Positions 1-64,000 of a stretch of DNA of 64,000 bases are shown here, piece after piece. The first letter of the stretch is position 1; every line of letters begins with the position of its first letter. The notes below the pieces were generated by a model. It was not told the origin of the DNA. It was given only the letters and a program-made list of their open reading frames with translations, and ran no database searches. A program made the position numbers and the translations under genes. The stretch covers positions 19,330 to 83,329 of the forward strand of contig DATGYZ010000007.1 of assembly GCA_035297425.1 (NCBI GenBank), written 5' to 3'. This DNA comes from Bacteroidales bacterium. Its GTDB lineage: Bacteria > Bacteroidota > Bacteroidia > Bacteroidales > VadinHA17.

Positions 1-119
1 ACCAATATCTCGATCCCCTGAATCAACATTGGCAAGGAGCTCCGAATCAAATATAAATTTTTTGTAATAATAACTGTTAAAAAGTGTCTCTTTATTACCT
101 TCGTGAAAAATAACTACCT

Positions 120-1787
120 ATGAAAATATTAAAGACAGTGATAATTACAGCTGCCCTGTTGCAGTTATTATCATGCACTTCAAAACAGGAAAAAATGGAA
201 AATGCGATGAGGGAATTCATCTCTTCCTTTGAGAAGAAGGCGATACCCCTCTATAAGGAAATGACATTAACATCATGGAATGCGAATATCTCAGGAAGTG
301 AAGAAGATTATGCAAAAAGTGAAAAGGCTGCATTTGCCTATGAAAAGATCTTTACAGATAATGAAGCATTCGCGAAGCTGAAGGAAATGAAAGAGTCAGG
401 GTTGGTAAAGGATACCCTCCTTGCAAGACAGCTCGAGTTACTCTACAATGGCTACCTGGGAGGCCAGGTAGACACTTCCATGATCTCGGAAAGGATAAGG
501 ATGGAAACTGAAATCACAAAGAAATACAGCAATTTCAGGGCTACATTCAACGGGAAGCAGGTTCCTGATAATGAGATTGAACTTGTACTCAGGACTTCAA
601 CTAAACAGGATGAGCTTAAACAGGCATGGGAAGGCTCGAAGATGATCGGACCTGTAGTTGCCGGGGATATCATTCAGTTGGTAAAACAAAGGAACAAAAT
701 TGCTCAGAAGCTTGGCTTTAACAATTACCATGAGATGAGCCTTAAACTCTCCGGACAGGAGCCGGCAGAGGTGACCGCCATTCTCGATGAGCTTGACAAT
801 CTTACAGCAGGCGCATTTGCCGGGCTTAAAAATGAGATCGACACATACCTGGCAGAACATAACAAGGTCAAGGTTACTGACCTCAAACCCTGGCATTACC
901 AGAACAGGTATTTCCAGGAAGCTCCCGAGATTTACAAAGTTGAATTCGATAAGTATTATACAAACCAGGATCCTGTCAAGCTTGCAGCAGAATTTTACGC
1001 AGGTATCGGACTTGATGTCACACCTGTTCTCGAGAAGAGCGATCTTTACGAAAAGCCAGGCAAGAACCAGCATGCATTCAGCACCGATATAGACAGGGAA
1101 GGAGATGTAAGGACTCTGGACAATATACGGCCTGACGCACAATGGATGAACACAATATTGCACGAGCTTGGACATGGTGTGTATTCATATTACAATGACA
1201 GGCAGCTGCCTTTTGTATTAAGGGATGCAGCACATTCCTTCACAACAGAAGCCATCGCCAACCTTTTTGGCCGTTTTGCAACAAACCCGGAATGGATGCT
1301 TCAGATGGGGGTTATTGACGAAAAAGAAAGCCAGGCAATAGGCGACGAAAGCCGTAAGGCCCAGAGGCTGCAGATGCTGGTATTCAGCAGGTGGGTGCAG
1401 GTAATGTACCGTTTTGAAAAATCGATGTATGCTGATCCCGACCAGAACCTTAACAAGCTCTGGTGGGACCTTGTTGAAAAGTACCAGCTGCTGCCGAAGC
1501 CTGAGGGAAGGGATATGCCCGACTGGGCAACAAAGATCCACGTAGCACTTTACCCCTGCTATTATCATAATTACCTTCTTGGCGAGATGCTTGCATCGCA
1601 GCTATACAGCTACATCACCACCAACGTAACTGATAACAAGGCTTTTGCAGGAGATAAAAATGTTGGTGAGTACCTTAAGAAAAAAGTATTTATGCCTGGC
1701 TCAAAATATTACTGGAACGACATGATCGAAAGAGCAACCGGAGAAAAGCTTACAGCAAGGCATTACGCAGACCAGTTTATAAACTGA
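120..1787 (+). CDS. M2-family (ACE-like) zinc metallopeptidase, lipoprotein
   Basis: ATG at 120. Signal peptide with lipobox (LLQLLSCTS). HELGHGVYSYYNDRQLPFVLRDAAHSFTTEAIANLFG closely mirrors the ACE gluzincin site (HEMGH ... HEAIGD). Confidence 0.7.
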   Translation: MKILKTVIITAALLQLLSCTSKQEKMENAMREFISSFEKKAIPLYKEMTLTSWNANISGSEEDYAKSEKAAFAYEKIFTDNEAFAKLKEMKESGLVKDTLLARQLELLYNGYLGGQVDTSMISERIRMETEITKKYSNFRATFNGKQVPDNEIELVLRTSTKQDELKQAWEGSKMIGPVVAGDIIQLVKQRNKIAQKLGFNNYHEMSLKLSGQEPAEVTAILDELDNLTAGAFAGLKNEIDTYLAEHNKVKVTDLKPWHYQNRYFQEAPEIYKVEFDKYYTNQDPVKLAAEFYAGIGLDVTPVLEKSDLYEKPGKNQHAFSTDIDREGDVRTLDNIRPDAQWMNTILHELGHGVYSYYNDRQLPFVLRDAAHSFTTEAIANLFGRFATNPEWMLQMGVIDEKESQAIGDESRKAQRLQMLVFSRWVQVMYRFEKSMYADPDQNLNKLWWDLVEKYQLLPKPEGRDMPDWATKIHVALYPCYYHNYLLGEMLASQLYSYITTNVTDNKAFAGDKNVGEYLKKKVFMPGSKYYWNDMIERATGEKLTARHYADQFIN

Positions 1788-1812
1788 CCATTGAAACCCT
1801 AAAAATAAATTC

Positions 1813-3846
1813 ATGAAAAAAATTCTTTTCATTTTGCTAGTTATGCTTTCAGCCTGTTCTCAGAAAGAACCGCAAAAAGACACCTCAACACAGGCAGCTT
1901 TCATTGATGAAAGCACTGCCAAGGCTGCAACTGACACTCTCTCTGCAATGTGGCCCGATGCTCCTGCTGCCATGATCGAAAAAGGAGTAAAACATGTTTC
2001 TACACTCTGGAGAGCGGAAGATGGCACAAGGGAAGAGTTCATCAAATTCGTAAAGGAACATTATATCAATCCTTCAGAAAGGAAAATTGTATTCCAAAAG
2101 CTCAGCAGTTACTTTGAGTCAATCAGCGGCAACCTGAATGAGATTGTACTTGATCTGAAGAAAAACCTCGATGAAGCGAGGGGTGAGATAGATGAGATCG
2201 ACAGGATGTTTGGTAACTACTCACCAGGCTCACACATCTCTGATGACCTTTATGCAAACAAGATCGCCTTCAGTATTGCACTTAACTTCCCTTATTTCAC
2301 CCTTGAAGAAAAAGAAAACCTGGGGCCGAAGTGGAGCCGCGAAGAATGGGCAATGGCAAGGCTCGGCGACATGTTTGTAACAAGGATCCCTGCCGAAGTA
2401 AGCCAGCAGGCTGCAACAGCTTCAGGCAATGCAGATATGTATATTGCAGAATACAATATCCAGATGGGAAAGCTGAGGACAGATGAAGGAAACCAGCTTT
2501 TTCCCGATGGTATGTCGCTTCTTTCGCACTGGAACCTGAGAGATGAGCTTAAGGCTGATTATGCAGATGCTGTGAATGGCATGGCAAAGCAGGAGATGAT
2601 CTATAAGGTGATGGAACGCATTATTGACCAGGATATTCCCCAGGTCGTTATCAACAACCCGGAATATGAATGGGCGCCATTCTCAAACAAGGTAACGAAG
2701 AATGGAGAGCAGGCTGCAGCTTCTCCTGAACCTGATACCAGGTACCAGCGCATCCTCGATAATTTCAGGGCAATGCAGGAGGCGGATAAGTACACTCCCC
2801 AGATGAATACAGCAATCAAAAGGAAATTTTCCTGGGAGATGGAGATTTCACAGGAGGAAGTGGAAGCCCTTTTTGACTCGTATCTTAAATCACCTCAGCT
2901 TGCCAGGCTTGGTTCAATAATAAAAGAAAGGCTCGGAAGAGATTTAAGGCCTTACGATATCTGGTATAACGGGTTTATGTCAAAAGGAGGCATACCGGAA
3001 GAGCAGCTTACTGCAAAAACACAGAAGCTTTATCCCGATCCGGCGGCATTCAGGAAAGACATGCCCAACATGCTGAGAAAGCTTGGATGGAGCAATGATA
3101 GAGCCAACTATCTTGCTGATAAGATTGTTGTTGATCCGGCACGCGGATCAGGTCACGCCTGGGGAACAGGAATGAAAGGAGCTGTTTCTCATCTCAGGAC
3201 AAGAGTATCTGACAAGGGAATGGATTACAAGGGATATAACATAGCCGTACATGAATTTGGTCATAACATAGAACAGACAATCTCAATGTACGACGTTGAT
3301 TATTATATGATGTCGGGAGTGCCAAACACTTCGATTACTGAAGCTCTTGCCTTCGTATTCCAGAAGCGTGACCTCGCTCTTCTAGGTATAAAGGACGAAA
3401 ACCCGGAAGGTGACAGGATGGAGGTTCTGAATTCTGCATGGTCGCTGATGGAGATAATGGGGGTCGGCATGGTTGACATGAAGACCTGGAAATGGATGTA
3501 TGAAAATCCGCAGGCAACACCGGCTGAACTTAAAGCAGCAGTAAGGAACATCGCGGTTGAAACATGGAACACCTATTTTGCACCTGTGCTGGGTGTTAAG
3601 GACTCGCCTGTTCTTGCTATCTATTCCCATATGGTAAATTCGCCGCTCTACCTGGCAAATTATTCCTACGGGCATATTGTACAGTTCCAGATTGAACAAT
3701 ATCTTGAAGGCAAGAACCTTTCATCCGAGATTGACCGTATGTTCAGCCAGGGAAGGTTAACACCGCAGCAATGGATGATGGGCGCAACAGGATCAAAAAT
3801 TTCAACAAAGCCTTTGCTCGATGAGCTTGAAAAAGCACTGATGTGA
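1813..3846 (+). CDS. gluzincin (M3-like) zinc metallopeptidase, lipoprotein
   Basis: Lipobox (MLSACSQ). HEFGHNIEQ followed about 25 aa later by TEALAF, the HExxH plus downstream Glu pattern. Lies 25 bp after the previous gene, so probably co-transcribed. Confidence 0.6.
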   Translation: MKKILFILLVMLSACSQKEPQKDTSTQAAFIDESTAKAATDTLSAMWPDAPAAMIEKGVKHVSTLWRAEDGTREEFIKFVKEHYINPSERKIVFQKLSSYFESISGNLNEIVLDLKKNLDEARGEIDEIDRMFGNYSPGSHISDDLYANKIAFSIALNFPYFTLEEKENLGPKWSREEWAMARLGDMFVTRIPAEVSQQAATASGNADMYIAEYNIQMGKLRTDEGNQLFPDGMSLLSHWNLRDELKADYADAVNGMAKQEMIYKVMERIIDQDIPQVVINNPEYEWAPFSNKVTKNGEQAAASPEPDTRYQRILDNFRAMQEADKYTPQMNTAIKRKFSWEMEISQEEVEALFDSYLKSPQLARLGSIIKERLGRDLRPYDIWYNGFMSKGGIPEEQLTAKTQKLYPDPAAFRKDMPNMLRKLGWSNDRANYLADKIVVDPARGSGHAWGTGMKGAVSHLRTRVSDKGMDYKGYNIAVHEFGHNIEQTISMYDVDYYMMSGVPNTSITEALAFVFQKRDLALLGIKDENPEGDRMEVLNSAWSLMEIMGVGMVDMKTWKWMYENPQATPAELKAAVRNIAVETWNTYFAPVLGVKDSPVLAIYSHMVNSPLYLANYSYGHIVQFQIEQYLEGKNLSSEIDRMFSQGRLTPQQWMMGATGSKISTKPLLDELEKALM

Positions 3847-4920
3847 TCATGGTTTAATTCCCAGAATATAATTCAGGGACAAACCAAAGAGATCAGCATC
3901 GCTCGTATGAGCTTTCAGATAAACCCCGGGCCGGAAACCCGGGGTTATTTTCATCGACAGCTCATATTTCTGATAGATGAGATTCCTTGCTTTATATGGT
4001 GCATAAAGGTAAAATCCGAGATACTGTGTAAAGTACAGCTTCCCTAGAATAAAATCCTGGCCTCCGGTAACAGCAAATCTTTTGTAGTCTTTGTAAATTT
4101 CGTGTATCTCGAGGTACTTCTTCACTCCACCATCGGCAATGAATTCCACACCTGCATTGAGCGAATAAAAATCCCTGAGCTGCCAGACATATCTTATACT
4201 GCCACCAACAGCCACAGTGGGCTCATCCCATACATACTTGAATCCTCCGATCACCTGGAAAAGCAGGTATCGTACATCTGACCTGCCTGTCCTTGTATGA
4301 ACATAATTATGATCAAGCTGTGGAAATGAAGATGGGTAATACTCAAATCCGAGCGACATTGTCGGGAAATTGATTCCCATGTTGGGCACACGCATCGCGC
4401 CGTTCGAAATGTGATTGTAGGTTCCGGCCAGGGTAAGATATGTTTTTTCAGCAACCCTGTAATTGAACCTGGCGGAAAGCAGAAGTGGCATGCTTATCCT
4501 TGTACTGAAGAACCTGTTTGCCTGGTTATATTCATAATGCCATATGCGTGTTTGCCAGGATATCCCTCCTCCTGCCCTCACTGAGAAATAGAATTTGTCA
4601 TTATGAAAAAATATGGGTTCAGTATAAATTGTGAGAGTATAGGAAGAGCCCACCACCTCGGGATTCTGGTAATTGAAATATCCTGCCTGGATGCCGGAAA
4701 TATTGTATCTCCTGAATACGTCCCAGCTTTCGTAATTTGTATGAAGCCTGCTCAGGCTTACCTCGAATCCGTATGGCTTTGTATGTGAAATAGGCTCAAT
4801 GGATGCTGTATGTGGAATTATGAAGCCATAATGAACTCTCCCTCCTACTGAGTGATTGCCCTGGCCTGAAGCAGTAAAGCCTGAAAACAGGAAAAGAAAA
4901 ATTATGCTCCTAAATTTCAT
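3847..4920 (-). CDS. acyloxyacyl hydrolase / PagL-like lipid A deacylase family outer-membrane protein
   Basis: Signal peptide, alternating beta-strand pattern, and a HISNG motif as in the PagL catalytic His-x-Ser. The stop abuts the convergent stop at 3846. Confidence 0.5.
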   Translation of the reverse strand: MKFRSIIFLFLFSGFTASGQGNHSVGGRVHYGFIIPHTASIEPISHTKPYGFEVSLSRLHTNYESWDVFRRYNISGIQAGYFNYQNPEVVGSSYTLTIYTEPIFFHNDKFYFSVRAGGGISWQTRIWHYEYNQANRFFSTRISMPLLLSARFNYRVAEKTYLTLAGTYNHISNGAMRVPNMGINFPTMSLGFEYYPSSFPQLDHNYVHTRTGRSDVRYLLFQVIGGFKYVWDEPTVAVGGSIRYVWQLRDFYSLNAGVEFIADGGVKKYLEIHEIYKDYKRFAVTGGQDFILGKLYFTQYLGFYLYAPYKARNLIYQKYELSMKITPGFRPGVYLKAHTSDADLFGLSLNYILGIKP

Positions 4921-4980
4921 ATAGTACTATCCCGTATTAACTACCGGCTAAGTATAACCACAGCCAAATATAGGAATAGT

Positions 4981-6153
4981 CTAAACAAATCTCATTGAGA
5001 GCACTTCATAAAGATCCTGGTCGTCGAACTTAACAGGATTGTTCTTGGAGGACGAAGCTGCAATTATTGTACTGAAAGATGACTCCTCAACACCGGCAGT
5101 CTTAAGGCCGGGAAGTCTCAGAGCCAGAGTGAGCTCATTAAGCTTGTTGATAAAAGCATCTGTTAAATAATCATCTGATTTTGAATTGTCTTCGAAGAAC
5201 ATTCTGCCAAGAGAAGCATATTTCTTCAGGGCTGCAGGGTTTGATCCTGTTTTTCTCAGCTTCCTTACTGTAAGATCGTTACATGCCGCCATCAGTGTTC
5301 CGCAAAGCAGTCCGTGTGGTATCTCATAAATCCCGCCAATTGCTCCGGCAATGCCATGAACTGTCCCCAGCCCTGCATTTGCAAGCCCGATACCAGAGGC
5401 AAGTGCCGCAAATGACATTCCTGACCTGGCCTCGATATTATCTCCATTCCTGAAACATTCCACTAATGAATCCCTGACTGCTTTTATACCTTCAGATGTA
5501 ATTGCATCGGACATGGGATTTGATTTTGTCGACAGGTAAGATTCTGTAAGCTGTGTGAAGCAATCCATTCCGCTTGCGGCAGTTATTGCCGGGGAGCAAT
5601 TGATTGTAAGTTCCGGGTCAATTAGAGCAATATCTGGCAGGATATTTTCGTGGCGAAGTGATTTTTTGAATCCATTCTTACCAGTTCTTGACAGAACTGC
5701 GTTTTTTGTAGCTTCGGTACCTGTACCTGATGTAGTGGGGACTGCAATAAAGGGAACCTTGGTTCCCGGGTGCTCCTTTGTACCAACGTCCTCGAGGTAA
5801 TCTACAACGCTTTCATTCAACAGCAACATTGCAGATATTGCTTTGCCGGCATCCATGGCACTTCCTCCTCCGATTGCTACGACTGCATCTGGTTTAAAAC
5901 CAGATAGGTCAAACACTGCACTATCAACGATATCAGGTGAGGGTTCACCAGGGACAGTCACCTGCCGGTACGATATATTTTCAGACTGCAGCTTTTCAAT
6001 GAGACCTTTTCCGTAAGAAGATGTCATAAAAGAATTTTTCCCTGTTACAAGAACAATGTTTCTGCCATAGCGGCTTAAGATAACCGGAAGCTCTTTTATC
6101 CTGCCCTTACCGAAAATTATCTTAGGGGTGGCAAAACCGAATGGCGTTATCAT
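4981..6153 (-). CDS. iron-containing alcohol dehydrogenase
   Basis: GGGSAMDAGK dinucleotide motif, a conserved His cluster (HGLLCG, VHGIAGAIGG), and about 390 aa, typical of Fe-ADH. Confidence 0.85.
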   Translation of the reverse strand: MITPFGFATPKIIFGKGRIKELPVILSRYGRNIVLVTGKNSFMTSSYGKGLIEKLQSENISYRQVTVPGEPSPDIVDSAVFDLSGFKPDAVVAIGGGSAMDAGKAISAMLLLNESVVDYLEDVGTKEHPGTKVPFIAVPTTSGTGTEATKNAVLSRTGKNGFKKSLRHENILPDIALIDPELTINCSPAITAASGMDCFTQLTESYLSTKSNPMSDAITSEGIKAVRDSLVECFRNGDNIEARSGMSFAALASGIGLANAGLGTVHGIAGAIGGIYEIPHGLLCGTLMAACNDLTVRKLRKTGSNPAALKKYASLGRMFFEDNSKSDDYLTDAFINKLNELTLALRLPGLKTAGVEESSFSTIIAASSSKNNPVKFDDQDLYEVLSMRFV

Positions 6154-6449
6154 TTCTTCTTTGGTTGAATTATATTGTATTTAACACCATATCGCGGTTC
6201 ATGCATCATGTCTTTTACAGCATCACGCCATACAAAATAATGAGGTGTGCTTTTATGTGCCGCAGCTGCCTCATCTGTTTCATATGCCTCGAAGATCATG
6301 AATTTCGAGGGGTCATCCGCCTGCTGAACGAAATCAAACCGGAAGTTTCCCGGCTCCTTCACTGATTCCATGTGATTTGCTGAAGTCACTTTAATGAATT
6401 CATCAATCATCTCTGGTTTCACATGAACATAAACACAAGTTACTGTCAT
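6150..6449 (-). CDS. ABM-domain (antibiotic biosynthesis monooxygenase-like) protein
   Basis: 99 aa with a ferredoxin-like ABM pattern (VKPE..D.F......H...S..EPG...F........P..F...E.Y....A...H..T.H). Its TGA overlaps the ATG of the ADH gene (ATGA at 6150-6153). Confidence 0.7.
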   Translation of the reverse strand: MTVTCVYVHVKPEMIDEFIKVTSANHMESVKEPGNFRFDFVQQADDPSKFMIFEAYETDEAAAAHKSTPHYFVWRDAVKDMMHEPRYGVKYNIIQPKKK

Positions 6450-6664
6450 ATAAATATTGTTTTGCCGTTGTAAAATTACTGATTTTTTATAACCACCAGG
6501 AGAAGCCTTATTGATGATTCATTCACCTTATCCAAATATTTTATTACATTTTCACTAAAATATCAAAGACGGACTTAATGTTTAATAAGTATCTTTATAA
6601 GTTAAATATTAAACTGTAAGCAGATGATCAGTTTCACCTGCTTTCATACGGACCGTTTCAGAAT

Positions 6665-8335
6665 ATGAAAAAAGACATCGAGATAGCACAGGAAGCAAAG
6701 ATCAGGCCTGTTGTTGAGATTGCAAAAAAGCTTGGGATTAATCCGGAACATATTGAGCTTTATGGAAAGTACAAGGCAAAACTACCGATCAGCCTTATCG
6801 ATGAAGAAAAAGTAAAGAAAGGGAAGCTTATCCTGGTGACCGCCATTACTCCCACTCCTCCGGGGGAAGGAAAGACTACAACATCGATCGGGCTTGCGCA
6901 GGGATTAAACCTGCTTGGAAAGAAGACAACTGTAGTTATCAGGGAACCTTCGCTCGGCCCGGTTTTCGGTATTAAAGGAGGTGCTGCAGGGGGTGGCTTT
7001 TCTCAGGTGATTCCGATGGAAGATATAAATCTTCATTTCACTGGCGATATGGCTGCTATTGAGAAAGCACACAACCTGCTTGCTGCTCTCATCGACAACA
7101 ATATTCAAAATACACACAGGAACCTTAATATCGATCCAAGGACCATCACCTGGAAAAGGGTGATGGACATGAATGACAGGTCATTGAGAGACGTTGTCAT
7201 TGGCCTGGGAGGGACAAGCCAGGGAGTACCCCGCGAATCAGGGTTCAACATCACAGCTGCTTCAGAGGTTATGGCAACTCTCTGCCTTGCTAAGGATCTC
7301 ATGGACCTTAAGGAAAAGCTTGGTAATATTTTCGTCGGGTATACCTTTGAAGGAAAGCCTGTCTTTGCACGCGACCTTAAAGCACACGGAGCGATGGCTG
7401 CTTTACTCAAAGAGGCAATAAAGCCGAACCTGGTGCAGACCCTCGAAGGCACTCCTGCAATAATTCACGGGGGCCCATTTGCGAACATTGCACAGGGAAC
7501 AAATTCAATCATCGGGACAAGAATGGGACTCACATTCAGCGATTATGTAGTTACCGAAGCAGGCTTTGCAACTGAGTTGGGTGCTGAAAAGTTCTTCGAC
7601 ATAAAATGCAGGTTTGGCAACCTGCTTACCCATGCTGTTGTAATCGTGGCAACAATAAGGGCATTGAAATATCATGGCGGGTTAAAGCTTACTGAACTCC
7701 ATGATGAGAATTTACAGGCTCTTCAGTCAGGCTTTGAAAATCTTGACAAGCATATTGAAAACATAAGAGCATTTGGCCATAACCCTATTATTTCAATTAA
7801 CAGGTTCGATACTGACACCCCGGATGAAATCAGGCTGCTGACTGATCACTGCAAAGATCTGAAAACACCCGTTGCATTGAATGAATCATGGGCAAAAGGT
7901 GGTGAAGGAGCTAAGGAACTTGCAGAGAAAGTTATAGATGAAGTTTCCGGCTGCCAGGGATATGAGCGGACAATCTATGATCTCAACTGGGATTATGAGA
8001 AGAAGATTGCAGCAATTGCATCGAAGATGTATGGGGCGGACCATGTTGAGTATTCAGTACAGGCAAAACAGCAGCTTTCAAGAATTAACGAGCTTGGACT
8101 GACAAACCTGGCCGTATGTATTGCAAAGACACAAAAATCACTTTCAGATAATGAACATAAAAAAGGCGTTCCAAAAGGTTTTACATTCAAAATCAGGGAA
8201 ATAGAGCTTTCATCAGGTGCAGGTTTTATTGTACCCATTGCAGGCACAATTATGAGAATGCCCGGCTTACCTTCTGAGCCATCTGCAGAGAAGATAGATG
8301 TTGATGGACAGGGAAGGATATCAGGTTTGTTCTGA
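6665..8335 (+). CDS. fhs: formate--tetrahydrofolate ligase
   Basis: 556 aa, PTPPGEGKTTTSIGL P-loop, and full-length resemblance to FTHFS. Confidence 0.95.
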   Translation: MKKDIEIAQEAKIRPVVEIAKKLGINPEHIELYGKYKAKLPISLIDEEKVKKGKLILVTAITPTPPGEGKTTTSIGLAQGLNLLGKKTTVVIREPSLGPVFGIKGGAAGGGFSQVIPMEDINLHFTGDMAAIEKAHNLLAALIDNNIQNTHRNLNIDPRTITWKRVMDMNDRSLRDVVIGLGGTSQGVPRESGFNITAASEVMATLCLAKDLMDLKEKLGNIFVGYTFEGKPVFARDLKAHGAMAALLKEAIKPNLVQTLEGTPAIIHGGPFANIAQGTNSIIGTRMGLTFSDYVVTEAGFATELGAEKFFDIKCRFGNLLTHAVVIVATIRALKYHGGLKLTELHDENLQALQSGFENLDKHIENIRAFGHNPIISINRFDTDTPDEIRLLTDHCKDLKTPVALNESWAKGGEGAKELAEKVIDEVSGCQGYERTIYDLNWDYEKKIAAIASKMYGADHVEYSVQAKQQLSRINELGLTNLAVCIAKTQKSLSDNEHKKGVPKGFTFKIREIELSSGAGFIVPIAGTIMRMPGLPSEPSAEKIDVDGQGRISGLF

Positions 8336-8893
8336 AGGATATTTCTTTCTTGCTTTTGCCAGTGTTATGTCGAAAGCTTCATCAAGTACAGGATTGAGGC
8401 CGCGCACATTTGATATAACCTTCTCAGCCCAGTCGAAATAGCCCGTGATCCTTTCATGATCCCAGTCAGGAGGAGGATCTTCAGTTATATCATGAATATT
8501 CATCGTCTTATCAGCTATGATCAGCTTCCTGGCATTAAGAGATCTTTTTGTTGATAATTCAACCTGTATCCTTTTTCTTTCTTCTTTGTCAAGGCTTTTA
8601 TCGTCAGTTACTTCAAGTATCAGTGACAGAATATCTTCACCGAATTTATTTTCAATATAAGCTATCAATCCCTCTTTTGTGAACCCTGGTTCAACAGTGT
8701 CCTCAATCACATCATGCAGAATTGCTGAAACAATCAGCACTATATTATCAGCTTCGCCTGCAGCGGCAAGATGATTTGCAACCTGTATGGGATGGTTAAT
8801 ATAGGGGATTCTCCCTGAACCTTTCCTTAGCTGGTTCCTGTGCCGTAATGCAGCATAATCTAATGCCTCGAGAAGCAAGCGCGTTTCATTCAT
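8321..8893 (-). CDS. HD-domain (p)ppGpp pyrophosphohydrolase-like small alarmone hydrolase
   Basis: RHRNQLRKGSGRIPYINHPIQVA...ILHDVIEDT matches the RelA/SpoT HD hydrolase N-domain pattern. Confidence 0.7.
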   Translation of the reverse strand: MNETRLLLEALDYAALRHRNQLRKGSGRIPYINHPIQVANHLAAAGEADNIVLIVSAILHDVIEDTVEPGFTKEGLIAYIENKFGEDILSLILEVTDDKSLDKEERKRIQVELSTKRSLNARKLIIADKTMNIHDITEDPPPDWDHERITGYFDWAEKVISNVRGLNPVLDEAFDITLAKARKKYPSEQT

Positions 8894-8976
8894 TTTAAAG
8901 AATTTATGCTTCCAAATAAAAGAGATTTTTGATTGTTCTTGTTCATGGCCTATTAGATTTTATTTAACAATTTTCA

Positions 8977-8984
8977 TACATTTG
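8977..8984 (+). promoter_or_regulatory. candidate Bacteroidota -7 box TACATTTG (TAnnTTTG)
   Basis: Exact TAnnTTTG match 20 bp upstream of ATG 9004. Confidence 0.35.
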
Positions 8985-9003
8985 ATTTCAAAGGAAGGCA
9001 ACA

Positions 9004-9924
9004 ATGGGGAAATACTTTATTCTGACAGTTGTCATGATCTTCACATTGATGCTCCAGTCGTGCGGAGATAAAACCCATGCTCCTTCTGCCGTCATTTCAG
9101 CACAAATCAATGCCAATACAGTAAAGTTCAGCGCTGAGGTCACAGATGGCGATCAGTATGAATGGGATTTTGGCGATGGCTCTGAGCCCTCTTCCCTGGC
9201 TGATCCTGAACATGTATATCTTAAATTTGGAGTGGAGTATGTTGTGACATTAAAGATAACAGGCCCGGGGGGCGTTTCCGAATTCAGGTATACGGTAACT
9301 ATCCCACCTGCAAATCAAATGCAATCGCTCACAGGAGGAGATGGAAGAATTACAGGGAAGAAATGGAGATTGAAAGACGGGGAACCAATTAAAATTGTAA
9401 AACCTGATATTTCATTTTCTGTTATTTCAGAATGGTCTGCTTCATCTGTAGCTTCCGCCGGATTCATAGGTATAACCCAGAATGAATTCCAGTTTTTCAA
9501 CAACGGAAACTATACAATTACACTTACGACAAACGGTATACCAGCGGGACTTCAATATTGCCTGTCTAAAGGATTACAGAACACAGTACCGTCTGCTGCA
9601 GCTGCTGAAAAAGGATTAACCCTCGCAACCTCCAGCACTATTCTTTCAAATCTTACTTATGGATTGAATGAATCCAAGGACCTCACAGTAAGTACAACAG
9701 ACGGAACTCACCTTGACTTGGTAACATTCACTGATGTTACAACAATAACATTCTCAAGAGGCGGTTTCATGGGATTTTTGGACTGGAATACAGAATGCCT
9801 TGTTACAAGGATAAGTGAATCAGAAATGTCTATAGTATTATTCATGTCGGATATCCCTTCAGGCACACCGATGACAGGCAAAATAAATAAAGCATTCCTG
9901 CTGCAGTTTATTGCCGTTAATTAA
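9004..9924 (+). CDS. PKD-domain lipoprotein
   Basis: Lipobox (LMLQSCGD). PKD signature YEWDFGDGS...HVY. The C-terminal roughly 200 aa are unassigned. Confidence 0.6.
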   Translation: MGKYFILTVVMIFTLMLQSCGDKTHAPSAVISAQINANTVKFSAEVTDGDQYEWDFGDGSEPSSLADPEHVYLKFGVEYVVTLKITGPGGVSEFRYTVTIPPANQMQSLTGGDGRITGKKWRLKDGEPIKIVKPDISFSVISEWSASSVASAGFIGITQNEFQFFNNGNYTITLTTNGIPAGLQYCLSKGLQNTVPSAAAAEKGLTLATSSTILSNLTYGLNESKDLTVSTTDGTHLDLVTFTDVTTITFSRGGFMGFLDWNTECLVTRISESEMSIVLFMSDIPSGTPMTGKINKAFLLQFIAVN

Positions 9925-10050
9925 TTCTTTTCCCTCTAAAGAAGATTAATTGCTGTTGATCCCAAAAACAGAGCTTCCAGTCATAAGGCCGGAACATAAA
10001 GCTTGTCAGTGTTGTTAGATAATTGTCTGCAATGTTAAATATTTCAATTT

Positions 10051-11010
10051 ATGGATCTCGAAAAGCAATTTTTGATTGCGAAGGGAGCGATCAAGCGTTT
10101 GCCGGGCATGCAAAAAGAGTACAGCTACACGGGCGGCACTATAGAAAGCAGGTATTGTTATGCGGTCTGGCTAAGACATTTGCTGAAATGGAGCAGGTTC
10201 AGAAAAGGTGTCCCACAAAGTGTTGCAGAACTTGGTCCGGGCGATTCGCTTGGAACAGGTATTGCGGCATTGCTTTCCGGAAGTTCAAAACTTTATGCAC
10301 TTGATGTTATAAAATACTGGGATAATGCGCGAAACCTGAGGATCCTGAATGAACTTGTGGAACTCTTTAAAAGAAGGTTCCGTATTCCTGACAACTTTGA
10401 TTATCCAAGGTTAAGACCAATCATCGATGACTATTCTTTTCCATCAGATATTCTTACTGATGAGATATTGGAGGAGAGTCTAAGTAACCAGAGGATTGAA
10501 CAACTGAGGAATGAATTATCCGATATTGACAACCCTTCAAACAGCATGATTAAGTATAAAATACCCTGGCAGGATCAATCTGTAATTAAAAAAGGCAGTG
10601 TAGATTTTATATATTCACAGGCAACCCTTGAATGCATTGAGGACCTCGAAGGCACATACAGGGCAATGTGCCTTTGGATCAAGCCCGGGGGGCTGATGTC
10701 TCATACGATTGACTTCAAATCGCACAAGCTTACAGCAGAATGGAACGGCCACTGGAAATTCAGTGATTTTGAATGGCGTCTTGTAAAAGGCAGAGATAAG
10801 TTCTTAATTAACAGGGAACCATTGTCAAAGCATATTGAACTTCATAATGCAAATAATTTCTGGATACTCATGAAGGAACCTGCAACATTAAAGAACAGGC
10901 TTGGACGTAATTCCCTTGCATCAAAATTCAGATCATTGTCGGAAGAAGACCTGACAACAAGTGGTGTGTATCTTTTATCGGAAAAAAGCAGGAGTTGCAA
11001 TGATGAATAA
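10051..11010 (+). CDS. class I SAM-dependent methyltransferase
   Basis: Motif I ELGPGDSLGTG and motif II-like DFIYSQATLE. Confidence 0.65.
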   Translation: MDLEKQFLIAKGAIKRLPGMQKEYSYTGGTIESRYCYAVWLRHLLKWSRFRKGVPQSVAELGPGDSLGTGIAALLSGSSKLYALDVIKYWDNARNLRILNELVELFKRRFRIPDNFDYPRLRPIIDDYSFPSDILTDEILEESLSNQRIEQLRNELSDIDNPSNSMIKYKIPWQDQSVIKKGSVDFIYSQATLECIEDLEGTYRAMCLWIKPGGLMSHTIDFKSHKLTAEWNGHWKFSDFEWRLVKGRDKFLINREPLSKHIELHNANNFWILMKEPATLKNRLGRNSLASKFRSLSEEDLTTSGVYLLSEKSRSCNDE

Positions 11011-11391
11011 TCAATTTCCCAATAGCCTCTTAAGGTCAGAAACCTGGGTATCCCACAGGTAGATGGAATCTTCCTTTTCCTCAGCTTCTGCAAAATCAAC
11101 TATAATTAAAGCTACTCCGCCGGTAAGTTCTTCAATGTTGATCCTGAATTCGAAATAGTTTGAATTACTGTTTTCGTTTCCTAACCATTCAAATCGCACA
11201 AGTTTATTTTCCTTTATTGCAGATAACCTGGCTTTCAGTTCAGTTTTATTCCAGAAGAATGTGAACAGGTCTCCGTTGACATTTACCTTATCTGCAAACC
11301 ATTCACTAAGTCCATCAGGGGTACTCAAACGTGAGAATAACACCTTTGGTGAACAGTTGAAATTATACTCCAGCTCATATTTTTGTTTCAT
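11011..11391 (-). CDS. START-like / SRPBCC (AHSA1-type) domain protein
   Basis: LSTPDGLSEWFADKVNV pattern. The ATG at 11391 fits the family N-terminus better than the upstream GTG at 11406 used in the ORF track. Confidence 0.6.
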   Translation of the reverse strand: MKQKYELEYNFNCSPKVLFSRLSTPDGLSEWFADKVNVNGDLFTFFWNKTELKARLSAIKENKLVRFEWLGNENSNSNYFEFRINIEELTGGVALIIVDFAEAEEKEDSIYLWDTQVSDLKRLLGN

Positions 11392-11493
11392 TTCTTTTTG
11401 ATTCACAGAGCCTATACCATCGCAATATAGAAAAAAAAATCAAACTAAAAAACCTTATGTGTCCCGCATATTGCTATTTTGTAACAAACTGTT

Positions 11494-11501
11494 TATATTT
11501 G
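11494..11501 (+). promoter_or_regulatory. candidate -7 box TATATTTG upstream of the tRNA
   Basis: TAnnTTTG match 44 nt upstream of the tRNA 5' end, with a TTTG at 11478-11481. Confidence 0.3.
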
Positions 11502-11544
11502 CACCCGCAAAAGTTCCCCATGGTTCGCACTACGGAGAGCAAAT

Positions 11545-11618
11545 GGCGAGATAGCTCAGTTGGTTAGAGCGCATGATTCATAATCATGAGGTCCCGAGTT
11601 CAATTCTCGGTCTCGCTA
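11545..11618 (+). tRNA. tRNA-Met (anticodon CAT); tRNA-Ile2 (lysidine-modified CAU) cannot be excluded
   Basis: Hand-folded cloverleaf: acceptor ggcgaga/tctcgct (G1-U72), D arm gctc-agttggtta-gagc, anticodon arm catga-ttCATaa-tcatg, variable loop aggtc, T arm ccgag-ttcaatt-ctcgg, discriminator A. There is no 3xGC anticodon stem, so it is not an initiator. Confidence 0.9.
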
Positions 11619-11624
11619 CAACAA

Positions 11625-11662
11625 AAAGCCTTTGCAGCGAAAGCTGCAGGGCTTTTGTTTTT
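11625..11662 (+). terminator. rho-independent terminator after the tRNA
   Basis: Hairpin aagcctttgcagc-gaaa-gctgcagggctt followed by ttgtttttt. Confidence 0.7.
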
Positions 11663-11723
11663 TGAAACATCATGAGCTTGCTCAATGATGTGGAAAAAAA
11701 CAAAAGCACGTAGCCATGCGCAG

Positions 11724-11880
11724 CATGGCAGGGCTTTTTGTTGTAAAGCATCCCCTGCGCAGAATCACCATAGGTAATTCTCAATTGTGTCTGGGTGTCC
11801 TGGTGTCTGGGTGTCTGGGTGTCCTGGTGTCTTGGTGTCCTGGAGTCCATTTAAACCTTTACGCCTTTATGCCCTTTGCA
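11724..11880. repeat. repeat unit A: 68-nt core, 8 period-8 units, 33-nt tail
   Basis: Core catggcagggctttttgttgtaaagcatcccctgcgcagaatcaccataggtaattctcaattgtgtc. Array at 11786-11847 of (C/T)(T/G)GG(T/A)GTC units. Tail catttaaacctttacgcctttatgccctttgca. Confidence 0.9.
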
Positions 11881-11912
11881 CATTACTCCTGCACTTGTAA
11901 TCATCCACCCGG

Positions 11913-12160
11913 CATGGCAGGGCTTTTTGTTGTAAAGCATCCCCTGCGCAGAATCACCATAGGTAATTCTCAATTGTGTCTGGGTGTCTGGGTGTCTGGG
12001 TGTCCTGGTGTCTTGGTGTCCTGGTGTCCTGGTGTCTGGGTGTCCTGGTGTCTTGGAGTCCTGGTGTCCTGGTGTCTTGGAGTCTTGGTGTCTTGGTGTC
12101 TTGGTGTCTTGGTGTCTTGGTGTCCATTTAAACCTTTGCGCCTTTATGCCCTTTTCGCCA
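11913..12160. repeat. repeat unit B: identical 68-nt core, about 19 period-8 units, tail
   Basis: The core at 11913-11980 is identical by eye to unit A. The array at 11975-12124 is 150 bp, ending in five consecutive TTGGTGTC units. The tail differs from unit A by one substitution and a small indel. Confidence 0.9.
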
Positions 12161-12316
12161 CAAAGTGAGAAATGAAATTTGAGTTTTTTCTTGCGGCTAT
12201 TCAGACAAAATTTTGTATTTTCCCAACAGTAAAAGTAATCACGGATAAGCTTTTCTCTAAATTAGTATCTAAGGATCAGCAATTTTCAGATAACCATCAG
12301 AAACAACTGTACAACC

Positions 12317-13402
12317 ATGAAAAACTCATCGAAAGAACTTATCACTGGCAGACGCAATGCATTGAAAATGATCGGTCTTGGAACAGCAGGTATGCTGGCT
12401 GGCGGATTCACAGATATATTGGCTTCAGAACCAAAAGATATGAAACCCGCTCCCAAAGAGAGTATCGTGAAAGGGAACTCCAGCGTTGCATTCACCACCG
12501 GAACTGACAGGCAGGAGATGATCTACAAAGTCATTAAACCTTTTGAACAGGAGATCAGGAAAGGATTAAAAGGGAAACAGCTGATAGTTAAGGTAAACAT
12601 GGTAACGACCAATGTGGAGCTATGTGCTACGCATGTCGACGCTCTAAGGGCATTGCTGGAGTATATGAAGCCAATATATAAAGGCCAGATCATCATCGCT
12701 GAATCAAGCTCCGTGGTAGAGACATCTGAAGGATTTAAAAACTATGGATATCTCGATCTGCAGAAAAACTATAATATTAAATTTGTCGATCTTAATACTG
12801 ACAAGGGATCACCTTTCCATATTGTCGACAGCGATTTTCACCTTGAGGAGATTCCACTGGCACAGACATATGTAGATCCCAATAACTTCATTATCTCATT
12901 GTCAAGGCTCAAAACCCATAACCGTGTTGTGATGACTGCTGGTGTTAAGAATATGGCCATGGGTGCCCCTCTCGTTTTATCAAATGACAGGACAAGCGGC
13001 CGGCATTACAAGAGCAGGATGCATTCAGGCGGAGAACGTTTCCTTCACTACAACATATTCCTTGTTGGTCAGAAAGTACGTCCCGATTTTACGATCATAG
13101 ACGGCGTAGAGGGAATGGAGGGGAACGGACCCTCTTCAGGCACTCCGGTCAACCACAGGATTGCCCTTGCCGGCGAAGATGTAGTAGCAGTAGACAGCAT
13201 GTGTACCAGGCTTATGGGTATACCCATGGACAATGTGGGATACCTGAACTACCTGGCATCAGCAGGGTTCGGGAATGTGGAACGGGAGAAAATCGACATC
13301 ATTGGGAGTGACGATCCTGACAAACATATTATAAAATATAAGATGCACGAAAACTTCCAGACCCAGATTACATGGAAGGATCCGCTGGTCCCACAAAAAT
13401 AA
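12317..13402 (+). CDS. DUF362 domain protein with twin-arginine (Tat) signal
   Basis: Tat motif GRRNALKMIGLG. DUF362 pattern (VKVNMV...THVDALRALLEY, SRLKTHN, GVKNMAMG, IIDGVEGMEGNGPSSG, VAVDSMCTRLMG). Confidence 0.65.
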   Translation: MKNSSKELITGRRNALKMIGLGTAGMLAGGFTDILASEPKDMKPAPKESIVKGNSSVAFTTGTDRQEMIYKVIKPFEQEIRKGLKGKQLIVKVNMVTTNVELCATHVDALRALLEYMKPIYKGQIIIAESSSVVETSEGFKNYGYLDLQKNYNIKFVDLNTDKGSPFHIVDSDFHLEEIPLAQTYVDPNNFIISLSRLKTHNRVVMTAGVKNMAMGAPLVLSNDRTSGRHYKSRMHSGGERFLHYNIFLVGQKVRPDFTIIDGVEGMEGNGPSSGTPVNHRIALAGEDVVAVDSMCTRLMGIPMDNVGYLNYLASAGFGNVEREKIDIIGSDDPDKHIIKYKMHENFQTQITWKDPLVPQK

Positions 13403-13519
13403 ACGTCCAGGCGTCGTGTGTACTTAGCATAACACTACAACTTCCACAACCTGACCTTGACAGCTTTTGCAGCATTTGCATACTACGTTAAAGTGTGTTA
13501 GTTGCCTTATTCTCCTGAC

Positions 13520-13598
13520 AAGGCTTTTGTTGTAAAAGCATCCCCTCTCGAAGAATCACCGAAGGTATTTTTTTACTGGTGTCATGTGTCCTGATGTT
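13520..13598. repeat. degenerate third copy of the repeat core
   Basis: aaggcttttgttgtaaaagcatcccctctcgaagaatcaccgaaggta aligns to the unit A/B core. It is followed by a decayed ctggtgtcatgtgtcctgatgtt remnant of the period-8 array. Confidence 0.6.
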
Positions 13599-14035
13599 AT
13601 GTATCAGTCAACCTCAACAAAAACTACAACCATCTACAACCTTTTACTATTGATTATACAGCCTGCTTTAATTAACCTTTCCAACCAATCAATTCTAAAA
13701 TCCTGAGATTCAAGGGAAAAGGCAATAATTGCAACCTATTGTCAAATAAGCAGATGGAGTGAATTATACAAAGTTTGATAAAAATTATGTAATACACCAA
13801 TATTCATAATGTATGAAATTTATAGTGTGAAATAATAAACAGCAGAATATGGCATAACTCTACCCCATCTTTTGTGAATAATCATACTTTTTATATTAAA
13901 CAAACTGTGGCCTTCTTTTACTAAGGAGCGGTAATCTGTCTACAGTTCAATAGAATGTTCTTAACAAAGAAAAAAGACCAGTGAGCTGGCCGTGGGATAT
14001 TATTTGTCATAAAGTAAACAAAATAATATACAATC

Positions 14036-17000
14036 ATGAAAAATCTCTATGCCCGTAAAAAAGCTATTTCCGGCAAATTATTTTGCTTCTTCGCAGTTTA
14101 CCTGTTTTTTGCAGGGAGCGTTTTTGGACAGAAAACAATAAGTAATTCGTATGTATTTACTACCGGAACCACTGTGTACGGTGGCGATCTGGGCCTAACA
14201 TACACTACAGTAATAGGACCAAATCAGGACAATGCTTCATCAGGCCTTGTCAACTTGCCATTCACGTTCAATTTTTTAGGTCAGTCCTATACTCAGTTTT
14301 CGGTAAATTCTAACGGTCTTATGACTCTTGGAAGTACCCCTTTGACCGGAAATGAAACTTCAAATTCGATGGCGTCCGGCATCCCGGGGATAAAGATTGC
14401 ACCTTATTGGGATGACCTTGCAACCGGTACTACCGGGTATGTAAAACATGCCTATTACAGCGGTACAATGTATATAAATTTCAGGTTAACAGTACCAAAA
14501 AACACCAGTGGTGCTGCCAACGTGGATTTCCAGGTGAGATTGACCGCCAGCGGCGGCATCAGTTTTTATTATGGTTCGACAGCAACACCGTTCCCGTCTT
14601 TTCGCGATTTTCCAACCAATGCAGGAGGATACTCGATCGGAATTGGCAACTCAGATACAGATTTTGCCAGTGTGACCATGACCGGGTTAACCACGGCTAC
14701 CTGTGCATTCGGTACAGCAAATGATGCAAATACTCAAGCTATAACAGGGCCATTTGATATTTACTTTAACCCTGATGTTACTTTGCCGGCTATCTCTGCT
14801 CAAACAATTCCCAACACTCCCGGAACCGGTGACAGAACATTAGTAAAGACAATTACAGATGCCGGTAAAGGTGTCCCGATCACTGGCGAATATGTTCCTC
14901 GTATTTATTATAAAAAGAATGTAGGGGGTACTTATGTATCTACCCCCGGTGTCCTGACATCAGGTACCAGCGCAAACGGGACCTGGACTTTTACTGTTGA
15001 CCATTCATTAGTTGGCGGTGTTGTTCAGGGTGACTTAATCTACTATTATGTGGCTGCACAGGACCAGGCGTTTAATGTTGCATCAAACCCTGCAGGTGTT
15101 GTCGCAACTAATGTAAATACAATTACCACACCCCCGGCCACTCCTTCATCCTATATTATACCTATGGATTTTTCAGGTACCATGACTGTTGGTACAGGCG
15201 GAGACTATCCTTCACTTACGAATCCAGGAGGTCTTTTCGAACAATTAAGCGCCGGAAATCTGACTGGAAATTTAACGGTCAATATTATTTCTGATTTAAC
15301 AGCTGAAACCGGGACGATTCCCTTGCTTGCCTGGACCGAAGGTCCCGGAGGTCCTTTTACAGTTACTATTAATCCTTCAGGGGCAAGAACAGTCTCGGGA
15401 ACCTCAGGAACCAGCGGTCTGATTTATCTGAACGGAGCTAAGAATTTAATTATTGATGGATTGAATTCCGGAGGTAATACACTTACAATTGCAAATACAC
15501 ATGCCTCGAACACTACAATCAATTTCGTCAATGGTGCAAACAATATTACTGTCCGAAATTCAACAATTACCGCTAATGGTGGCAGTGTAATTACATTTGG
15601 AACCGCATTGTCTGGTTCTGTAAACTACAATAATACTATAAGAAACAACATAATTACCTCGGGTACAACCGTGCCATCCAATGGTATCTCTTTTAATGGA
15701 AGTATTACTTATGATTCATACGACAATGTTGTTGACAATAATAAAATCATCAACTTCTCAATATCGGGGATTACTCTAAGCAATGGATATATCAACACCA
15801 CTGTATCCAATAATGAGATATATAATGCAATTCCTTCCGGAACATCATTGAACGGTATTACTCTGGGAACATATTATGGCGCCGGAATTTACAATGTATT
15901 TAATAATTATATCCATGATCTGAATCCTGCCTCAACGACCAGTACAGGAACTATTAATGGTATTTTTTATGGCCAGAGTAGTTACAATACTCCAAACGAT
16001 ATCCTGAATATTTATAACAACGTGATCACGTTGGATGCGACTACTAATAATACTAACATTACTCTAAATGGCATGTGGTTTTCTGGTGGTAATGGCAGTT
16101 ATACACCAGTGGTATATATCTATTATAATTCGATTTATATAGGAGGTATTGGGATAGTAGCAGGAACATCTACCGGTTTAAAAATTGGAGGTGGAAGCTA
16201 TACCGCTAAACATACCATTAAAAATAATGCTATCTACAATGCAAGAACGGGAGGAACCGGAAAACATTATGGAGTTGGATTTTATTACAGTAACTATATA
16301 GTATCAGATTACAATGATATTTATGTAAGTCCGGGGGGAGTTTTCGGCCGTTTTGTTGTTACCGACTATGCCGACTTGGCTGCTTGGAAAACAGCTTCAA
16401 TGCAGGATGCGAATTCAGTTTCAGGAAATCCTGGTTACACGTCAGGCACAGATCTGACACCAGACATCACTAACCCAAACTCTGCGAATCTTGATAATCA
16501 TGGAGTCCCGATTGCCTCAGTAACTACCGATATCCTCGGAAATCCGCGGAGCACCTCAACTCCTGATATAGGAGCATATGAATTCGGCATTCCATATAAA
16601 ACACTCAACCTGAAGCTCTTCCTTGAAGGATTGTATACAGGCGCCGGAGTAATGAACCAGGCAGCTGATGCTGCAGGACCCCACTGGCCGGCCGGCGTTG
16701 CTGATCATATAACAGTTGAACTTCACGATGCAGCAACATATGCCACTGTGGTCCACACAGTTAATGATGCAATACTCTTAACTGATGGCAGTTTGACATT
16801 GACATTGCCAGTCAGCCTGAACGCCAGCTATTATATAACAATCAAACACAGGAACAGTGTGGAGACCACAACGCCAACAGCAAAATCGTTTGCCGGGAGC
16901 GTGATAGATCATGACTTTACCACAGGCGTGGCACAGGCTTACGGAGGGAATCTGAAACTGTCATCCGGAACATCCCTGATATTCACAGGTGATGTCAACC

Positions 17001-17170
17001 AGGATGGATCGGTTGACACCGGCGATATGATACCTGTAGATAATGATTCATTCAATTATGCCTCAGGGTACCTTTCATCGGATGTAAACGGCGACGGATC
17101 TGTCGATACTGCAGACATGATCTTCATCGATAACAACAGTGCGAATTATGTGGGGACACAGCATCCGTAA
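14036..17170 (+). CDS. secreted NIDO-like / right-handed beta-helix protein with C-terminal dockerin-like double EF-hand
   Basis: Signal peptide (FFAGSVFGQ). NIDO-like N-domain (FNFLGQSYTQFSVNSNGLMTLG...IAPYWDDL). Long N/I/T-rich parallel beta-helix-type repeats at roughly 15400-16320. No T9SS CTD at the C-terminus. Confidence 0.7.
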   Translation: MKNLYARKKAISGKLFCFFAVYLFFAGSVFGQKTISNSYVFTTGTTVYGGDLGLTYTTVIGPNQDNASSGLVNLPFTFNFLGQSYTQFSVNSNGLMTLGSTPLTGNETSNSMASGIPGIKIAPYWDDLATGTTGYVKHAYYSGTMYINFRLTVPKNTSGAANVDFQVRLTASGGISFYYGSTATPFPSFRDFPTNAGGYSIGIGNSDTDFASVTMTGLTTATCAFGTANDANTQAITGPFDIYFNPDVTLPAISAQTIPNTPGTGDRTLVKTITDAGKGVPITGEYVPRIYYKKNVGGTYVSTPGVLTSGTSANGTWTFTVDHSLVGGVVQGDLIYYYVAAQDQAFNVASNPAGVVATNVNTITTPPATPSSYIIPMDFSGTMTVGTGGDYPSLTNPGGLFEQLSAGNLTGNLTVNIISDLTAETGTIPLLAWTEGPGGPFTVTINPSGARTVSGTSGTSGLIYLNGAKNLIIDGLNSGGNTLTIANTHASNTTINFVNGANNITVRNSTITANGGSVITFGTALSGSVNYNNTIRNNIITSGTTVPSNGISFNGSITYDSYDNVVDNNKIINFSISGITLSNGYINTTVSNNEIYNAIPSGTSLNGITLGTYYGAGIYNVFNNYIHDLNPASTTSTGTINGIFYGQSSYNTPNDILNIYNNVITLDATTNNTNITLNGMWFSGGNGSYTPVVYIYYNSIYIGGIGIVAGTSTGLKIGGGSYTAKHTIKNNAIYNARTGGTGKHYGVGFYYSNYIVSDYNDIYVSPGGVFGRFVVTDYADLAAWKTASMQDANSVSGNPGYTSGTDLTPDITNPNSANLDNHGVPIASVTTDILGNPRSTSTPDIGAYEFGIPYKTLNLKLFLEGLYTGAGVMNQAADAAGPHWPAGVADHITVELHDAATYATVVHTVNDAILLTDGSLTLTLPVSLNASYYITIKHRNSVETTTPTAKSFAGSVIDHDFTTGVAQAYGGNLKLSSGTSLIFTGDVNQDGSVDTGDMIPVDNDSFNYASGYLSSDVNGDGSVDTADMIFIDNNSANYVGTQHP
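16982..17167 (+). other. dockerin-like module (two Ca-binding F-hand loops)
   Basis: DVNQDGSVDTGD (16991-17026) and DVNGDGSVDTAD (17081-17116) both fit DxNxDGxxDxxD. Their starts are 30 aa apart. Confidence 0.6.
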
Positions 17171-17202
17171 GAAGATAAAAAAGTAAAAAGATACTATTTC
17201 AT

Positions 17203-20200
17203 ATGAAAAAGTTAGGGATTGGCTTATACAGAGCAATGATGCTGATTACATCATTGCTTCTTTTGCCAGCCGAGGCTAAGGCAGACCAGAATGATTTCAA
17301 AATTCAGGTCCGAAACCTGACACAGCCAACGGACAGGACAATCGAATTCGATGTATACCTGCTGGACACAGATGGTCTTCAACAATTTGAACTTGGATCA
17401 GTCCAACTGGGTTTTCTGTTGAATTCCGGGATTTACACGGGAGGGATCTTATCAGCAACAATTGATAATACAGGATCAGGACTCAATGCCACTCAGCAAT
17501 TCAGCGCTGCTCCAAGTATAACTACCACACTTGCAGGTTATCCCGGCAAGACACTCATCCGTCTTGCCGGCAAAACGCCTCCCGGGGCAGGAGGCGGCAC
17601 TATAATTTCCACTACAGGAGATGGCACTTTGCTCACTCATTTTGTATTGACAAATACAGTTCCATGGGTAGCTAACCAGACCCCCGATATAGTATTCAAT
17701 TCCAGCACAGCAGTCAATCCCCTTTATGCAACAAGGGTATCACAATATATAGGCACTACCAATACTGCAATGGTTGTGACCCCTGGGACAAATGCATTAA
17801 TTTGCTGCAATCCTGCACTCAATGCTGCTGCCCCGGTGGCATTCAGCGTAACTGGAACCGGATCATACTGCCAGGGAGGAATTGGATTGCCTGTCGGGCT
17901 GTCAGGCTCCGAGGCAGGGGCAACATACCAGCTGTTGAAAGACGGAATTCCTTCCGGATCTCCCGTACCTGGCACCGGTTCTCCATTGGCATTTGGTAAT
18001 CAGACTGCTGGTACATATACAGTCACCGGGACGCTTGGCACCACAACGACTCCTATGACAGGTTCGGCTGTTATTACCGAAACACTCCCTCCTCTTCAGC
18101 CAGGAGATTTTACCACATCATCGCCTGTTGTTTATAAAGGAACCCAGGGTGTGGTATATACAGTCCCTGCGGTTGCCGGCGCAACCACTTACACCTGGAC
18201 CTACACCGGTTCTGGTGCTACATTTTCAGGAACTACAAATTCAATTTCGATAAACTTTTCAGCAACTGCCACTTCCGGAATACTTTCAGTTTCGGCAAAC
18301 AACAGTTGCGGAGCCTCTGTTGCCAGGACCCTGGCAATAACAGTAAATTCGATCCTGCCATCTGATTACCTGCTTCAGGTACTCAATCTTACCCAGCCAA
18401 CCAACAATACCATTGAATTTGATCTTTACCTTAAGGATACAGAACCATCAATACCTATGCAGCTAGCAACGATCCAGCTAGGATTTTTGCTGAACTCAGG
18501 TATCTATACCGGAGGTGCTCTTACAACTTCTATAAATAACACCGGATCAGGACTGAATCCTTCCCAGCAATTCACAGCTGCACCATCGGTAGTGACCACT
18601 CTTACGGGTTATCCAAACCAGACGCTTATAAGGCTTGCCGGCAGCACCCCTCCCGGAGCCGGTTCCGGAACAATTATATCTACTGGAGGTAATGGTACCC
18701 TTCTTACGCATTTTACCCTTACAAGCACTGTTCCATGGACCCCCTATTCACTTGCCAATCTGACATTTACATCAAGCACAGCCTTGTCTCCATTATATGC
18801 CACCCGCATATCTGAATATATAGGAACAACTAACACTCCTCTCGAAGTTATCCCGGGAACAAATGCTCTTGTCTGCTGTAATCCGGCATTAAATGCAGGA
18901 CCTCCGACAGCTTTTGCTGTTATAGGCGGAGGAGCATATTGTGAAGGTGGAACTGGTCTCCCTGTGGATCTTGCCGGATCGCAGGTAGGTGTCAGTTACC
19001 AGCTTTTTAAGGACGCAACAGCAACAGGATCACCAGTAGCAGGAACCGGAGCTGCCATTTCATTTGGGAATCAGACTGCCGGGACATACACTGTTTCAGG
19101 AACAAATCCTGCAGGAACAACACCAATGACCGGGAGTGTAGTAATAGCGATGAACCCACTTCCTCTTCAACCCGGCGATTTCACTGTATCTTCGTCAACA
19201 GTATGCCAGGGTGCATCAGGTGTTGTCTATACAGTTCCCGCAGACGCTTCAGTTACTTTTAACTGGAATTTCACCGGAACAGGAGCCACACTTACAGGTT
19301 CCGGCAACTCGGTAAGCGTAAATTTCTCTTCAACAGCTACATCCGGAAATCTTTCCGTGACAGCAACAAATACCTGTGGCACCAGCATAGCAAGAACTCT
19401 TGCAATTACTGTTAATCCCACACCGGTCCCGACTATCGCGGGTCTTACAACTGCCTGTGAAGGAACAACAGGAGTTGTCTACACAACTGAAGCAGGTATG
19501 ACCGCCTACCAGTGGAATATTTCAACTGGTGGTACAGTCACTGCAGGAGGCACCAGCACCGATAATTCCGTAACGGTTACCTGGTCAGTAGCAGGCAGCC
19601 AGTCCGTAAGCGTCAACTACAACAACGGCAATTGTACTGCTGCCACTCCGACATTATACCCTGTAACAGTCAATCCTGTACCCGCAATTCCAGTGGCAAG
19701 TGTCAGCCAGCAGCCTACATGCGCACTTCCTTCAGGGACGATAACTATAACTTCACCAGCCCCTGCTGCAGGTATAACCTTCAGTATTAATGGCGTGGAC
19801 TATACCAATACCACAGGTTTATTCACAGGTGTTGCTCCAGGAACTTATAACGTGACTGTTAAAAATGCCTCAGATTGTGTTTCTCCGGCAACACCACTGA
19901 CAGTAAATGCTGTACCCGGTGCACCTGCAGCTCCAACGGCAAGTGTAACGGCCCAGCCGACATGCGCTGTTTCGACGGGAACGATCACAGTATCATCTCC
20001 CGCTCCTGGCGCAAGTATATTCTACAGCATCAACGGCACAACCTACACGAACACAACGGGTATCTTCAGCAGTGTTCCTTCGGGCACTTACAGCGTGACC
20101 TACAAGGATGGCAGCGGATGCATATCTTCACCCGCAACGGTGACGGTCAATACTGCACCGGCAACACCAGCAGCACCTGTTGCAGTTCCAACACATCCGT

Positions 20201-23200
20201 TATGTAATGAGACAACCGGAACCATAACTGTCACATCTCCTGTTCCTGCTGCAGGCTTAACATATAGCATCGATGGAGTGACCTTTACAAATACAACCGG
20301 CGTATTCACCGGCGTTGTACCCGGAACATCCAGTGTGACCGTCAAAAATGCTGACGGATGCGTCTCAGCTCCCACTTCAGTCACAGTTAATACTGCTCCC
20401 GAGAAACCTGCCGCTCCCATTGCTAGTGTCACACAGCAGCCTACATGCGACATACCTGCCGGGACGATAACAATAACATCACCAGCCCCTGCTGCAGGTA
20501 TCACCTTCAGTATTAATGGCGTGGACTATACCAATACCACAGGTTTATTCACAGGTGTTGCTCCCGGAACATATAACGTGACTGTTAAAAATGCCGCAGG
20601 TTGTGTTTCTGCCCCGACCGCCCTTACCGTAAACGCTGCTCCCGAGACACCTGCTGCTCCTACAGCTTCTGTAACACAGCAGCCCACATGCGAGGTGGCT
20701 ACAGGTACGATAACCTTAACTGCTCCCGCTCCCGGCGCTGGAATATCCTTCAGCATAAACGGAGTGGATTACACCAATACATCGGGCGTATTCACGGGTC
20801 TTGTTCCGGGTACATATAACGTCACGGTTAAGAATGCCGCCGGGTGCGTCTCTGCCCCGACTGCCCTCACCGTAAACGCTCTTCCCGGCGCACCGGAGCA
20901 ACCAGGACTCTTTACTGCATCAGCCACTACTGTTTATCAGGGTTCTGGCAATGTTGTCTATACTGTACCGAACGATCCTCTGGCAACTTCATACACATGG
21001 ACCTACAGTGGCTCCGGTGCGGTAATTACAGGAACGGCGAATTCAGTCACTGTCAATTTCTCTGCTTCTGCAACTTCAGGAATTATCTCAGTAACTGCTA
21101 ATAATGGTTGCGGATCAAGTATAGCAAGAACTCTTGCCGTGACAGTCAGAAGCCTGCAATCGACCGATTATCTGCTTCAGGTCCTGAATATGACCCAGCC
21201 GACTTCCAATACTATTGAATTCGATGTTTACCTGCTTGACACAGATCCTTCGATACCGTTCGAACTGGCATCAGTTCAGCTGGGCTTCCTGCTCAATTCT
21301 GGTATTTATACAGGTGGCACCCTCACTGCAGCAATAAGCAATGCTGGGTCAGGACTGAATTCTCTTCAGCAATTCACCGCTTTACCGAGCGTTGAACCGA
21401 CCCTTGCTGGCTATCCTGGTCAGACACTTATACGTCTTGCAGGAAAAACACCTCCCGGTACTGGAAACGGGACAATTATTTCCACCTCAGGTTATGGCAC
21501 CCTGCTGACGCATTTCATACTTACAAGCTCAGTGCCATGGTCAAACAACACCAGACCCGAGCTTATCTTCAACTCTAGCTCAGCTTTAAACCCACTTTAT
21601 GCTACACGCTTATCTGAGTATATTGGGGGAATTAATACAGGTCTTGTTGTCACCCCGGGGACAAATGCACTGGTCTGCTGCAATCCGATGCTCAATGCAT
21701 CTGCTCCTGTCGCCTTTAATGTCACAGGAAGCGGTACATATTGCGAAGGGACACCAGGGCTTTCAGTAGGGCTTTCCGGTTCCGAGACAGGCGCCAGCTA
21801 CCAGCTCTATAAGGACGGCTTTGCATCAGGAGGCACAATTGCCGGCACTGGCGCTGCGCTTAATTTCGGAATACAAACTGCAGGTACCTATACAGTTACC
21901 GGAACCAACCTGAGCGGAACAACTCCAATGACAGGCAGTGCAGTATTAACTGTTACGTTACTGCCAGCTCAGCCCGGCAATTTCACAGCCTCTGCTGCAG
22001 TAGTTTACCAGGGAGCTTCTGATGTCGTATACACTGTTCCAAATGATCCTTCGGTAACGTATTCCTGGAGTTACACCGGATCAGGAGCACTGATCACAGG
22101 TAGTACCAATTCTGTGACTATCGACTTTTCGGCTACCGCAACATCTGGCACATTGTCAGTTACTGCGACTAATAGTTGCGGTACCAGTATCCCTAGGACA
22201 TTAGCTGTTACTGTAAACAGTCTGTCAACAACTGACTACCTGTTACAGGTTCTGAATTTGACTCAGCCGACCGATAACACAATCGAATTTGACGTCTATC
22301 TTCTCGATACTGAACCCTCACAGTCATTCCAGCTTGCTACTATCCAGATCGGACTATTGCTCAATTCCGGAATATATACAGGGGGTTCGCTTACGGCTAC
22401 CATTAGCAATGCAGGATCGGGACTTCTTCCCCTCCAGCAATTTACTGCAGCGCCCTCTGTTGTCTCGACCCTAACAGGGTACCCCGGACAGTCATTGATC
22501 CGTCTTGCCGGTAACACACCTCCGGGTGCAGGTGGTGGAACGATCATCGCCACCTCGGGCAACGGAACATTACTTACTCATTTCATACTGACAAGTACAG
22601 TTCCATGGACACCTAATTCCCTTGCAAACATGGCGTTTACCTCAAGTACGGCTTTGTCACCACTCTATGCAACCCGTATATCGCAGTACGTTGGGACTAC
22701 TAATACTCCGCTTGTGGTTATACCCGGTACGAATGCACTTGTTTGCTGTAATCCTCTGTTAAATGCCGGGGCTCCAGCAGCCTATGCAGTAATCGGAAGT
22801 GGTGCATATTGCGAAGGAGGGACAGGTTTGTCAGTTGATCTAGCAGGCTCACAATTGGGAGTTGACTATCAACTATTCAGAAATGGACAGGCTTCAGGAG
22901 TTCTTGTTCCGGGAACAGGCTCATCAATCTCCTTCGGAAATCAGACAGCCGGCATATATACTGTTACAGGGACCAATATCTCCGGATCAACACCAATGAC
23001 AGGCAGCGCAGTTATAACAATGACACCATTGCCAGTCCAGCCGGGTGATTTCACGGAATCAACATCGGCAGTCTGTCAGAATACCTCAGGTGTCTTATAT
23101 ACCGTTCCGAACGATCCGACTGTAACATACAACTGGTCATACTCCGGAAACGGGGCGACGATAAACGGAAGCGGTAATTCTGTCACGGTAGCCTTCTCTG

Positions 23201-25026
23201 AAGCTGCGACATCAGGCAATCTTTCGGTAAGCGCAACCAATACATGCGGCACCAGTATTCCCCGGACTATACAAGTAACTGTCAATCCACGTCCGGCCCC
23301 TGTTATCTCAGGCCTTACTTCGGTTTGTGAAGGCACAACAGGAGTTGTTTATTCTACCGAACCGGGAATGACAAATTACCAGTGGATTGTTTCACCGGGC
23401 GGTACAATAACAGCCGGTGGAACTAATACGGATAATACTGTCACTGTAGCCTGGACAACAGCAGGAAACCAGACCATCAGCGTCAATTATAGTTCAGGTA
23501 GTTGCACAGCTGTAAATCCGACAGTCTATCCAGTAACTATTAATTCACTGCCGGCACCAGCCGTAGCTGATATTGTTCAGCCGACATGCGCTGTCCCGAA
23601 TGGTACTATTACTGTGACATCACCATTGTCAGAAGCTGGTTACAGTATTGACGGATTGGATTACACCAACACATCGGGTGTCCTCACAGGTGTCGTCCCG
23701 GGTACTTACAGCGTCACCATAAGGAATGCTGCTGGGTGCGTCTCTGCTCCTGCTTCAGTAACCGTCAACGCTGCTCCTGAGACTCCTGCTGCTCCTGTTG
23801 CCAGTGTTACTGCACAGCCTACATGTGCTGTGGCTACAGGTACAATAACCGTAACATCACCCGTCCCGGCTGCAGGTATATCTTACAGTATCGACGGAGT
23901 GACATACACCAACACATCGGGTGTATTCACAGGTGTTGTCCCGGGTACTTACAGCGTCACCGTAAGGAATGCTGCTGGGTGCGTCTCTGCTCCTGCTTCA
24001 GTATTAATAGTAAATACTGATGGACGACCAGGAATTCCCGGTGATTTTACAGAGGTCAGCACATACATGTGTGCCGGAAATTCTGCTACTTACGCCATAC
24101 CGAAGAATCCTTCAGTATCATACATTTGGGATTACAGCGGGGAAGGAGCCACTATAACAGGAACCGGGAATAGTGTGACAATAAGTTTCTCAGCAAGTGC
24201 CACATCCGGGATCCTTTCAGTTGCCGCTCAAAATTATTGTGGAATAAGTGATAGCAGAAATATTCTGATAACTGTAAGGCAACTGCCTGGTCCTGCCGGT
24301 CTTATATCAGGCCTCACCAATATCTGTCAGGGAACAAAAGGGGTTGTTTACTCGGTCAACGAAATACCTAATGCAGTTCATTATATCTGGACGGTTCCTA
24401 AAGGAGCAAGCATTGTAGATGGGAATGATACAAGAACCATAGTAGTTGATTTCTCAGCAAGTGCTGTATCTGGTGAGATAACAGTTCAGGGATCAAAGCT
24501 TTGTGGTACCGGTAAAGTTTCACCTCCTCTTTATGTGACAGTAAATGAAACACCCTCAACACCTGTCATCAGTCTGGTGGAAAACGTTCTTCACAGTAAT
24601 ACACTGTCCGGTAATCAATGGTACTTAGATGAGACTGCAATTGTTGATGCAGAGGGTAATAAATACACTCCGGCAACAAACGGAAAATACTTCAGTATAG
24701 TTACCCTTGATGGTTGCAGTTCATCCAGGTCGAATGTTATAGATTTCACTCTTCCAATTAAGGAAAAGAAAGAGCTTGCAATCGATATCTGGCCAATACC
24801 GAACAGAGGTAACTTCACTATGACTCTTGAATCCGAAGATAAAGAGACTTATAATATAACAGTCTATAATCCCGGAGGTATGAAGCTTTACGAGAAGAAG
24901 AAAATCATCGTGAATAATTCTGCGAAGATACCTTTTGACCTGGGTGCATTACCGGCTGGTACATATTACATCCGGATATCCGGACCATCAGGCACATACA
25001 CAAGGACTATTATTCTCTCTAAGTAA
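17203..25026 (+). CDS. giant (2607 aa) modular cell-surface protein, T9SS substrate
   Basis: Signal peptide. Four ~178-aa A modules, each followed by Cys-containing Ig/PKD-like B and C modules. Seven SprB-like repeats. C-terminal T9SS sorting domain. Confidence 0.85.
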   Translation: MKKLGIGLYRAMMLITSLLLLPAEAKADQNDFKIQVRNLTQPTDRTIEFDVYLLDTDGLQQFELGSVQLGFLLNSGIYTGGILSATIDNTGSGLNATQQFSAAPSITTTLAGYPGKTLIRLAGKTPPGAGGGTIISTTGDGTLLTHFVLTNTVPWVANQTPDIVFNSSTAVNPLYATRVSQYIGTTNTAMVVTPGTNALICCNPALNAAAPVAFSVTGTGSYCQGGIGLPVGLSGSEAGATYQLLKDGIPSGSPVPGTGSPLAFGNQTAGTYTVTGTLGTTTTPMTGSAVITETLPPLQPGDFTTSSPVVYKGTQGVVYTVPAVAGATTYTWTYTGSGATFSGTTNSISINFSATATSGILSVSANNSCGASVARTLAITVNSILPSDYLLQVLNLTQPTNNTIEFDLYLKDTEPSIPMQLATIQLGFLLNSGIYTGGALTTSINNTGSGLNPSQQFTAAPSVVTTLTGYPNQTLIRLAGSTPPGAGSGTIISTGGNGTLLTHFTLTSTVPWTPYSLANLTFTSSTALSPLYATRISEYIGTTNTPLEVIPGTNALVCCNPALNAGPPTAFAVIGGGAYCEGGTGLPVDLAGSQVGVSYQLFKDATATGSPVAGTGAAISFGNQTAGTYTVSGTNPAGTTPMTGSVVIAMNPLPLQPGDFTVSSSTVCQGASGVVYTVPADASVTFNWNFTGTGATLTGSGNSVSVNFSSTATSGNLSVTATNTCGTSIARTLAITVNPTPVPTIAGLTTACEGTTGVVYTTEAGMTAYQWNISTGGTVTAGGTSTDNSVTVTWSVAGSQSVSVNYNNGNCTAATPTLYPVTVNPVPAIPVASVSQQPTCALPSGTITITSPAPAAGITFSINGVDYTNTTGLFTGVAPGTYNVTVKNASDCVSPATPLTVNAVPGAPAAPTASVTAQPTCAVSTGTITVSSPAPGASIFYSINGTTYTNTTGIFSSVPSGTYSVTYKDGSGCISSPATVTVNTAPATPAAPVAVPTHPLCNETTGTITVTSPVPAAGLTYSIDGVTFTNTTGVFTGVVPGTSSVTVKNADGCVSAPTSVTVNTAPEKPAAPIASVTQQPTCDIPAGTITITSPAPAAGITFSINGVDYTNTTGLFTGVAPGTYNVTVKNAAGCVSAPTALTVNAAPETPAAPTASVTQQPTCEVATGTITLTAPAPGAGISFSINGVDYTNTSGVFTGLVPGTYNVTVKNAAGCVSAPTALTVNALPGAPEQPGLFTASATTVYQGSGNVVYTVPNDPLATSYTWTYSGSGAVITGTANSVTVNFSASATSGIISVTANNGCGSSIARTLAVTVRSLQSTDYLLQVLNMTQPTSNTIEFDVYLLDTDPSIPFELASVQLGFLLNSGIYTGGTLTAAISNAGSGLNSLQQFTALPSVEPTLAGYPGQTLIRLAGKTPPGTGNGTIISTSGYGTLLTHFILTSSVPWSNNTRPELIFNSSSALNPLYATRLSEYIGGINTGLVVTPGTNALVCCNPMLNASAPVAFNVTGSGTYCEGTPGLSVGLSGSETGASYQLYKDGFASGGTIAGTGAALNFGIQTAGTYTVTGTNLSGTTPMTGSAVLTVTLLPAQPGNFTASAAVVYQGASDVVYTVPNDPSVTYSWSYTGSGALITGSTNSVTIDFSATATSGTLSVTATNSCGTSIPRTLAVTVNSLSTTDYLLQVLNLTQPTDNTIEFDVYLLDTEPSQSFQLATIQIGLLLNSGIYTGGSLTATISNAGSGLLPLQQFTAAPSVVSTLTGYPGQSLIRLAGNTPPGAGGGTIIATSGNGTLLTHFILTSTVPWTPNSLANMAFTSSTALSPLYATRISQYVGTTNTPLVVIPGTNALVCCNPLLNAGAPAAYAVIGSGAYCEGGTGLSVDLAGSQLGVDYQLFRNGQASGVLVPGTGSSISFGNQTAGIYTVTGTNISGSTPMTGSAVITMTPLPVQPGDFTESTSAVCQNTSGVLYTVPNDPTVTYNWSYSGNGATINGSGNSVTVAFSEAATSGNLSVSATNTCGTSIPRTIQVTVNPRPAPVISGLTSVCEGTTGVVYSTEPGMTNYQWIVSPGGTITAGGTNTDNTVTVAWTTAGNQTISVNYSSGSCTAVNPTVYPVTINSLPAPAVADIVQPTCAVPNGTITVTSPLSEAGYSIDGLDYTNTSGVLTGVVPGTYSVTIRNAAGCVSAPASVTVNAAPETPAAPVASVTAQPTCAVATGTITVTSPVPAAGISYSIDGVTYTNTSGVFTGVVPGTYSVTVRNAAGCVSAPASVLIVNTDGRPGIPGDFTEVSTYMCAGNSATYAIPKNPSVSYIWDYSGEGATITGTGNSVTISFSASATSGILSVAAQNYCGISDSRNILITVRQLPGPAGLISGLTNICQGTKGVVYSVNEIPNAVHYIWTVPKGASIVDGNDTRTIVVDFSASAVSGEITVQGSKLCGTGKVSPPLYVTVNETPSTPVISLVENVLHSNTLSGNQWYLDETAIVDAEGNKYTPATNGKYFSIVTLDGCSSSRSNVIDFTLPIKEKKELAIDIWPIPNRGNFTMTLESEDKETYNITVYNPGGMKLYEKKKIIVNNSAKIPFDLGALPAGTYYIRISGPSGTYTRTIILSK
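17293..17826 (+). repeat. A module copy 1 (cohesin-like candidate)
   Basis: DFKIQVRNLTQPTDRTIEFDVYLLDT ... GTNALICCNPALNA. Paralogous copies at 18364, 21166 and 22234. Confidence 0.8.
18364..18897 (+). repeat. A module copy 2
   Basis: DYLLQVLNLTQPTNNTIEFDLYLKDT ... GTNALVCCNPALNA. Confidence 0.8.
19690..20895 (+). repeat. five tandem SprB-like repeats (about 240 bp / 80 aa each)
   Basis: QPTCxxxxGTITxTSPxPxAGxxxSIxGVxYTNTxGxFxGVxPGTYxVTVKNAxGCVS recurs with starts near 19711, 19954, 20193, 20434 and 20674. Confidence 0.8.
21166..21699 (+). repeat. A module copy 3
   Basis: DYLLQVLNMTQPTSNTIEFDVYLLDT ... GTNALVCCNPMLNA. Most similar to copy 1. Confidence 0.8.
22234..22767 (+). repeat. A module copy 4
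   Basis: DYLLQVLNLTQPTDNTIEFDVYLLDT ... GTNALVCCNPLLNA. Most similar to copy 2. Confidence 0.8.
23566..24018 (+). repeat. two tandem SprB-like repeats
   Basis: QPTCAVPNGTITVTSP... and QPTCAVATGTITVTSP... A 98-nt stretch at 23663-23760 recurs at 23906-24003 with 4 mismatches. Confidence 0.8.
24784..25023 (+). other. T9SS type-A C-terminal sorting domain
   Basis: IDIWPIPNRGNFTMTL...YNITVYNPGGMKLYEKK...LPAGTYYIRISGPSGTYTRTIILSK fits the Por-secretion CTD pattern. Confidence 0.75.
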
Positions 25027-25042
25027 GAGAACCAGCATCTTC

Positions 25043-25087
25043 AAAAAAGGAGACCTTACAGACAAGTTCTGTAAGGTCTCTTGCTTT
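25043..25087. terminator. bidirectional terminator hairpin between convergent genes
   Basis: aaaaaa-ggagaccttacag-acaagtt-ctgtaaggtctc-ttgcttt. A 12-bp stem with A/T runs on both sides. Confidence 0.7.
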
Positions 25088-25127
25088 AAATCAGGCTAAG
25101 GGTAGCTAAATTTAATCCCCGGGACAA

Positions 25128-26795
25128 TTAATTGTTCTTTGAACCCTCGAGAATCCAGGTAATCAGGATATTCTTCTTATCTGCAGGCACACCTGAAGAA
25201 GGATGCCCGCTATTTACTTTCTTGTAAATCTTACCGTTTGTTGGTGTCGTCAGATCGATGTGACCGGAATTTACCAGGTTTGCATGAAAGGTTGATGGAT
25301 TTGACGATGGTGTCCAGCTATGGTTATGACAGCTGTTACATAAATTCAATATCGGAACCACATCTGCTGAGAATGATTTACCTGCGGAAGCTGTCGTAAA
25401 TGTCCAGGAATAATTTGTGGCGAGCGAATTTCCTGCAACATCCTTAACAGCTGTTGTTATTGTGCAGCTATATGAAGTACCAGGTAAAAGAGCAGCAGTA
25501 GGAGTAAATGTGGCAGTATTCCCTGACCAGCTGATAGCACCCGTTATTGTGGAGCTTCCCTGCTTTAAAGTAAAGGAAGAAGAGCTGACAGATGACTGGC
25601 TCATCGGTTCACTGAACGTGACCGAAGGTTTGATGCTTGTAGCTACACCTGTCGCATTTGATGCCGGATTAACAGATAAAACGGTGGGCGCGACATTATC
25701 TGTTGCCGCAGCAGTTGAAAAGGTCCAGGTATAATTTGATGCCAGCGAGTTACCAGCAACATCTTTAACTACTGTGGTTATTGTACAGGTATATGAAGAT
25801 CCTGTTAAAAATGCTGCAGACGGATTGAATGTGGCAGTATTTCCTGACCAGCTGATTGTCCCGGGCACCAAAGTACTCCCCTGTTTTACTGTAAAGGAAG
25901 AAGAGGTGAAAGATGACTGGCTAATAGGTTCACTAAAGGTAACTGATGGCTTAGTATTTGTTGCGACACCAGTTGCATTTGAAGCAGGGCTCACAAATAA
26001 TACAGTGGGAGGAATGTTATCAACTGTTGCTGCTGTTGTAAATTCCCATGAGTAATTGGATCCTAATGCATTCCCTGCAACATCCTTTACTGATGTTGTA
26101 ACGGTTGCTGAATATACTGTACCATTCTGTAGAGCTGAGGATGGAGTGAATATGGCTGCATTTCCTGAGTAACTTACAGTCCCGGGAATCAGATTGTTCC
26201 CCTGCTTAAGAAAGAAGGACGATATGGAAATTGTCTGGACATTAATTGCTTCGGAAAAAATAACTGAAATTGTGCTATTTGTCAGAACCGATGTTGAATT
26301 ATTAGCAGGTGTAACAGACAGAACTGAGGGAGCCTGAACATCGGGTGCGGGACCTGTAGTAAAACTCCAAATGTAGTCTGTTTCAAGGTAGTTACCAGAA
26401 ACATCCTGCAAAGCTGTTGTGATAGTGCATGTATATAGCGTTGAAGGCTGAAACGAAACTGATGGTATGAAAGTGGCTTTCATTTCCGCATATGAGACAG
26501 TACCTGGTATCACATTATTTCCATTTCTGACTATAAAAGCTGATGACAATGTTGTTTCATCAATCTTTTCGTTGAATGTTGCCTCCGGCGTAGAAGATAC
26601 TGCAATTGTTGAATTGTTTGCCGGACTTACGGAAGTTATTTCAGGTCCGGTTAAATCCGCCGGAGATTTGTCGATCTGTTCTTTTGTACACCCATTTATT
26701 ATTAAAATAAAAGCAACAATAACAACGGAAATGAAGAACGGAGGTTTTTTTCCTGAATTCTGTGAAAAGAATTCCAATCCTTTATTTGTTTTCAT
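25128..26795 (-). CDS. lipoprotein with four Big_5 (SbsA-type Ig-like) repeats and a C-terminal CXXCH cytochrome-c-like domain
   Basis: Lipobox (IINGCTKE). Four roughly 105-aa repeats PxVLSVxPAxNATGVxT...VTFSEPxSQSS...GTxSWSGNTATFxP...YxCTITTxVKDVAGNSL..NYxWxFxT at about 25391-26654. CNSCH at 25326-25340. Confidence 0.75.
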   Translation of the reverse strand: MKTNKGLEFFSQNSGKKPPFFISVVIVAFILIINGCTKEQIDKSPADLTGPEITSVSPANNSTIAVSSTPEATFNEKIDETTLSSAFIVRNGNNVIPGTVSYAEMKATFIPSVSFQPSTLYTCTITTALQDVSGNYLETDYIWSFTTGPAPDVQAPSVLSVTPANNSTSVLTNSTISVIFSEAINVQTISISSFFLKQGNNLIPGTVSYSGNAAIFTPSSALQNGTVYSATVTTSVKDVAGNALGSNYSWEFTTAATVDNIPPTVLFVSPASNATGVATNTKPSVTFSEPISQSSFTSSSFTVKQGSTLVPGTISWSGNTATFNPSAAFLTGSSYTCTITTVVKDVAGNSLASNYTWTFSTAAATDNVAPTVLSVNPASNATGVATSIKPSVTFSEPMSQSSVSSSSFTLKQGSSTITGAISWSGNTATFTPTAALLPGTSYSCTITTAVKDVAGNSLATNYSWTFTTASAGKSFSADVVPILNLCNSCHNHSWTPSSNPSTFHANLVNSGHIDLTTPTNGKIYKKVNSGHPSSGVPADKKNILITWILEGSKNN

Positions 26796-27050
26796 AAAGT
26801 TAATTTTAGGTTTAAAATGATTTTTCCGGTAATATATTCTAAACCCTGTAATGAATTGATTATTGCGCGGAAAGGACTCCCAACCCTAATTTATAAAGAT
26901 TCTAAATCTAATTCTTCTTTCGGGGAAATTATATTCTGTGACGGCAAACCCGGACAAATATACGACCTCTTATTTTTGAGGCAGATAACCTGGCAAAAAG
27001 AAAATTAAAGAAGAAAAAAATAATCCTGGAGATGTATATACGTTATAAAT

Positions 27051-27107
27051 ATATATTATATTACATATTATAATATATATTATATTACATATTATAATAT
27101 ATATTTT
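27051..27107. repeat. A/T-rich 24-bp tandem repeat, about 2.3 copies
   Basis: tatattatattacatattataata at 27051-27074 repeats exactly at 27075-27098, then a partial copy follows. Confidence 0.85.
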
Positions 27108-27167
27108 ATCATTTGAGCACACATATATTACCTGTTTGTATTTATTATAGGAATTACAGACACTTTC

Positions 27168-28631
27168 TTACTTTTCAAGGTAAACATTGGCTTTTATCAG
27201 CTCAGAATGTAAAACTTCATATTGCAACGCCCTCGTAGACAGGTTGGCTGCTGCACACAAAGCTGCTGCAGTGCCTGCTGCCTGTCCCTGTCCCATACAA
27301 CTTACTGTATTCCTGGTTGACATATGTGCTTCGTGATCGGTTGTGATCAGCATACCTGCAGCAAGTAGATTGTCAATACCTTTAACTCTTAATGCTTTAT
27401 ATGGGATTCCGTAAGTGCCACCATTTGCAATCTTATATCTTGGAGCCGAATCATGAAATCCATAAGCCATGATGTCATCCTCAAAATGCCTGCCTCCTAT
27501 AACATCTTCAAGCGGAATATCGTAGTCGCAGGCAATTGTTCTTCCACGGCGTATATTTAATGACGGGCTCGTACGGGAGATAAATGCATTTTCACAGCCG
27601 GGAAGGTACTTTTTGAACAGCTCAAGGGTCTTGAACTGGTTTTGCCTTATAAGAAGCTCGGCTTTCGCTACCTCATCACGGTTTGTGGGACTGGTGCTCA
27701 TCTTGTAGTTAACCTTGATGAACATCATGTAATTATCATGGACGGTTGTCGTTATCAATCCCGACCCAAGCTTAACAATACCATCCACAAACTCTCTTGG
27801 CAGCTTGTCGCGTATAACACCACCACTCTCGCTTCCCATCCTTATAATCTGACCTTCTTTCCCATCCCTGAGACCGAAGGTAAGATCTCCGACAGCATTA
27901 TTCCTGGTAAGATATGTAAAGAGTTTTTCAAGGTTCACGTTTGCAATACCCATGCTGTTACAAACTGAATAATCATTCATCTCTATGAATTCTGCACCTG
28001 ACCAGGCAGAAAGATCGCCATATGCAGTGCAGTCGATAAAACATTTGCCGGTGAATAGCTCACGACCCATCCTGCTTTGTGTAACCACTCCCTGTATCCT
28101 TGAGCCCTTCCGGGATGCTCCTGCAACGAGTGTGTTGACAAATATATTCACTCCTGCTTCTGACAGCATTTCAAAAACTACAAGCTTGTACAATTCAGTA
28201 TCGATTGCAGTACAAACCGAGTCATAATCAGCATGCAAGGTTGCCTCTGCATGTCCTGATGTACCACCGATCAACAGTAACCTGTCGATAATTTCCTGCG
28301 GAATTCCCTTGACTACCTGTCGCTTTTCAACACCCGGGAAAGCTTTCCAAAGGTTGAAAAAACTATGCAGTGCAGTTCCACCTTCCACAACAGTTCCCCC
28401 CGGGTATCCCTTTGCTTCAATCAAAGCTGTTTTTGCTCCTGTCCGGGCTGCAGCTATTGCAGCAACAGCACCTGCTGTGCCACCACCTGCCACAACAACA
28501 TCAAATTCCCTCACAGGAAGATTCTTTACATTCTCCTGGGAACTATCAGATGTTTCAGCAGCCATATTCAGACTTGAGGAACCGATGACACCTGCCATCA
28601 GCACGTTTTTTGAAAATTTTCTTCTGTCCAT
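27168..28631 (-). CDS. FAD-dependent oxidoreductase with Tat signal
   Basis: Tat motif DRRKFSKNVLMAG. Dinucleotide fold VVVAGGGTAGAVAAIAAAR. Confidence 0.7.
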   Translation of the reverse strand: MDRRKFSKNVLMAGVIGSSSLNMAAETSDSSQENVKNLPVREFDVVVAGGGTAGAVAAIAAARTGAKTALIEAKGYPGGTVVEGGTALHSFFNLWKAFPGVEKRQVVKGIPQEIIDRLLLIGGTSGHAEATLHADYDSVCTAIDTELYKLVVFEMLSEAGVNIFVNTLVAGASRKGSRIQGVVTQSRMGRELFTGKCFIDCTAYGDLSAWSGAEFIEMNDYSVCNSMGIANVNLEKLFTYLTRNNAVGDLTFGLRDGKEGQIIRMGSESGGVIRDKLPREFVDGIVKLGSGLITTTVHDNYMMFIKVNYKMSTSPTNRDEVAKAELLIRQNQFKTLELFKKYLPGCENAFISRTSPSLNIRRGRTIACDYDIPLEDVIGGRHFEDDIMAYGFHDSAPRYKIANGGTYGIPYKALRVKGIDNLLAAGMLITTDHEAHMSTRNTVSCMGQGQAAGTAAALCAAANLSTRALQYEVLHSELIKANVYLEK

Positions 28632-28841
28632 TTCCTTTGGGATATTATTACCTGGTAAATTTATTCCAATATAATAATTTGCCTGCAGATTTTAATTTTT
28701 AACATAAAAACAACGTGGGGTCATTCGTCGAAGCGTCATTCGGTAAGGTCTTATGGGTCATGTATACCACCTTACAAAATTAAATGTTATAACCTATACA
28801 TAAGAATTTTACCATTAAAGCATACTGGACCTCTATAGATT

Positions 28842-28870
28842 AAAAAAAAACCCTGCTGGAATGCAGGGTT
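28842..28870 (-). terminator. rho-independent terminator (minus strand)
   Basis: aaaaaaaaa-ccctgc-tggaa-tgcaggg on the plus strand gives a hairpin plus U-run on the minus strand, 28 bp after the stop of 28898-29899. Confidence 0.65.
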
Positions 28871-28897
28871 TATTCAGGTATAAAAACTAACAGATAC

Positions 28898-29899
28898 TCA
28901 GACCTTGTCGGAATCGGTTATATTTTCATCATCTATGTTCTCTATGTCAATTTCAGTTTTCCTTGCCCTTTCACGAACGGTTTCCTTGCGTTCCCGGACT
29001 TCTTTGCCTACTCTTACTTCTTCCACCACCCTTGAACGTTTTGAAACAACAGGCTCCTCTCCATAAGCATGAACTTCGACGGTCTCATCACTGAGATTGT
29101 CAAGATCAGCATCTGTTGCATCCCTGTCAACTGGTGTTCTTTCAACCCTGATATGCTCTTCTCTCAGCCGGAGTGTTTCTTCAACAGGTCTGGATATAAT
29201 CCTGCTCCGTACCCTAACTCCGCCACGCCTCACTTGTCTTTTGCCAACATTCACCTCTTCATCAATAACCGGTATTGATGCTTCTGATGTATTATCGATA
29301 TCTCCTTCATCAGTAAAACGCCTGCGGTCATCATCAATATCCCCAACATGCGAAAGATCACTGTCAAGATCAGTATCATCCCTCAGGTCCATATCATCTT
29401 CTGAAGAAATGTCACTGTTCAGATCATCGTTTACATCAATCTGTCGATGATAATTTTTCTGTGGCCTGGTAGAATCAAAATCTGCTTCCTCAAGATCCCT
29501 CCTGCCAAAATCATCGCGTGAACTACTGAAATCTGAATCAGTTAGCCTTCCTTCATTACCTGAATAATCGTCGCCATTATCAATGTCGATTGCCCCGCAA
29601 CTATCGAGTACATCAGCTGCTCTTTCGGCCTCGTCATGATCAGATGCGTGAACAGTTACCATTGAGTTATTCCCGGCAAATTTTGAATACCTTTCGGCAT
29701 CTTCATCATTATCCGAGAAAAGGGATTTGAAAAAATTTCCGATTTTGCTGCTTTTCTCATCATCATTGCTTGAGTTTTTTTCACCTCTGTTTGTCATGAC
29801 ATCAACATTATCAATGTCAAAACCCCTGTCCCTGAGAGTATCCGCTGCCCTGAACGCATCAGCGGAATTCCTGAAAAATCCTATTACTGTTTGTGTCAT
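28898..29899 (-). CDS. stress-response protein: GSP17M-like N-domain, hyperacidic linker, YsnF/AvaK (DUF2382) domain
   Basis: N-terminus VIGFFRNSADAFRAADTLRDRGF. C-terminus IPVIDEEVNVGKRQV...LREEHIRVERTPV...EEVRVGKE, the DUF2382 pattern. Confidence 0.6.
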   Translation of the reverse strand: MTQTVIGFFRNSADAFRAADTLRDRGFDIDNVDVMTNRGEKNSSNDDEKSSKIGNFFKSLFSDNDEDAERYSKFAGNNSMVTVHASDHDEAERAADVLDSCGAIDIDNGDDYSGNEGRLTDSDFSSSRDDFGRRDLEEADFDSTRPQKNYHRQIDVNDDLNSDISSEDDMDLRDDTDLDSDLSHVGDIDDDRRRFTDEGDIDNTSEASIPVIDEEVNVGKRQVRRGGVRVRSRIISRPVEETLRLREEHIRVERTPVDRDATDADLDNLSDETVEVHAYGEEPVVSKRSRVVEEVRVGKEVRERKETVRERARKTEIDIENIDDENITDSDKV

Positions 29900-29923
29900 A
29901 TATTCTGATCTTATTGGTTAATA

Positions 29924-30331
29924 CTACTCTTCCTTTCTTTCTATTGTAACTTCCTCTTTCTTCAACATGATGTCTTCATTAACGGTGGATCCGATTACAA
30001 CTTTTTTCAGTCGGATCTCCTCTGTTAAAAGCAGCCTTTTTACGATAACTTCTTTCATGACAGGTATTATTATAATGTCATCCTCCTGTCTTATTGAGGG
30101 TCTTGATTCAACGAATTCATTCATGGCAACCCTTTCAATCTCATAATGCTCACTAATAGCAGGAATACTTATTGGGATTATCTCTTCGATTACCTTTTTG
30201 GAAACAATTACAGTTTCTTTATTGACAAGTTTCGTCTCAATATCTGCAAATTCTTCAATAACAGGTATAACCTTTTCAGCTTCAAAACTTTTATCTGAGG
30301 TCACCCTGTCTTTTGAATTTTTGATTTCCAT
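29924..30331 (-). CDS. YsnF/AvaK (DUF2382) domain protein
   Basis: IPVIEEFADIETKLV and IPVMKEVIVKRLLLTEEIRLKK repeat the DUF2382 half-motifs. Lies 24 bp upstream of the previous gene. Confidence 0.5.
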   Translation of the reverse strand: MEIKNSKDRVTSDKSFEAEKVIPVIEEFADIETKLVNKETVIVSKKVIEEIIPISIPAISEHYEIERVAMNEFVESRPSIRQEDDIIIIPVMKEVIVKRLLLTEEIRLKKVVIGSTVNEDIMLKKEEVTIERKEE

Positions 30332-30517
30332 ATTGTACCTCCGGCTCTTTCACATCATCCTACCAATACGAACAAGCCCTTCAATTCATTGTTTTTTGCT
30401 TTTTGATCAATGCCTGAATTGAGACTACTAAGAGGCAATTATTCAGGATGGTGTACTTACAAATCATGATCAGACACAGCTTCCTCCAAAAAATTATCAT
30501 ACGGTCTGTAATATTTC

Positions 30518-30525
30518 TACTTTTG
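30518..30525 (+). promoter_or_regulatory. candidate -7 box TACTTTTG
   Basis: TAnnTTTG 31 bp upstream of ATG 30556. Because it lies inside the longer ORF-track reading frame, it supports the shorter start. Confidence 0.35.
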
Positions 30526-30555
30526 CGGAGTAAGTTCAACCCTAAACCAAAAGAA

Positions 30556-31797
30556 ATGAGGAGATATTTATGGGCGGCCATTTTGCTGGTATCCATATTT
30601 CAGGATGGAAAATGTCAGCAAGCAGATAAAAATGACTGGGGAGTAAAACCATCAGGATTTGTTAAAACAGACTTTTTTTACGATACAAGGCAATCGTCGG
30701 CCTCTAACGGATTACGGGAAGGTCATTTCTATCTTTATCCTGATAATATTTTACCTGACTTTGAAGGAAAGGACTTAAATGCAAATCCTTCATTTCATAT
30801 GCTCAGCCTGCAGTCGAGACTTAGAGGTGAGATAACTGCACCTGATGCGTTTGGCGCAAAGACTACCGGAGCAATTGAGGCAGAGTTTTTCGGTACCAGT
30901 GAATCAGATCTGAATGGATTCAGGCTCAGGCATGCATTTGTAAAGCTCGACTGGTCCAGGTTTTCACTGATGGTCGGGCAAAACTGGCATCCGCTCTTTC
31001 CGGCAGAAAGCTTTCCGGGGACAATAAGCTTCAATACGGGAGCACCCTTTGTTCCTTTCAGTCGCAATCCGCAGGCCAGGCTTTCATATAAGGCCGGACC
31101 GGCAACACTGCAGTTTACACTCTATTCACAACGCGATTTCACCTCTACCGGAGTTGATGGCGCCAGCAGCAAATATCTTCGTAACAGCGGATTGCCAGGA
31201 TCTGATTTCCAGGTAAAAATACCTGTTAATGATGCACTTACGGTATGGGGAGGGATTGATTATAAAAAGCTCAGGCCCGAAATTAAGACAGCAACCAATT
31301 TTGAAACAGAATCAGCAATCGGTTCAATAGCTGTATTTTCTACCCTGAAAGCTAAAACCAGACTATTGAATGTAAGTATGATGGGTAGCTATGTTCAGAA
31401 CGGGACTGATCTGATGATGCTTGGAGGATATGCGGTTTCAGAAATAACAGACCTTTTAAGACAGGAAAAAAAGTACGTAACTCTGAATTCAGCAAATGTA
31501 TGGATTGACATTGCGACAAATGGAAGCATTGTTTCAGCAGGAGTGTTTGCAGGATACAGCTCGAATCTTGGCTCATCATCCATGATCTCCGGGCAGGTAT
31601 ATTCGAGAGGCAGCAACATTGACCATCTGTACCGCATCTCTCCCAGGGTCATATTTACAAGCGGGAAAGTAAGCTTTGCATCTGAAGCTGAAATAACAAC
31701 TGCTGCTTATGGATCAATGATGCAGGATGGAACTGTCAGTAATAGCAGCAATGTTACAAATATCAGAATGCTTCTGAGCTCCATACTCAGATTCTGA
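30556..31797 (+). CDS. outer-membrane beta-barrel porin-like protein
   Basis: Start moved to MRRYLWAAILLVSIF (signal peptide). Alternating amphipathic strands and a C-terminal Phe (ILRF). Confidence 0.5.
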   Translation: MRRYLWAAILLVSIFQDGKCQQADKNDWGVKPSGFVKTDFFYDTRQSSASNGLREGHFYLYPDNILPDFEGKDLNANPSFHMLSLQSRLRGEITAPDAFGAKTTGAIEAEFFGTSESDLNGFRLRHAFVKLDWSRFSLMVGQNWHPLFPAESFPGTISFNTGAPFVPFSRNPQARLSYKAGPATLQFTLYSQRDFTSTGVDGASSKYLRNSGLPGSDFQVKIPVNDALTVWGGIDYKKLRPEIKTATNFETESAIGSIAVFSTLKAKTRLLNVSMMGSYVQNGTDLMMLGGYAVSEITDLLRQEKKYVTLNSANVWIDIATNGSIVSAGVFAGYSSNLGSSSMISGQVYSRGSNIDHLYRISPRVIFTSGKVSFASEAEITTAAYGSMMQDGTVSNSSNVTNIRMLLSSILRF

Positions 31798-31852
31798 TTT
31801 CAGATTCTAAAATAAATATCTATTGCTTAAATTAGACGAGAATTAAGAATCT

Positions 31853-33370
31853 ATGCAAAAAATCAAATACCTCGGGCTGCTGATATTGCCACTTATGTTC
31901 CTTGTTAACGTTTTCTGGAACAATAAAACAGAGTTTGAGCAGGATCCGAATTACATGTACATGTTCAATGCACTTAACCTGACAACTCATCCCGGAAGCA
32001 TTGCCACTTATACCCAGGGGACAACAGCAGTCGAGATATCTGCGGTGATCATGAGGGTCCATCACATGTTCAGGAACACCGATGACAGCTTTACCGATGA
32101 TGTTCTTAAGAACCCGCAATTATATATCATGTTTGTAGTTAGGACAATGGTTGTCCTGATCTGTATACTGCTCTTTGCATCAGGCTTCTTTATAGCAAAA
32201 TTGACGGATGAGATCATTTTTGGAATACTTTTCCAGTCATTCCCTGTGTTTTCCGGAACAGTCATGCCGTGGGCCCTGGAATCTTTTGCAGCTGAGCCTG
32301 TGATCCTTGCCTGTGTATCATGTTTTGTATTGTTAATTCTCTGGAGATTTTATTTCGGAAAATCATCCGGCCACGTGGTTATTTTCAGGAGAAAAGAGAC
32401 TGAAATATCAGTAGATAAATTTTCTGTTTTATCCGGTGTCCTGATGGGTTTTTGCCTTGCAACAAAGGTCAATACTTTCTCACTGCTCCTGCTTCCTGTA
32501 ATACTTCTGCCTGAATATCGTGACAAAATCACATTCCTGGCAGTAAGCTGCCTTTCATATATTTTCTTCACTCTCCCTGTTGCTTACCTGTATAAGCTCA
32601 CTGCGGCGTGGTATCTACAGGTTTTCATTCATTCTGGAATATATGGAGGCGGAAGTGCAAACATAGTCGATTTCGCATCTCTTGCAGAGAATCTCAGGGT
32701 GTTCCTCAAAAGTGAAACGATCATCGTCTTTGTCATATCACTTTCGGTAATATTTTTGCTTATCCGGGTTGTACTCAGGAAATATGATAATGATTTTAAA
32801 TTGCTTCTTCTCTTCCTGCTTGTCCAGGTTATAGCTATCCTTGCTGTTCTGAAACATTTCTACCTGTATTACCTGATGCCGGTTGTACCCACTCTTGCAG
32901 TCAATATCTTCCTGATACTTCGATCCGCCAGGCTGCCATATGCAGTCAGGGTGTTGTCAGTTGCGGCAGTGATAATTGCAGGATTTTCAATGAATGGTGA
33001 TTTTAATATCCGCAAGACAAATTTCTACAGTACTGATGAACCCTCAGATGGTATAAACATATATTCATACCAGAGCGATTCACCGTTATATGCTTTAAAG
33101 CTTGGAGATGATGCTTCAAGAAATGCCAACTCCGAAAAGCTTAAAGAACTATATGGTGATCATTACTTCTATGACATCTGGAATAAGATCATAATAACAT
33201 GGACAGACACCATCAGTATTGAAGAATTGTCAGGAAGCAAGATCTATCTGCATGCTCTCGATGAGTATATGAAGGAATTGCCGCCTCCTTTCGGGATTGA
33301 GTACCTTGAGAAAGGATTATATCTTGTCAAAGCACCAGGCAGCAACAGCATTGCAACAAGTGAGGAATAA
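31853..33370 (+). CDS. polytopic membrane protein, possibly GT-C-fold (ArnT/PMT-like) glycosyltransferase
   Basis: At least 9 hydrophobic segments, an acidic first loop (EFEQDPNYMY), and a soluble C-terminal roughly 130 aa. The function call is weak. Confidence 0.3.
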   Translation: MQKIKYLGLLILPLMFLVNVFWNNKTEFEQDPNYMYMFNALNLTTHPGSIATYTQGTTAVEISAVIMRVHHMFRNTDDSFTDDVLKNPQLYIMFVVRTMVVLICILLFASGFFIAKLTDEIIFGILFQSFPVFSGTVMPWALESFAAEPVILACVSCFVLLILWRFYFGKSSGHVVIFRRKETEISVDKFSVLSGVLMGFCLATKVNTFSLLLLPVILLPEYRDKITFLAVSCLSYIFFTLPVAYLYKLTAAWYLQVFIHSGIYGGGSANIVDFASLAENLRVFLKSETIIVFVISLSVIFLLIRVVLRKYDNDFKLLLLFLLVQVIAILAVLKHFYLYYLMPVVPTLAVNIFLILRSARLPYAVRVLSVAAVIIAGFSMNGDFNIRKTNFYSTDEPSDGINIYSYQSDSPLYALKLGDDASRNANSEKLKELYGDHYFYDIWNKIIITWTDTISIEELSGSKIYLHALDEYMKELPPPFGIEYLEKGLYLVKAPGSNSIATSEE

Positions 33371-33372
33371 AA

Positions 33373-33406
33373 TTCAGCCGCTCCTTTCTTAAAAGTTCCG
33401 GCTGAA
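33373..33406. terminator. hairpin between convergent genes
   Basis: ttcagccg-(18 nt)-cggctgaa. The loop is long and there is no strong U-run. Confidence 0.25.
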
Positions 33407-33421
33407 CCAGAACTGTTACAA

Positions 33422-34201
33422 TCAATAATTTACCCCCGCTTCCCTGAATGTGGCATTCTTAAACATGTCAGTCTCAGGAATCATAATCTGGTATGCAGAC
33501 TTGATATCATAACTGAGGTCGAGCGAGCGGGCTTTAAATTCCATGAGGTGGCCGCCTATACTGTGATCCTCAGCCAGGAAATGAAGGTGAAAACCCTGGG
33601 TATTTATATCTCCGATAAAAGAAGGGCACCAGAATCCGATAAGTGTACCTTTTACATTATTTTTTTCATATACCGGCCTTGTTGCAAGAATTTCATTGAG
33701 AGATTTATCATAGGGCTTTTCCTGTGCACTTGCACCTCCGCATTTTATATAATCAAATTCACCCCTGATCCGGAAGGCATAAAACAGGTTTTTTGAAGGT
33801 ATCCTTCTGTCAACAAAGCTTTTCAGGGCATTATAATCGCATTCACCATTGAGCTTTAGAGTGTCATCCTCGCTATAGTTTGTAACAACCGAATAAGGAA
33901 TCAGAGTTTGATCGGAAGGTTCCACAATTGTTCCATCCTTTGCGACCCTGTACACAACCTTATCAAGCACGATCATTTCTCCATCCATTGTGTTAAATGT
34001 TCCAAGGCCGAAATCACCATGTTTTTTAAGCTCCGAAATCTTCATATCGCCTTCAAGCACACCATTATCGAGAGCTTTCAGAACAGAATAATGATAAATC
34101 ATATCAGGTTTCTGGTCAGTTGATGAAGTACTCTCCTTTTGCTCAGCGGCACATCCGGCCAGGAGCAGGAATGATAAAGAAAATAATAACGACTTCTTCA
34201 T
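33422..34201 (-). CDS. budA: alpha-acetolactate decarboxylase with lipoprotein signal
   Basis: YHYSVLKALDNGVLEGDMKISELKKHGDFGLGTFNTMDGEMIVLD matches the ALDC N-terminal signature. Lipobox LLLAGCAA. Confidence 0.8.
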   Translation of the reverse strand: MKKSLLFSLSFLLLAGCAAEQKESTSSTDQKPDMIYHYSVLKALDNGVLEGDMKISELKKHGDFGLGTFNTMDGEMIVLDKVVYRVAKDGTIVEPSDQTLIPYSVVTNYSEDDTLKLNGECDYNALKSFVDRRIPSKNLFYAFRIRGEFDYIKCGGASAQEKPYDKSLNEILATRPVYEKNNVKGTLIGFWCPSFIGDINTQGFHLHFLAEDHSIGGHLMEFKARSLDLSYDIKSAYQIMIPETDMFKNATFREAGVNY

Positions 34202-34303
34202 GTCAAAATTTTTAGAACATTTATGCAGCCATGAATATATAAATAAATTAAAATATTACTCCGGAATATGACTGGAGCCAGGGAAATTCTTTCCCCGGAT
34301 AAT

Positions 34304-34780
34304 TCAATAATCAAGAGTAAGGATCCTTCCTTGTGTAAAGTTGAAGAATTTGTCCTTCTCTGCAGTCTGCACTCCATCAATCAGGTCATCGGGTCCGAAA
34401 CCTGCAATTTTCAGGCATGCAGGACAGGCGTAAACTCCCACATTTTTTTCCTGCAGCATTTTAATATACGTGTGAGCCGATTCAAAATCTGCATACTGTA
34501 TGTCCTTCGCTTCCTTAACCAGGAATTCAACAGCATGGATGTCAAGGTAGACAATTACATCTTTGTCCTCCGCCATTAATGTTGCCATTTTAAGCGGCAT
34601 CAGTACCCTGTGTGGATCATCATAACTCTGTGTAATATGAATAAAAACACCATCCTTTATTACCTGTGTGGCCTCGTTTTTTGGTTTCGGAAATGTATTA
34701 TCCGCGTTTTCGGGAACATTATTTTTGCAGCCTGAGATAATTAATATTAATGCAAGCGAAAATAATAATGTTGCTTTCAT
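34304..34780 (-). CDS. DsrE/DsrF-like family lipoprotein
   Basis: Lipobox (IISGCKNN). Pattern DDPHRVLMPLKMA...VYLDIHAVEF...ACPACLKIAG. Confidence 0.45.
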   Translation of the reverse strand: MKATLLFSLALILIISGCKNNVPENADNTFPKPKNEATQVIKDGVFIHITQSYDDPHRVLMPLKMATLMAEDKDVIVYLDIHAVEFLVKEAKDIQYADFESAHTYIKMLQEKNVGVYACPACLKIAGFGPDDLIDGVQTAEKDKFFNFTQGRILTLDY

Positions 34781-34820
34781 AATTTCTTATGATTTAATTT
34801 GTAATAAATTGGGGTTCAAT

Positions 34821-34828
34821 CAAATTTA
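34821..34828 (-). promoter_or_regulatory. candidate -7 box TAAATTTG (minus strand)
   Basis: caaattta on the plus strand, 41 bp upstream of start 34780. Confidence 0.3.
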
Positions 34829-35012
34829 ATCAAAATCAATCATTTAATTAAAAATAAATCATCTGAAATTCATTCAATAACAAATAAAATAGATGGATTT
34901 ATTTTGGATAATTCACAATAAACCGGGCCTTGATAAAGATTAATAATTGAAATTTCCAATAACAGTTTGAACAAATTAATCTGAAATTAATTTATCATTA
35001 ATATTTGTGAAT

Positions 35013-35020
35013 TACATTTG
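35013..35020 (+). promoter_or_regulatory. candidate -7 box TACATTTG
   Basis: TAnnTTTG 21 bp upstream of ATG 35041. Confidence 0.35.
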
Positions 35021-35040
35021 ATAAATTAATTATCGGAATT

Positions 35041-35259
35041 ATGGCAGAAAACTCAAATGAACCAAAAAAAAGAGGCCGGAAAAAGGGCAGCACCTCTAAA
35101 GTTAAAACAGTCGGAAAACGTATTCCCCGTAATCTCGAAAGCCTGAGCTTTGAGCAATTGCAGGCTTTGAGTGTTACCGTTACCAACCTTATGAAAACTA
35201 AAAAGGATGAGCAGATCAGGTTACTCAGATCAAAGCTCGAAGAACTTGAAAAGATGTAA
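35041..35259 (+). CDS. small basic protein (72 aa) with AT-hook-like N-terminus and coiled-coil C-terminus
   Basis: EPKKRGRKKGSTSKVK followed by heptad-like LQALSVTVTNLMKTKKDEQIRLLRSKLEELEKM. It has its own -7 box and a terminator-like hairpin. Confidence 0.5.
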   Translation: MAENSNEPKKRGRKKGSTSKVKTVGKRIPRNLESLSFEQLQALSVTVTNLMKTKKDEQIRLLRSKLEELEKM

Positions 35260-35270
35260 TATCTTTTGAT

Positions 35271-35308
35271 AATCCGCAGTTTCTTTTATTCAGAAGCTGT
35301 GGATTTTT
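35271..35308 (+). terminator. terminator-like hairpin plus T-run
   Basis: aatccgcag-(17 nt)-ctgtggatt (one G-U pair) followed by tttt. The 3' arm overlaps the end of the convergent gene. Confidence 0.35.
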
Positions 35309-35972
35309 CATTTAAAGAATTCACCATATCATAGTAATGATAAATATGAAAACCAGGCACCTTTTTTTTACTGAAAGCAATCATTGAAGCTGCCAGTACA
35401 TCTGCCTGGATCGGTTTGTATTTTTCAGGAAAAAGGAATATAAGCTGCCTTGTTATTGCCTGGGCAATACTCTCAACAGTCCTGACTTCATTTCTTTTTC
35501 CAAGTAACATTGAAGGCCTGAATATGGACAGTGATTTAATTGAAGCAGCAATAACCGCACTCTCCGTTTCTCCCTTTATTTTCAGGTAGAAATTCCTGCT
35601 ATTGATGTCGGCTCCGACTGATGAAACAAGCAGGAAGGCAGGGCAGCTTGTTTCGCTGCAGAATTTGGCAGCAAAGACAGGAATATCAAAATCCACTTTC
35701 CTGTATTCGGACATATCGCCTTTGACCTTTTTCCTGGTTGTTCCTACAGTGCAGAAAACCGAATCGCTTCCGGAGATCGCCTCTTTGAAAGCCTTATAGT
35801 CCAGAAAATCAATTACAATAACACTTACTTTTACATGGTTATATTCCAGTGGGCGTCTTGATATGATCCTTATCCTGTTGAAATAATCATCGCGGATAAG
35901 AAGTTTCACCAGGTTGCTTCCGACAAGTCCGGTAGCACCAATGACAGTTGCAGTTCTTTCAATTATGGGCAT
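35286..35972 (-). CDS. NAD(P)H-binding atypical SDR-family oxidoreductase
   Basis: N-terminal Rossmann motif VIGATGLVGSNLVKLL. About 228 aa. Confidence 0.65.
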   Translation of the reverse strand: MPIIERTATVIGATGLVGSNLVKLLIRDDYFNRIRIISRRPLEYNHVKVSVIVIDFLDYKAFKEAISGSDSVFCTVGTTRKKVKGDMSEYRKVDFDIPVFAAKFCSETSCPAFLLVSSVGADINSRNFYLKIKGETESAVIAASIKSLSIFRPSMLLGKRNEVRTVESIAQAITRQLIFLFPEKYKPIQADVLAASMIAFSKKKVPGFHIYHYYDMVNSLNEKSTASE

Positions 35973-35990
35973 ATTCTGTCTGGTTAAATA

Positions 35991-36119
35991 TCACATTCCG
36001 CATTGCTTCAGCAGAAAAAACAGAAGCAGGAATATAAGCACAGTCGAAATACACCCACCCCCGAGCTTTTTGGCACCATAACCTGCTATCAGGGCTCTGA
36101 AGAGATTATTCATTCTCAT
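35991..36119 (-). CDS. small hydrophobic protein (42 aa), below the ORF-track cutoff
   Basis: Hand translation of the minus strand gives MRMNNLFRALIAGYGAKKLGGGCISTVLIFLLLFFLLKQCGM-stop. One TM helix. The stop is 18 bp before the start of the SDR gene. Confidence 0.4.
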   Translation of the reverse strand: MRMNNLFRALIAGYGAKKLGGGCISTVLIFLLLFFLLKQCGM

Positions 36120-36233
36120 CTTTCCGTTGTTTTGGTTTGTATCAGATACAGTCAGCTTAAAATTAAACAAAATAAACCGGAACAGGGTTTTTAAAACACC
36201 GGAAATAATTAAATCACAGGATAATCCTTTTTC

Positions 36234-37736
36234 CTAATTCAGAAGATTGGGATTTACGTCCGTTTCAGTATTTGGCAATGGTAAAAAGTATTTTACCGGC
36301 CCAAGAGGCGGAAGCTCATCGGGGTCCTTTTTATTAACAACCTCAGTTACCATCTGCAATCTTACAAGGTCGAACCACCTGCAAAATTCACCAGCAAATT
36401 CCCATCCTTTCTCAGTGATTATTTCTCTTTGCGTGAGTGATGTTGCATCAATATTTACGTCAGGTAAATTTAAAGGCAGACCTGCACCTCTTCTTTTAAT
36501 CATATTGAACGCCTCAAGAGCAAGAGGATCTTTCGGGTTGCCAGTTGACATTACCTGTGCCTCTGCAAATATAAGGTAAGTTTCAGCAAGTCTTTCAAGT
36601 GGCAGGGATATGGCATTAAGTTGAGTAAGGGCATTACCCTGGAGCTTCTTATAGTACGGTCTTTTTGTCTGGAACAATGTATATGGAATTACTTCTCCTT
36701 TTGAGTTTAATCCTTTTGTCTGGAAGGTCACATTTTTCCTGTATCCTTCCGGAAACTCCCTGAAGAATGTCAGTTCACACATGTAGTCGTCCCATCCTCC
36801 TTCTTCACCAGGACGGGCAGCAATCCCCACCCATCCGTTTGCACTTGCCACGGCAGATCCCAGGAAATTCAAAGCAAATACCTCCTCTTTATTCCCGTCA
36901 TTATTTACGCCCGGACTAACCCACAGAGCTTTGAAATCGTCCATTAAACCAAGGCCATATATGGCTTCGTTGTCAATAACTTCTTTAGCCTTTGCTGCAG
37001 CGAGTGCATATTTTGAAACATCATTCAGCGGGTAACCTGTCATCTGCAGGTAAACTTCGGCAAGTACTGCTTTGACAGTACCCAGACAGACCCTGCCGGG
37101 TGCAGGTTTTTTATTCCCTGTCAGCATCTCTGCAGCCTTCAGGTCTGCAATTATCTGGTCATAAATTTCCCGTACTGATGAAGTATTGATATGTAATAAA
37201 GATTCATCGAATACATTGCTGTTAAGCACCAGAGGAGCATTTCCCCAAAGCCTTACAATCCAGAAATAATTATATGCTCTCAGGAAATATGCTTCCCCGG
37301 CAATCTGGTTAATAATTGCCTGGTTACCGGTAGCGCCTGTATAGCTGGAAATAATATTATTACATTGCTGTATTGATTTATATGCACCCTTCCAGATAAA
37401 AGGAAGCCGCTGATTTGTATTTGACACAACAAACTGATCAAACTCCCTGAAATCAGCCTTGTTACTTGCCTTGTGAGTAGTAAGATCATCACCTCCCATC
37501 AGGACTGCTGCAGTTGATGCATTGGCATATCCCTGGGTGAAAAACTGCCCCATGGGCTTATAAGCACCAGCCAGGGCAGCTGTAAGGCCGGTCTCATTGT
37601 TCAGGGCATTGCTTTCTGGTGTCAGCAATGTTGAAATATCTTCCCTGTAAAATCTCTCACAGGATGTTACTATTAGGAGAAAAGCCAGAAAAAAAACTCT
37701 TATAGTATAGGCTGGAATGGCCACGAATGGCTGCAT
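36234..37736 (-). CDS. SusD/RagB family nutrient-binding lipoprotein
   Basis: SusD-like length and motifs (YFLRAYNYFWIVRLWG, ERLAETYLIFAEA, GWEFAGEFCRWFDLVR). The ATG at 37736 gives a lipoprotein signal (FLLIVTSCE); the ORF-track TTG start at 37790 is less likely. Confidence 0.8.
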   Translation of the reverse strand: MQPFVAIPAYTIRVFFLAFLLIVTSCERFYREDISTLLTPESNALNNETGLTAALAGAYKPMGQFFTQGYANASTAAVLMGGDDLTTHKASNKADFREFDQFVVSNTNQRLPFIWKGAYKSIQQCNNIISSYTGATGNQAIINQIAGEAYFLRAYNYFWIVRLWGNAPLVLNSNVFDESLLHINTSSVREIYDQIIADLKAAEMLTGNKKPAPGRVCLGTVKAVLAEVYLQMTGYPLNDVSKYALAAAKAKEVIDNEAIYGLGLMDDFKALWVSPGVNNDGNKEEVFALNFLGSAVASANGWVGIAARPGEEGGWDDYMCELTFFREFPEGYRKNVTFQTKGLNSKGEVIPYTLFQTKRPYYKKLQGNALTQLNAISLPLERLAETYLIFAEAQVMSTGNPKDPLALEAFNMIKRRGAGLPLNLPDVNIDATSLTQREIITEKGWEFAGEFCRWFDLVRLQMVTEVVNKKDPDELPPLGPVKYFLPLPNTETDVNPNLLN

Positions 37737-37880
37737 CACGAAGTTACAAAGTCTGAATCGATTAGGTGCACAGGCCATAAAAACAGACAATTCTTATATT
37801 TCCAAAAGTTAGGAATATTCCATGGAAAGATGAAATATGAGGTATTATTTATTAAAAAATATTTCCGGGATCCCAGCCAT

Positions 37881-37912
37881 AAAAAAAGCTGCCGGAATGA
37901 TCCGGCAGCCCC
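37881..37912 (-). terminator. rho-independent terminator (minus strand) after the first susD
   Basis: aaaaaaa-gctgccgga-atga-tccggcagc on the plus strand gives a GC-rich hairpin plus U7 on the minus strand. Confidence 0.7.
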
Positions 37913-37947
37913 CAATAATCCCTAACTATACAACCCAACGAAAACTC

Positions 37948-39567
37948 TTACCATCCTGGTGTTGGCTCAAGATTAGGATTAACTGACCTCTGCTCGTAAG
38001 GAAAGGGAAGAAGGTTGTATTTATCTGACCAACCGCTGCCAGTTCCTGTACGTGTTCTTATATCCCATTCTGTTGTTCCAGGTTTGTATCCATAGAATGT
38101 ATACCAAGTTTTACCTTTGTCCCTAAGGGCAGTAGCTGCATCTCCCCAACGAACAAGGTCAAAAAATCTCTCATGCTCCTGCCACATCTCTGCACGTCTT
38201 TCATCTTTGATAGCCTGGTATGTCAGGCTTCCAAGAGGGGCAAGCTGAGCCCTGAGGCGAACCTGGTTAAGAGCCTGCAAACCTGTTCCGTCAAGGTCGC
38301 CATCCACAAGGAATTTTGCTTCCGCGTACATTAAAAGTACTTCGGGATAGCGCATGTAGTGATAGTTTGCTTTTGAATATTTGTAAGATCTCTGAATATC
38401 GGTGTAGCAGTCTGCTACATAATTTAATTGTCTTGCCCTGAAGTAACCTTCACATGCAGTGATGTTATTGAAAATTCCGGGAGGTGTTGAAGCGCCAGCA
38501 TATGACATGGCAAGGATCTGCTCATATGTTTTAATTGTCGACTTAAATCTCGGTTTTTCAATTCCTCCTTCATGTGCCGCAAGGAATCTTCCGAAATTAC
38601 CCGTTGGCGGATCCCATCCCCATGCAAGAGGATAAAGCTCACTTGGAACAGTCATATTTTCAGCCCTGAGGCCAAGCCATGTCTGCCTGATATCTGCCTG
38701 CTCAATTGAATAGCCGTTGGCATCTGCTGAGTTATGTTCGAAGACATATTCCTTGCTGAAATCAGCGGCAACACGGTCAATCTGGAACATATCTGTCAGC
38801 AAACCGTATAAATTGGAATTGATAACTGTCTTAAGTGGTTCAACAGCCTGTTTAAGAATCTCGGGGTCATTATACCTTGTGCCATACCATAGAGCAACTT
38901 TTCCTTTATAAGCCAGTGCAGCATGCTTCGAGATCCTTGCTCCGAAAGTTCTTTGCTGACCCATTCCTGATAGTGCTGGAAGAGCATCAGCTGCTTCCTG
39001 CATTCTTGCAAGACACCATTCAATTGTTGTCTTTGCATCTGTGTTCTTCAGCTTATATTCAGCTTCTGATTTCAGTACATGATCAACGAGAGGAGGAGTT
39101 CCAAACCATCTCACGAGCTCGAACATGCATAATGCCCTGAAAAAATTTGCCTCAGCTTTTACGCGATTGATTTTCTCATCAGTAGTGGCAGGGATTTTCT
39201 CAAGTATCAGATTGCAGTGATAGATCATCTGGTAACAGGTGTTATATTCAGTCTTGAGAGGAGATGCCATATCTGTAATGATAAGGTTGCTCGCTTCCTG
39301 GAAATTTGAACCCTGGTCTGAGAATGATGCTCCTCCGGCATAATGATCATCACTTAACATATCGAGGAACAGGATCTGTGATACTCCATTCAAATTACTG
39401 TAGTATATATCATATACAGAAGCTATGAGGGATTCAGCTTCTTTAGCAGTTGCCTTGGCGTAGTAAGAATCTACGGAAAGAGCACTTTTCTGTTCAATGT
39501 CCAGGAGGTCCTGGTCGCATGATGCGATTAAGAACATTAACAGAAACGCTGATAAATATTTTTTCAT
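37948..39567 (-). CDS. SusD/RagB family nutrient-binding lipoprotein
   Basis: Lipobox (LIASCDQ). SusD motifs (FFRALCMFELVRWFG, PEVLLMYAEA, ERFFDLVRWG). Lies 18 bp downstream of susC. Confidence 0.85.
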   Translation of the reverse strand: MKKYLSAFLLMFLIASCDQDLLDIEQKSALSVDSYYAKATAKEAESLIASVYDIYYSNLNGVSQILFLDMLSDDHYAGGASFSDQGSNFQEASNLIITDMASPLKTEYNTCYQMIYHCNLILEKIPATTDEKINRVKAEANFFRALCMFELVRWFGTPPLVDHVLKSEAEYKLKNTDAKTTIEWCLARMQEAADALPALSGMGQQRTFGARISKHAALAYKGKVALWYGTRYNDPEILKQAVEPLKTVINSNLYGLLTDMFQIDRVAADFSKEYVFEHNSADANGYSIEQADIRQTWLGLRAENMTVPSELYPLAWGWDPPTGNFGRFLAAHEGGIEKPRFKSTIKTYEQILAMSYAGASTPPGIFNNITACEGYFRARQLNYVADCYTDIQRSYKYSKANYHYMRYPEVLLMYAEAKFLVDGDLDGTGLQALNQVRLRAQLAPLGSLTYQAIKDERRAEMWQEHERFFDLVRWGDAATALRDKGKTWYTFYGYKPGTTEWDIRTRTGTGSGWSDKYNLLPFPYEQRSVNPNLEPTPGW

Positions 39568-39585
39568 AACTAAATTTTTTAAGAA

Positions 39586-42500
39586 TTAGAATGTAACATT
39601 TACACCGAAGACCAGCTTCCTTGAAATCGGGTAGTTTGCAGCATCGATTGCAAGGTTTTGTGTTGTTGCTGAAGTTGACGTAACAGAGTTAGTTTCAGGG
39701 TCAAGGCCGGGGTACTTGGTGAATGTAAACCAGTCATCGAATGAAACATAAGCTCTCAATTCAGACATCATTACTTTTCTCAGCAGTGATTTTGGTAAAG
39801 TGTAGCCAAACTGAATCTGTTTGATCTTAAGGAATGATGCATTGAAGATCATGGCCGTAGATGCCCTGTAATAGGTATCTGTGTAGTCGGGTTTCGGGTA
39901 TTTTGCATTCGGATTGTCCGGTGTCCACATGTTCTCATAAAACTCAAGGAGGGTATTCTGCTGCGGGAAATCACCACGGTTCAGTGCATAAAGCTTTTCA
40001 TTTCCTCCAACCCCTGTACCGTATGCTGTAAAGTCGAAGTTTTTGTATGCAAGATTCAGTGTAAGTCCATAGGTATAATCCGGAATTGCACTTCCAGTAT
40101 AAGTCTGGTCAGCAGCATTTATTGCAGGATTGTCATCCAGGTTCTTATAAACAGCTTTACCGGTATCCTTGTCAATATAATCAAGTACAAAGGTGCGAAG
40201 ATACCAGAGCGGGTAACCCTGTTCAAAATATGTAACCGGATAGGACTGGAAGATTGAGGCACCGGTTACACGGTCTTTAGATGTACCTTCAGTTACTTCA
40301 TTATGCAATGTGGCAAAGTTTGCATTGATGCTGTATTTGAAATCTCTAATCTCATCTCTCCATCCAACTGTAAATTCCATTCCCCTGTTAAGCACCTTAC
40401 CCGCATTTACATATACTGTTGAAGCTCCTGTAAGACCTGAAGCAGCAGTGCTTGTGAGAAGGTCAAAAGTATTTTTATTATACCACTCGATACCAAGATC
40501 CAGGCGGTCATTCAGAAAACGTGAGTCAAGAGCGATATTGAATTGGCGGGTTGTTTCCCATTTTATTTCAGGGTTTGGAAGCCTGCTTGAAGGTACTGTA
40601 CCCGTCAGCTGCCCTGAACCGCTTCCGAAATCATAACCGGAACTGATGCTCGAGCTAAGTGTCGTGTTGTACTGGTAACTTCCTAACGCATTAACGTTAC
40701 CGTTTATTCCGTATGAACTGCGAAGTTTGAGGTATGATAATTTGATAAGATCCTTAATTCCGTTCATAAAAGGTTCGCTGCTCAATGTCCATCCGGCAGA
40801 TATTGATGGAAAATAACCCCAGCGATGATTCTTGTCAAGCTTTGATGTATCATAAGCATCAGCACGGAAACTAGCCTGGAGGTTATATTTGTTCATATAG
40901 CTCCAGCCAAGTCGTCCATAATATGACATGTTTGTGCTGTATGTTGGTATACCGCTAATTGTCATACCGGTTGAATTGACAGCATTCGAAAGATACCTGT
41001 AATTTGGAGCCATGTTCGAAAGAAGATCTGCATTGCCCTGCACAAAATCATTTGAATCATACTGATATGACATACCTGCCATTGAAGTAAAACTGTGGCT
41101 GCCAAGGGTAAATAAATAATTCGCAAAGTTCTCCCACTGGTAATACATACGGTTTGCTGAACGGGCATTTATCGACATCTTCTGGTTGGCTGTTGTATTG
41201 ATATACATGGGATAGTTATATGTAGCACTTTGCGTATAGCCAGCGCGGTACCCAAGCCTCGAAGTGAATGTCAGACCTTTTAATGGGGTGATGTTGGCAA
41301 ATGCAGTTCCCATGAGGTTAAAAGCGCTGGTCTTGCTGTCTGCCCTGTCACGCATTGTTGCAGGGTGCCAGATACCGCTGTTTCCTGCAAATATTGAAGT
41401 ACCATATACATTACCTGTAACCGGATCAGTAGGCATTACGTTCCCCTGGGCAATCCATGTCTTTACTCTGGCCGGCTCTTCACCCGGCAGGTATGACCAT
41501 GGGGTAATTGGATCATAGAGTAATATTGAACCCATTGTACTGATTCCGGTGCTTGCTCCTTCCGAGATACTTTTTGATTCATTCTTGTCTATAGAAGTTG
41601 TGATTCCGACAGAAACCCAGTCTTTTACCTTATAATCGGCATTTATCTGGCCTGACAAGCGTTTGTAGCTGTCCTTGTCGCCGGTAATTATACCATCATC
41701 ATTGGTAGTGTTGATTGAAACAAAAAAGTTTCCCCTGTCGTTACCTCCCTGGAATCCTAATGTATGCTTCTGGAGAGCTCCTGTTTCAAACATCCGGTCA
41801 GCCCAATAGGTATCAGTAACACCATCGTATTGAAAGTCTTCAGGCTTACATGCCCCGGATAATACCTGCCAGTCCATGTACTGCTGGGCATTCAGCATCT
41901 TTGGCATATTTGCAGCATTTGTAAACGACTGCTGGAAGTTGTAGAATACGGATCCCTGGCCTTTGTTACCGCTCTTTGTAGTAATAAGGATTACACCATT
42001 CCCTGCCTCTATTCCATATATAGCAGCTGAAGCACCATCCTTCAATATCTCAATGGATTCAATATTCGAAGGATCCAGATAATTCATATCAGGCACTTTC
42101 AGACCATCAACAATAACAAGAGGGTTTGTTCTTGAGTTTGAAGAATAACCTCGTATCTGGATGGATGCAGTTGAACCGGGTGCTCCAGTGCTGTTGACGA
42201 TCTGCACTCCAGCTGCTTTTCCCTGTAAAGCACGTGCAGCATCTGTCACGGTAAGATTCTTGATATCCTCACTTTTTACGGAAGCTATGGAGCCAGTTAT
42301 ATCTCTTTTCTTTGCCACACCGTAACCCACTACGAGAACCTCGTCGAGACTTTCAAGCGCTGGCTCCAATGAAACATCAATAGTCGACCTGTTCCCAACA
42401 GTGACATTCATTTCGTTATACCCGATAAAGGAGAAAACAAGAACTGAGTTTTCACCAGGCACAGTTATTGAATATTTTCCGTTAATATCAGTAATTATAC

Positions 42501-42729
42501 CTGTGGTAGTTCCCTGGAGCTGTATATTGACACCGGGCATGGGATTTCCATTCTCATCCTTTACTGTACCTGTAACAGCCTTTTGTTGCTGTTCATTCAT
42601 AGTATTTTCAGGATTGGCAGCATACAATTTATCAATTCCGGCAAACAGAAGAATATAGGAAAAGATAAAACCAGTGAGAATGATTTTTGTATGACGTTTT
42701 AAATCATCTTTGATTTTAGAATTTTTCAT
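39586..42729 (-). CDS. SusC/RagA family TonB-linked outer-membrane transporter
   Basis: CarboxypepD_reg-like N-domain (VTGTVKDENGNPMPGVNIQLQG...GKYSI), plug (DEVLVVGYG), a roughly 1000-aa barrel, and a terminal F. Confidence 0.9.
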   Translation of the reverse strand: MKNSKIKDDLKRHTKIILTGFIFSYILLFAGIDKLYAANPENTMNEQQQKAVTGTVKDENGNPMPGVNIQLQGTTTGIITDINGKYSITVPGENSVLVFSFIGYNEMNVTVGNRSTIDVSLEPALESLDEVLVVGYGVAKKRDITGSIASVKSEDIKNLTVTDAARALQGKAAGVQIVNSTGAPGSTASIQIRGYSSNSRTNPLVIVDGLKVPDMNYLDPSNIESIEILKDGASAAIYGIEAGNGVILITTKSGNKGQGSVFYNFQQSFTNAANMPKMLNAQQYMDWQVLSGACKPEDFQYDGVTDTYWADRMFETGALQKHTLGFQGGNDRGNFFVSINTTNDDGIITGDKDSYKRLSGQINADYKVKDWVSVGITTSIDKNESKSISEGASTGISTMGSILLYDPITPWSYLPGEEPARVKTWIAQGNVMPTDPVTGNVYGTSIFAGNSGIWHPATMRDRADSKTSAFNLMGTAFANITPLKGLTFTSRLGYRAGYTQSATYNYPMYINTTANQKMSINARSANRMYYQWENFANYLFTLGSHSFTSMAGMSYQYDSNDFVQGNADLLSNMAPNYRYLSNAVNSTGMTISGIPTYSTNMSYYGRLGWSYMNKYNLQASFRADAYDTSKLDKNHRWGYFPSISAGWTLSSEPFMNGIKDLIKLSYLKLRSSYGINGNVNALGSYQYNTTLSSSISSGYDFGSGSGQLTGTVPSSRLPNPEIKWETTRQFNIALDSRFLNDRLDLGIEWYNKNTFDLLTSTAASGLTGASTVYVNAGKVLNRGMEFTVGWRDEIRDFKYSINANFATLHNEVTEGTSKDRVTGASIFQSYPVTYFEQGYPLWYLRTFVLDYIDKDTGKAVYKNLDDNPAINAADQTYTGSAIPDYTYGLTLNLAYKNFDFTAYGTGVGGNEKLYALNRGDFPQQNTLLEFYENMWTPDNPNAKYPKPDYTDTYYRASTAMIFNASFLKIKQIQFGYTLPKSLLRKVMMSELRAYVSFDDWFTFTKYPGLDPETNSVTSTSATTQNLAIDAANYPISRKLVFGVNVTF

Positions 42730-43063
42730 GGTTCTTTGGTTAGATTAGTAATTAATTCGATTCTGCTGACAGGATCTTTTTGTTTAAGAGGTGTCTGAGT
42801 TATTCATAATCGATCAGGTTTTGAGTTTAGAAATCAGGGATATTCTCTGGATTCGTATATGTAAATCCTCAATTAATCAAATGTTGAGGATTACTTCAAT
42901 CGTAATACGGTTGAAGAATAATCATCTCATGAGATATTTTGTTGTATTCAGGAAAAAGGGAGGTATCTGCTTCATTTTACAGGAGCCTGCAAAATGAATA
43001 ACACAGGCAATGAAAACAAAGTCATTGTTAATTAATTAACAATCAAATTCTTTTGAATAAGTA

Positions 43064-46000
43064 TCAGAAGCTTATTGTCAGGCCAAAGGTCCAGGTTCGT
43101 GCATTGGGGTATGCACCACCATCGCCTCCCTTCAGGTCGCCTGAACCGACATTTGAGTATGTTTCAGGATCAAGACCCTTGTATTTTGTAAAAGTCAGGA
43201 GATTCTGGGCACTTATTGAAGCCATTATGCTGCCGGCTTTAAAAGTTTTCTCAGGAAGCAAATATTGAAGGCTGATGTTCTTCATCCTGATATAATTTCC
43301 GCTCTCCACATATTCTGACGATTGCATCCTGGGAACATTTGTCTTGCTGAAAGCTGCAACTCTTGACATGGTATTATCCGGAGACCACCTGTTCAGTATA
43401 TCCTTGTGTGTGTATTCACGAGCATCAGCAGAAGCTATCATGGTTTGAGCATAGGCAAAATTCCATTTTTCATAGCCAAGCATTGATTGAAAGAACGCGT
43501 TCAGGGTAAAATTTTTATATTTTAATGTATTATTAACACCTATTACAAACCGGGGGATACCCGAACCGATAATCTGGAAATCCTCACCGGTAAATGCATA
43601 ATCACCGTTAATATCCTCATACCTGTAATCTCCAGGTTGCTGCTTATACATTGCTGCAAGTTCAGCATCCTCCTCCTGCCATATGCCAAGAGACCTGAAG
43701 CCATAATATGTTGAAATGCTGTAACCGGGCTTAAGGATCATTTCGGGGGCAGTGATAATCCCGGCGCCGGCTCCTCCAGTCTGCAGGATGCATGGCTTTC
43801 CTCCAAGGTCAAGAACTTCATTTTTTAAAGAAGAAAAATTAAAATTAATGTCCCATGAAATATCATGGTTGTTAATGATCTCAGAATTAAGAGTTAGCTC
43901 AACCCCTGAATTCCTCACTGACCCGACATTCCTGAAGATACTGCCTCCTCCCACGTATCCCGGAAGCGGCTCGTTCAACAGAATATCTTTTGTAACTTTA
44001 TAGAAATAGTCGAGTTCGACAGTAAAACGGTCCTTCAGGAAACCAATATCAAGCCCTATATTGGATTGTGTTGTAGTTTCCCATTTCAGGTTTTCATTAC
44101 CCGGATTCCCGATGTTTATCCCAGGAGTGAGTGTACCATTCTGCCATGATACAGATGTCTCATTTGGCTGTGTATTATACGTTGTTACAGTTCCATATAC
44201 ATCGACTGCCTGGCTGCCTGTCTGTCCCCAGCTACCTCTTAGCTTGAGGTTGGTCAAAAAAGAATTCCCCTTCAGGAAATTTTCTTCTGAGATCCGCCAT
44301 CCAAGTCCAATCGAAGGAAATAAACCACGCTGATTTATTCCCCTGAATTTGGATGACCGGTCACTTCGTATTGAAGCAGTAACCAGGTACTTGTTCATCA
44401 GGGTGTAATTAAGCCTGCCTATGTATGATCCGATCGTTGATTTCCTGAAATAGTCAAAAAGAGAATATGTCCGGGCCAGGTTAAGGTTATAATATTTCAG
44501 TGATGGAAACAGGAGATTTGTTGCGGTTGCTGAAAAATAATCATTTTGCTGCAACTGGTATTCTGCGACTCCTGTCAGGGTTATTGCATTATTGTTGATT
44601 TCTTTAGTATAGGTGATCATATTTGTGTTCTGGAGAAAAACAGATTCTCCCAGGGAACGTGAAGCGGAGGGTGCATTTGCCAGTAAGCGCTGGTTGAACC
44701 TTTTTGTCTGATTATTATTATAATTTACACCGGCACCCAGATCTATCTTCAGACCAGGTAATAAATCGTACCTGAAGCTGGCGTTTGTAATAAAGGCATT
44801 GGATTCATTTATGTCATCGTTTGTTGCAAGTTCGACAGGGTTCGATTTTGTCGAGCTTACCGGGTCAAGCACTGTGAGCTTTCCGTTTTGATCATATGCA
44901 GGTGTTGTCGGGGACCATGCTGTTGCACCGGCCACAATACTGCTTGTGGTGAAATTGCCTATTGTATTGTTATTTTCTCTTCTTGAAAAATTAATTTTCA
45001 GTGAACCGGTAAGCTTGCCTGATAGTCTCGCTTCAAGATTGGCCCTGAGCGAATATCTTTTGAAGTATGAATTGATCAATATTCCTCCCTGGTCGAGGTA
45101 ATTGGCAGAAATAAAGAAGTTTACAATCTGGCTGCCACCCGAATAATCCAGCTGGATCTCTTCTCCCGGTGCTCTGCGATAAATAAGATCCTGCCAGTCG
45201 GTGCCTCCGTCTGTCTTAAAACCTGCAATCTGGGCATCTGAAAATGGCCGGGGGTATTCCAGTGCATCGGCTCTAGCATTACTTACAAGAGCAAATTCTT
45301 CGGCATTTAGCAGTGGCCACAACCTGACAGGGCTACTGGTAAAATACCTGCCGGAGAAAGACAGTCTGGGAGTACCTTCAACACCTCTTTTTGTCGTGAT
45401 CAGTATGACGCCGTTTGCTCCCCTGCTTCCGTAAATGGCTGTGGACGAAGCATCTTTTAATATCTGGATACTTTCAATATCAGTAGGATTAACATCTGCC
45501 ATATTCCCTCCGACAAAGCCATCTATAACATACAACGGATCATTATTACCGGTGATAGAGTTAGCTCCGCGTATTCTTATCGATGTAATTCCACCCGGTG
45601 CTCCTGAAACATTCGTTACATTTACGCCTGCTGAACGACCCTGGAGTATTTCATCAACACGGGAGACAGGCTGAGCTTTATATTCATCATCTCTTACTGC
45701 AATTATCGCTCCAGTGAGGTCAGACTTCCTGATTGTGCCATAACCGACAACCACAACTTCCTCAAGGTTAGATATGCCAAGCTTCATTACCAAATTTATA
45801 GGACCTTTACCGTCAGCAACTATCCGTTGTTGGGTATATCCTATAAAAGAAAAGAGCAATACCGGGTTTTTACTGTTTACAAGGATTGAGAAACGGCCGT
45901 CCTCATCTGTATTTGTGCCTTCTTTGGTACCTTCCAGATGAATATTAACGCCCGGCATGGGGATGCCAAGTTCGTCAACAACGTACCCGAAAAGGGATAG

Positions 46001-46321
46001 CTGGTTAAGCCTTGAAAGCAGGTTCCCGGGCGAAAGAATTATCTTGTCATCTATTATTGTAAATCTAATTTCAGAATTATCGAATAGCCCGTGTAGAACA
46101 GTGCTAACATCCTGGTTTTCAGCAGACAATGTTATACTTTGCCTTGTTTCAATTAATTTTTCATTAAAAAGGAAGAAATAACCGGTTTCCTTTTCTATGG
46201 CATCCATTATTTCAAGAAGTGGCGCGTTCTCAAATGACAATGTAACCCTCTGCTTCTGCGCTAACAGATTATAAGTCAGTGAGCTAACCAGGATCAATAC
46301 TATCAATAATTTTTTATACAC
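43064..46321 (-). CDS. SusC-type TonB-dependent transducer with N-terminal STN signalling domain
   Basis: GTG start. STN-like segment (VTLSFENAPLLEIMDAIEKETGYFFLFNEKL) ahead of the CarboxypepD_reg and plug domains. Terminal F. Confidence 0.85.
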   Translation of the reverse strand: MYKKLLIVLILVSSLTYNLLAQKQRVTLSFENAPLLEIMDAIEKETGYFFLFNEKLIETRQSITLSAENQDVSTVLHGLFDNSEIRFTIIDDKIILSPGNLLSRLNQLSLFGYVVDELGIPMPGVNIHLEGTKEGTNTDEDGRFSILVNSKNPVLLFSFIGYTQQRIVADGKGPINLVMKLGISNLEEVVVVGYGTIRKSDLTGAIIAVRDDEYKAQPVSRVDEILQGRSAGVNVTNVSGAPGGITSIRIRGANSITGNNDPLYVIDGFVGGNMADVNPTDIESIQILKDASSTAIYGSRGANGVILITTKRGVEGTPRLSFSGRYFTSSPVRLWPLLNAEEFALVSNARADALEYPRPFSDAQIAGFKTDGGTDWQDLIYRRAPGEEIQLDYSGGSQIVNFFISANYLDQGGILINSYFKRYSLRANLEARLSGKLTGSLKINFSRRENNNTIGNFTTSSIVAGATAWSPTTPAYDQNGKLTVLDPVSSTKSNPVELATNDDINESNAFITNASFRYDLLPGLKIDLGAGVNYNNNQTKRFNQRLLANAPSASRSLGESVFLQNTNMITYTKEINNNAITLTGVAEYQLQQNDYFSATATNLLFPSLKYYNLNLARTYSLFDYFRKSTIGSYIGRLNYTLMNKYLVTASIRSDRSSKFRGINQRGLFPSIGLGWRISEENFLKGNSFLTNLKLRGSWGQTGSQAVDVYGTVTTYNTQPNETSVSWQNGTLTPGINIGNPGNENLKWETTTQSNIGLDIGFLKDRFTVELDYFYKVTKDILLNEPLPGYVGGGSIFRNVGSVRNSGVELTLNSEIINNHDISWDINFNFSSLKNEVLDLGGKPCILQTGGAGAGIITAPEMILKPGYSISTYYGFRSLGIWQEEDAELAAMYKQQPGDYRYEDINGDYAFTGEDFQIIGSGIPRFVIGVNNTLKYKNFTLNAFFQSMLGYEKWNFAYAQTMIASADAREYTHKDILNRWSPDNTMSRVAAFSKTNVPRMQSSEYVESGNYIRMKNISLQYLLPEKTFKAGSIMASISAQNLLTFTKYKGLDPETYSNVGSGDLKGGDGGAYPNARTWTFGLTISF

Positions 46322-46528
46322 TAACTAAACCTTGGAAAACTTTATGGTCTGATAAATTGTGGATAGAGGCATTAATACTTCAAACATTGTTTTCGAATAT
46401 ACTCTCAATGATTGAAATAATTAAATTTTTTTAACACAATTATTCAAATAAGCCCAGGAAGCAGCATGATTTTATTTGATAATCTGGAGAGAATAAAGCA
46501 GGAAACAGATCAATTTGCAGAAATACAA

Positions 46529-47566
46529 TTATTTAACAAGAGAGATTATCACTTTTTCTTTTCTGAATGTGCCGTCTGGCAGAATGTCTCTGGGAATAAT
46601 CCGGTATTCTATCGGTGAAGTCATTGCAAGAAAAGAAAGTATATCTTCCAATTTGTCATCTGTAAAAATACCCCTGAATGAATAATTTTCAAGCTGTTTA
46701 TCTGCAAGCTCAATATCGACATTATACCATCGTGATATACGCCTGGCCACTTCTTCCATGCTGTCACCTTTAAAAATAAGCTTTCCTTCAGTCCAACCAT
46801 TGTACCTGGTGGTGTCTGAGATTGATTTAGTGATCTGCCCGTTCATTGAGACGAGTCTTTCTTCAGGCAGAATATAAATTTTTTCCCGGCTGGTCTTGTC
46901 AAAGAATTCCACTTTCCCTTTGTGAAGAACTAGTTCAACATAATCCTGATCGGGATAAGCGCTCAGATTAAAGGATGTTCCAAGTACCTTAATAGTGGAT
47001 GTAGGTGTGTTTATAACAAAAGGGTGCTTTGCATCATCTTCAACCTCGAACCATCCTTCACCGGTTAATTCAACCTTACGGTTATCTGAAAAAGGTAATG
47101 AATATTTTATTAATGAGCCGCTGTTTAACATTCCTGTAGTGCCATCAGGAAGATTAAATGAGACACGTGATCCTAAAGGTGCATAAATTGTAGCTTGTGA
47201 AAATTCGGTACCTGTCGTTTTACCCTCTTCACTAACCCTGGCTTTAAAAATCAAAACGCTGGTTAGCAATAAGGGTAACATAATAACAGCAGCTATTTTC
47301 ATGTACAATTGCTTGGCTCTTTGAAATTTCGATTTCCTTTTTTCGAGGTCTCTCGCACTTATGGTGTGGTAAATTCTATCAAGCAGACTATCCAGGTTGA
47401 TATCTTCATCAACTGGCTCACTGATAATTTTATTAAAATCATTTTTTATCATCTCCTTGAAATCCTGATCACCTGAAAGGAACATAGATTCCATTTCATG
47501 TCTTTCAGTATCGTCGGAAAGCCCTTTAATATACTTTTCTGTCTTTGACTTTTTATCCTGGTTCAT
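46529..47566 (-). CDS. FecR-family anti-sigma factor
   Basis: Single TM, FecR domain, and a DUF4974-like C-terminus (VARRISRWYNVDIELAD...FRGIF...LEDILSFL). Confidence 0.85.
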   Translation of the reverse strand: MNQDKKSKTEKYIKGLSDDTERHEMESMFLSGDQDFKEMIKNDFNKIISEPVDEDINLDSLLDRIYHTISARDLEKRKSKFQRAKQLYMKIAAVIMLPLLLTSVLIFKARVSEEGKTTGTEFSQATIYAPLGSRVSFNLPDGTTGMLNSGSLIKYSLPFSDNRKVELTGEGWFEVEDDAKHPFVINTPTSTIKVLGTSFNLSAYPDQDYVELVLHKGKVEFFDKTSREKIYILPEERLVSMNGQITKSISDTTRYNGWTEGKLIFKGDSMEEVARRISRWYNVDIELADKQLENYSFRGIFTDDKLEDILSFLAMTSPIEYRIIPRDILPDGTFRKEKVIISLVK

Positions 47567-47609
47567 TATTAATGTATTCTTTGTATAATCTTTTTGGTAA
47601 AAAAATGCT

Positions 47610-47617
47610 CAAAAGTA
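47610..47617 (-). promoter_or_regulatory. candidate -7 box TACTTTTG between the sigma and anti-sigma genes
   Basis: caaaagta on the plus strand, 44 bp upstream of fecR start 47566. Confidence 0.25.
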
Positions 47618-47627
47618 ATTAAATGCC

Positions 47628-48185
47628 CTAAAAAATGGATTCGCTTTTTAACTTAGTTTTTATAAATCGTATTGACTCAGATATATAATTATCTACGGTA
47701 CCCGGTGAAAGGCCTACTTCTTCAGCAATCTCTTTAGTTGATTTTCCTTCAGCCCTGCTTTTCAGAAAAATCATCCTTTGTCTTTCAGGCAGTTTTTCAA
47801 TAATCTTATCAACTTTGCCGAGAAGTAATTTGAAATCAATTCTTTCTTCAATTTCCTGGTTTAGAAATTTACTGTTCATGTAAATTGTCTCCTTTGCAAA
47901 TTCCTCATTGTGTTTTCTCTTCCTGAAAAGATTGCATATCTCATTATATACAATCGTATAAAGAAAAGATTTAAAGGAACTTTCTGGTCTAAGCGACCTT
48001 CTTATCTCCCATATTTTAATAAATACTGCCTGCACAAGCTCCTCAGCATCTTCTTTTGTTTTCAGGTACTTGAAAGCAAACCTGTATAGATTTACAGAAT
48101 ACCTTGAATAGAGCATATCGAAAGCCCCGGCATCATCTTTCTTCAAACGACTTACAAGTTCGGTATCTGAGGTTATAACATCCAT
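47628..48185 (-). CDS. ECF-type RNA polymerase sigma-70 family factor
   Basis: Region 2 (FDMLYSRYSVNLYRFAFKYL...AEELVQAVFIKIW) and region 4 (MIFLKSRAEGKSTKEIAEEVGLSPGTVDNYI). Confidence 0.9.
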   Translation of the reverse strand: MDVITSDTELVSRLKKDDAGAFDMLYSRYSVNLYRFAFKYLKTKEDAEELVQAVFIKIWEIRRSLRPESSFKSFLYTIVYNEICNLFRKRKHNEEFAKETIYMNSKFLNQEIEERIDFKLLLGKVDKIIEKLPERQRMIFLKSRAEGKSTKEIAEEVGLSPGTVDNYISESIRFIKTKLKSESIF

Positions 48186-48364
48186 GTACTATTCTATTAC
48201 ACTTAAATATTACGAATCTCACACGATAAATGTAATGAATAACGTATTAAATTTCTTATCTGATCTCATTTAATAACTGCGTCAGTAAAAATCATAAGCA
48301 TCAGGAGAAACCCTGCTGCTTATTAATTAACATCAGTCACATATGATTTTAAATAAAAATCAAG

Positions 48365-48372
48365 TAGTTTTG
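48365..48372 (+). promoter_or_regulatory. candidate -7 box TAGTTTTG
   Basis: TAnnTTTG 24 bp upstream of GTG 48396. Confidence 0.35.
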
Positions 48373-48395
48373 CACTTCAAAATAAAAGAGCTAGG

Positions 48396-49898
48396 GTGAA
48401 AAAACTTGATCTGTTTGTACTGAGATCATTTCTGGGTCCGCTTGTATTAACCTTTTTCATCGTGCTCATCATCCTGATTCTGCAATTTCTCTGGATGTAT
48501 GTTGATGAACTTGCGGGCAAAGGCCTTGAAATCAAGGTCCTGGCAGAGCTTATATATAATTTTGCCCTGACCTTTGTTCCAATGGCTTTGCCTCTTGCAA
48601 TTTTGCTCGCTTCGCTGATGACTTTCGGCAATATGGGCGAATTCAGTGAGCTTACGGCTCTTAAAGCTTCAGGCATACCGCTTCAGCGAATAATGAGACC
48701 CGTAATGATTCTCCTTGTCTTTATTTCAGTTATATCTTTCTTCTTCTCAAACAATGTTCTTCCTTATGCCACTGACAAGGCAAGAACCCTCCTTTGGGAT
48801 ATCAGGAGAAAAAAACCTGATATCAATATACAGGCAGGTACTTTTTATAACGGTATTCCTGATTACAGCATCAAGGTTACAAGAAAGGATCCTGTTACAA
48901 ACAAGATGGAAGACCTAATAATATATGATCATTCAAGCGACAGAGGTAATGTTTCGGTAACAACTGCAGATTCAGGCTTTATGAAACTTACTCCCGATGA
49001 ATCGGGACTTTTAATGACATTGTACAACGGGAATACTTTTGTTGAACTGGAAGAAGATAAGCCAGGTCAGAACTTCAGAACCTTCCCTTCAAGAAAAGAT
49101 CATTTTGAAGTGCAGACTTTTGTTATACCTCTTACCGGGTTTGATCTTGAACGAAGTGAGGACGGGATATTCAAAACAAGGGCTGAAACCCAGAATATTT
49201 CACAACTTACGTACTATATCGATTCGCTTAATAAAGAATATACGAGCAAAGTTGAATACCAGCTGGCAGATTTCAATGCGACAAGGCTCATGATCCAGAA
49301 AAGCTCTTACTATTACAGGAACAAAATCCCAAAAGCCGATTCCACCAGTCAGATATTACACTTTGATCCTGTAAAGATCCTTGATTCAATCGATGTTATT
49401 GAGAGACGGTCGGCCCTCTCCATGTCAATTGAAAATCTGAAAGATGCTGCAGCATACCTCTCCCTGAAAACTGAATCTCTGTATTATGACATAAAAGCTA
49501 TAAAGAGATATGAAGTTGAATGGAACAAAAAGCTCACAATGTCATTCGCTTGTCTTGTATTCTTCTTCATTGGAGCACCGCTTGGAGCAATCATAAGGAA
49601 AGGAGGATTGGGCACACCTGCAGTAATCTCAATATTCTTTTTTGTTATCTATTATGTAATTTCAATATCTGCCCAGAAACTTGTGGAAGAAAATCTGGTG
49701 AGTACATTTGCGGGCATGTGGGCAGCATCATACATTCTTTTACCAATTGGAATTTTTCTTACCTACAAAGCGACTACAGACTCAGTAATTCTTAATATTG
49801 ACACATATTTAATATTCTTCAAAAAAATTAAAGACTGGTTTAATGGTCTCTTTATGAATGGGGTAAAGAAAGAGGCATTAACTGAAAAAAATGATTAA
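48396..49898 (+). CDS. LptF/LptG-family lipopolysaccharide export permease
   Basis: N-terminus [16 protein letters not shown], a TM pattern with a large periplasmic insert, and length typical of the Bacteroidota YjgP/YjgQ family. GTG start. Confidence 0.75.
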
Positions 49899-51135
49899 AG
49901 AGATGAACAATTATAAATTAAATACAATTGAGGAAGCAATAGAAGACATTCGTGATGGCAAGCTTCTGATAGTTGTTGATGATGAAGACAGGGAAAACGA
50001 AGGGGATTTTATCTGCTCTGCTGAACTTATTACTCCTGAAATAGTAAATTTTATGGCCAAGCACGGCCGGGGTCTTATATGTGCTTCTCTTCCGGAAGAA
50101 AGATGCGAACAGCTTGATCTTAACCTGATGGTTGGTAATAATACTTCAATTCACGAGACCCAGTTCACAGTATCCGTCGACCTTATTTCAGGAGATACAT
50201 CCACGGGTGTCTCAGCGAAAGACAGGGCACTGACAATAAAGGCACTTGTTAACCCGGCAACCAAACCTTCTGACCTTGGCCGCCCCGGACATATATTTCC
50301 TTTGAAGGCAAAAGCAAAAGGTGTGCTCAGAAGAGCTGGTCATACTGAAGCTGTAGTTGATCTTACAAGACTTGCAGGACTGCAGCCTGGTGGTGCACTT
50401 GTTGAAATAATGAACGACGACGGTACAATGGCAAGGCTTGATGATCTTATTAAAATAAGAGATAAATTCAATATCAAGATCGTTACTATTAAAGATCTTA
50501 TCAGGTATAAGCTTGACCGGGAATCTATTATTGAGACAGGTGAGCGGGTCAGCCTGCCTACCGAAAGAGGTAATTTTGATTTTATCCCCTTCAGGCAGGT
50601 AAGCAACGGTCTTGAACATGCCGCACTTGTTAAGGGAACATGGACCAAGGATGAACCGGTCATGGTCAGGCTACACTCTTCATGTTTCACTGGTGACATA
50701 TTCGGCTCAATGAGATGCGATTGCGGATCGCAGCTGCATAAAGCGATGGAAATGGTTGAAGCTGAGGGAAAAGGAGTTGTAATTTATCTCAGCCAGGAAG
50801 GCAGGGGAATCGGACTTCTAAACAAGATAAAAGCATACAAGCTCCAGGATGAAGGCATGGATACGGTTCAGGCCAACCTAAAGCTCGGATTTGGTGAAGA
50901 TGAAAGGGATTATGGTGTTGGTGCCAACATTATGCGGGCACTTGGACTTGGCAAGGTCAGGCTTATTTCAAATAATCCGGTGAAACGCGTTGGTCTTGAA
51001 GGCTACGGAATCCAGATTGTTGAAACAATACCGCTTGTCATTGAAGCCAACCCTCATAACCGTTTTTACCTCGAGACCAAAGCAAATAAAATGGGACACA
51101 ATCTCAGTTGCTACAAGCATATTGTAAAAGACTGA
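49891..51135 (+). CDS. ribBA: bifunctional 3,4-dihydroxy-2-butanone-4-phosphate synthase / GTP cyclohydrolase II
   Basis: [10 protein letters not shown] and GHTEA (RibB half). CxxGDxFGSxRCDCG zinc site (RibA half). Overlaps the lptF/G stop by 8 nt. Confidence 0.95.
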
Positions 51136-51177
51136 TATTTGTTGTAATTTAATTGGGATAGCTGCAAAGAATCAATA

Positions 51178-52137
51178 ATGAAAAATCTCAGGATAGTCTT
51201 TATGGGAACTCCGGAGTTTGCAGTTGCATCCCTGGGTTCACTGCTTATAAATGGCTTCAATGTTGTGGCCGTTGTAACAGCCCCTGACAAGCCAGCGGGA
51301 CGCGGAAGGCAGATTTCAAAATCAGCTGTAAAAGAGTTTGCAGAATACAGCTCTCTTCCTGTTCTGCAACCGTCAAACCTTAAAGATCCCGGCTTCATTG
51401 AAGAGCTCACTGCCCTTAAACCCGACCTTTTCATTGTCGTTGCTTTCAGGATGCTGCCGGCAGCTGTCTGGAAGATCCCGTTAAAAGGAACAATCAACCT
51501 TCATGCTTCTCTTCTGCCAAATTACAGGGGATCAGCCCCTGTTAACCATGTTATAATAAACGGCGAAACTTCAACGGGCCTGACAACATTCCTTATCGAT
51601 GATAAGATCGACACCGGGAATATTCTCCTGAGAGAAGATGTTCCGATTTTCTCTTTTGAGAATGCAGGTGATCTGCACGATCGTTTAATGAAGCAGGGAG
51701 CAAGACTGATTGTCAGAACAATCTCAGGATTTGCAGAAGGAACTCTGGAACCAAAACCCCAGTCTGATTTCATCACGAAGGACGATTTGCTTAAAACGGC
51801 TCCAAAGATCACTCCTGAGTTCTGTAATATTGACTGGAATAAAAATCCGATCGAAATCCATAATTTAATAAGGGGTCTGGCTCCTTATCCATGTGCAAGA
51901 ATGAGATTAAATAAACCCGGCAGCTCAATATTGTTCAAGGTTTATGAAAGTACTTTTGAAATGAAAGCGCATCATTTACAGGCAGGTACAATTCTGTCGG
52001 ATGGCAAAAGTTATCTTAAGATAGCATGTAATAATGGTTTTGTTACCATTTGCAGCCTTCAGCCTGAAGGGAAAAAGAGGATGAAGAGTGACGAGTTTTT
52101 AAGAGGCTTCCGTATTGAAGATTATTCAGCAGTTTAG
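51178..52137 (+). CDS. fmt: methionyl-tRNA formyltransferase
   Basis: IVFMGTPEFAV, INLHASLLPNYRGSAPVN (the SLLP motif), and a C-terminal Fmt domain. Confidence 0.95.
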   Translation: MKNLRIVFMGTPEFAVASLGSLLINGFNVVAVVTAPDKPAGRGRQISKSAVKEFAEYSSLPVLQPSNLKDPGFIEELTALKPDLFIVVAFRMLPAAVWKIPLKGTINLHASLLPNYRGSAPVNHVIINGETSTGLTTFLIDDKIDTGNILLREDVPIFSFENAGDLHDRLMKQGARLIVRTISGFAEGTLEPKPQSDFITKDDLLKTAPKITPEFCNIDWNKNPIEIHNLIRGLAPYPCARMRLNKPGSSILFKVYESTFEMKAHHLQAGTILSDGKSYLKIACNNGFVTICSLQPEGKKRMKSDEFLRGFRIEDYSAV

Positions 52138-52138
52138 T

Positions 52139-53146
52139 TTAGTTTACAGGCTTCATTGCTCTCAGCCAGATTGTAGTTCCGGGTTCCGGTTCTTTTCCTG
52201 GTTCCATCCTGTTAAGTTCGTACAGGCTTTTTGTCTTTATTCCGAATTTTTGTGATATCAGGTACATTGTATCATCTTTCACCGATTTATAGGTGTTAAC
52301 TCCTGGCTCAGCCTTATCACGCTTTGGCTGCAGATAGAGGATCTGGCCCGGGGTGACCTGGAAATCCTCAGAAAGCTCATTATATCTTGGCAACTCCCAT
52401 TTCAGAAGGCTGAATTCCCTCTCAATAGTCTCCCTTGTTTCTCCGTCTTTTACGATAATATACTGTATCCTGTTCTTTTCCTGGATCCTTGGTATCCTGG
52501 CTGGTACCTCATTACCCGATGATGCCATTGCAACATTACCGGCAACGTCCCCGGCATAAACCGATTTTTGATCCTGAATTTTTTCCTGTGATTTCTTCTT
52601 TCCCGCAACAGCATCCGTATCAAAAATCATAAGATTATTTTCCTCGATCTTTCTTATCAGCATGTCAGCATAGTCGGGATTTGTGGCATAACCTGCTTTC
52701 TTCAATCCGCGGGCCCAGCTTTTATAATCAGTGGGCGGCAATTCGAAAAGAAAGCTGTAACGTGATCCTGTTTTGAGAAAATCAGAATGATCTTCAAATG
52801 ATTCCGATGCACTTGAATATTTCCTGAAACATTCATTTTTACTGTCATCATCCTGCCTTACACTAGCGCCAGTCCAGCCATTGTGGCATTTAATTCCGAA
52901 ATGATTATTGGCTGTCCTTGACAGAGTGCTCCTTCCATAGTTTGATTCTATCATTCCCTGTGCAAGGGTAATGCTGGCAGGAACGCCCGTCCTTTTCATT
53001 TCCTTTATGGCAATGTCTTTATAGGTATTCACATAATCAACATCTGGCCTACCTGATGATACATATGCAACAGGCTTGTATGTTTTACATGACAACAGTA
53101 AACAAAACAGTATAAATGTTATGGCAGTATAAAGTTTGTTTGGCAT
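52139..53146 (-). CDS. N-acetylglucosaminidase (GH73-type) with two LysM domains
   Basis: ITLAQGMIESNYG...NNHFGIK glucosaminidase motif. Two LysM-like segments (YIIVKDGETRETIE.., YKSVKDDTMYLISQKFG). Start set at 53146 (lipobox LLLSCKT) because a -7 box lies inside the longer ORF. Confidence 0.8.
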   Translation of the reverse strand: MPNKLYTAITFILFCLLLSCKTYKPVAYVSSGRPDVDYVNTYKDIAIKEMKRTGVPASITLAQGMIESNYGRSTLSRTANNHFGIKCHNGWTGASVRQDDDSKNECFRKYSSASESFEDHSDFLKTGSRYSFLFELPPTDYKSWARGLKKAGYATNPDYADMLIRKIEENNLMIFDTDAVAGKKKSQEKIQDQKSVYAGDVAGNVAMASSGNEVPARIPRIQEKNRIQYIIVKDGETRETIEREFSLLKWELPRYNELSEDFQVTPGQILYLQPKRDKAEPGVNTYKSVKDDTMYLISQKFGIKTKSLYELNRMEPGKEPEPGTTIWLRAMKPVN

Positions 53147-53164
53147 CTGTTCCAGGGTTTCAGA

Positions 53165-53172
53165 CAAAAGTA
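53165..53172 (-). promoter_or_regulatory. candidate -7 box TACTTTTG (minus strand)
   Basis: caaaagta on the plus strand, 19 bp upstream of ATG 53146. Confidence 0.35.
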
Positions 53173-53194
53173 AGAAAATCATTACCTTTGTATT

Positions 53195-53686
53195 ATGAAG
53201 ATACGGGAAATTTCTTTCTCCTTTAAGGAATATTCAGGTAGTGAACTGGATAATCAGGACCTTAATCTGATCAACTCAGCCAAGGCAGTTGCTGAAAAAG
53301 CTTATGCCCCATATTCAGGTTTCAGGGTCGGTGCTGCAGTACTCCTGAAGAGCGGTACTGTTGTCACAGGTGCTAATGTTGAAAATGCTGCTTTCCCCAC
53401 AGGTATCTGTGCGGAAAGGAATGCTCTCGCAAATGCAATTGTAAACTACCCTGGCGACCAGGTTATTACAATAGCAATAGCTGCATGTACCGATGATGGT
53501 TTCACGAAGGAATTTATATCTCCATGCGGAAACTGCAGGCAGTTTATTGCAGAAGAAGAATTCCGCAGTGCATCAAAAATCAGGATTATTCTTTCAGGTG
53601 AAGATAAATGTATCATTCTTGATAGTGCAGGCAGTCTATTGCCGCTGCAATTCAATAAAGATAATCTCAGGATTGCTCTTCCCTGA
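53195..53686 (+). CDS. cdd: cytidine deaminase
   Basis: Zinc motifs CAERNA and PCGNCRQ. About 160 aa. Confidence 0.9.
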   Translation: MKIREISFSFKEYSGSELDNQDLNLINSAKAVAEKAYAPYSGFRVGAAVLLKSGTVVTGANVENAAFPTGICAERNALANAIVNYPGDQVITIAIAACTDDGFTKEFISPCGNCRQFIAEEEFRSASKIRIILSGEDKCIILDSAGSLLPLQFNKDNLRIALP

Positions 53687-54368
53687 TAACCAGCTGAAAA
53701 CCTGCCCCGTGAATGTTTTTGATATTAAGATCAGGATCTTCTGAAAGAAACTTTCTAAGCTTGGTTATGTAAACATCCATGCTCCGTGCAGTAAAGTAAT
53801 CATCTGCTCCCCAAATCTTTTTCAGAGCAAGCTCCCGGCTTATAAGCTCATTTGGATTGAGTGCAAGGAGCTCAAGGAGCTGTGCTTCCTTCGGCGACAG
53901 CTTCTTTTCTTCATTACCGATTGTCAGTGTCCTCAGCTTTGCGTTGAAAATAAACCTCCCTATCTCATAAATATCTTTCTCCCCAGCCTGTGATTCCCTT
54001 CGTGCAAGAATTGCACGGATCTTAGCCAGAAGAATATCTGTGTCGAATGGTTTCGTAATATAATCGTCAGCCCCAACATTATAACCTTTCAGAACATCAT
54101 CCTTGACTTTCTTTGCTGTCAGGAATATAATAGGCACATCGTAATTGATCTTCCTGATTTCCTGGGCGATAGTAAACCCGTCGACATGTGGAAGCATTAT
54201 ATCGAGGATACATATATTGAAATTTCCTTTACGGAAGTGTTCCATCGCGTATTTTCCGTCATCTATCCACTCAACCTGGAAATCATTAATCTCAAGGTAT
54301 GATTTAAGTACCGACCCGAAGCTCAGGTCGTCCTCAACAAGAAAGATTTTCACTGCTTTGCCGCTCAT
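53667..54368 (-). CDS. OmpR-family response regulator
   Basis: Receiver domain (DD...D53-like ILDIMLP...K) plus a winged-helix domain (LSPKEAQLLELLA...MDVYITKLRKFL). Confidence 0.9.
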   Translation of the reverse strand: MSGKAVKIFLVEDDLSFGSVLKSYLEINDFQVEWIDDGKYAMEHFRKGNFNICILDIMLPHVDGFTIAQEIRKINYDVPIIFLTAKKVKDDVLKGYNVGADDYITKPFDTDILLAKIRAILARRESQAGEKDIYEIGRFIFNAKLRTLTIGNEEKKLSPKEAQLLELLALNPNELISRELALKKIWGADDYFTARSMDVYITKLRKFLSEDPDLNIKNIHGAGFQLVIREEQS

Positions 54369-56003
54369 TTAGTTTTCCCAGTTAAAAGGTAAAAATACAT
54401 CAAATCTGCTACCCTTGCCAGGTTCACTGGTAACATTTACAGTTCCCTTGTGGGCATCAATTATCGCCCTGGCATAATTTAATCCAAGCCCGAATCCTTT
54501 TACATCATGAACATTACCCGATGCCTGCCTGTAAAAACGTTCAAATATTTTGCTCTGCACAGCTTTCGTCATTCCTATCCCCTTGTCTTCAACTGTGAAA
54601 ACAACCCCGTTTTCATTATTTCTTGTTGATACAATAATCTCAGGAGAATCGGGAGAATATTTCAGAGCATTATCGAGAAAGTTGCTGACAAGATTGGTAA
54701 GATGGTCATAATCGCCAAGGATTTCAGGTTTAGGTGCATCAAGTTGGAGGATTATTCTGCCGTTTCGCTGATGTACCTGTATCTCAATTGTCTCCACAGC
54801 GTGAGTTATGATTGTGTGTATTGAAACAGTCCTGAACTTGAAATCAATTTCCTTTTTATCAAGAGAAGCGATCTGGAGTATACTTTCCACTTTCTTGTTC
54901 ATCCTGCTGTTTTCCTTTTTGATCATTCCGACGAAATGACGGATCTTCTCCTCATTCTTAATCACCTTGGGATTTGTGATTGTGTCTGCAGCAAGAGATA
55001 TAGTCGCAATAGGTGTTTTGAATTCATGCGTCATGTTGTTCAGGAAATCTGATTTCACCTCCGAGATTTTCTTCTGGTTGATTATAAACCACAGACTGAG
55101 GGCAAAAGTTGCAAGAATAAATAATGAGAACAGCAGTGAACCTCCAAGTATCCATATCAGGTATCCAAGCACATAGTTGGTTTTCTGAGGAAATACGACC
55201 GAAAGCACGACATCCTGGTTTATTATGTTGTCGGGAAAAAGCCTGACCCTGTACTTGCTGTTCATAATCTCTTCCTCATCGGAACGTTGATATACACCCT
55301 CCTGGATTGTGCCGTTTTTAATAATGGCATATTCGAAAGGTGTCTCTATTCCTGCATAACTGAATGATCTCCTGATCGCACCTTCAATTTCGCTATTGTC
55401 AAGCTCCAGGGTTTTCTCCCATGCATATATATCTGCGATCATCTGATCGCTCAGGTTCTGGAACTCATATGCCCTGCGGCGGAGCCAGCTGAGAAATTCA
55501 TTCTGCCTTACATAAACTGATTCTGCAATCGAATTATCGAGGTCGTCATGGAAGATCTTCATCGGCCCGCTATTATCAGGAGAAGCAATATACTGCGAAA
55601 CAGTATCAGTTACTATTGAAGAGTCCCCGTCAAAGATTATGGCCCTGTTACGTGTTGTGACTGTTGCTGAATCGGCATTACCTGTAATAGTCTGGTTCAT
55701 TATGTTAAGGCTCATCTTATTGCCTTCACCGGCCGAATAGCTCTCAATGCTCATATAACCTGAGATATCGAGGGAATCATCGAAATACATAGGTTCTTCC
55801 ATCAACAGGTCACTGAAAAAGTTCATCTTCCGGGAGGCTTCTATGTTGGCAGCTGCATTGTTGAGGCTTATTGCAACAGCATTATTGAAACTCTCATTCT
55901 GAATGTTAACTGCATTCTTTATCCAAACAATCTGGACCCAGATAATGCCCACGATTGAGAACAGCATCATTATTATAAGAGTTGTGAATCTTAGCCTGTT
56001 CAT
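54369..56003 (-). CDS. sensor histidine kinase
   Basis: Two TM segments, H-box FLNNMTHEFKTPIATI, N box LDNALKY, and G boxes DKGIGM / GFGLGL. Abuts the response-regulator start with no gap. Confidence 0.9.
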   Translation of the reverse strand: MNRLRFTTLIIMMLFSIVGIIWVQIVWIKNAVNIQNESFNNAVAISLNNAAANIEASRKMNFFSDLLMEEPMYFDDSLDISGYMSIESYSAGEGNKMSLNIMNQTITGNADSATVTTRNRAIIFDGDSSIVTDTVSQYIASPDNSGPMKIFHDDLDNSIAESVYVRQNEFLSWLRRRAYEFQNLSDQMIADIYAWEKTLELDNSEIEGAIRRSFSYAGIETPFEYAIIKNGTIQEGVYQRSDEEEIMNSKYRVRLFPDNIINQDVVLSVVFPQKTNYVLGYLIWILGGSLLFSLFILATFALSLWFIINQKKISEVKSDFLNNMTHEFKTPIATISLAADTITNPKVIKNEEKIRHFVGMIKKENSRMNKKVESILQIASLDKKEIDFKFRTVSIHTIITHAVETIEIQVHQRNGRIILQLDAPKPEILGDYDHLTNLVSNFLDNALKYSPDSPEIIVSTRNNENGVVFTVEDKGIGMTKAVQSKIFERFYRQASGNVHDVKGFGLGLNYARAIIDAHKGTVNVTSEPGKGSRFDVFLPFNWEN

Positions 56004-56076
56004 GATGCAAAAATAAATGTTTAAGATATACCCGGCTAAAATTTAACTTTTCGTTAACTATGAGGATGTTATGCCA

Positions 56077-56748
56077 TTACTGAACTGGGAAATGATGCCA
56101 TATATCTCCTTCCGGAAAATGAGCGATTATTGTCACAGGCTCGTTCTTAACAGGATGTAGAAATTCAATCTTTCTTGAAAGAAGGCTTATACCGCCATCT
56201 TCGTTTGATCTTGAGAATCCATATTTCAGGTCTCCTTTTATGGGGCAGCCTATGCTTGCAAGCTGCGCCCTAATCTGGTGGTGCCTTCCGGTATGAAGCT
56301 CCACTTCAAGCAAATAAAACTTGTCAGATCTTGCTATAAGCCTGTATGTAAGGCTTGCTTTTTTTGAACCTTTAACTTCAGAATCATAGACATATGTCTT
56401 ATTCTGGTTTTCATTCTTTTTCAGGTAACTCGTCAGGGTATCCTCGTCTTTTGGTGGCCTTTCCTTTACAATTGCAAGGTATGTCTTCCTGATCTTTCCC
56501 TCGCTGAACATCCTGTTAAGTCTTTCAAGCGCTTTTGATGTACGTGCAAAAAGCATCGCGCCGCTCACAGGGCGGTCGAGCCTGTGTACAACTCCAAGAA
56601 AGACATCGCCTTTCTTGTCATACTTCCTGGCAATATACTTTTTTATTTCATCTTCAAGGGGCTTATCACCTGTCTTGTCACCCTGTGACAGATCGGACGA
56701 TCTCTTATAAACTGCTATAATATGATTATCTTCGTAAAGGACTTCCAT
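56077..56748 (-). CDS. RluA-family pseudouridine synthase
   Basis: Catalytic HRLDRPVSG and the HTGRHHQIRAQL motif. Confidence 0.85.
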   Translation of the reverse strand: MEVLYEDNHIIAVYKRSSDLSQGDKTGDKPLEDEIKKYIARKYDKKGDVFLGVVHRLDRPVSGAMLFARTSKALERLNRMFSEGKIRKTYLAIVKERPPKDEDTLTSYLKKNENQNKTYVYDSEVKGSKKASLTYRLIARSDKFYLLEVELHTGRHHQIRAQLASIGCPIKGDLKYGFSRSNEDGGISLLSRKIEFLHPVKNEPVTIIAHFPEGDIWHHFPVQ

Positions 56749-56757
56749 TCAGTATAT

Positions 56758-57573
56758 TTAATATTGTTCTTTTTCATTGGGGAAGTCGCGGCTCCTTACA
56801 TCATTGATGTAATTTTGTACAGCTCCTTTTATTTCAGCATGAAGATTATGGTAACGTCTCAGGAACCTGGGGGAGAATTCCTGGGTAATGCCAAGCATAT
56901 CATGCAGTACAAGCACTTGTCCATCTGTAGCCCCTCCTGCACCAATGCCTATAACAGGGATCTTCAGGTTACCTGTGACCTGTTCTGCCAGTTTTGCAGG
57001 GATTTTTTCAAGAACGATTGCAAAGCAACCTGTCTTTTCGAGCAAGCTTGCATCTTCAAGCAGTTTCTCAGCTTCAGCTTCTTCCTTGGCCCGTACCACG
57101 TATGTACCGAATTTATGTATAGCCTGAGGAGTCAAACCAAGATGGCCCATAACAGGTATGCCCGCGGAGAGTATGCGCTCAACAGACTCAACTACCTGCG
57201 AACCTCCTTCAAGCTTCACTGCATGAGCCCCTGTCTCCTTCATTATCCTTATTGATGATGCTAAAGCCTCTTTTGAGTTTCCCTGGTAAGTTCCGAAAGG
57301 AAGGTCAACAACAACAAGCGCTCTTTTAACTGCACGTACAACTGATGCTGCATGATAGATCATGTTATCAAGAGTAATAGGCAGGGTTGTGTCATATCCT
57401 GCCATAACATTTGAAGCTGAGTCGCCAACAAGAACAATATCAATACCGGCATCGTCAAGAATTCGTGCCATTGAATAATCATATCCTGTTAGCATTGCTA
57501 TTTTTTCGCCTTTCAGCTTCATTTCATGGAGTACATGTGTTGTAATCCTCCTGACAGATGTGTGTATTGACAT
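56758..57573 (-). CDS. panB: 3-methyl-2-oxobutanoate hydroxymethyltransferase
   Basis: [29 protein letters not shown] signatures. Confidence 0.95.
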
Positions 57574-57595
57574 GATGAACTAATTAGAATAAATG

Positions 57596-57603
57596 CAAAG
57601 TTA
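57596..57603 (-). promoter_or_regulatory. candidate -7 box TAACTTTG (minus strand)
   Basis: caaagtta on the plus strand, 23 bp upstream of panB start 57573. Confidence 0.35.
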
Positions 57604-57804
57604 CAATAAAATGTTAGAGATAACGGATCAATATTCATGCCTTGCTGCTGATAAAGACTGTCGTTTTGTCATTATTCAATTTCAGTATGCAAAAGTATTT
57701 TTAATGTTAGTGTCATATTTACCTGAAAAATCGTTTTTGCGTGTATGGCATAATCATTGTTTAACTGAAGTTGTGAAAATGAAAAATTATAAAATATATC
57801 AATC

Positions 57805-59712
57805 ATGGGAAAAATAATTGGAATCGATCTGGGAACGACTAACTCATGCGTTGCTGTGATGGAAGGGAATGAACCTGTTGTTATCCCCAACAGCGAAGGT
57901 AAAAGAACAACTCCATCCATTGTAGCTTTTGTCGAAAATGGTGAGCGCAAGGTTGGTGATCCTGCAAAAAGACAGGCTATAACCAACGCAAAGAAGACCA
58001 TTTATTCGATAAAAAGATTTATGGGTGAAACATACGACAAGGTTCAGAAGGAGATTCAAAGGGTGAGCTATACTGTTGTAAAAGGAGATAACAACACCCC
58101 CCGTGTAAAAATTGAAGACCGCCTGTATTCACCCCAGGAGATTTCGGCCATGATCCTGCAGAAAATGAAAAAAACTGCAGAGGATTATCTGGGGCAGGAA
58201 GTGACAGAAGCTGTGATTACAGTTCCTGCATACTTCAGCGATTCACAGCGCCAGGCAACAAAAGAAGCCGGTGAAATTGCAGGACTTAATGTAAAAAGGA
58301 TAATTAACGAGCCTACAGCAGCATCTCTTGCTTATGGCCTTGATAAAAAGAACAAAGATCTTAAAATAGCAGTATTCGACCTTGGTGGCGGAACATTCGA
58401 TATCTCAATTCTTGAGCTTGGTGATGGTGTGTTTGAGGTCAAGTCAACCAATGGCGACACTCACCTGGGTGGTGATGATTTTGACCACATGATTATCGAC
58501 TGGCTTGCAGAAGAATTTCTTAAAGATGAAGGTATTGACCTGAGGAAAGATCCTATGGCACTCCAGCGTCTCAAGGAAGCTGCCGAAAAAGCAAAGATTG
58601 AACTCTCAAGCTCAATGCAGACAGAGATAAATCTTCCATATATTATGCCGGTTGACGGAATTCCAAAGCATCTTGTAAAAACACTTACAAGGGCTAACTT
58701 CGAGAAGATATGCGATAAGCTTATCCAGGCATGTATTGAACCATGCAAACTGGCTTTGAGGGATTCAGGTTTGTCAGTAAGCGATATTGACGAGGTGCTT
58801 CTTGTTGGCGGTTCAACAAGGATACCTGCAATACAGCAGCTTGTAGAAAAATTCTTCGGTCGTACCCCTTCAAAAGGTGTAAACCCCGACGAGGTAGTTG
58901 CCGTTGGAGCAGCAATCCAGGGTGGTGTTCTTACCGGTGAAGTTAAAGATGTTCTTCTTCTTGACGTTACTCCTCTTTCCCTTGGTATTGAAACAATGGG
59001 TGGTGTAATGACAAAACTTATCGAGTCGAACACAACCATTCCGACAAAGAAGACAGAAGTGTTTACCACTGCCGCCGACAGCCAGCCCTCTGTTGAAATA
59101 CATGTTCTGCAGGGTGAAAGGCCAATGGCTTCAGGAAACAAGACTATTGGAAGGTTCCATCTCGACGGAATTCCACCTGCCCCAAGGGGTATCCCGCAGA
59201 TTGAAGTAACCTTCGATATTGATGCTAATGGCATACTCCACGTTACTGCTAAAGACAGGGGAACAGGCAAAGAACAAAGGATTCGCATTGAAGCTTCATC
59301 AGGTCTGAGCGATGATGAGATAAGGAAAATGAAAGAAGAGGCAAAAGCAAATGAGGAAGCTGACAAGAAAGCACGCGAAAAGGTAGAAAAGATCAATAAT
59401 GCTGATAGCATGATATTTACTACTGAAAAACAACTCAAGGAATTTGGTGATAAGATCCCTTCCGATAAGAAAGCCTCTATTGAAGCAGCTCTTGGAAAGC
59501 TTAAGGAAGCACATAAATCCCAGGATCTGAATGCAATCGATTCCGCACTCGCTGAGCTGAACACAGTATGGCAGTCTGCTTCAGAGGAAATTTACAAGAA
59601 CACCCAGGCTTCAGGTCAACAGGGACAGCCAGGGCATGGCCAGCCCGGACCAGACCAGGGTAAATCAGGTAATGACGAAGTAACCGATGTGGATTTTGAA
59701 GAGGTTAAATAA
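57805..59712 (+). CDS. dnaK: molecular chaperone DnaK (Hsp70)
   Basis: [32 protein letters not shown]. Full-length Hsp70. Confidence 0.98.
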
Positions 59713-59732
59713 ATCCTGAAATATCAACACAT

Positions 59733-59766
59733 GGAGGCTGGATTTAATTCAGCCTCTTTTTTTTGT
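59733..59766 (+). terminator. rho-independent terminator after dnaK
   Basis: ggaggctg-gatttaatt-cagcctc followed by ttttttttg. Confidence 0.75.
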
Positions 59767-59773
59767 ATTTTTG
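59766..59773 (+). promoter_or_regulatory. candidate -7 box TATTTTTG
   Basis: TAnnTTTG 22 bp upstream of ATG 59795. Confidence 0.35.
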
Positions 59774-59794
59774 GCATGAAACTCAATGTAGATT

Positions 59795-60568
59795 ATGCGT
59801 CAGAAAACAATTATAGTCACCATTTTACTTTTAATGATCACGATAATTTGCCACGCCCAGAACCAGACAGATCAAAAAGGATTGAAGCAGGGCCACTGGA
59901 TAAAAAAATACCCCCATGGTGTAACAATGTATGAGGGCACCTTTGTTGATAATCATCCTGTTGGTGAGTTTAAAAGATATTATGACACAGGTATCCTCCA
60001 GTCAGTGATGAACTTCAGTGATGACGGCAAGGAAGCTGATGCAGTTTTGTATTATCCTGGAGGAAAACCTGCTTCCAAAGGACATTACAGTAACCAGCTA
60101 AAAACAGGCAAATGGCAGTTCTTCTCGCCCGACAGCAGCTATGTGATTAATGAAGAGACCTATAAATCGGACAGGAAAGAAGGATTGTCAGTAAAGTTTT
60201 ATCCGGGTGGAAAGACAGCAGAAAAAATAAATTACTCAAACGACCTCAGGAACGGCGAATGGATTCGTTATTATGAAAACGGAAATCTTTGGATTAAAGC
60301 ATCATACGCCTCAAACCTGCTGCACGGGAAGTTTGAGTCATGGCATGAAAATGGTAAACTCCAGATGTCCGGAATGTATAAATATGACAGGAAAGAGGGT
60401 CCATGGATGATCTTTGATCAAAATGGAGTGTTACTTTATAAGATTACTTATACAGAAGGTGTGCCTGATAACCGGCAGATGGATATTGATGCTTCAAATC
60501 TTATTGACAGCCTTGAAAAGAACAAAGGTACTATTCCGGATCCTGAAAAAACAGGAGAGATGTGGTGA
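59795..60568 (+). CDS. MORN-repeat-variant (YwqK-like) exported protein
   Basis: Signal peptide. Repeated G.W..YY.NG......Y..G...G.W units (GHWIKKY, GKWQFF, GEWIRYYENG, GKFESWHENG, GPWMIFDQNG). Confidence 0.7.
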   Translation: MRQKTIIVTILLLMITIICHAQNQTDQKGLKQGHWIKKYPHGVTMYEGTFVDNHPVGEFKRYYDTGILQSVMNFSDDGKEADAVLYYPGGKPASKGHYSNQLKTGKWQFFSPDSSYVINEETYKSDRKEGLSVKFYPGGKTAEKINYSNDLRNGEWIRYYENGNLWIKASYASNLLHGKFESWHENGKLQMSGMYKYDRKEGPWMIFDQNGVLLYKITYTEGVPDNRQMDIDASNLIDSLEKNKGTIPDPEKTGEMW

Positions 60569-60569
60569 T

Positions 60570-62201
60570 GTGAAGCCTTACAGGATCATAATCTGGATAA
60601 CAGCTATTCTTCTGCTGCTGCACCCCGTAGATTCTGCATCCCAATCGGGTCTGTTTTTCTACCGTATCTATTTTAAAGATAAAGGAAGAAACCTCAACGC
60701 CTATCAACCTGCACAGTTATTATCTGAAAGAGCAATAGCAAGAAGGATTAAAAATGGAGTCTCCTACCCTGATTACAGGGATTTTCCGGTTAATAACGAA
60801 TATATTTCAGCAATAAAATCCAGGGGGTTCATGCTTCATGTAACATCAAAATGGATGAACACAGCCCTTTTTTCGTCCAATGACATTTCAACAGCTTCCT
60901 CCCTGGAGGATCTGCCTTTTGTCAGCAGGGTTGAAATTGTAAAATATCCTGTTTCAGGAAAAAAATCAGCTGATAAGTTCCAGGACGAGTTTATTAACAA
61001 AGCCCCCGGTGGGTTTGACTTGCCTATTAGAATGGTCAACGGGAACGTTCTTCATGAAGCAGGTTATAAAGGAAAGAATATTCTTATTGCAATCCTCGAT
61101 GGTGGCTTTGTATATGCAGACATAATTGAATCACTTGATCCGCTACGAAAGAGGAATGGCATAAAATACACCTACGATCTTGTCAAAAATGACAAATCCG
61201 TATTTGAATCAAGTGATCATGGTACTGCAGCATTGTCAATACTGGCCGGTTCAATGCCTGGCAAAATTGAAGGCAGTGCACCTGACGCAGAATTTTTACT
61301 CCTTAAGACGGAGGACGTATTGTCAGAATTTCCATGTGAGGAGGATTTCTGGGCTGCAGGAGCAGAACTTGCTGATAGCGCAGGAGCTGATATCATCTCA
61401 TCTTCACTTGGCTACTCAACATTCGACGATCCTTCCATGAATTATTCACAGGCGGATCTTGATGGAAACACAGCCTTTGTAACCCAGGTTGCAGATGTTG
61501 CAGCTTCAAAGGGTATTGCAGTATTCAACAGTGCCGGCAATGAGAGAAATAATAACTGGTATAAGATTGTTTTTCCTTCGGATGGCGACAGTGTTATATC
61601 AGTAGGTGCGGTGGATGGCAACAGGCTGATATCTAATTTTTCATCAGCCGGCTTTTCGGCTGATGGCAGGGTGAAACCCGATATAACAGCCATGGGAGTG
61701 GCTGTGCCGATACAGACTTACCCTTCAGCAATAATCACTGGAAACGGAACATCATTTGCATGTCCTGTGATGAGCGGCATGGCAGCATGCCTTATGCAGG
61801 CAGTTCCAGAAGCTTCCAGCATGGAGGTGCTTAATGCAATTAAGGAGTCTTCAAGCATGTTCAACAGACCTGATTATCTTTATGGTTATGGCATTCCAGA
61901 CATGGGTGCAGCATTCAAATCATTGCTTGAGATCCATTTCAGGAATCCTGATGATGAAGTATCGGTTGCCCCTAATCCTACTTCCGGAAGCCTCCACCTT
62001 GTTTTCAGTAATTCTCCCGGCTCCTTCCGGCTGGAAATATATTCGCTAAACGGAAAACAGATCCTTTCAAAAGAATATTACGCTAACGGAAAATCTGTTC
62101 TGATTGATGACCTTGCAAACAGGGAACAGGGATTTTATATCTTTAAGATCATTACTAATGAAGGAACCCTGGTAAGAAGGGTAATAAAACTCGGGAAATA
62201 A
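60570..62201 (+). CDS. S8-family (subtilisin-like) serine peptidase with T9SS C-terminal domain
   Basis: Catalytic triad motifs IAILDGG, DHGTA, GTSFACP. CTD VAPNPTSGSLHLVF...FYIFKIITNEGTLVRRVIKL (about 61974-62198). GTG at 60570 gives a signal peptide; the ORF-track start at 60414 overlaps the previous gene. Confidence 0.85.
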   Translation: MKPYRIIIWITAILLLLHPVDSASQSGLFFYRIYFKDKGRNLNAYQPAQLLSERAIARRIKNGVSYPDYRDFPVNNEYISAIKSRGFMLHVTSKWMNTALFSSNDISTASSLEDLPFVSRVEIVKYPVSGKKSADKFQDEFINKAPGGFDLPIRMVNGNVLHEAGYKGKNILIAILDGGFVYADIIESLDPLRKRNGIKYTYDLVKNDKSVFESSDHGTAALSILAGSMPGKIEGSAPDAEFLLLKTEDVLSEFPCEEDFWAAGAELADSAGADIISSSLGYSTFDDPSMNYSQADLDGNTAFVTQVADVAASKGIAVFNSAGNERNNNWYKIVFPSDGDSVISVGAVDGNRLISNFSSAGFSADGRVKPDITAMGVAVPIQTYPSAIITGNGTSFACPVMSGMAACLMQAVPEASSMEVLNAIKESSSMFNRPDYLYGYGIPDMGAAFKSLLEIHFRNPDDEVSVAPNPTSGSLHLVFSNSPGSFRLEIYSLNGKQILSKEYYANGKSVLIDDLANREQGFYIFKIITNEGTLVRRVIKLGK

Positions 62202-62202
62202 C

Positions 62203-63588
62203 ATGCCGGAAAAACTTAGCTTATCGGAATTACAGGCAGTTATAAGGGACTCGCTTTATATTTCTTTTCCCGACATGTTGTGGGTGGTTGCAGAGATCTC
62301 CGAAATAAAAGAAAATTATGCGGGCCACCGCTATCTTGAGCTTGTTGAAAAGCAGGGAGACAGCAATAACATCAAAGCCAGGATAAGGGCAGTAATCTGG
62401 TGCAAGAAGTATAGTTTGCTTAATTCATACTTCCGTAATGTAACAGGTGAAGCATTAAAGAGCGGATTGAAAATACTTATAAAAGCAAGAATAGAATACC
62501 ACGAGCTTTATGGCTTAAGCCTGGATATCTGTGACATAGACCCTGCTTATACCATAGGTGAATTGTCTGTCAGAAGGCAGCTCATTATAAAACAGCTCGA
62601 GGAAGAAGGCATATTTGAAATGAACAGGCAGCTGGAACTCCCGTTAATTATGCAGAGAATAGCTGTAATCTCATCAAAGAATGCGGCCGGTTACCAGGAC
62701 TTTATAAATCACCTTGAAAATAACAGCTATGGTTATGTTTACTATACAAAGCTGTTTGAAAGTCCCGTGCAGGGTTCCGAAACCGAGACCGGCATTATTA
62801 AAGCTCTTGACAGAATTGTTGAACTTGCTGATAAATTCGATGCAGTGGCAATAATACGAGGCGGTGGTTCCCAGGTTGACCTGAGCTGGTTCGACAACTA
62901 CAATATTGCATATCACATAACTCAGTTTCCTTTGCCTGTATTCACAGGAATTGGCCATGAAAAGGACATGTCTGTTACAGATATGGTGGCCTTCTCAGCT
63001 CTCAAAACACCAACAGCTGTTGCTGATTTTATTGTTGAACATAATGCATCAGCAGAAAAATATTTAATTAATCTGTGGACAGGAATTCAGGATGCTTCAA
63101 GGACTATCCTGGAGCAAAGCCGGAGAAGAGTAGATTCTGCCAGAATAAAATTGCTTCCAATGACAAGGAACCTGCTTTCTGAAATGCAGAACCGGATTGC
63201 TGGGAAGGTCATGCGACTTGTTAAAAATGGCACCTATTACCTGAATTCCACATCTGTTTCATTAGCCGGTTATCAATCGGGACTGAGCTCAGCAATAAGA
63301 TCACTCATAACGGGAAAGAAAGAGCTATTGAATTTCAGAAAGAACTCATTAAAACCGGCAACAGTATTTTTTTTAAAATCAAAAGGAACCCTGATATCTT
63401 CATATGAGAAAACTGTTGAAATACTGAACCCTGAAAACGTACTGATGCGTGGTTACACGATCACTTACAGGGATGGTACAATAATGAAAAGCAGTAAAAC
63501 TGCAGCCAATGGCGATCAGCTGATAACAAAGTTCCGGGATGGAACAGTATCAAGCAGAGTCGATGAAATCGAACCTGAAATTAATTAA
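62203..63588 (+). CDS. xseA: exodeoxyribonuclease VII large subunit
   Basis: OB-fold N-terminus (VVAEISEIKENYAGHRYLELVE), the RGGGS motif IIRGGGSQVDL, and about 460 aa. Confidence 0.9.
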   Translation: MPEKLSLSELQAVIRDSLYISFPDMLWVVAEISEIKENYAGHRYLELVEKQGDSNNIKARIRAVIWCKKYSLLNSYFRNVTGEALKSGLKILIKARIEYHELYGLSLDICDIDPAYTIGELSVRRQLIIKQLEEEGIFEMNRQLELPLIMQRIAVISSKNAAGYQDFINHLENNSYGYVYYTKLFESPVQGSETETGIIKALDRIVELADKFDAVAIIRGGGSQVDLSWFDNYNIAYHITQFPLPVFTGIGHEKDMSVTDMVAFSALKTPTAVADFIVEHNASAEKYLINLWTGIQDASRTILEQSRRRVDSARIKLLPMTRNLLSEMQNRIAGKVMRLVKNGTYYLNSTSVSLAGYQSGLSSAIRSLITGKKELLNFRKNSLKPATVFFLKSKGTLISSYEKTVEILNPENVLMRGYTITYRDGTIMKSSKTAANGDQLITKFRDGTVSSRVDEIEPEIN

Positions 63589-63605
63589 CCTAAATAATAA
63601 TCTAT

Positions 63606-63803
63606 ATGACTAAAAAAGAATTTTCCTTCAACGAAGCAGTGAACAAAATCGAGGAGATTTTAAAGAGTATAGAGAGCGGAGATCTCGATATTGACAGGCT
63701 TTCGGCAGAAGTTAAAGATGCCTCTGAACTGATCAGGCAATGCCAGAAAAAACTGAAGTCTACTGAGGATGAAATAAATAATATTTTCAAGGATCTGGTA
63801 TAA
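63606..63803 (+). CDS. xseB: exodeoxyribonuclease VII small subunit
   Basis: 65 aa. FNEAVNKIEEILKSIESGDLDIDRL matches the XseB helical-hairpin pattern. Directly downstream of xseA. Confidence 0.85.
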   Translation: MTKKEFSFNEAVNKIEEILKSIESGDLDIDRLSAEVKDASELIRQCQKKLKSTEDEINNIFKDLV

Positions 63804-63808
63804 AAGAA

Positions 63809-63830
63809 AATCAGGACCGAAGTCCTGATT
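63809..63830 (+). terminator. hairpin after xseB
   Basis: aatcaggac-cgaa-gtcctgatt. A perfect 9-bp stem with no clear T-run. Confidence 0.3.
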
Positions 63831-64000
63831 ACTCCTTTACTACCCTAAACCTAAATCCATGAAAAAAATCTGTAACTCAATGGTTACAACCTTCTTTAGT
63901 TGTTAAACGTAATCCTTTCAAAAAAAGTTTCAATTACTTTCCGTATTATCATCGATCTTCTCTGCATTTTGACCAACGTCGCTTTTTTGAAGACCAACAT

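Follow-up and report, generated by a model that had tools for sequence, protein, structure and literature searches.

Between a tRNA-Met gene and a DUF362 protein gene of a Bacteroidales bacterium lie two non-coding repeat units with tandem octamers in unequal number, which raises the question of what kind of element they are and whether their length matters to the gene downstream. The window analysed here is a stretch of 64,000 nucleotides from contig DATGYZ010000007.1 (assembly GCA_035297425.1). A sequence-only reading of this DNA had matched the pair to no familiar type of element and proposed that changes in array length would rephase something bound upstream of the DUF362 gene. We consider it probable that the feature is a dispersed STRR/LSSR-type microsatellite, hypermutable and specific to its lineage, seated on duplicated tRNA-linked repeat units.

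The identical 68-nt cores, the period-8 arrays and the conserved tail were all present where that reading had placed them (Table 1). Core A and core B were identical at 68 of 68 positions by BLAST, and the longer blocks 11723-11847 and 11912-12036 shared 94% identity over 125 nt. The array lengths of 8 and about 19 units agreed with the TRF copy numbers and with the unit list, and array B ended at its 3' side in five perfect TTGGTGTC units. The string CATTTAAACCTTTRCGCCTTTATGCCCTTT was located directly 3' of both arrays, alike bar the A/G difference listed, and the tail that it opens also had a period of 8. The ORFs running over the arrays had been set aside as artefacts and none had a Pfam match, in keeping with a non-coding feature. 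The octamers were contiguous with no spacers between them, so the locus is not a CRISPR, and the view that it is not an iteron array and probably not a classical REP was also supported.

Table 1. Positions of the repeat units, their neighbours in the window and related composites in the genome
Feature	Position	Strand	Description
tRNA-Met(CAT), elongator type	11545..11619	+	ARAGORN; Rfam tRNA 74 bits
tRNA intrinsic terminator	11630..11661 (also given as 11630-11651)	+	bidirectional hairpin with A-run and T-run; terminator scan
Second terminator-like hairpin	11713..11739 (hairpin 11713-11729)	+	GCCATGC-gca-GCATGGC + AGGGCTTTTT; terminator scan
Core of unit A	11724..11791	+	diverged copy of the tRNA-linked module
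Array A	11787..11848	+	about 8 units YKGGNGTC (TRF 6.9 copies; unit list)
Tail A	11849..11880	+	CATTTAAA, then short second-family octamer block CCTTTACG CCTTTATG CCCTTT
Spacer between units A and B	11881..11911	+	unique sequence
Core of unit B	11913..11980	+	identical to core A
Array B	11976..12124	+	TRF 18.6 units, 89% matches, score 214
Tail B	12125..12157	+	second octamer block; one A/G difference from tail A
DUF362 protein gene, twin-arginine signal	12317..13402	+	Pfam PF04015
Unit C, decayed third copy	~13500..13610	+	3' of the DUF362 gene
Composites of array and second octamer block elsewhere in the genome	C17:628-760; C37:28300-28451

The arrays have altered far faster than their flanks, with about 8 units in one and about 19 in the other beside cores showing 0 of 68 differences. 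This contrast is what slippage, already suggested as the source of length change, would be expected to leave. The core of unit C was found at 13516-13570 with 82% identity and was followed by the degenerate octamers ctggtgtc atgtgtc ctgatgtt; the DUF362 gene thus lies between unit B on its 5' side and unit C on its 3' side. Because the spacer between units A and B had no second copy after unit B, the arrangement was not a plain head-to-tail duplication. No target-site duplication was found around unit A or unit B, and the spacer was covered by no Logan contig from four soil runs.

The tRNA-Met gene, assigned to the elongator type by comparison with the other two CAT tRNAs of the genome, was preceded by a Bacteroidota-type promoter box (TATATTTG). 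The resemblance of the core start to the 3' half of a terminator was traced by the terminator scan to the hairpin 11713-11729: core A begins with the 3' half and T-run of this hairpin, of which unit B has the 3' half only. Within core A, helix P1 pairs 11728-11733 with 11753-11758 around a U-rich loop, and helix P2 pairs 11762-11769 with 11773-11780 (GAATCACC-ata-GGTAATTC), with a fold z of -2.2. Searched with Rfam covariance models at E <= 10, the region 11000-14200 returned the tRNA only.

The core was not unique to this locus. It is a diverged member of a family of modules in which a U-rich linker connects the 3' half of a terminator to a GRATCA...TAATYC hairpin. The family was found elsewhere in the genome and in 44 metagenome contigs, and core A was matched by an nhmmer profile built from the metagenome copies. 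The exact core gave 0 matches in the metagenomes and the broader module pattern supplied these contigs. The genome itself held about 14 copies by nhmmer, with three loci downstream of tRNA genes, namely tRNA-Met(CAT), tRNA-Ser(CGA) and tRNA-Ser(GGA). A co-oriented tRNA-Met(CAT) was located 110-190 nt upstream in 13 of the 44 contigs, and the one copy of this tRNA that was checked was an initiator. Many of the contigs contained 2-6 modules, often in tandem, while other modules were kilobases apart around variable genes such as those for TIR-TPR proteins.

Homologues of the core allowed the proposed covariation analysis. Compensatory changes were present in four of the eight P2 pairs, 98.4% of the cells were paired, and the covariation of 0.252 compared with 0.111 in shuffles, 0 of 500 of which scored as high. 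These counts were made on a user-defined structure; in the MAFFT alignment the variable insert was out of register, so that RNAalifold could recover no more than the base of P2. The hairpin also has a variable, covarying internal stem with tandem G.A pairs and a GNA triloop. The strong covariation of P2 argues that the module, at least, is under selection and is not junk. Among six module-bearing metagenome loci searched against Rfam at E <= 0.1, only tRNAs and one sub-threshold Thr-leader (29.8 bits, cut-off 55) were returned. Inspection of the alignment gave no sign of an integron attC site, as the sole GTTRRRY-like string, GTTAAGC, was in the unpaired linker away from the hairpin base and had no RYYYAAC partner.

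Some modules were bounded by a copy of the tRNA-fMet 3' end, at the metagenome loci L156 (55 nt, z = 31) and L165 (z = 9) and at C29:203290-203380 of the genome itself (z = 4). These copies start in the T-loop and so form direct repeats around an insert of about 150 nt. The core in the window had no significant similarity to a tRNA 3' end (z = 0.3), bar a 7-nt match in which the 3' strand of its hairpin (TAATTCTC) shares AATTCTC with the T-arm of the adjoining tRNA-Met, and the reading of the module as an att site therefore rests on the relatives. The translated ORFs between modules at seven metagenome loci, judged by eye, included TIR-TPR proteins, a glycosidase-like protein and others but no recombinase-like ORF, and no integrase was seen adjoining the units in the window.

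The tail belongs to a second octamer family, (GCCTTTNN)n. Four loci whose 5' flanks are unrelated shared the composite of an array and a second octamer block.

When the full 3.44-Mb genome was scanned by regex and TRF, the octamer array proved to be a genome-wide family and not something confined to this locus. Arrays of (YKGGNGTC)n were located at 29 or more loci on 20 contigs and at seven contig ends. The 235 units in 29 arrays varied only at positions 1, 2 and 5, with GG and GTC conserved. The arrays are dispersed and restricted to one lineage: the pattern was matched 72-75 times in this genome and 0 times in 24 genomes of the same genus and 16 of the same order; the reversed control pattern also gave 0 matches. 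Four tandem units were found in 0 of these 40 relatives and 0 of about 400 other Bacteroidota. A universal motif shared across phyla was considered since a 30-nt pattern occurred in at least 110 stretches from many phyla, and was rejected since control octamers were equally common or commoner. In viral contigs the octamer accounted for 3 stretches compared with 3, 5 and 11 for three control octamers of the same composition. With controls at least as frequent, the octamer in other phyla represents ordinary SSR background, and no protein family was common to the flanks of the cross-phylum stretches. The identity of the Naumovozyma castellii telomere repeat to TCTGGGTG was taken as coincidence. 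A repeat made by a reverse transcriptase was also rejected, as no ORF in the 99%-complete assembly carried a loose signature of RT motifs 4-5, which is a weak negative.

All of the arrays were intergenic and none fell within a long ORF. The arrays are adjacent to stop codons, with a stop at most 15 nt away in 17 of 29 arrays against 2.4 +/- 1.5 in simulations. Where the G-rich strand was the sense strand, the stop was TAG in 9 of 11 cases compared with a 16% share in the genome (P = 3e-6), and this TAG was in phase inside the first unit. Five or six arrays started directly after a terminator hairpin and its T-run. The neighbours were mainly unrelated housekeeping genes, approached at their 3' ends. 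In orientation, 11 arrays were G-sense and about 7 C-sense relative to the adjoining gene, which argues against a single role at the RNA level. The polarity of the arrays hints at directed insertion, or at a function at the ends of translation or transcription, neither of which is part of the explanation that we prefer.

The octamer arrays are a variant of a poorly understood kind of short tandem repeat, dispersed through genomes of cyanobacteria and Xanthomonas, in that units in the 5-11-nt range are arranged head-to-tail at many unlinked, intergenic loci in a single lineage. Dispersed G-rich heptamer SSRs have been described in Xanthomonas (GGGAATC) and in Nostoc/Anabaena (GGGGAYT; STRR-type), where they lie on the sense strand, no more than 50 bp from a stop codon, and have no assigned function (Rehm et al. 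2015, PMC4692102). Both systems have short G-rich units repeated head-to-tail in arrays that vary in length, lineage-restricted loci numbering tens to hundreds per genome, and an overwhelmingly intergenic position nearer the upstream gene. The arrays described here differ in having a unit of 8 nt instead of 7, an uncultured soil or wetland Bacteroidales host, units that mostly contain GG with no canonical four-tract G-quadruplex in the window arrays, a stop that is specifically TAG and in phase with the first unit, and frequent joining to a second octamer family, with the hairpin module at tRNA loci. Direct repeats of the heptamer TAACTGA occur in Beggiatoaceae, Cyanobacteria and a few Bacteroidetes (MacGregor 2015, PMC4679880). 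Like these and the long simple sequence repeats (LSSRs; Mrazek et al. 2007), the octamer is one short tandem motif at many intergenic sites, with a sporadic phylogenetic distribution, long arrays in some Bacteroidetes and no known mechanism of spread. The TAACTGA repeats have another motif and another period, however, and mostly lie just upstream of start codons in the forward orientation, whereas the arrays here hug stops and terminators.

The module has likenesses of its own to REP/BIME sequences and to tRNA att sites, in that it forms an imperfect hairpin where transcription units end, is clustered in tandem and makes up mosaics with other short repeats, and in relatives is bounded by a tRNA 3'-end duplicate. 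Unlike REP/BIME elements it has no GTAG at the hairpin foot, its copies are direct and not alternating, and it contains the covarying internal stem, G.A pairs and triloop described above. Cis-mobilisable mini-elements (CIMEs) accrete in tandem at tRNA-targeted att sites. The contingency-locus microsatellites of Haemophilus, Neisseria and Moraxella are likewise hypermutable tandem repeats whose unit number differs between copies, but the arrays here are neither in an ORF nor between promoter elements and occupy about 30 sites beside housekeeping genes in a free-living environmental host.

It is possible, though doubtful, that the units represent site-specific integrative elements in miniature, or the decayed att ends of such elements, accumulating at tRNA 3' ends, with the DUF362 gene as cargo and the octamer array as a passenger expanded later. 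This alternative overlaps our preferred explanation as far as the core is concerned and has mobility as its main point. The association of modules with tRNA-Met and tRNA-Ser 3' ends, the tRNA-fMet copies that close some of them, their spacing in tandem or around variable genes, the T-arm match of TAATTCTC and the different gene context of the DUF362 orthologues in congeners would all be expected of such elements. The absence of an integrase beside the window units or in the inter-module ORFs, of target-site duplications around units A and B and of significant tRNA similarity in the window core would not, and the compensatory changes fall in the hairpin of the supposed crossover region, where they suggest a selected structure and not a decaying att site. 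Less likely again is that the arrays are functional gene-end elements whose length tunes their strength, the G/U-rich sense strand acting as a protein-binding or exonuclease-stalling 3'-UTR element and the C-rich, U-free RNA as a rut-like site for Rho loading against antisense transcription. Bacillus CspB prefers GTCTTTG/T, which GTCTTGG in the arrays resembles. The C-strand RNA was nearly unstructured (-0.06 kcal/nt), the GG and GTC of each unit are conserved while positions 1, 2 and 5 vary, stop-codon adjacency is far above chance, and the Xanthomonas and Nostoc analogues are mostly transcribed (PMC4692102). This function is opposed by the two orientations of the arrays, by single GGTGTC copies that were not enriched after stop codons, by 24 congeners that live without any such array, and by the position of the window arrays after two terminators and outside a 3' UTR. 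Folding of the G-strand RNA did not surpass that of shuffles (z = +0.4) and hairpins in the DNA were negligible, which also disposed of G.U-wobble self-pairing of GGUGUC as a driver of hairpins or slippage. A canonical G-quadruplex was rejected as well, since the window arrays lacked the motif (four or more G3+ tracts, loops of 1-7 nt), with at most three consecutive TGGGTGTC units and most units (CTGGTGTC, TTGGTGTC) containing GG only.

No evidence was found that the arrays regulate the DUF362 gene. The distance of about 190 bp given earlier for array B was accurate, as 192 nt separate the array end from the start at 12317, and the window arrays together lie 192-530 nt upstream of that start and after the two terminators. 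The genome encodes several DUF362 paralogues, two of which are 64% and 56% identical to this product. The closest orthologues, from two congeners, were in another gene context with no tRNA, module or array upstream, and a synteny comparison found no close orthologues in congeners for the genes neighbouring the units. A phase-variable spacer, in which an operator or UP-like site would shift phase against the DUF362 promoter whenever 8-nt units are gained or lost and so switch the gene, could draw on a period that is not a multiple of 3, on two copies of unequal length and on five perfect terminal units suggestive of recent slippage, but it is very improbable. A sigma-70-type scan, whose model does not cover Bacteroidota promoters, placed no promoter elements flanking the arrays or hexamers on either side of them, and the 3' end of array B was identical in three samples. 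Rephasing at DUF362 also loses ground since the same arrays mostly sit where unrelated housekeeping genes end. Scarcely credible is an artefact of assembly or sequencing in this metagenome-assembled genome, although the octamer makes up seven contig ends and short-read contigs break at the arrays. Many arrays are embedded in long contigs, with unique sequence to either side, and in-phase TAG stops are a biological signature. Three independent runs, which belong to two studies, gave contigs that start inside the last units of array B. Its junction with the tail, and the junction of stop codon and array at another locus, were also seen in independent runs from two studies.

Under the preferred explanation, a microsatellite on tRNA-linked units, the feature would be a non-coding repeat unit of about 160 nt, built in three layers and present in two recent copies and an old one that has decayed. 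The first layer would be the module, whose U-rich linker joins half of a bidirectional terminator (the 3' half) to an imperfect T-arm-like hairpin, from a family that is widespread 3' of tRNA genes, chiefly tRNA-Met(CAT), in environmental Bacteroidota and of which some copies are bounded in the manner of an integration (att) site. Upon it would sit the hypermutable (YKGGNGTC)n microsatellite, followed by the short block of the second octamer family. Octamer arrays would fill non-coding flanks after stop codons, terminator hairpins and the module hairpin, and would change length by slipped-strand mispairing and unequal exchange. Recombination, or else a small unit that is mobile or integrative, may copy whole blocks of module, array and tail, or of array and tail, from one locus to another. 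The arrays at this locus would have no dedicated regulatory role for DUF362 and would probably be tolerated, selfish or structurally neutral DNA in the stretch that separates the tRNA terminators from the next promoter.

Plain slippage does not account for the octamer at about 30 unlinked sites, and it leaves the starts of arrays at in-phase TAG stops unexplained. One speculative and decidedly improbable model is an undescribed type of small bacterial mobile element, with a layout like that of eukaryotic tRNA-derived SINEs whose 3' ends are simple repeats. Its head would be the tRNA-related, T-arm-like GRATCA...TAATYC hairpin, landing at the 3' ends of tRNA genes, and its tail the microsatellite. 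The arrays at stop codons that have no module would then be truncated copies, put in place by a directed mechanism with a polarity of which the in-phase TAG is the footprint, and would not be the outcome of independent slippage.

Dispersed short tandem repeats have been on record for decades, among them the STRRs, the Xanthomonas and Nostoc heptamers and TAACTGA. How a single short motif comes to occupy dozens of unlinked sites, and whether it has any effect at them, has to our knowledge not been explained. The burst described here is recent, being absent from 24 congeners, polar, with the 5' end of the G-rich strand at an in-phase TAG, and tied at some loci to a structured tRNA-associated module conserved in many environmental Bacteroidota. 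Together these features provide handles for distinguishing directed insertion from slippage. Of practical note, the arrays break short-read assemblies, create spurious ORFs and would be suited to strain typing as markers.

The two repeat units upstream of the DUF362 gene were borne out in the window sequence as the sequence-only reading had described them, including cores, arrays, tails, tRNA and terminator, and are most likely recent copies of a block made up of a hairpin module, a microsatellite and a tail. The cores (11724-11791 and 11913-11980) were identical at 68/68 positions while the arrays differed at approximately 8 and 19 units, which shows directly that the arrays mutate far faster than their flanks. 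Such a change in array length is the behaviour of slipped-strand mispairing. Array B ended in five perfect TTGGTGTC units at its 3' end, CATTTAAACCTTTRCGCCTTTATGCCCTTT was located directly 3' of both arrays, and no Pfam domain was identified in the ORFs running across them. A 31-nt unique spacer lies between units A and B and was absent after unit B, hence the two are not a simple head-to-tail duplication. The array B 3' junction was present in short-read contigs from three runs and two studies, and every one of the short-read contigs was broken at an array. For window region 11849-11975, the soil sequencing runs X1, X2 and X5 gave short contigs with tandem core copies of ~95% identity separated by 12 nt (ATTCAGATATAA) or 34 nt and with the octamer array missing; their source is either a related strain or an unassembled part of the same genome.

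Features of the repeat locus in the window
Feature	Position	Details
tRNA-Met(CAT)	11545-11619	tRNA gene upstream of both units
Terminator of tRNA-Met(CAT)	11630-11651	3' of tRNA
Second terminator-like hairpin with T-run	11713-11729	
Period-8 array A	11787-11848	About 7-8 units (Tandem Repeats Finder)
Period-8 array B	11976-12124	18.6 units, score 214 (Tandem Repeats Finder)
Unit C, decayed third copy	Core 13516-13570	Core 82% identical, followed by degenerate octamers; 3' of the DUF362 gene

The genome to which the window belongs (3.44 Mb, 37 contigs, here C1 to C37 with the window on C7, 41% G+C, 99% completeness) was scanned for (YKGGNGTC)n arrays, which occurred at 29 loci on 20 contigs and on both strands, and also at seven contig ends. 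The 235 units varied only at positions 1, 2 and 5, with GG at positions 3-4 conserved at 93-99%, the constancy of GTC being by construction as it was the anchor for phasing. A 30-nt pattern of four units had 72-75 matches in this genome and none in 24 same-genus, 16 same-order and about 400 further Bacteroidota genomes. A loose reverse-transcriptase signature was found in no ORF of the 99% complete assembly. The genome was rich in period-8 repeats generally (41 Tandem Repeats Finder rows, where period 7 had 25 and period 9 had 22), and additional octamer families (GGCTGAGG, AACACTGA, TACAACAT, GCCTTTCC and GGGTGCTG), often side by side in mosaic blocks, were located at C7:15300-15480, C7:913-963, C17:6753-6778, C36:30330-30470 and C18:82767-82859. 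Repeats made almost entirely of A and T, with a ~24-nt period (TATATTATAATATATA...), formed a second dispersed family. Its members were present at window 27043-27109 (C7:46372-46438) and at some ten further loci, such as C4:43461, C6:85620, C8:77-130 and C29:180363-180420, and adjoined octamer arrays directly at C8:1 and C29:180309.

The tail, CCTTTACG CCTTTATG CCCTTT, is itself a second octamer family, with longer (GCCTTTNN)n arrays at other sites in the genome. Composites of a (YKGGNGTC)n array followed by an array of this second family were also located at C17:628-760 and C37:28300-28451, the latter with a TAG stop immediately 5'. The 5' flanks of the composites were unrelated, indicating that blocks and not only single units were copied between loci.

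None of the 29 arrays was inside a long ORF. Seventeen of the 29 had an edge no more than 15 nt from a stop codon, relative to 2.4 +/- 1.5 and a maximum of 9 expected from random insertion in intergenic gaps (2,000 simulations), with crude ORF-based gene calls and 91% of the genome coding. By-eye inspection of translations indicated that the adjacent genes were unrelated housekeeping genes, including those for MurF-Alr, PitA, an SPFH protein, LolD-like and TolC-like proteins and others, and that their C-termini were apparently normal. The whole intergenic gap was octamer array at C18:78411-78550, C27:47706-47822 and C32:42180-42225, with 0-10 nt to each gene. The 140-nt C18 array was the entire spacer between two co-directional genes and must be transcribed if both form an operon. 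In 11 cases the neighbouring gene had the G-rich strand as its sense strand, and nine of these genes ended in TAG, compared to a genome-wide TAG share of 16.3% (binomial P = 3e-6). In the first unit, this TAG stood in place of TGG (TAGGTGTC, TAGGGTC, TAGGGGTC and TAGAGTCC). Where the C-rich strand was sense (roughly seven cases), an ordinary mix of stop codons was located 4-15 nt before the array, and five or six further arrays began directly 3' of a terminator hairpin and T-run (e.g. ...GGGTTTTTTTGTCTTGGTGTC). Single GGTGTC copies were not enriched after stop codons. The polarity of the arrays at stop codons is statistically solid and is not explained by slippage alone.

The possibility of a universal cross-phylum motif was considered, as the four-unit pattern matched at least 110 stretches from very diverse phyla across the genomes of 185,579 species. 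This was rejected since the pattern occurred in 3 stretches of a viral collection versus 3, 5 and 11 for three control octamers of the same composition, and no protein family was common to the ORFs flanking the cross-phylum matches. These matches were therefore treated as ordinary background for octamer microsatellites. The burst inside the one genome, rather than the presence of the motif elsewhere, was treated as the exceptional feature. According to a literature string search, the budding yeast Naumovozyma castellii has TCTGGGTG as its telomere repeat, a link regarded as coincidence. The closest described phenomena are the TAACTGA repeats (PMC4679880) and the G-rich heptamers dispersed in Xanthomonas and Nostoc, which have no known function and, like the octamer arrays, are adjacent to stop codons on the sense strand (PMC4692102). 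The arrays are a new form of dispersed short tandem repeats, being octamers, in Bacteroidales and with an in-phase TAG at stops. The feature that had been taken for an unknown element is real and resolves into known kinds, and the arrays are carried on a tRNA-linked hairpin module.

This module is previously uncatalogued yet widespread, and the 68-nt core belongs to it as a diverged member; no Rfam family matched it in window 11000-14200 or at six module-bearing metagenome loci. Its consensus was GCGGMTG-CAGGGCTTTTT-CTTTGTT-AAGCA-CCCC..-GRATCA-(insert of 2-55 nt)-TAATCC. The 3' half of a bidirectional terminator makes up its 5' part, and a C.A mismatch is conserved in the hairpin formed by GRATCA...TAATCC. 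In the variable insert, a stem and tandem G.A pairs are followed by a 2-bp stem with a GNA triloop. Should the structure function as RNA or single-stranded DNA, the + strand is favoured by its tandem G.A pairs and GNA loops. Across 18 copies the outer helix was 98.4% paired, with compensatory changes in 4/8 pairs and a covariation of 0.252 versus 0.111 in shuffles (0/500 as high), while slid controls were only 26-52% paired. The covarying module and the stop-codon polarity are the parts worth following.

An nhmmer profile placed related copies in the window's genome 3' of tRNA-Ser(CGA) (C26, continuing into C12) and tRNA-Ser(GGA) (C29:117796-118004). It also located copies at the 3' end of C29, and C33 began with 4-5 tandem 97-nt units that had a single CTGGTGAC in place of the window's array. 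A degenerate pattern identified 44 metagenome contigs (L numbers) from wetland, sediment and freshwater samples, many with 2-6 copies in tandem or kilobases apart, and in 13 of the 44 a co-oriented tRNA-Met(CAT) was located 110-190 nt upstream. The order tRNA-Met(CAT), terminator, module was seen at C29:203123-203380 and in L154, L156, L157, L161, L164, L165, L167, L172, L179, L184, L188 and L190. The tRNA type was checked for one copy in the window's genome only, C29:203123-203195, an initiator tRNA-fMet with the module 116 nt downstream. The 3' end of tRNA-fMet was truly duplicated 3' of the module in L156, L165 and C29. The duplicate started at AATCC in the T-loop and, in L156, extended over 55 nt to take in the terminator of the tRNA as well (z = 31). 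A ~150-nt insert is thereby enclosed by a direct repeat, as at an att site, and some copies look like a putative miniature element of that size integrated into a tRNA gene. The window core kept both stems (P1 11728-11733/11753-11758, P2 11762-11769/11773-11780; fold z = -2.2) and had no significant similarity to a tRNA end (z = 0.3), the sole match being the hairpin 3' strand TAATTCTC, which is identical to the T-arm sequence of the neighbouring tRNA-Met.

The DUF362 gene is flanked by units B and C. This would suit cargo enclosed by accreted att-like modules as well as a gene that just happens to lie in a module-rich tRNA flank. Neither position nor congener orthologues tied the arrays to DUF362 regulation: the window arrays are 3' of two terminators and at least 192 nt from the start codon, and no tRNA, module or array was located upstream of the closest orthologues (two congeners, 66-67% identity).

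Between module copies at L162:1001-3304, L183:396-2732, L187:2373-7360, L188:6657-8699 and L189:5941-8745, several genes appear, as judged by eye from translations, to encode large proteins that combine TPR repeats and a transmembrane segment with a TIR-like motif (DIFISYRQKDN) at the N-terminus, which suggests a variable, possibly defence-related island beside the tRNA-Met(CAT) gene. Heptamer arrays with the motifs (GAAGACG)n and (CTTCAGT)n were also present in module-bearing relatives and, where tRNA-Met(CAT) was called, were located about 70-150 nt 5' of it (L157:3310-3386, L184:2824-2900, L176:7158-7251, L167:9121-9151, L190:3246-3277 and L162:1-35). Short tandem repeats with differing motifs therefore recur around this tRNA locus.

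What the first reader, a model, noticed from the sequence alone, without database searches (positions are those of the whole stretch)
14036..25026. Dockerin-tailed beta-helix protein next to a T9SS-anchored giant protein with four cohesin-like modules
ORF 14036-17170 has a signal peptide, a NIDO-like domain and beta-helix repeats, but no T9SS sorting domain. It ends instead in two EF-hand loops, DVNQDGSVDTGD (16991-17026) and DVNGDGSVDTAD (17081-17116), whose starts are 30 aa apart. That layout is the duplicated F-hand of a dockerin. ORF 17203-25026 starts 33 bp downstream and does carry a T9SS CTD, so it should be covalently anchored on the cell surface. It contains four paralogous ~178-aa modules (17293, 18364, 21166, 22234). 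Their conserved strand pattern is IQVxNLTQPTxxTIEFDVYLxDT / QLGFLLNSGIY / TLIRLAGxTPPGxG / GTLLTHFxLTS / LYATRxSxYIG. This resembles the cohesin beta-sandwich layout, where VEIPVYF, CDFVFRYDP, IVFLFAE and GVFAKIRATVK occupy equivalent positions. The hypothesis is a non-cellulosomal scaffold-and-cargo pair: a four-receptor T9SS scaffold displaying the neighbouring beta-helix protein through a Ca-dependent module interaction. The dockerin-like tail is visible in the sequence. The cohesin assignment is inference only.
Basis: partly seen in the sequence, partly recalled or inferred. Interest (0 to 1): 0.8.

Follow-up and report, generated by a model that had tools for sequence, protein, structure and literature searches.

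The report
Hidden cohesin-dockerin pair on T9SS scaffold
Two neighbouring genes of an uncultured Bacteroidales bacterium look like a cargo protein with a dockerin-type plug and a giant surface-anchored protein with four previously unrecognised cohesin-shaped sockets, and this gene pair recurs in many related genomes, pointing to a cellulosome-style docking system in Gram-negative bacteria.

Summary
ORF1 (14036-17170) ends in a duplicated Ca-loop tail. Scanned alone, the tail passes Pfam Dockerin_1, and its profile hits solved dockerins. The tail is the end of a conserved ~190-aa cassette: a beta 'X-like' domain followed by the dockerin. ORF2 (17203-25026) carries a T9SS type-A C-terminal domain (CTD) and four 68-73% identical 'A modules' that match no Pfam, NCBIfam or PDB sequence. 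An AlphaFold2 model of the A module (pLDDT 91.6) retrieves cohesins as its best Foldseek hits. A natural 395-aa A-X-tail protein aligns end to end with C. thermocellum CipA Coh9-X-DocII (E 2e-10).

The A module defines an unannotated family of 625 clusters. It almost always sits directly after the signal peptide. In 16 of 23 full-length proteins it comes with a T9SS CTD. In 27 of 38 genome loci and 34 of 40 metagenome loci, the gene immediately upstream ends in the same tail. In 38 of 171 proteins both modules share one chain.

Binding itself is not shown. A-to-cohesin homology is invisible by sequence. The tail is more widespread than the A module, and the same lineage also has canonical cohesins. 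How the CTD-less cargo crosses the outer membrane is unexplained.

The parts
14036..17170 (+). ORF1, 1044 aa: Sec-type signal peptide, ~820-aa unannotated body, X-like beta domain and dockerin-like tail. No T9SS CTD and no lipobox.
14036..14128 (+). ORF1 signal peptide (aa 1-31, ...SVFG|Q), SPI type, judged by eye
   Evidence: sequence inspection; one search shows the same type in orthologous cargo proteins
16598..16975 (+). X-like beta domain (aa ~855-980). Motifs are LEGLY..G.M.QA, ADHITVELH and YYITIKHRNSVET. It is conserved immediately before the tail in all tail proteins.
   Evidence: alignments A5, A6; the homologous region of P0046 aligns with the X module of CipA X-DocII; 5k39_B TM 0.60
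16988..17167 (+). Dockerin-like tail (aa 985-1044). It has two Ca-loop plus helix repeats, with loops at nt 16991-17026 and 17081-17116, and it ends the protein (...HP-stop).
   Evidence: PF00404 25.7 bits against cutoff 22.9 when scanned alone; profile hits solved dockerins
17171..17202 (+). 32-nt A-rich spacer with no terminator-like hairpin; probable co-transcription
17203..25026 (+). ORF2, 2607 aa: signal peptide, four A modules interspersed with PKD_6/Ig_7-type repeats, and a T9SS type-A CTD
17293..17832 (+). A module 1 (aa 31-210), cohesin-like fold, directly after the signal peptide
   Evidence: pLDDT 91.6, pTM 0.87; top Foldseek hits are cohesins
18364..18903 (+). A module 2 (aa 388-567)
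21166..21705 (+). A module 3 (aa 1322-1501), same subtype as module 1
22234..22773 (+). A module 4 (aa 1678-1857), same subtype as module 2
24787..25014 (+). T9SS type-A C-terminal sorting domain (aa 2529-2604)
   Evidence: PF18962 27.3/27; TIGR04183 28.9/23
25050..25080 (.). 13-bp-stem hairpin between ORF2 and the convergent gene; probable bidirectional terminator closing the ORF1-ORF2 unit

Best explanation
ORF1 and ORF2 are a cargo/anchoring-scaffold pair of a cohesin-dockerin-type docking system that uncultured Bacteroidales have coupled to the type IX secretion system.

ORF2 is exported by Sec and the T9SS, and its CTD is exchanged for a covalent link to the cell surface (inferred from established knowledge of type-A CTDs). 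It presents four A modules. These are sequence-cryptic, cohesin-fold receptors in two subtypes.

ORF1 ends in an X-module plus dockerin dyad. Its two EF-hand loops bind Ca2+, and the dyad plugs into an A module. This mirrors the way the type II X-dockerin of C. thermocellum CipA plugs into the cohesins of the anchoring proteins SdbA, Orf2p and OlpB, with the T9SS CTD replacing the SLH anchor.

The two genes are co-transcribed. Family members that carry both A and X-dockerin would act as adaptors. X-dockerin proteins that carry canonical cohesins would be primary scaffoldins docking onto A-module anchors.

Shown: the domain anatomy, the folds, the conserved gene pairing and the fusions. Inferred: the binding itself, its Ca dependence, its specificity, and where in the envelope it happens.
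For: Dockerin side:
- The tail passes PF00404 when scanned alone.
- 13 of 25 orthologous tails hit Dockerin_1.
- The tail profile hits about 25 solved dockerins and almost nothing else.
- All EF-hand ligand positions (1, 3, 5, 9, 12) are acidic or amide in both loops.

Cohesin side:
- The AF2 model has pLDDT 91.6 and pTM 0.87.
- The seven Foldseek hits with E<=1e-3 are all cohesins, and roughly 38 of the top 50 are cohesins. The best is 5lxv_A at E 1.2e-4 with TM 0.50/0.53.

Architecture:
- The natural minimal protein P0046 (SP-A-X-tail, pLDDT 92.8) aligns over ~389 columns with CipA Coh9-X-DocII (4fl4_L, 3kcp_A; E 2.4e-10). Its X-tail half aligns with the X-Doc chain 5k39_B at TM 0.60.

Coupling:
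- In 27 of 38 genome loci and 34 of 40 metagenome loci with room upstream, a tail ends 123-459 bp before the A domain on the same strand.
- Even in these enriched loci, tail density is about 1 per 15 kb, so chance would give a few percent (the estimate is mine).
- 38 of 171 A proteins also carry the tail, a Rosetta-stone type fusion.
- The ORF1-like/ORF2-like pair is conserved in L001 and L002.

Anchoring:
- 16 of 23 downstream A proteins have a T9SS CTD (9 type A, 7 CHU_C) and none has a tail.
- The A module nearly always starts at aa 25-40, which is the cell-distal tip.

Canonical cohesins, when present, lie in the same chain as the tail and never in the downstream gene. This fits the cellulosome rule that a scaffoldin's own cohesins are not the partners of its dockerin (that rule is established knowledge, applied here as inference).
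Against: - No direct or predicted interface. The pTM of 0.62 for the natural fusion is ambiguous, and coordinates and PAE are not available.
- The A module shows no sequence-level relation to PF00963: hmmscan at E<=10, 48 family members, and hhalign probabilities of 0.4% and 0.25%. TM-scores to cohesins are only ~0.4-0.55, and CBM3 modules, which have the same jelly-roll, also appear from E ~1e-3.
- Only 32 of 82 tails are followed by an A module. Lentimicrobium and Ignavibacteriales tail genes have no A neighbour.
- Pfam-detectable cohesins exist in the lineage and could be the true partners.
- A and tail in one chain could equally argue that they do not bind each other.
- ORF1 and its relatives have SPI signal peptides, no CTD and no lipobox. 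How they would reach a surface scaffold is unknown.
Confidence: 0.6

Rival explanations
1. The A module is a ligand-binding tip domain of fibrillar T9SS adhesins, for example CBM3-like and binding a polysaccharide or host surface. It is not a dockerin receptor. The X-dockerin tail binds canonical cohesins encoded elsewhere, or simply acts as a Ca-stabilised C-terminal module. The gene pairing then reflects co-regulated surface-protein operons.
For: CBM3 modules share the fold and appear among the hits: 5gy1_A at E 1.2e-3 and 1nbc_A at 9.4e-3. The A module sits at the N-terminal tip of long Ig/PKD stalks, as adhesive domains do. Canonical cohesins exist in the lineage, sometimes in the same protein as an A module, as in P0087, P0102 and P0126. 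50 of 82 tails have no A neighbour. There is no sequence link between A and cohesin.
Against: Cohesins outrank CBM3 consistently. The juxtaposition is very specific: the tail at the extreme C-terminus of gene n, the A module at the extreme N-terminus of gene n+1, in 27 of 38 and 34 of 40 loci. This is hard to get from mere co-regulation. No canonical cohesin occurs in the window or in any of the 38 genome loci that carry the pairs. The cargo proteins are adhesin- or protease-like, not glycoside hydrolases.
Confidence: 0.2
2. The X-dockerin cassette is primarily an export handle. The CTD-less cargo binds the N-terminal A module of its T9SS-substrate neighbour in the periplasm and is carried through the T9SS translocon as a complex ('hitchhiking'). 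Alternatively, the cassette is itself an undescribed class of T9SS signal. Surface display would then be a consequence, not the purpose.
For: Cargo proteins have SPI signal peptides and no CTD or lipobox, and the cassette always ends the protein. The downstream partner is a T9SS substrate in 16 of 23 cases. The tight operon pairing resembles the dedicated partner genes of type-B CTD substrates (sprB-sprF; this is my own knowledge, not tested here).
Against: No precedent found in the literature searches. The complexes would be very large (1044 + 2607 aa). Many tail genes have no adjacent A gene. Nothing here tests localisation.
Confidence: 0.15
3. The resemblance is coincidental. The A module is a generic beta-sandwich, the tail is a generic EF-hand pair, and the adjacency is a by-product of tandem arrays of modular surface-protein genes.
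For: TM-scores are moderate (0.4-0.55), and sequence identity to cohesins is 8-15%. Tandem arrays of tail genes do exist, for example L016, L093 and L103.
Against: Hits are almost exclusively cohesin or CBM3, not Ig or FN3. There is three-module collinearity with CipA Coh9-X-Doc at E 2e-10. The dominant pattern is asymmetric, with [no A ... tail] followed by [A ... CTD, no tail], rather than repeats of one architecture. PDB hits of the tail profile are nearly all dockerins.
Confidence: 0.05

Closest known systems
Type II cohesin / X-dockerin anchoring of the Clostridium (Acetivibrio) thermocellum cellulosome (CipA X-DocII binding SdbA, Orf2p, OlpB; PDB 2b59, 3kcp, 4fl4, 5k39)
   Same: The C-terminal dyad of a beta 'X' module plus a duplicated Ca-loop dockerin. 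The receptor is a cohesin-fold module present in one to several copies on a cell-surface-anchored protein. A natural A-X-tail protein aligns end to end with CipA Coh9-X-DocII. Adaptor-like proteins carry both receptor and plug.
   Different: The organism is a Gram-negative Bacteroidales. The anchor is a T9SS CTD (type A or CHU_C type B) instead of SLH repeats. The receptor is undetectable with PF00963. The cargo is adhesin-like or protease-like, with no glycoside hydrolases seen. The partner genes are adjacent. The cargo must additionally cross an outer membrane.
Non-cellulosomal cohesin-dockerin pairs, e.g. Clostridium perfringens glycosidase/toxin complexes (PDB 2vo8, 2jh2, 2ozn) and the cohesin- and dockerin-like modules surveyed across the three domains of life (Peer et al. 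2009, as cited in PMC6487960)
   Same: The cohesin-dockerin pair is used outside cellulose degradation. C. perfringens cohesins are among the best structural matches: 2vo8 is rank 3 and 2jh2 rank 26.
   Different: Those modules are recognisable by sequence. They have no T9SS link, no conserved tail-then-receptor gene order, and no X-like domain of this type.
Orphan dockerins reported in Bacteroidetes/Bacteroidales genomes and metagenomes (PMC6487960; PMC10266427; compare the dockerin-only MAGs in PMC9763041)
   Same: PF00404-type modules in Bacteroidales without a detectable PF00963 partner. NCBI already names some members of this tail family 'dockerin type I domain-containing protein'.
   Different: Here a candidate receptor family is identified by fold and by conserved synteny. 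The tail is shown to be part of a larger cassette that always ends the protein.
T9SS surface display of CTD proteins (P. gingivalis gingipains on A-LPS; F. johnsoniae SprB with a type-B CTD; T9SS-linked multi-modular cellulases of 'Ca. Paraporphyromonas polyenzymogenes', PMC5831590)
   Same: ORF2 has the signal peptide plus type-A CTD architecture and long Ig/PKD stalks.
   Different: Known T9SS cargo are displayed individually. A T9SS substrate acting as a multi-socket scaffold for a second, CTD-less protein has not been described in the papers I could search.
Sequence-cryptic cohesins uncovered by AlphaFold in human Ruminococcus (bioRxiv 10.64898/2026.02.05.704116)
   Same: The principle that divergent cohesins escape HMM detection and are found by structure.
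   Different: That work concerns Firmicutes cellulosomes. It does not involve this family, phylum or anchoring mode. I read only the abstract.

Membership tests
Dockerin (Pfam PF00404, duplicated F-hand) | Two tandem ~22-residue repeats, each a 12-residue EF-hand Ca loop (D-x-[ND]-x-[DN]-G...D) followed by a helix | tested here: met
   The loops are DVNQDGSVDTGD and DVNGDGSVDTAD, 30 aa apart. They are conserved in 26 and in 158 family tails. Two helices follow the loops in the AF2 model of the homologue P0046.
Dockerin (Pfam PF00404, duplicated F-hand) | Score above the Pfam gathering threshold | tested here: inconclusive
   25.7 bits against a cutoff of 22.9 when the last 76 aa are scanned alone, but 21.0 for the last 216 aa and 18.7 for the whole protein. 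13 of 25 orthologous tails hit at E<=0.01. The tail profile hits solved dockerins such as 2vn5_B (7e-5), 4fl4_A, 5lxv_B and 1ohz_B.
Dockerin (Pfam PF00404, duplicated F-hand) | Ca-dependent binding to a cohesin | not testable with these tools
   Needs pull-down or ITC with and without EDTA, or a multimer prediction.
Type II X-dockerin dyad | An Ig-like X module immediately N-terminal to the dockerin, conserved together with it | tested here: met
   The ~125-aa beta domain is conserved before every tail (A5 and A6). The P0046 X-tail aligns with 5k39_B (TM 0.60), and the whole protein aligns with CipA Coh9-X-DocII. The test was made on a homologue about 49% identical to the ORF1 cassette, not on ORF1 itself.
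Cohesin (Pfam PF00963) | Sequence or profile match to PF00963 | tested here: not met
   No hit at E<=10 for any of the four modules. None among 48 family members. hhalign against a CipA profile gives probability 0.4%. hhalign against a 27-sequence profile that includes Bacteroidota cohesins gives 0.25%. A three-round HMM iteration from canonical cohesins never recruits A modules.
Cohesin (Pfam PF00963) | Nine-stranded jelly-roll beta-sandwich of the cohesin type | tested here: met
   The AF2 model has pLDDT 91.6, about 9-10 strands and no helices. All seven Foldseek hits with E<=1e-3 are cohesins of types I, II and III. This rests on a predicted, not solved, structure, and TM is only 0.4-0.55.
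Cohesin (Pfam PF00963) | Occurs singly or in tandem on scaffold proteins that also carry an anchoring module or a dockerin | tested here: met
   ORF2 has four copies plus a T9SS CTD. In the family, 16 of 23 have a T9SS CTD and 38 of 171 have an X-dockerin.
Cohesin (Pfam PF00963) | Binds a dockerin | not testable with these tools
   Indirect support only: the tail gene lies immediately upstream in 27 of 38 and 34 of 40 loci, and fusions exist.
T9SS type-A substrate | C-terminal TIGR04183 / PF18962 sorting domain at the extreme C-terminus, plus an N-terminal signal peptide | tested here: met
   ORF2 aa 2529-2604 score 28.9 against 23 and 27.3 against 27. The signal peptide is judged by eye. ORF1 has none.
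T9SS type-A substrate | The genome encodes the T9SS machinery (PorK/L/M/N, SprA, PorU/V) | not tested
   Not looked for in the window. The organism is known only as a Bacteroidales-like MAG relative.
CBM3 (rival fold family) | Same jelly-roll, with a planar strip of aromatic/polar residues that binds cellulose | tested here: inconclusive
   CBM3 hits appear below the cohesins (5gy1_A 1.2e-3, 1nbc_A 9.4e-3, 4jo5 1.4e-2). There is no Pfam CBM_3 hit. Surface residues could not be inspected because no coordinates were available.

The most novel reading that the evidence does not exclude
The A-module/X-dockerin interaction forms in the periplasm and lets CTD-less proteins hitchhike through the type IX secretion translocon on a CTD-bearing carrier. 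That would be a piggyback export route for folded protein complexes across the Bacteroidota outer membrane, and it would leave the passenger displayed on a covalently anchored, multi-socket scaffold. It would explain why a Sec-only cargo gene is so consistently placed directly upstream of a T9SS-substrate gene whose very first domain is the receptor.
Probability: 0.2. Interest if true: 0.9.

Novelty: new variant of a known kind. Interest (0 to 1): 0.72.

Why it matters
Cohesin-dockerin assembly is regarded as essentially a Gram-positive, cellulosome-centred device. Dockerins seen in Bacteroidales have been treated as orphans or as products of lateral transfer (PMC6487960, PMC10266427).

If the A module is their receptor, three things follow:
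- A large unannotated domain family gets a function. It comprises 625 clusters at 50% identity and has no Pfam or NCBIfam model.
- Bacteroidota would have a modular plug-and-socket surface-display system anchored through the T9SS, used for adhesins and proteases rather than cellulases.
- A concrete question about T9SS cargo selection opens up: how does a CTD-less partner get out?

The pair would also be an orthogonal, compact docking pair usable for surface display in Bacteroidota. All of this is directly testable with two small recombinant domains.

Tried and rejected
- **Chimera for AF2.** I submitted A module 1, a GS linker and the ORF1 tail to obtain an interface.
- **Natural fusion instead.** The domains of P0046 are predicted with high confidence, but pTM is 0.62 and no PAE or coordinates are returned. 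Nothing can be said about docking.
- **Sequence-level link between A and cohesin.** All attempts were negative: Pfam at E<=10, PDB sequence search with two profiles, hhalign against a CipA-only profile and against a broader profile, and iterative HMM search. The third protein search, seeded with CipA cohesin, returned only close relatives.
- **Conservation by strand.** I looked for a conserved 8-3-6-5 face. Conservation is highest in beta2, beta3 and beta6, and cannot be interpreted without coordinates.
- **Taxonomy of distant A-family members** via cluster look-up: almost no names were returned.
- **NIDO/beta-helix annotation of the ORF1 body:** no Pfam, NCBIfam or PDB support.
- **The many 172-aa 'tail-only proteins'.** I considered that they might be a separate small-protein class. 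I rejected this because they all start at the conserved internal Met of the X-like domain, so they are truncated gene calls on short contigs.
- **Mirror-tree or mutual-information test of tail/A co-evolution.** I considered it and did not run it. About 60 pairs with strong shared phylogeny would not give an interpretable result.
Full report
**1. The observation**

The window holds ORF1 (14036-17170, 1044 aa) and ORF2 (17203-25026, 2607 aa) on the + strand. They are separated by a 32-nt A-rich spacer with no terminator-like hairpin. A 13-bp-stem hairpin follows ORF2 at 25050-25080.

ORF1 ends in ...GDVNQDGSVDTGDMIPVDNDSFNYASGYLSSDVNGDGSVDTADMIFIDNNSANYVGTQHP-stop. The two 12-residue loops are at the coordinates given, and their starts are 30 aa apart.

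ORF2 carries nine PKD_6 repeats and a T9SS type-A sorting domain. PF18962 scores 27.3 bits against a cutoff of 27, and TIGR04183 scores 28.9 against 23. Four modules start at aa 31, 388, 1322 and 1678 and are 68-73% identical. By their C-terminal halves they form two subtypes, A1/A3 and A2/A4.

The 'NIDO-like' and 'beta-helix' labels for the ORF1 body found no support.

**2. The tail is a dockerin, and part of a larger cassette**

- Scanned alone, the last 76 aa pass Pfam Dockerin_1 (25.7 bits against 22.9). In the context of the whole protein the score drops to 18.7.
- A profile of the family hits about 25 solved dockerins in the PDB and almost nothing else. Examples are 2vn5_B at E 7e-5, 4fl4_A, 5lxv_B, 1ohz_B and the X-Doc chain 2b59_B.
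- Aligning 25 tail-bearing proteins shows that the conserved unit is about 190 aa. It consists of a ~125-aa beta domain (LEGLY..G.M.QA, ADxITVELH, YYITIKHRNSIET) followed by the dockerin, and it always ends the protein in ...P-stop.
- Neither Pfam nor the PDB sequence search recognises the beta domain.
- The cassette is common. It gave 132 hits in the indexed search and more than 544 stretches in metagenome contigs, from Bacteroidales, Lentimicrobium and Ignavibacteriales. NCBI names a few of them 'dockerin type I domain-containing protein'.

**3. The A module has a cohesin fold but no cohesin sequence signal**

None of the four modules hits Pfam at E<=10, nor NCBIfam, nor PDB sequences. With a 20-sequence alignment, AlphaFold2 gives a confident all-beta model with pLDDT 91.6 and pTM 0.87.

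Foldseek against the PDB returns only cohesins among the seven hits with E<=1e-3:
- R. flavefaciens ScaC cohesin 5lxv_A (E 1.2e-4, TM 0.50/0.53)
- C. perfringens cohesin 2vo8
- A. cellulolyticus type II cohesins 3ghp and 3fnk
- P. cellulosolvens type I cohesin 4ums
- C. thermocellum 4fl4_B

Roughly 38 of the top 50 are cohesins. CBM3 modules, which share the jelly-roll, come next. Ig and FN3 folds are essentially absent.

Profile-profile comparison to cohesins is negative. Probability is 0.4% against a CipA profile. It is 0.25% against a 27-sequence profile that includes genuine Bacteroidota cohesins. So the module works like, and is shaped like, a cohesin, but it fails the sequence test for PF00963 membership.

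**4. The family behind the A module**

A profile search of 1.84 billion representatives finds 625 clusters at E<=1e-3 and 394 at E<=1e-10. The module almost always starts at residue 25-40, directly after the signal peptide. Some proteins have two to five copies.

The simplest members are ~292-304-aa proteins made of a signal peptide, one A module and a T9SS CTD. Of 48 members scanned, 21 have Por_Secre_tail, 3 have CHU_C and 9 have Dockerin_1. All 38 genome loci come from uncultured Bacteroidales/Bacteroidota MAGs, including bins named Paludibacter and Rikenellaceae.

**5. The key result: tail and A module are genetically coupled**

I built HMMs for both modules and scanned all six frames of the loci.

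- Among loci found through the A module, 27 of 38 N-terminal A modules with at least 900 bp upstream have a tail ending 124-275 bp before the A domain (median 175 bp) on the same strand. In other words, the preceding gene ends in the tail and the next gene opens with signal peptide plus A module.
- Among loci found independently through the tail, the figure is 34 of 40.
- Tail density in these already enriched loci is about 1 per 15 kb, so chance adjacency would be a few percent.
- The dominant pattern is asymmetric. The upstream protein has no A module, and the downstream protein has no tail. The downstream protein carries a T9SS CTD in 16 of 23 complete cases, 9 of type A and 7 of CHU_C type B.
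- The window's own pair is conserved in L001. There the ORF1 homologues are 87% and 59% identical, and the ORF2 homologue is split into two 2-module genes. It is also conserved in L002 (58%, with a four-module 2962-aa protein).
- 38 of 171 A proteins carry the X-dockerin cassette at their own C-terminus. Arrays also occur, such as tail|tail|A..tail|tail|A|tail|A on one contig of MAG-323.

**6. A natural three-module protein mirrors CipA**

P0046 (395 aa) is nothing but signal peptide, A module, X-like domain and tail. Its AF2 model has pLDDT 92.8, with two helices in the tail at residues 346-357 and 376-387.

Its best PDB matches are 4fl4 chains L, I and C and 3kcp_A, with E 2.4e-10 to 7e-10 over ~389 aligned columns. 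These are the C. thermocellum CipA fragment Coh9-X-DocII. The isolated X-Doc chain 5k39_B matches the C-terminal half at TM 0.60.

The ORF1 cassette is about 49% identical to that of P0046, so the assignment transfers. The pTM of 0.62 says nothing decisive about whether tail and A dock in cis.

**7. What the cargo is**

The 25 upstream tail proteins contain PKD, PKD_6, GEVED, Ig_7, fn3, Big_2, CUB and F5/8-type-C domains, and one contains a subtilase. No glycoside hydrolase was seen.

The cargo proteins have SPI-type signal peptides (...AQ| or ...GQ|), no lipobox and no T9SS CTD.

**8. Complications**

- From the tail side the coupling is weaker. Only 32 of 82 tails with room downstream are followed by an A module. 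The others are followed by further tail genes or by unrelated genes. A Lentimicrobium locus and an Ignavibacteriales locus have tails with no A module within 10 kb.
- Pfam-detectable cohesins do exist in this lineage. They always lie N-terminal to the X-dockerin in the same chain:
  - L117 ORF: four modules by my HMM, 87 bits by Pfam
  - L067 and L106 ORFs
  - Lentimicrobium L039:4256-7651: four modules by my HMM only
  - P0087, P0102 and P0126, which also have an A module
- One protein (L109:425-5611) combines fn3, Cohesin, a different dockerin (34 bits) and a T9SS CTD.
- No canonical cohesin occurs in the window or in the 38 genome loci.

By the cellulosome rule that a scaffoldin's dockerin does not bind its own cohesins (established knowledge), these proteins look like primary scaffoldins. 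Their X-dockerin would target a different receptor, and the A module on T9SS-anchored proteins is the obvious candidate. That remains inference. The rival view, that canonical cohesins are the true partners, is not excluded.

**9. Mechanism proposed**

ORF1 and ORF2 are co-transcribed. ORF2 is exported and covalently anchored by the T9SS, and it displays four cohesin-fold sockets of two subtypes along a PKD/Ig stalk. The Ca-loaded X-dockerin of ORF1 plugs into one or more of them. This is the logic of CipA X-DocII binding SdbA or OlpB, with a T9SS CTD in place of SLH repeats.

- Shown: anatomy, folds, gene coupling and fusions.
- Inferred: binding, Ca dependence, stoichiometry and specificity.
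- Unexplained: how a Sec-only protein crosses the outer membrane. The most interesting reading is that the complex forms in the periplasm and the cargo hitchhikes through the T9SS on its CTD-bearing partner.

**10. Comparison with the literature**

Full-text searches found reports of dockerins in Bacteroidetes/Bacteroidales, mostly without cohesins (PMC6487960, PMC10266427, PMC9763041). They also found T9SS-linked multi-modular enzymes (PMC5831590) and a 2026 preprint showing that divergent ruminococcal cohesins escape sequence detection (10.64898/2026.02.05.704116). They found no description of this module family, of its pairing with X-dockerin genes, or of a T9SS-anchored cohesin-type scaffold. 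Absence from this open-access library is not proof of novelty.

**11. Verdict**

Physical binding remains untested.

I rate it a new variant of a known kind: a cohesin-dockerin system with a cryptic receptor family, a T9SS anchor and non-enzymatic cargo. Confidence in the proposed interaction is about 0.6, and interest is 0.72.

Noticed in passing
window 18000-24000: ORF2 is compositionally distinct from its surroundings. GC is 0.48-0.51 against about 0.40-0.43 nearby, and GC skew is strongly negative at -0.14 to -0.15. This probably reflects its Thr/Ser/Gly/Ala/Pro-rich repeats, but foreign origin was not examined.
   Followed up: no
window 17203-25026: ORF2 is an internal duplication of a two-module unit: [A subtype 1 ... 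A subtype 2 ... PKD/SprB-like repeats] x2. In the closest MAG (L001) the same content is split into two adjacent genes of 1459 and 1398 codons, and there are two ORF1 paralogues upstream instead of one.
   Followed up: partly
L039:4256-7651 (Lentimicrobium sp. JBGGIW010000003.1): A 1132-codon ORF has four cohesin-type modules by my iterated HMM (E 1e-28 to 1e-31), Ig domains and the same X-dockerin tail. That is a scaffoldin-like protein in Lentimicrobium. Pfam's own Cohesin model does not report it at E<=0.01.
   Followed up: partly
L109:425-5611 (metagenome contig Ga0105047_10013803): One protein combines fn3, Pfam Cohesin (33.8 bits), a Dockerin_1 of a different, more canonical type (34.4 bits) and a T9SS Por_Secre_tail (41.2 bits). 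This is direct evidence that canonical cohesin-dockerin modules are also wired to the T9SS in these bacteria.
   Followed up: no
P0087, P0102, P0105, P0106, P0126; L109:5636-12031: In a subgroup the X-dockerin is internal and is followed by fn3-like repeats and a C-terminal Fib_succ_major (FISUMP) domain. Here the cassette does not end the protein, unlike everywhere else.
   Followed up: no
P0185, P0187, P0197, P0204, P0208, P0228, P0238, P0240, P0243 and others: Many database 'proteins' of exactly 172 aa are truncated gene calls. They start at the conserved Met of the X-like domain (M[NR]QA...) and are not a separate small-protein family.
   Followed up: yes
L003:2282-2941 = L016:15272-15931 (MAG-323, JAEUTG010000016.1): A 220-codon ORF consists of a signal peptide and a divergent A module only (E 1e-25), with no CTD or tail. 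It sits inside a seven-gene array of tail and A genes. It could be a free or soluble socket.
   Followed up: no
L041:10634-12611 (Bacteroidota CP058707.1): Downstream of a tail gene lie two overlapping ORFs with weak A-module hits (E 6e-4 and 8e-6) to different parts of the model. This looks like a divergent A gene broken by a frameshift. Several neighbouring genes there also look fragmented.
   Followed up: no
window 25128-26795 (- strand) and 9004-9924 (+): Other secreted-looking repeat proteins flank the pair. One is a 555-aa protein with four Big_5 domains, convergent with ORF2. The other is a 306-aa PKD protein. Neither has a tail or an A module.
   Followed up: no
window 30448-33370: Two adjacent ORFs of 449 and 505 aa have no Pfam match at E<=0.001.
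   Followed up: no
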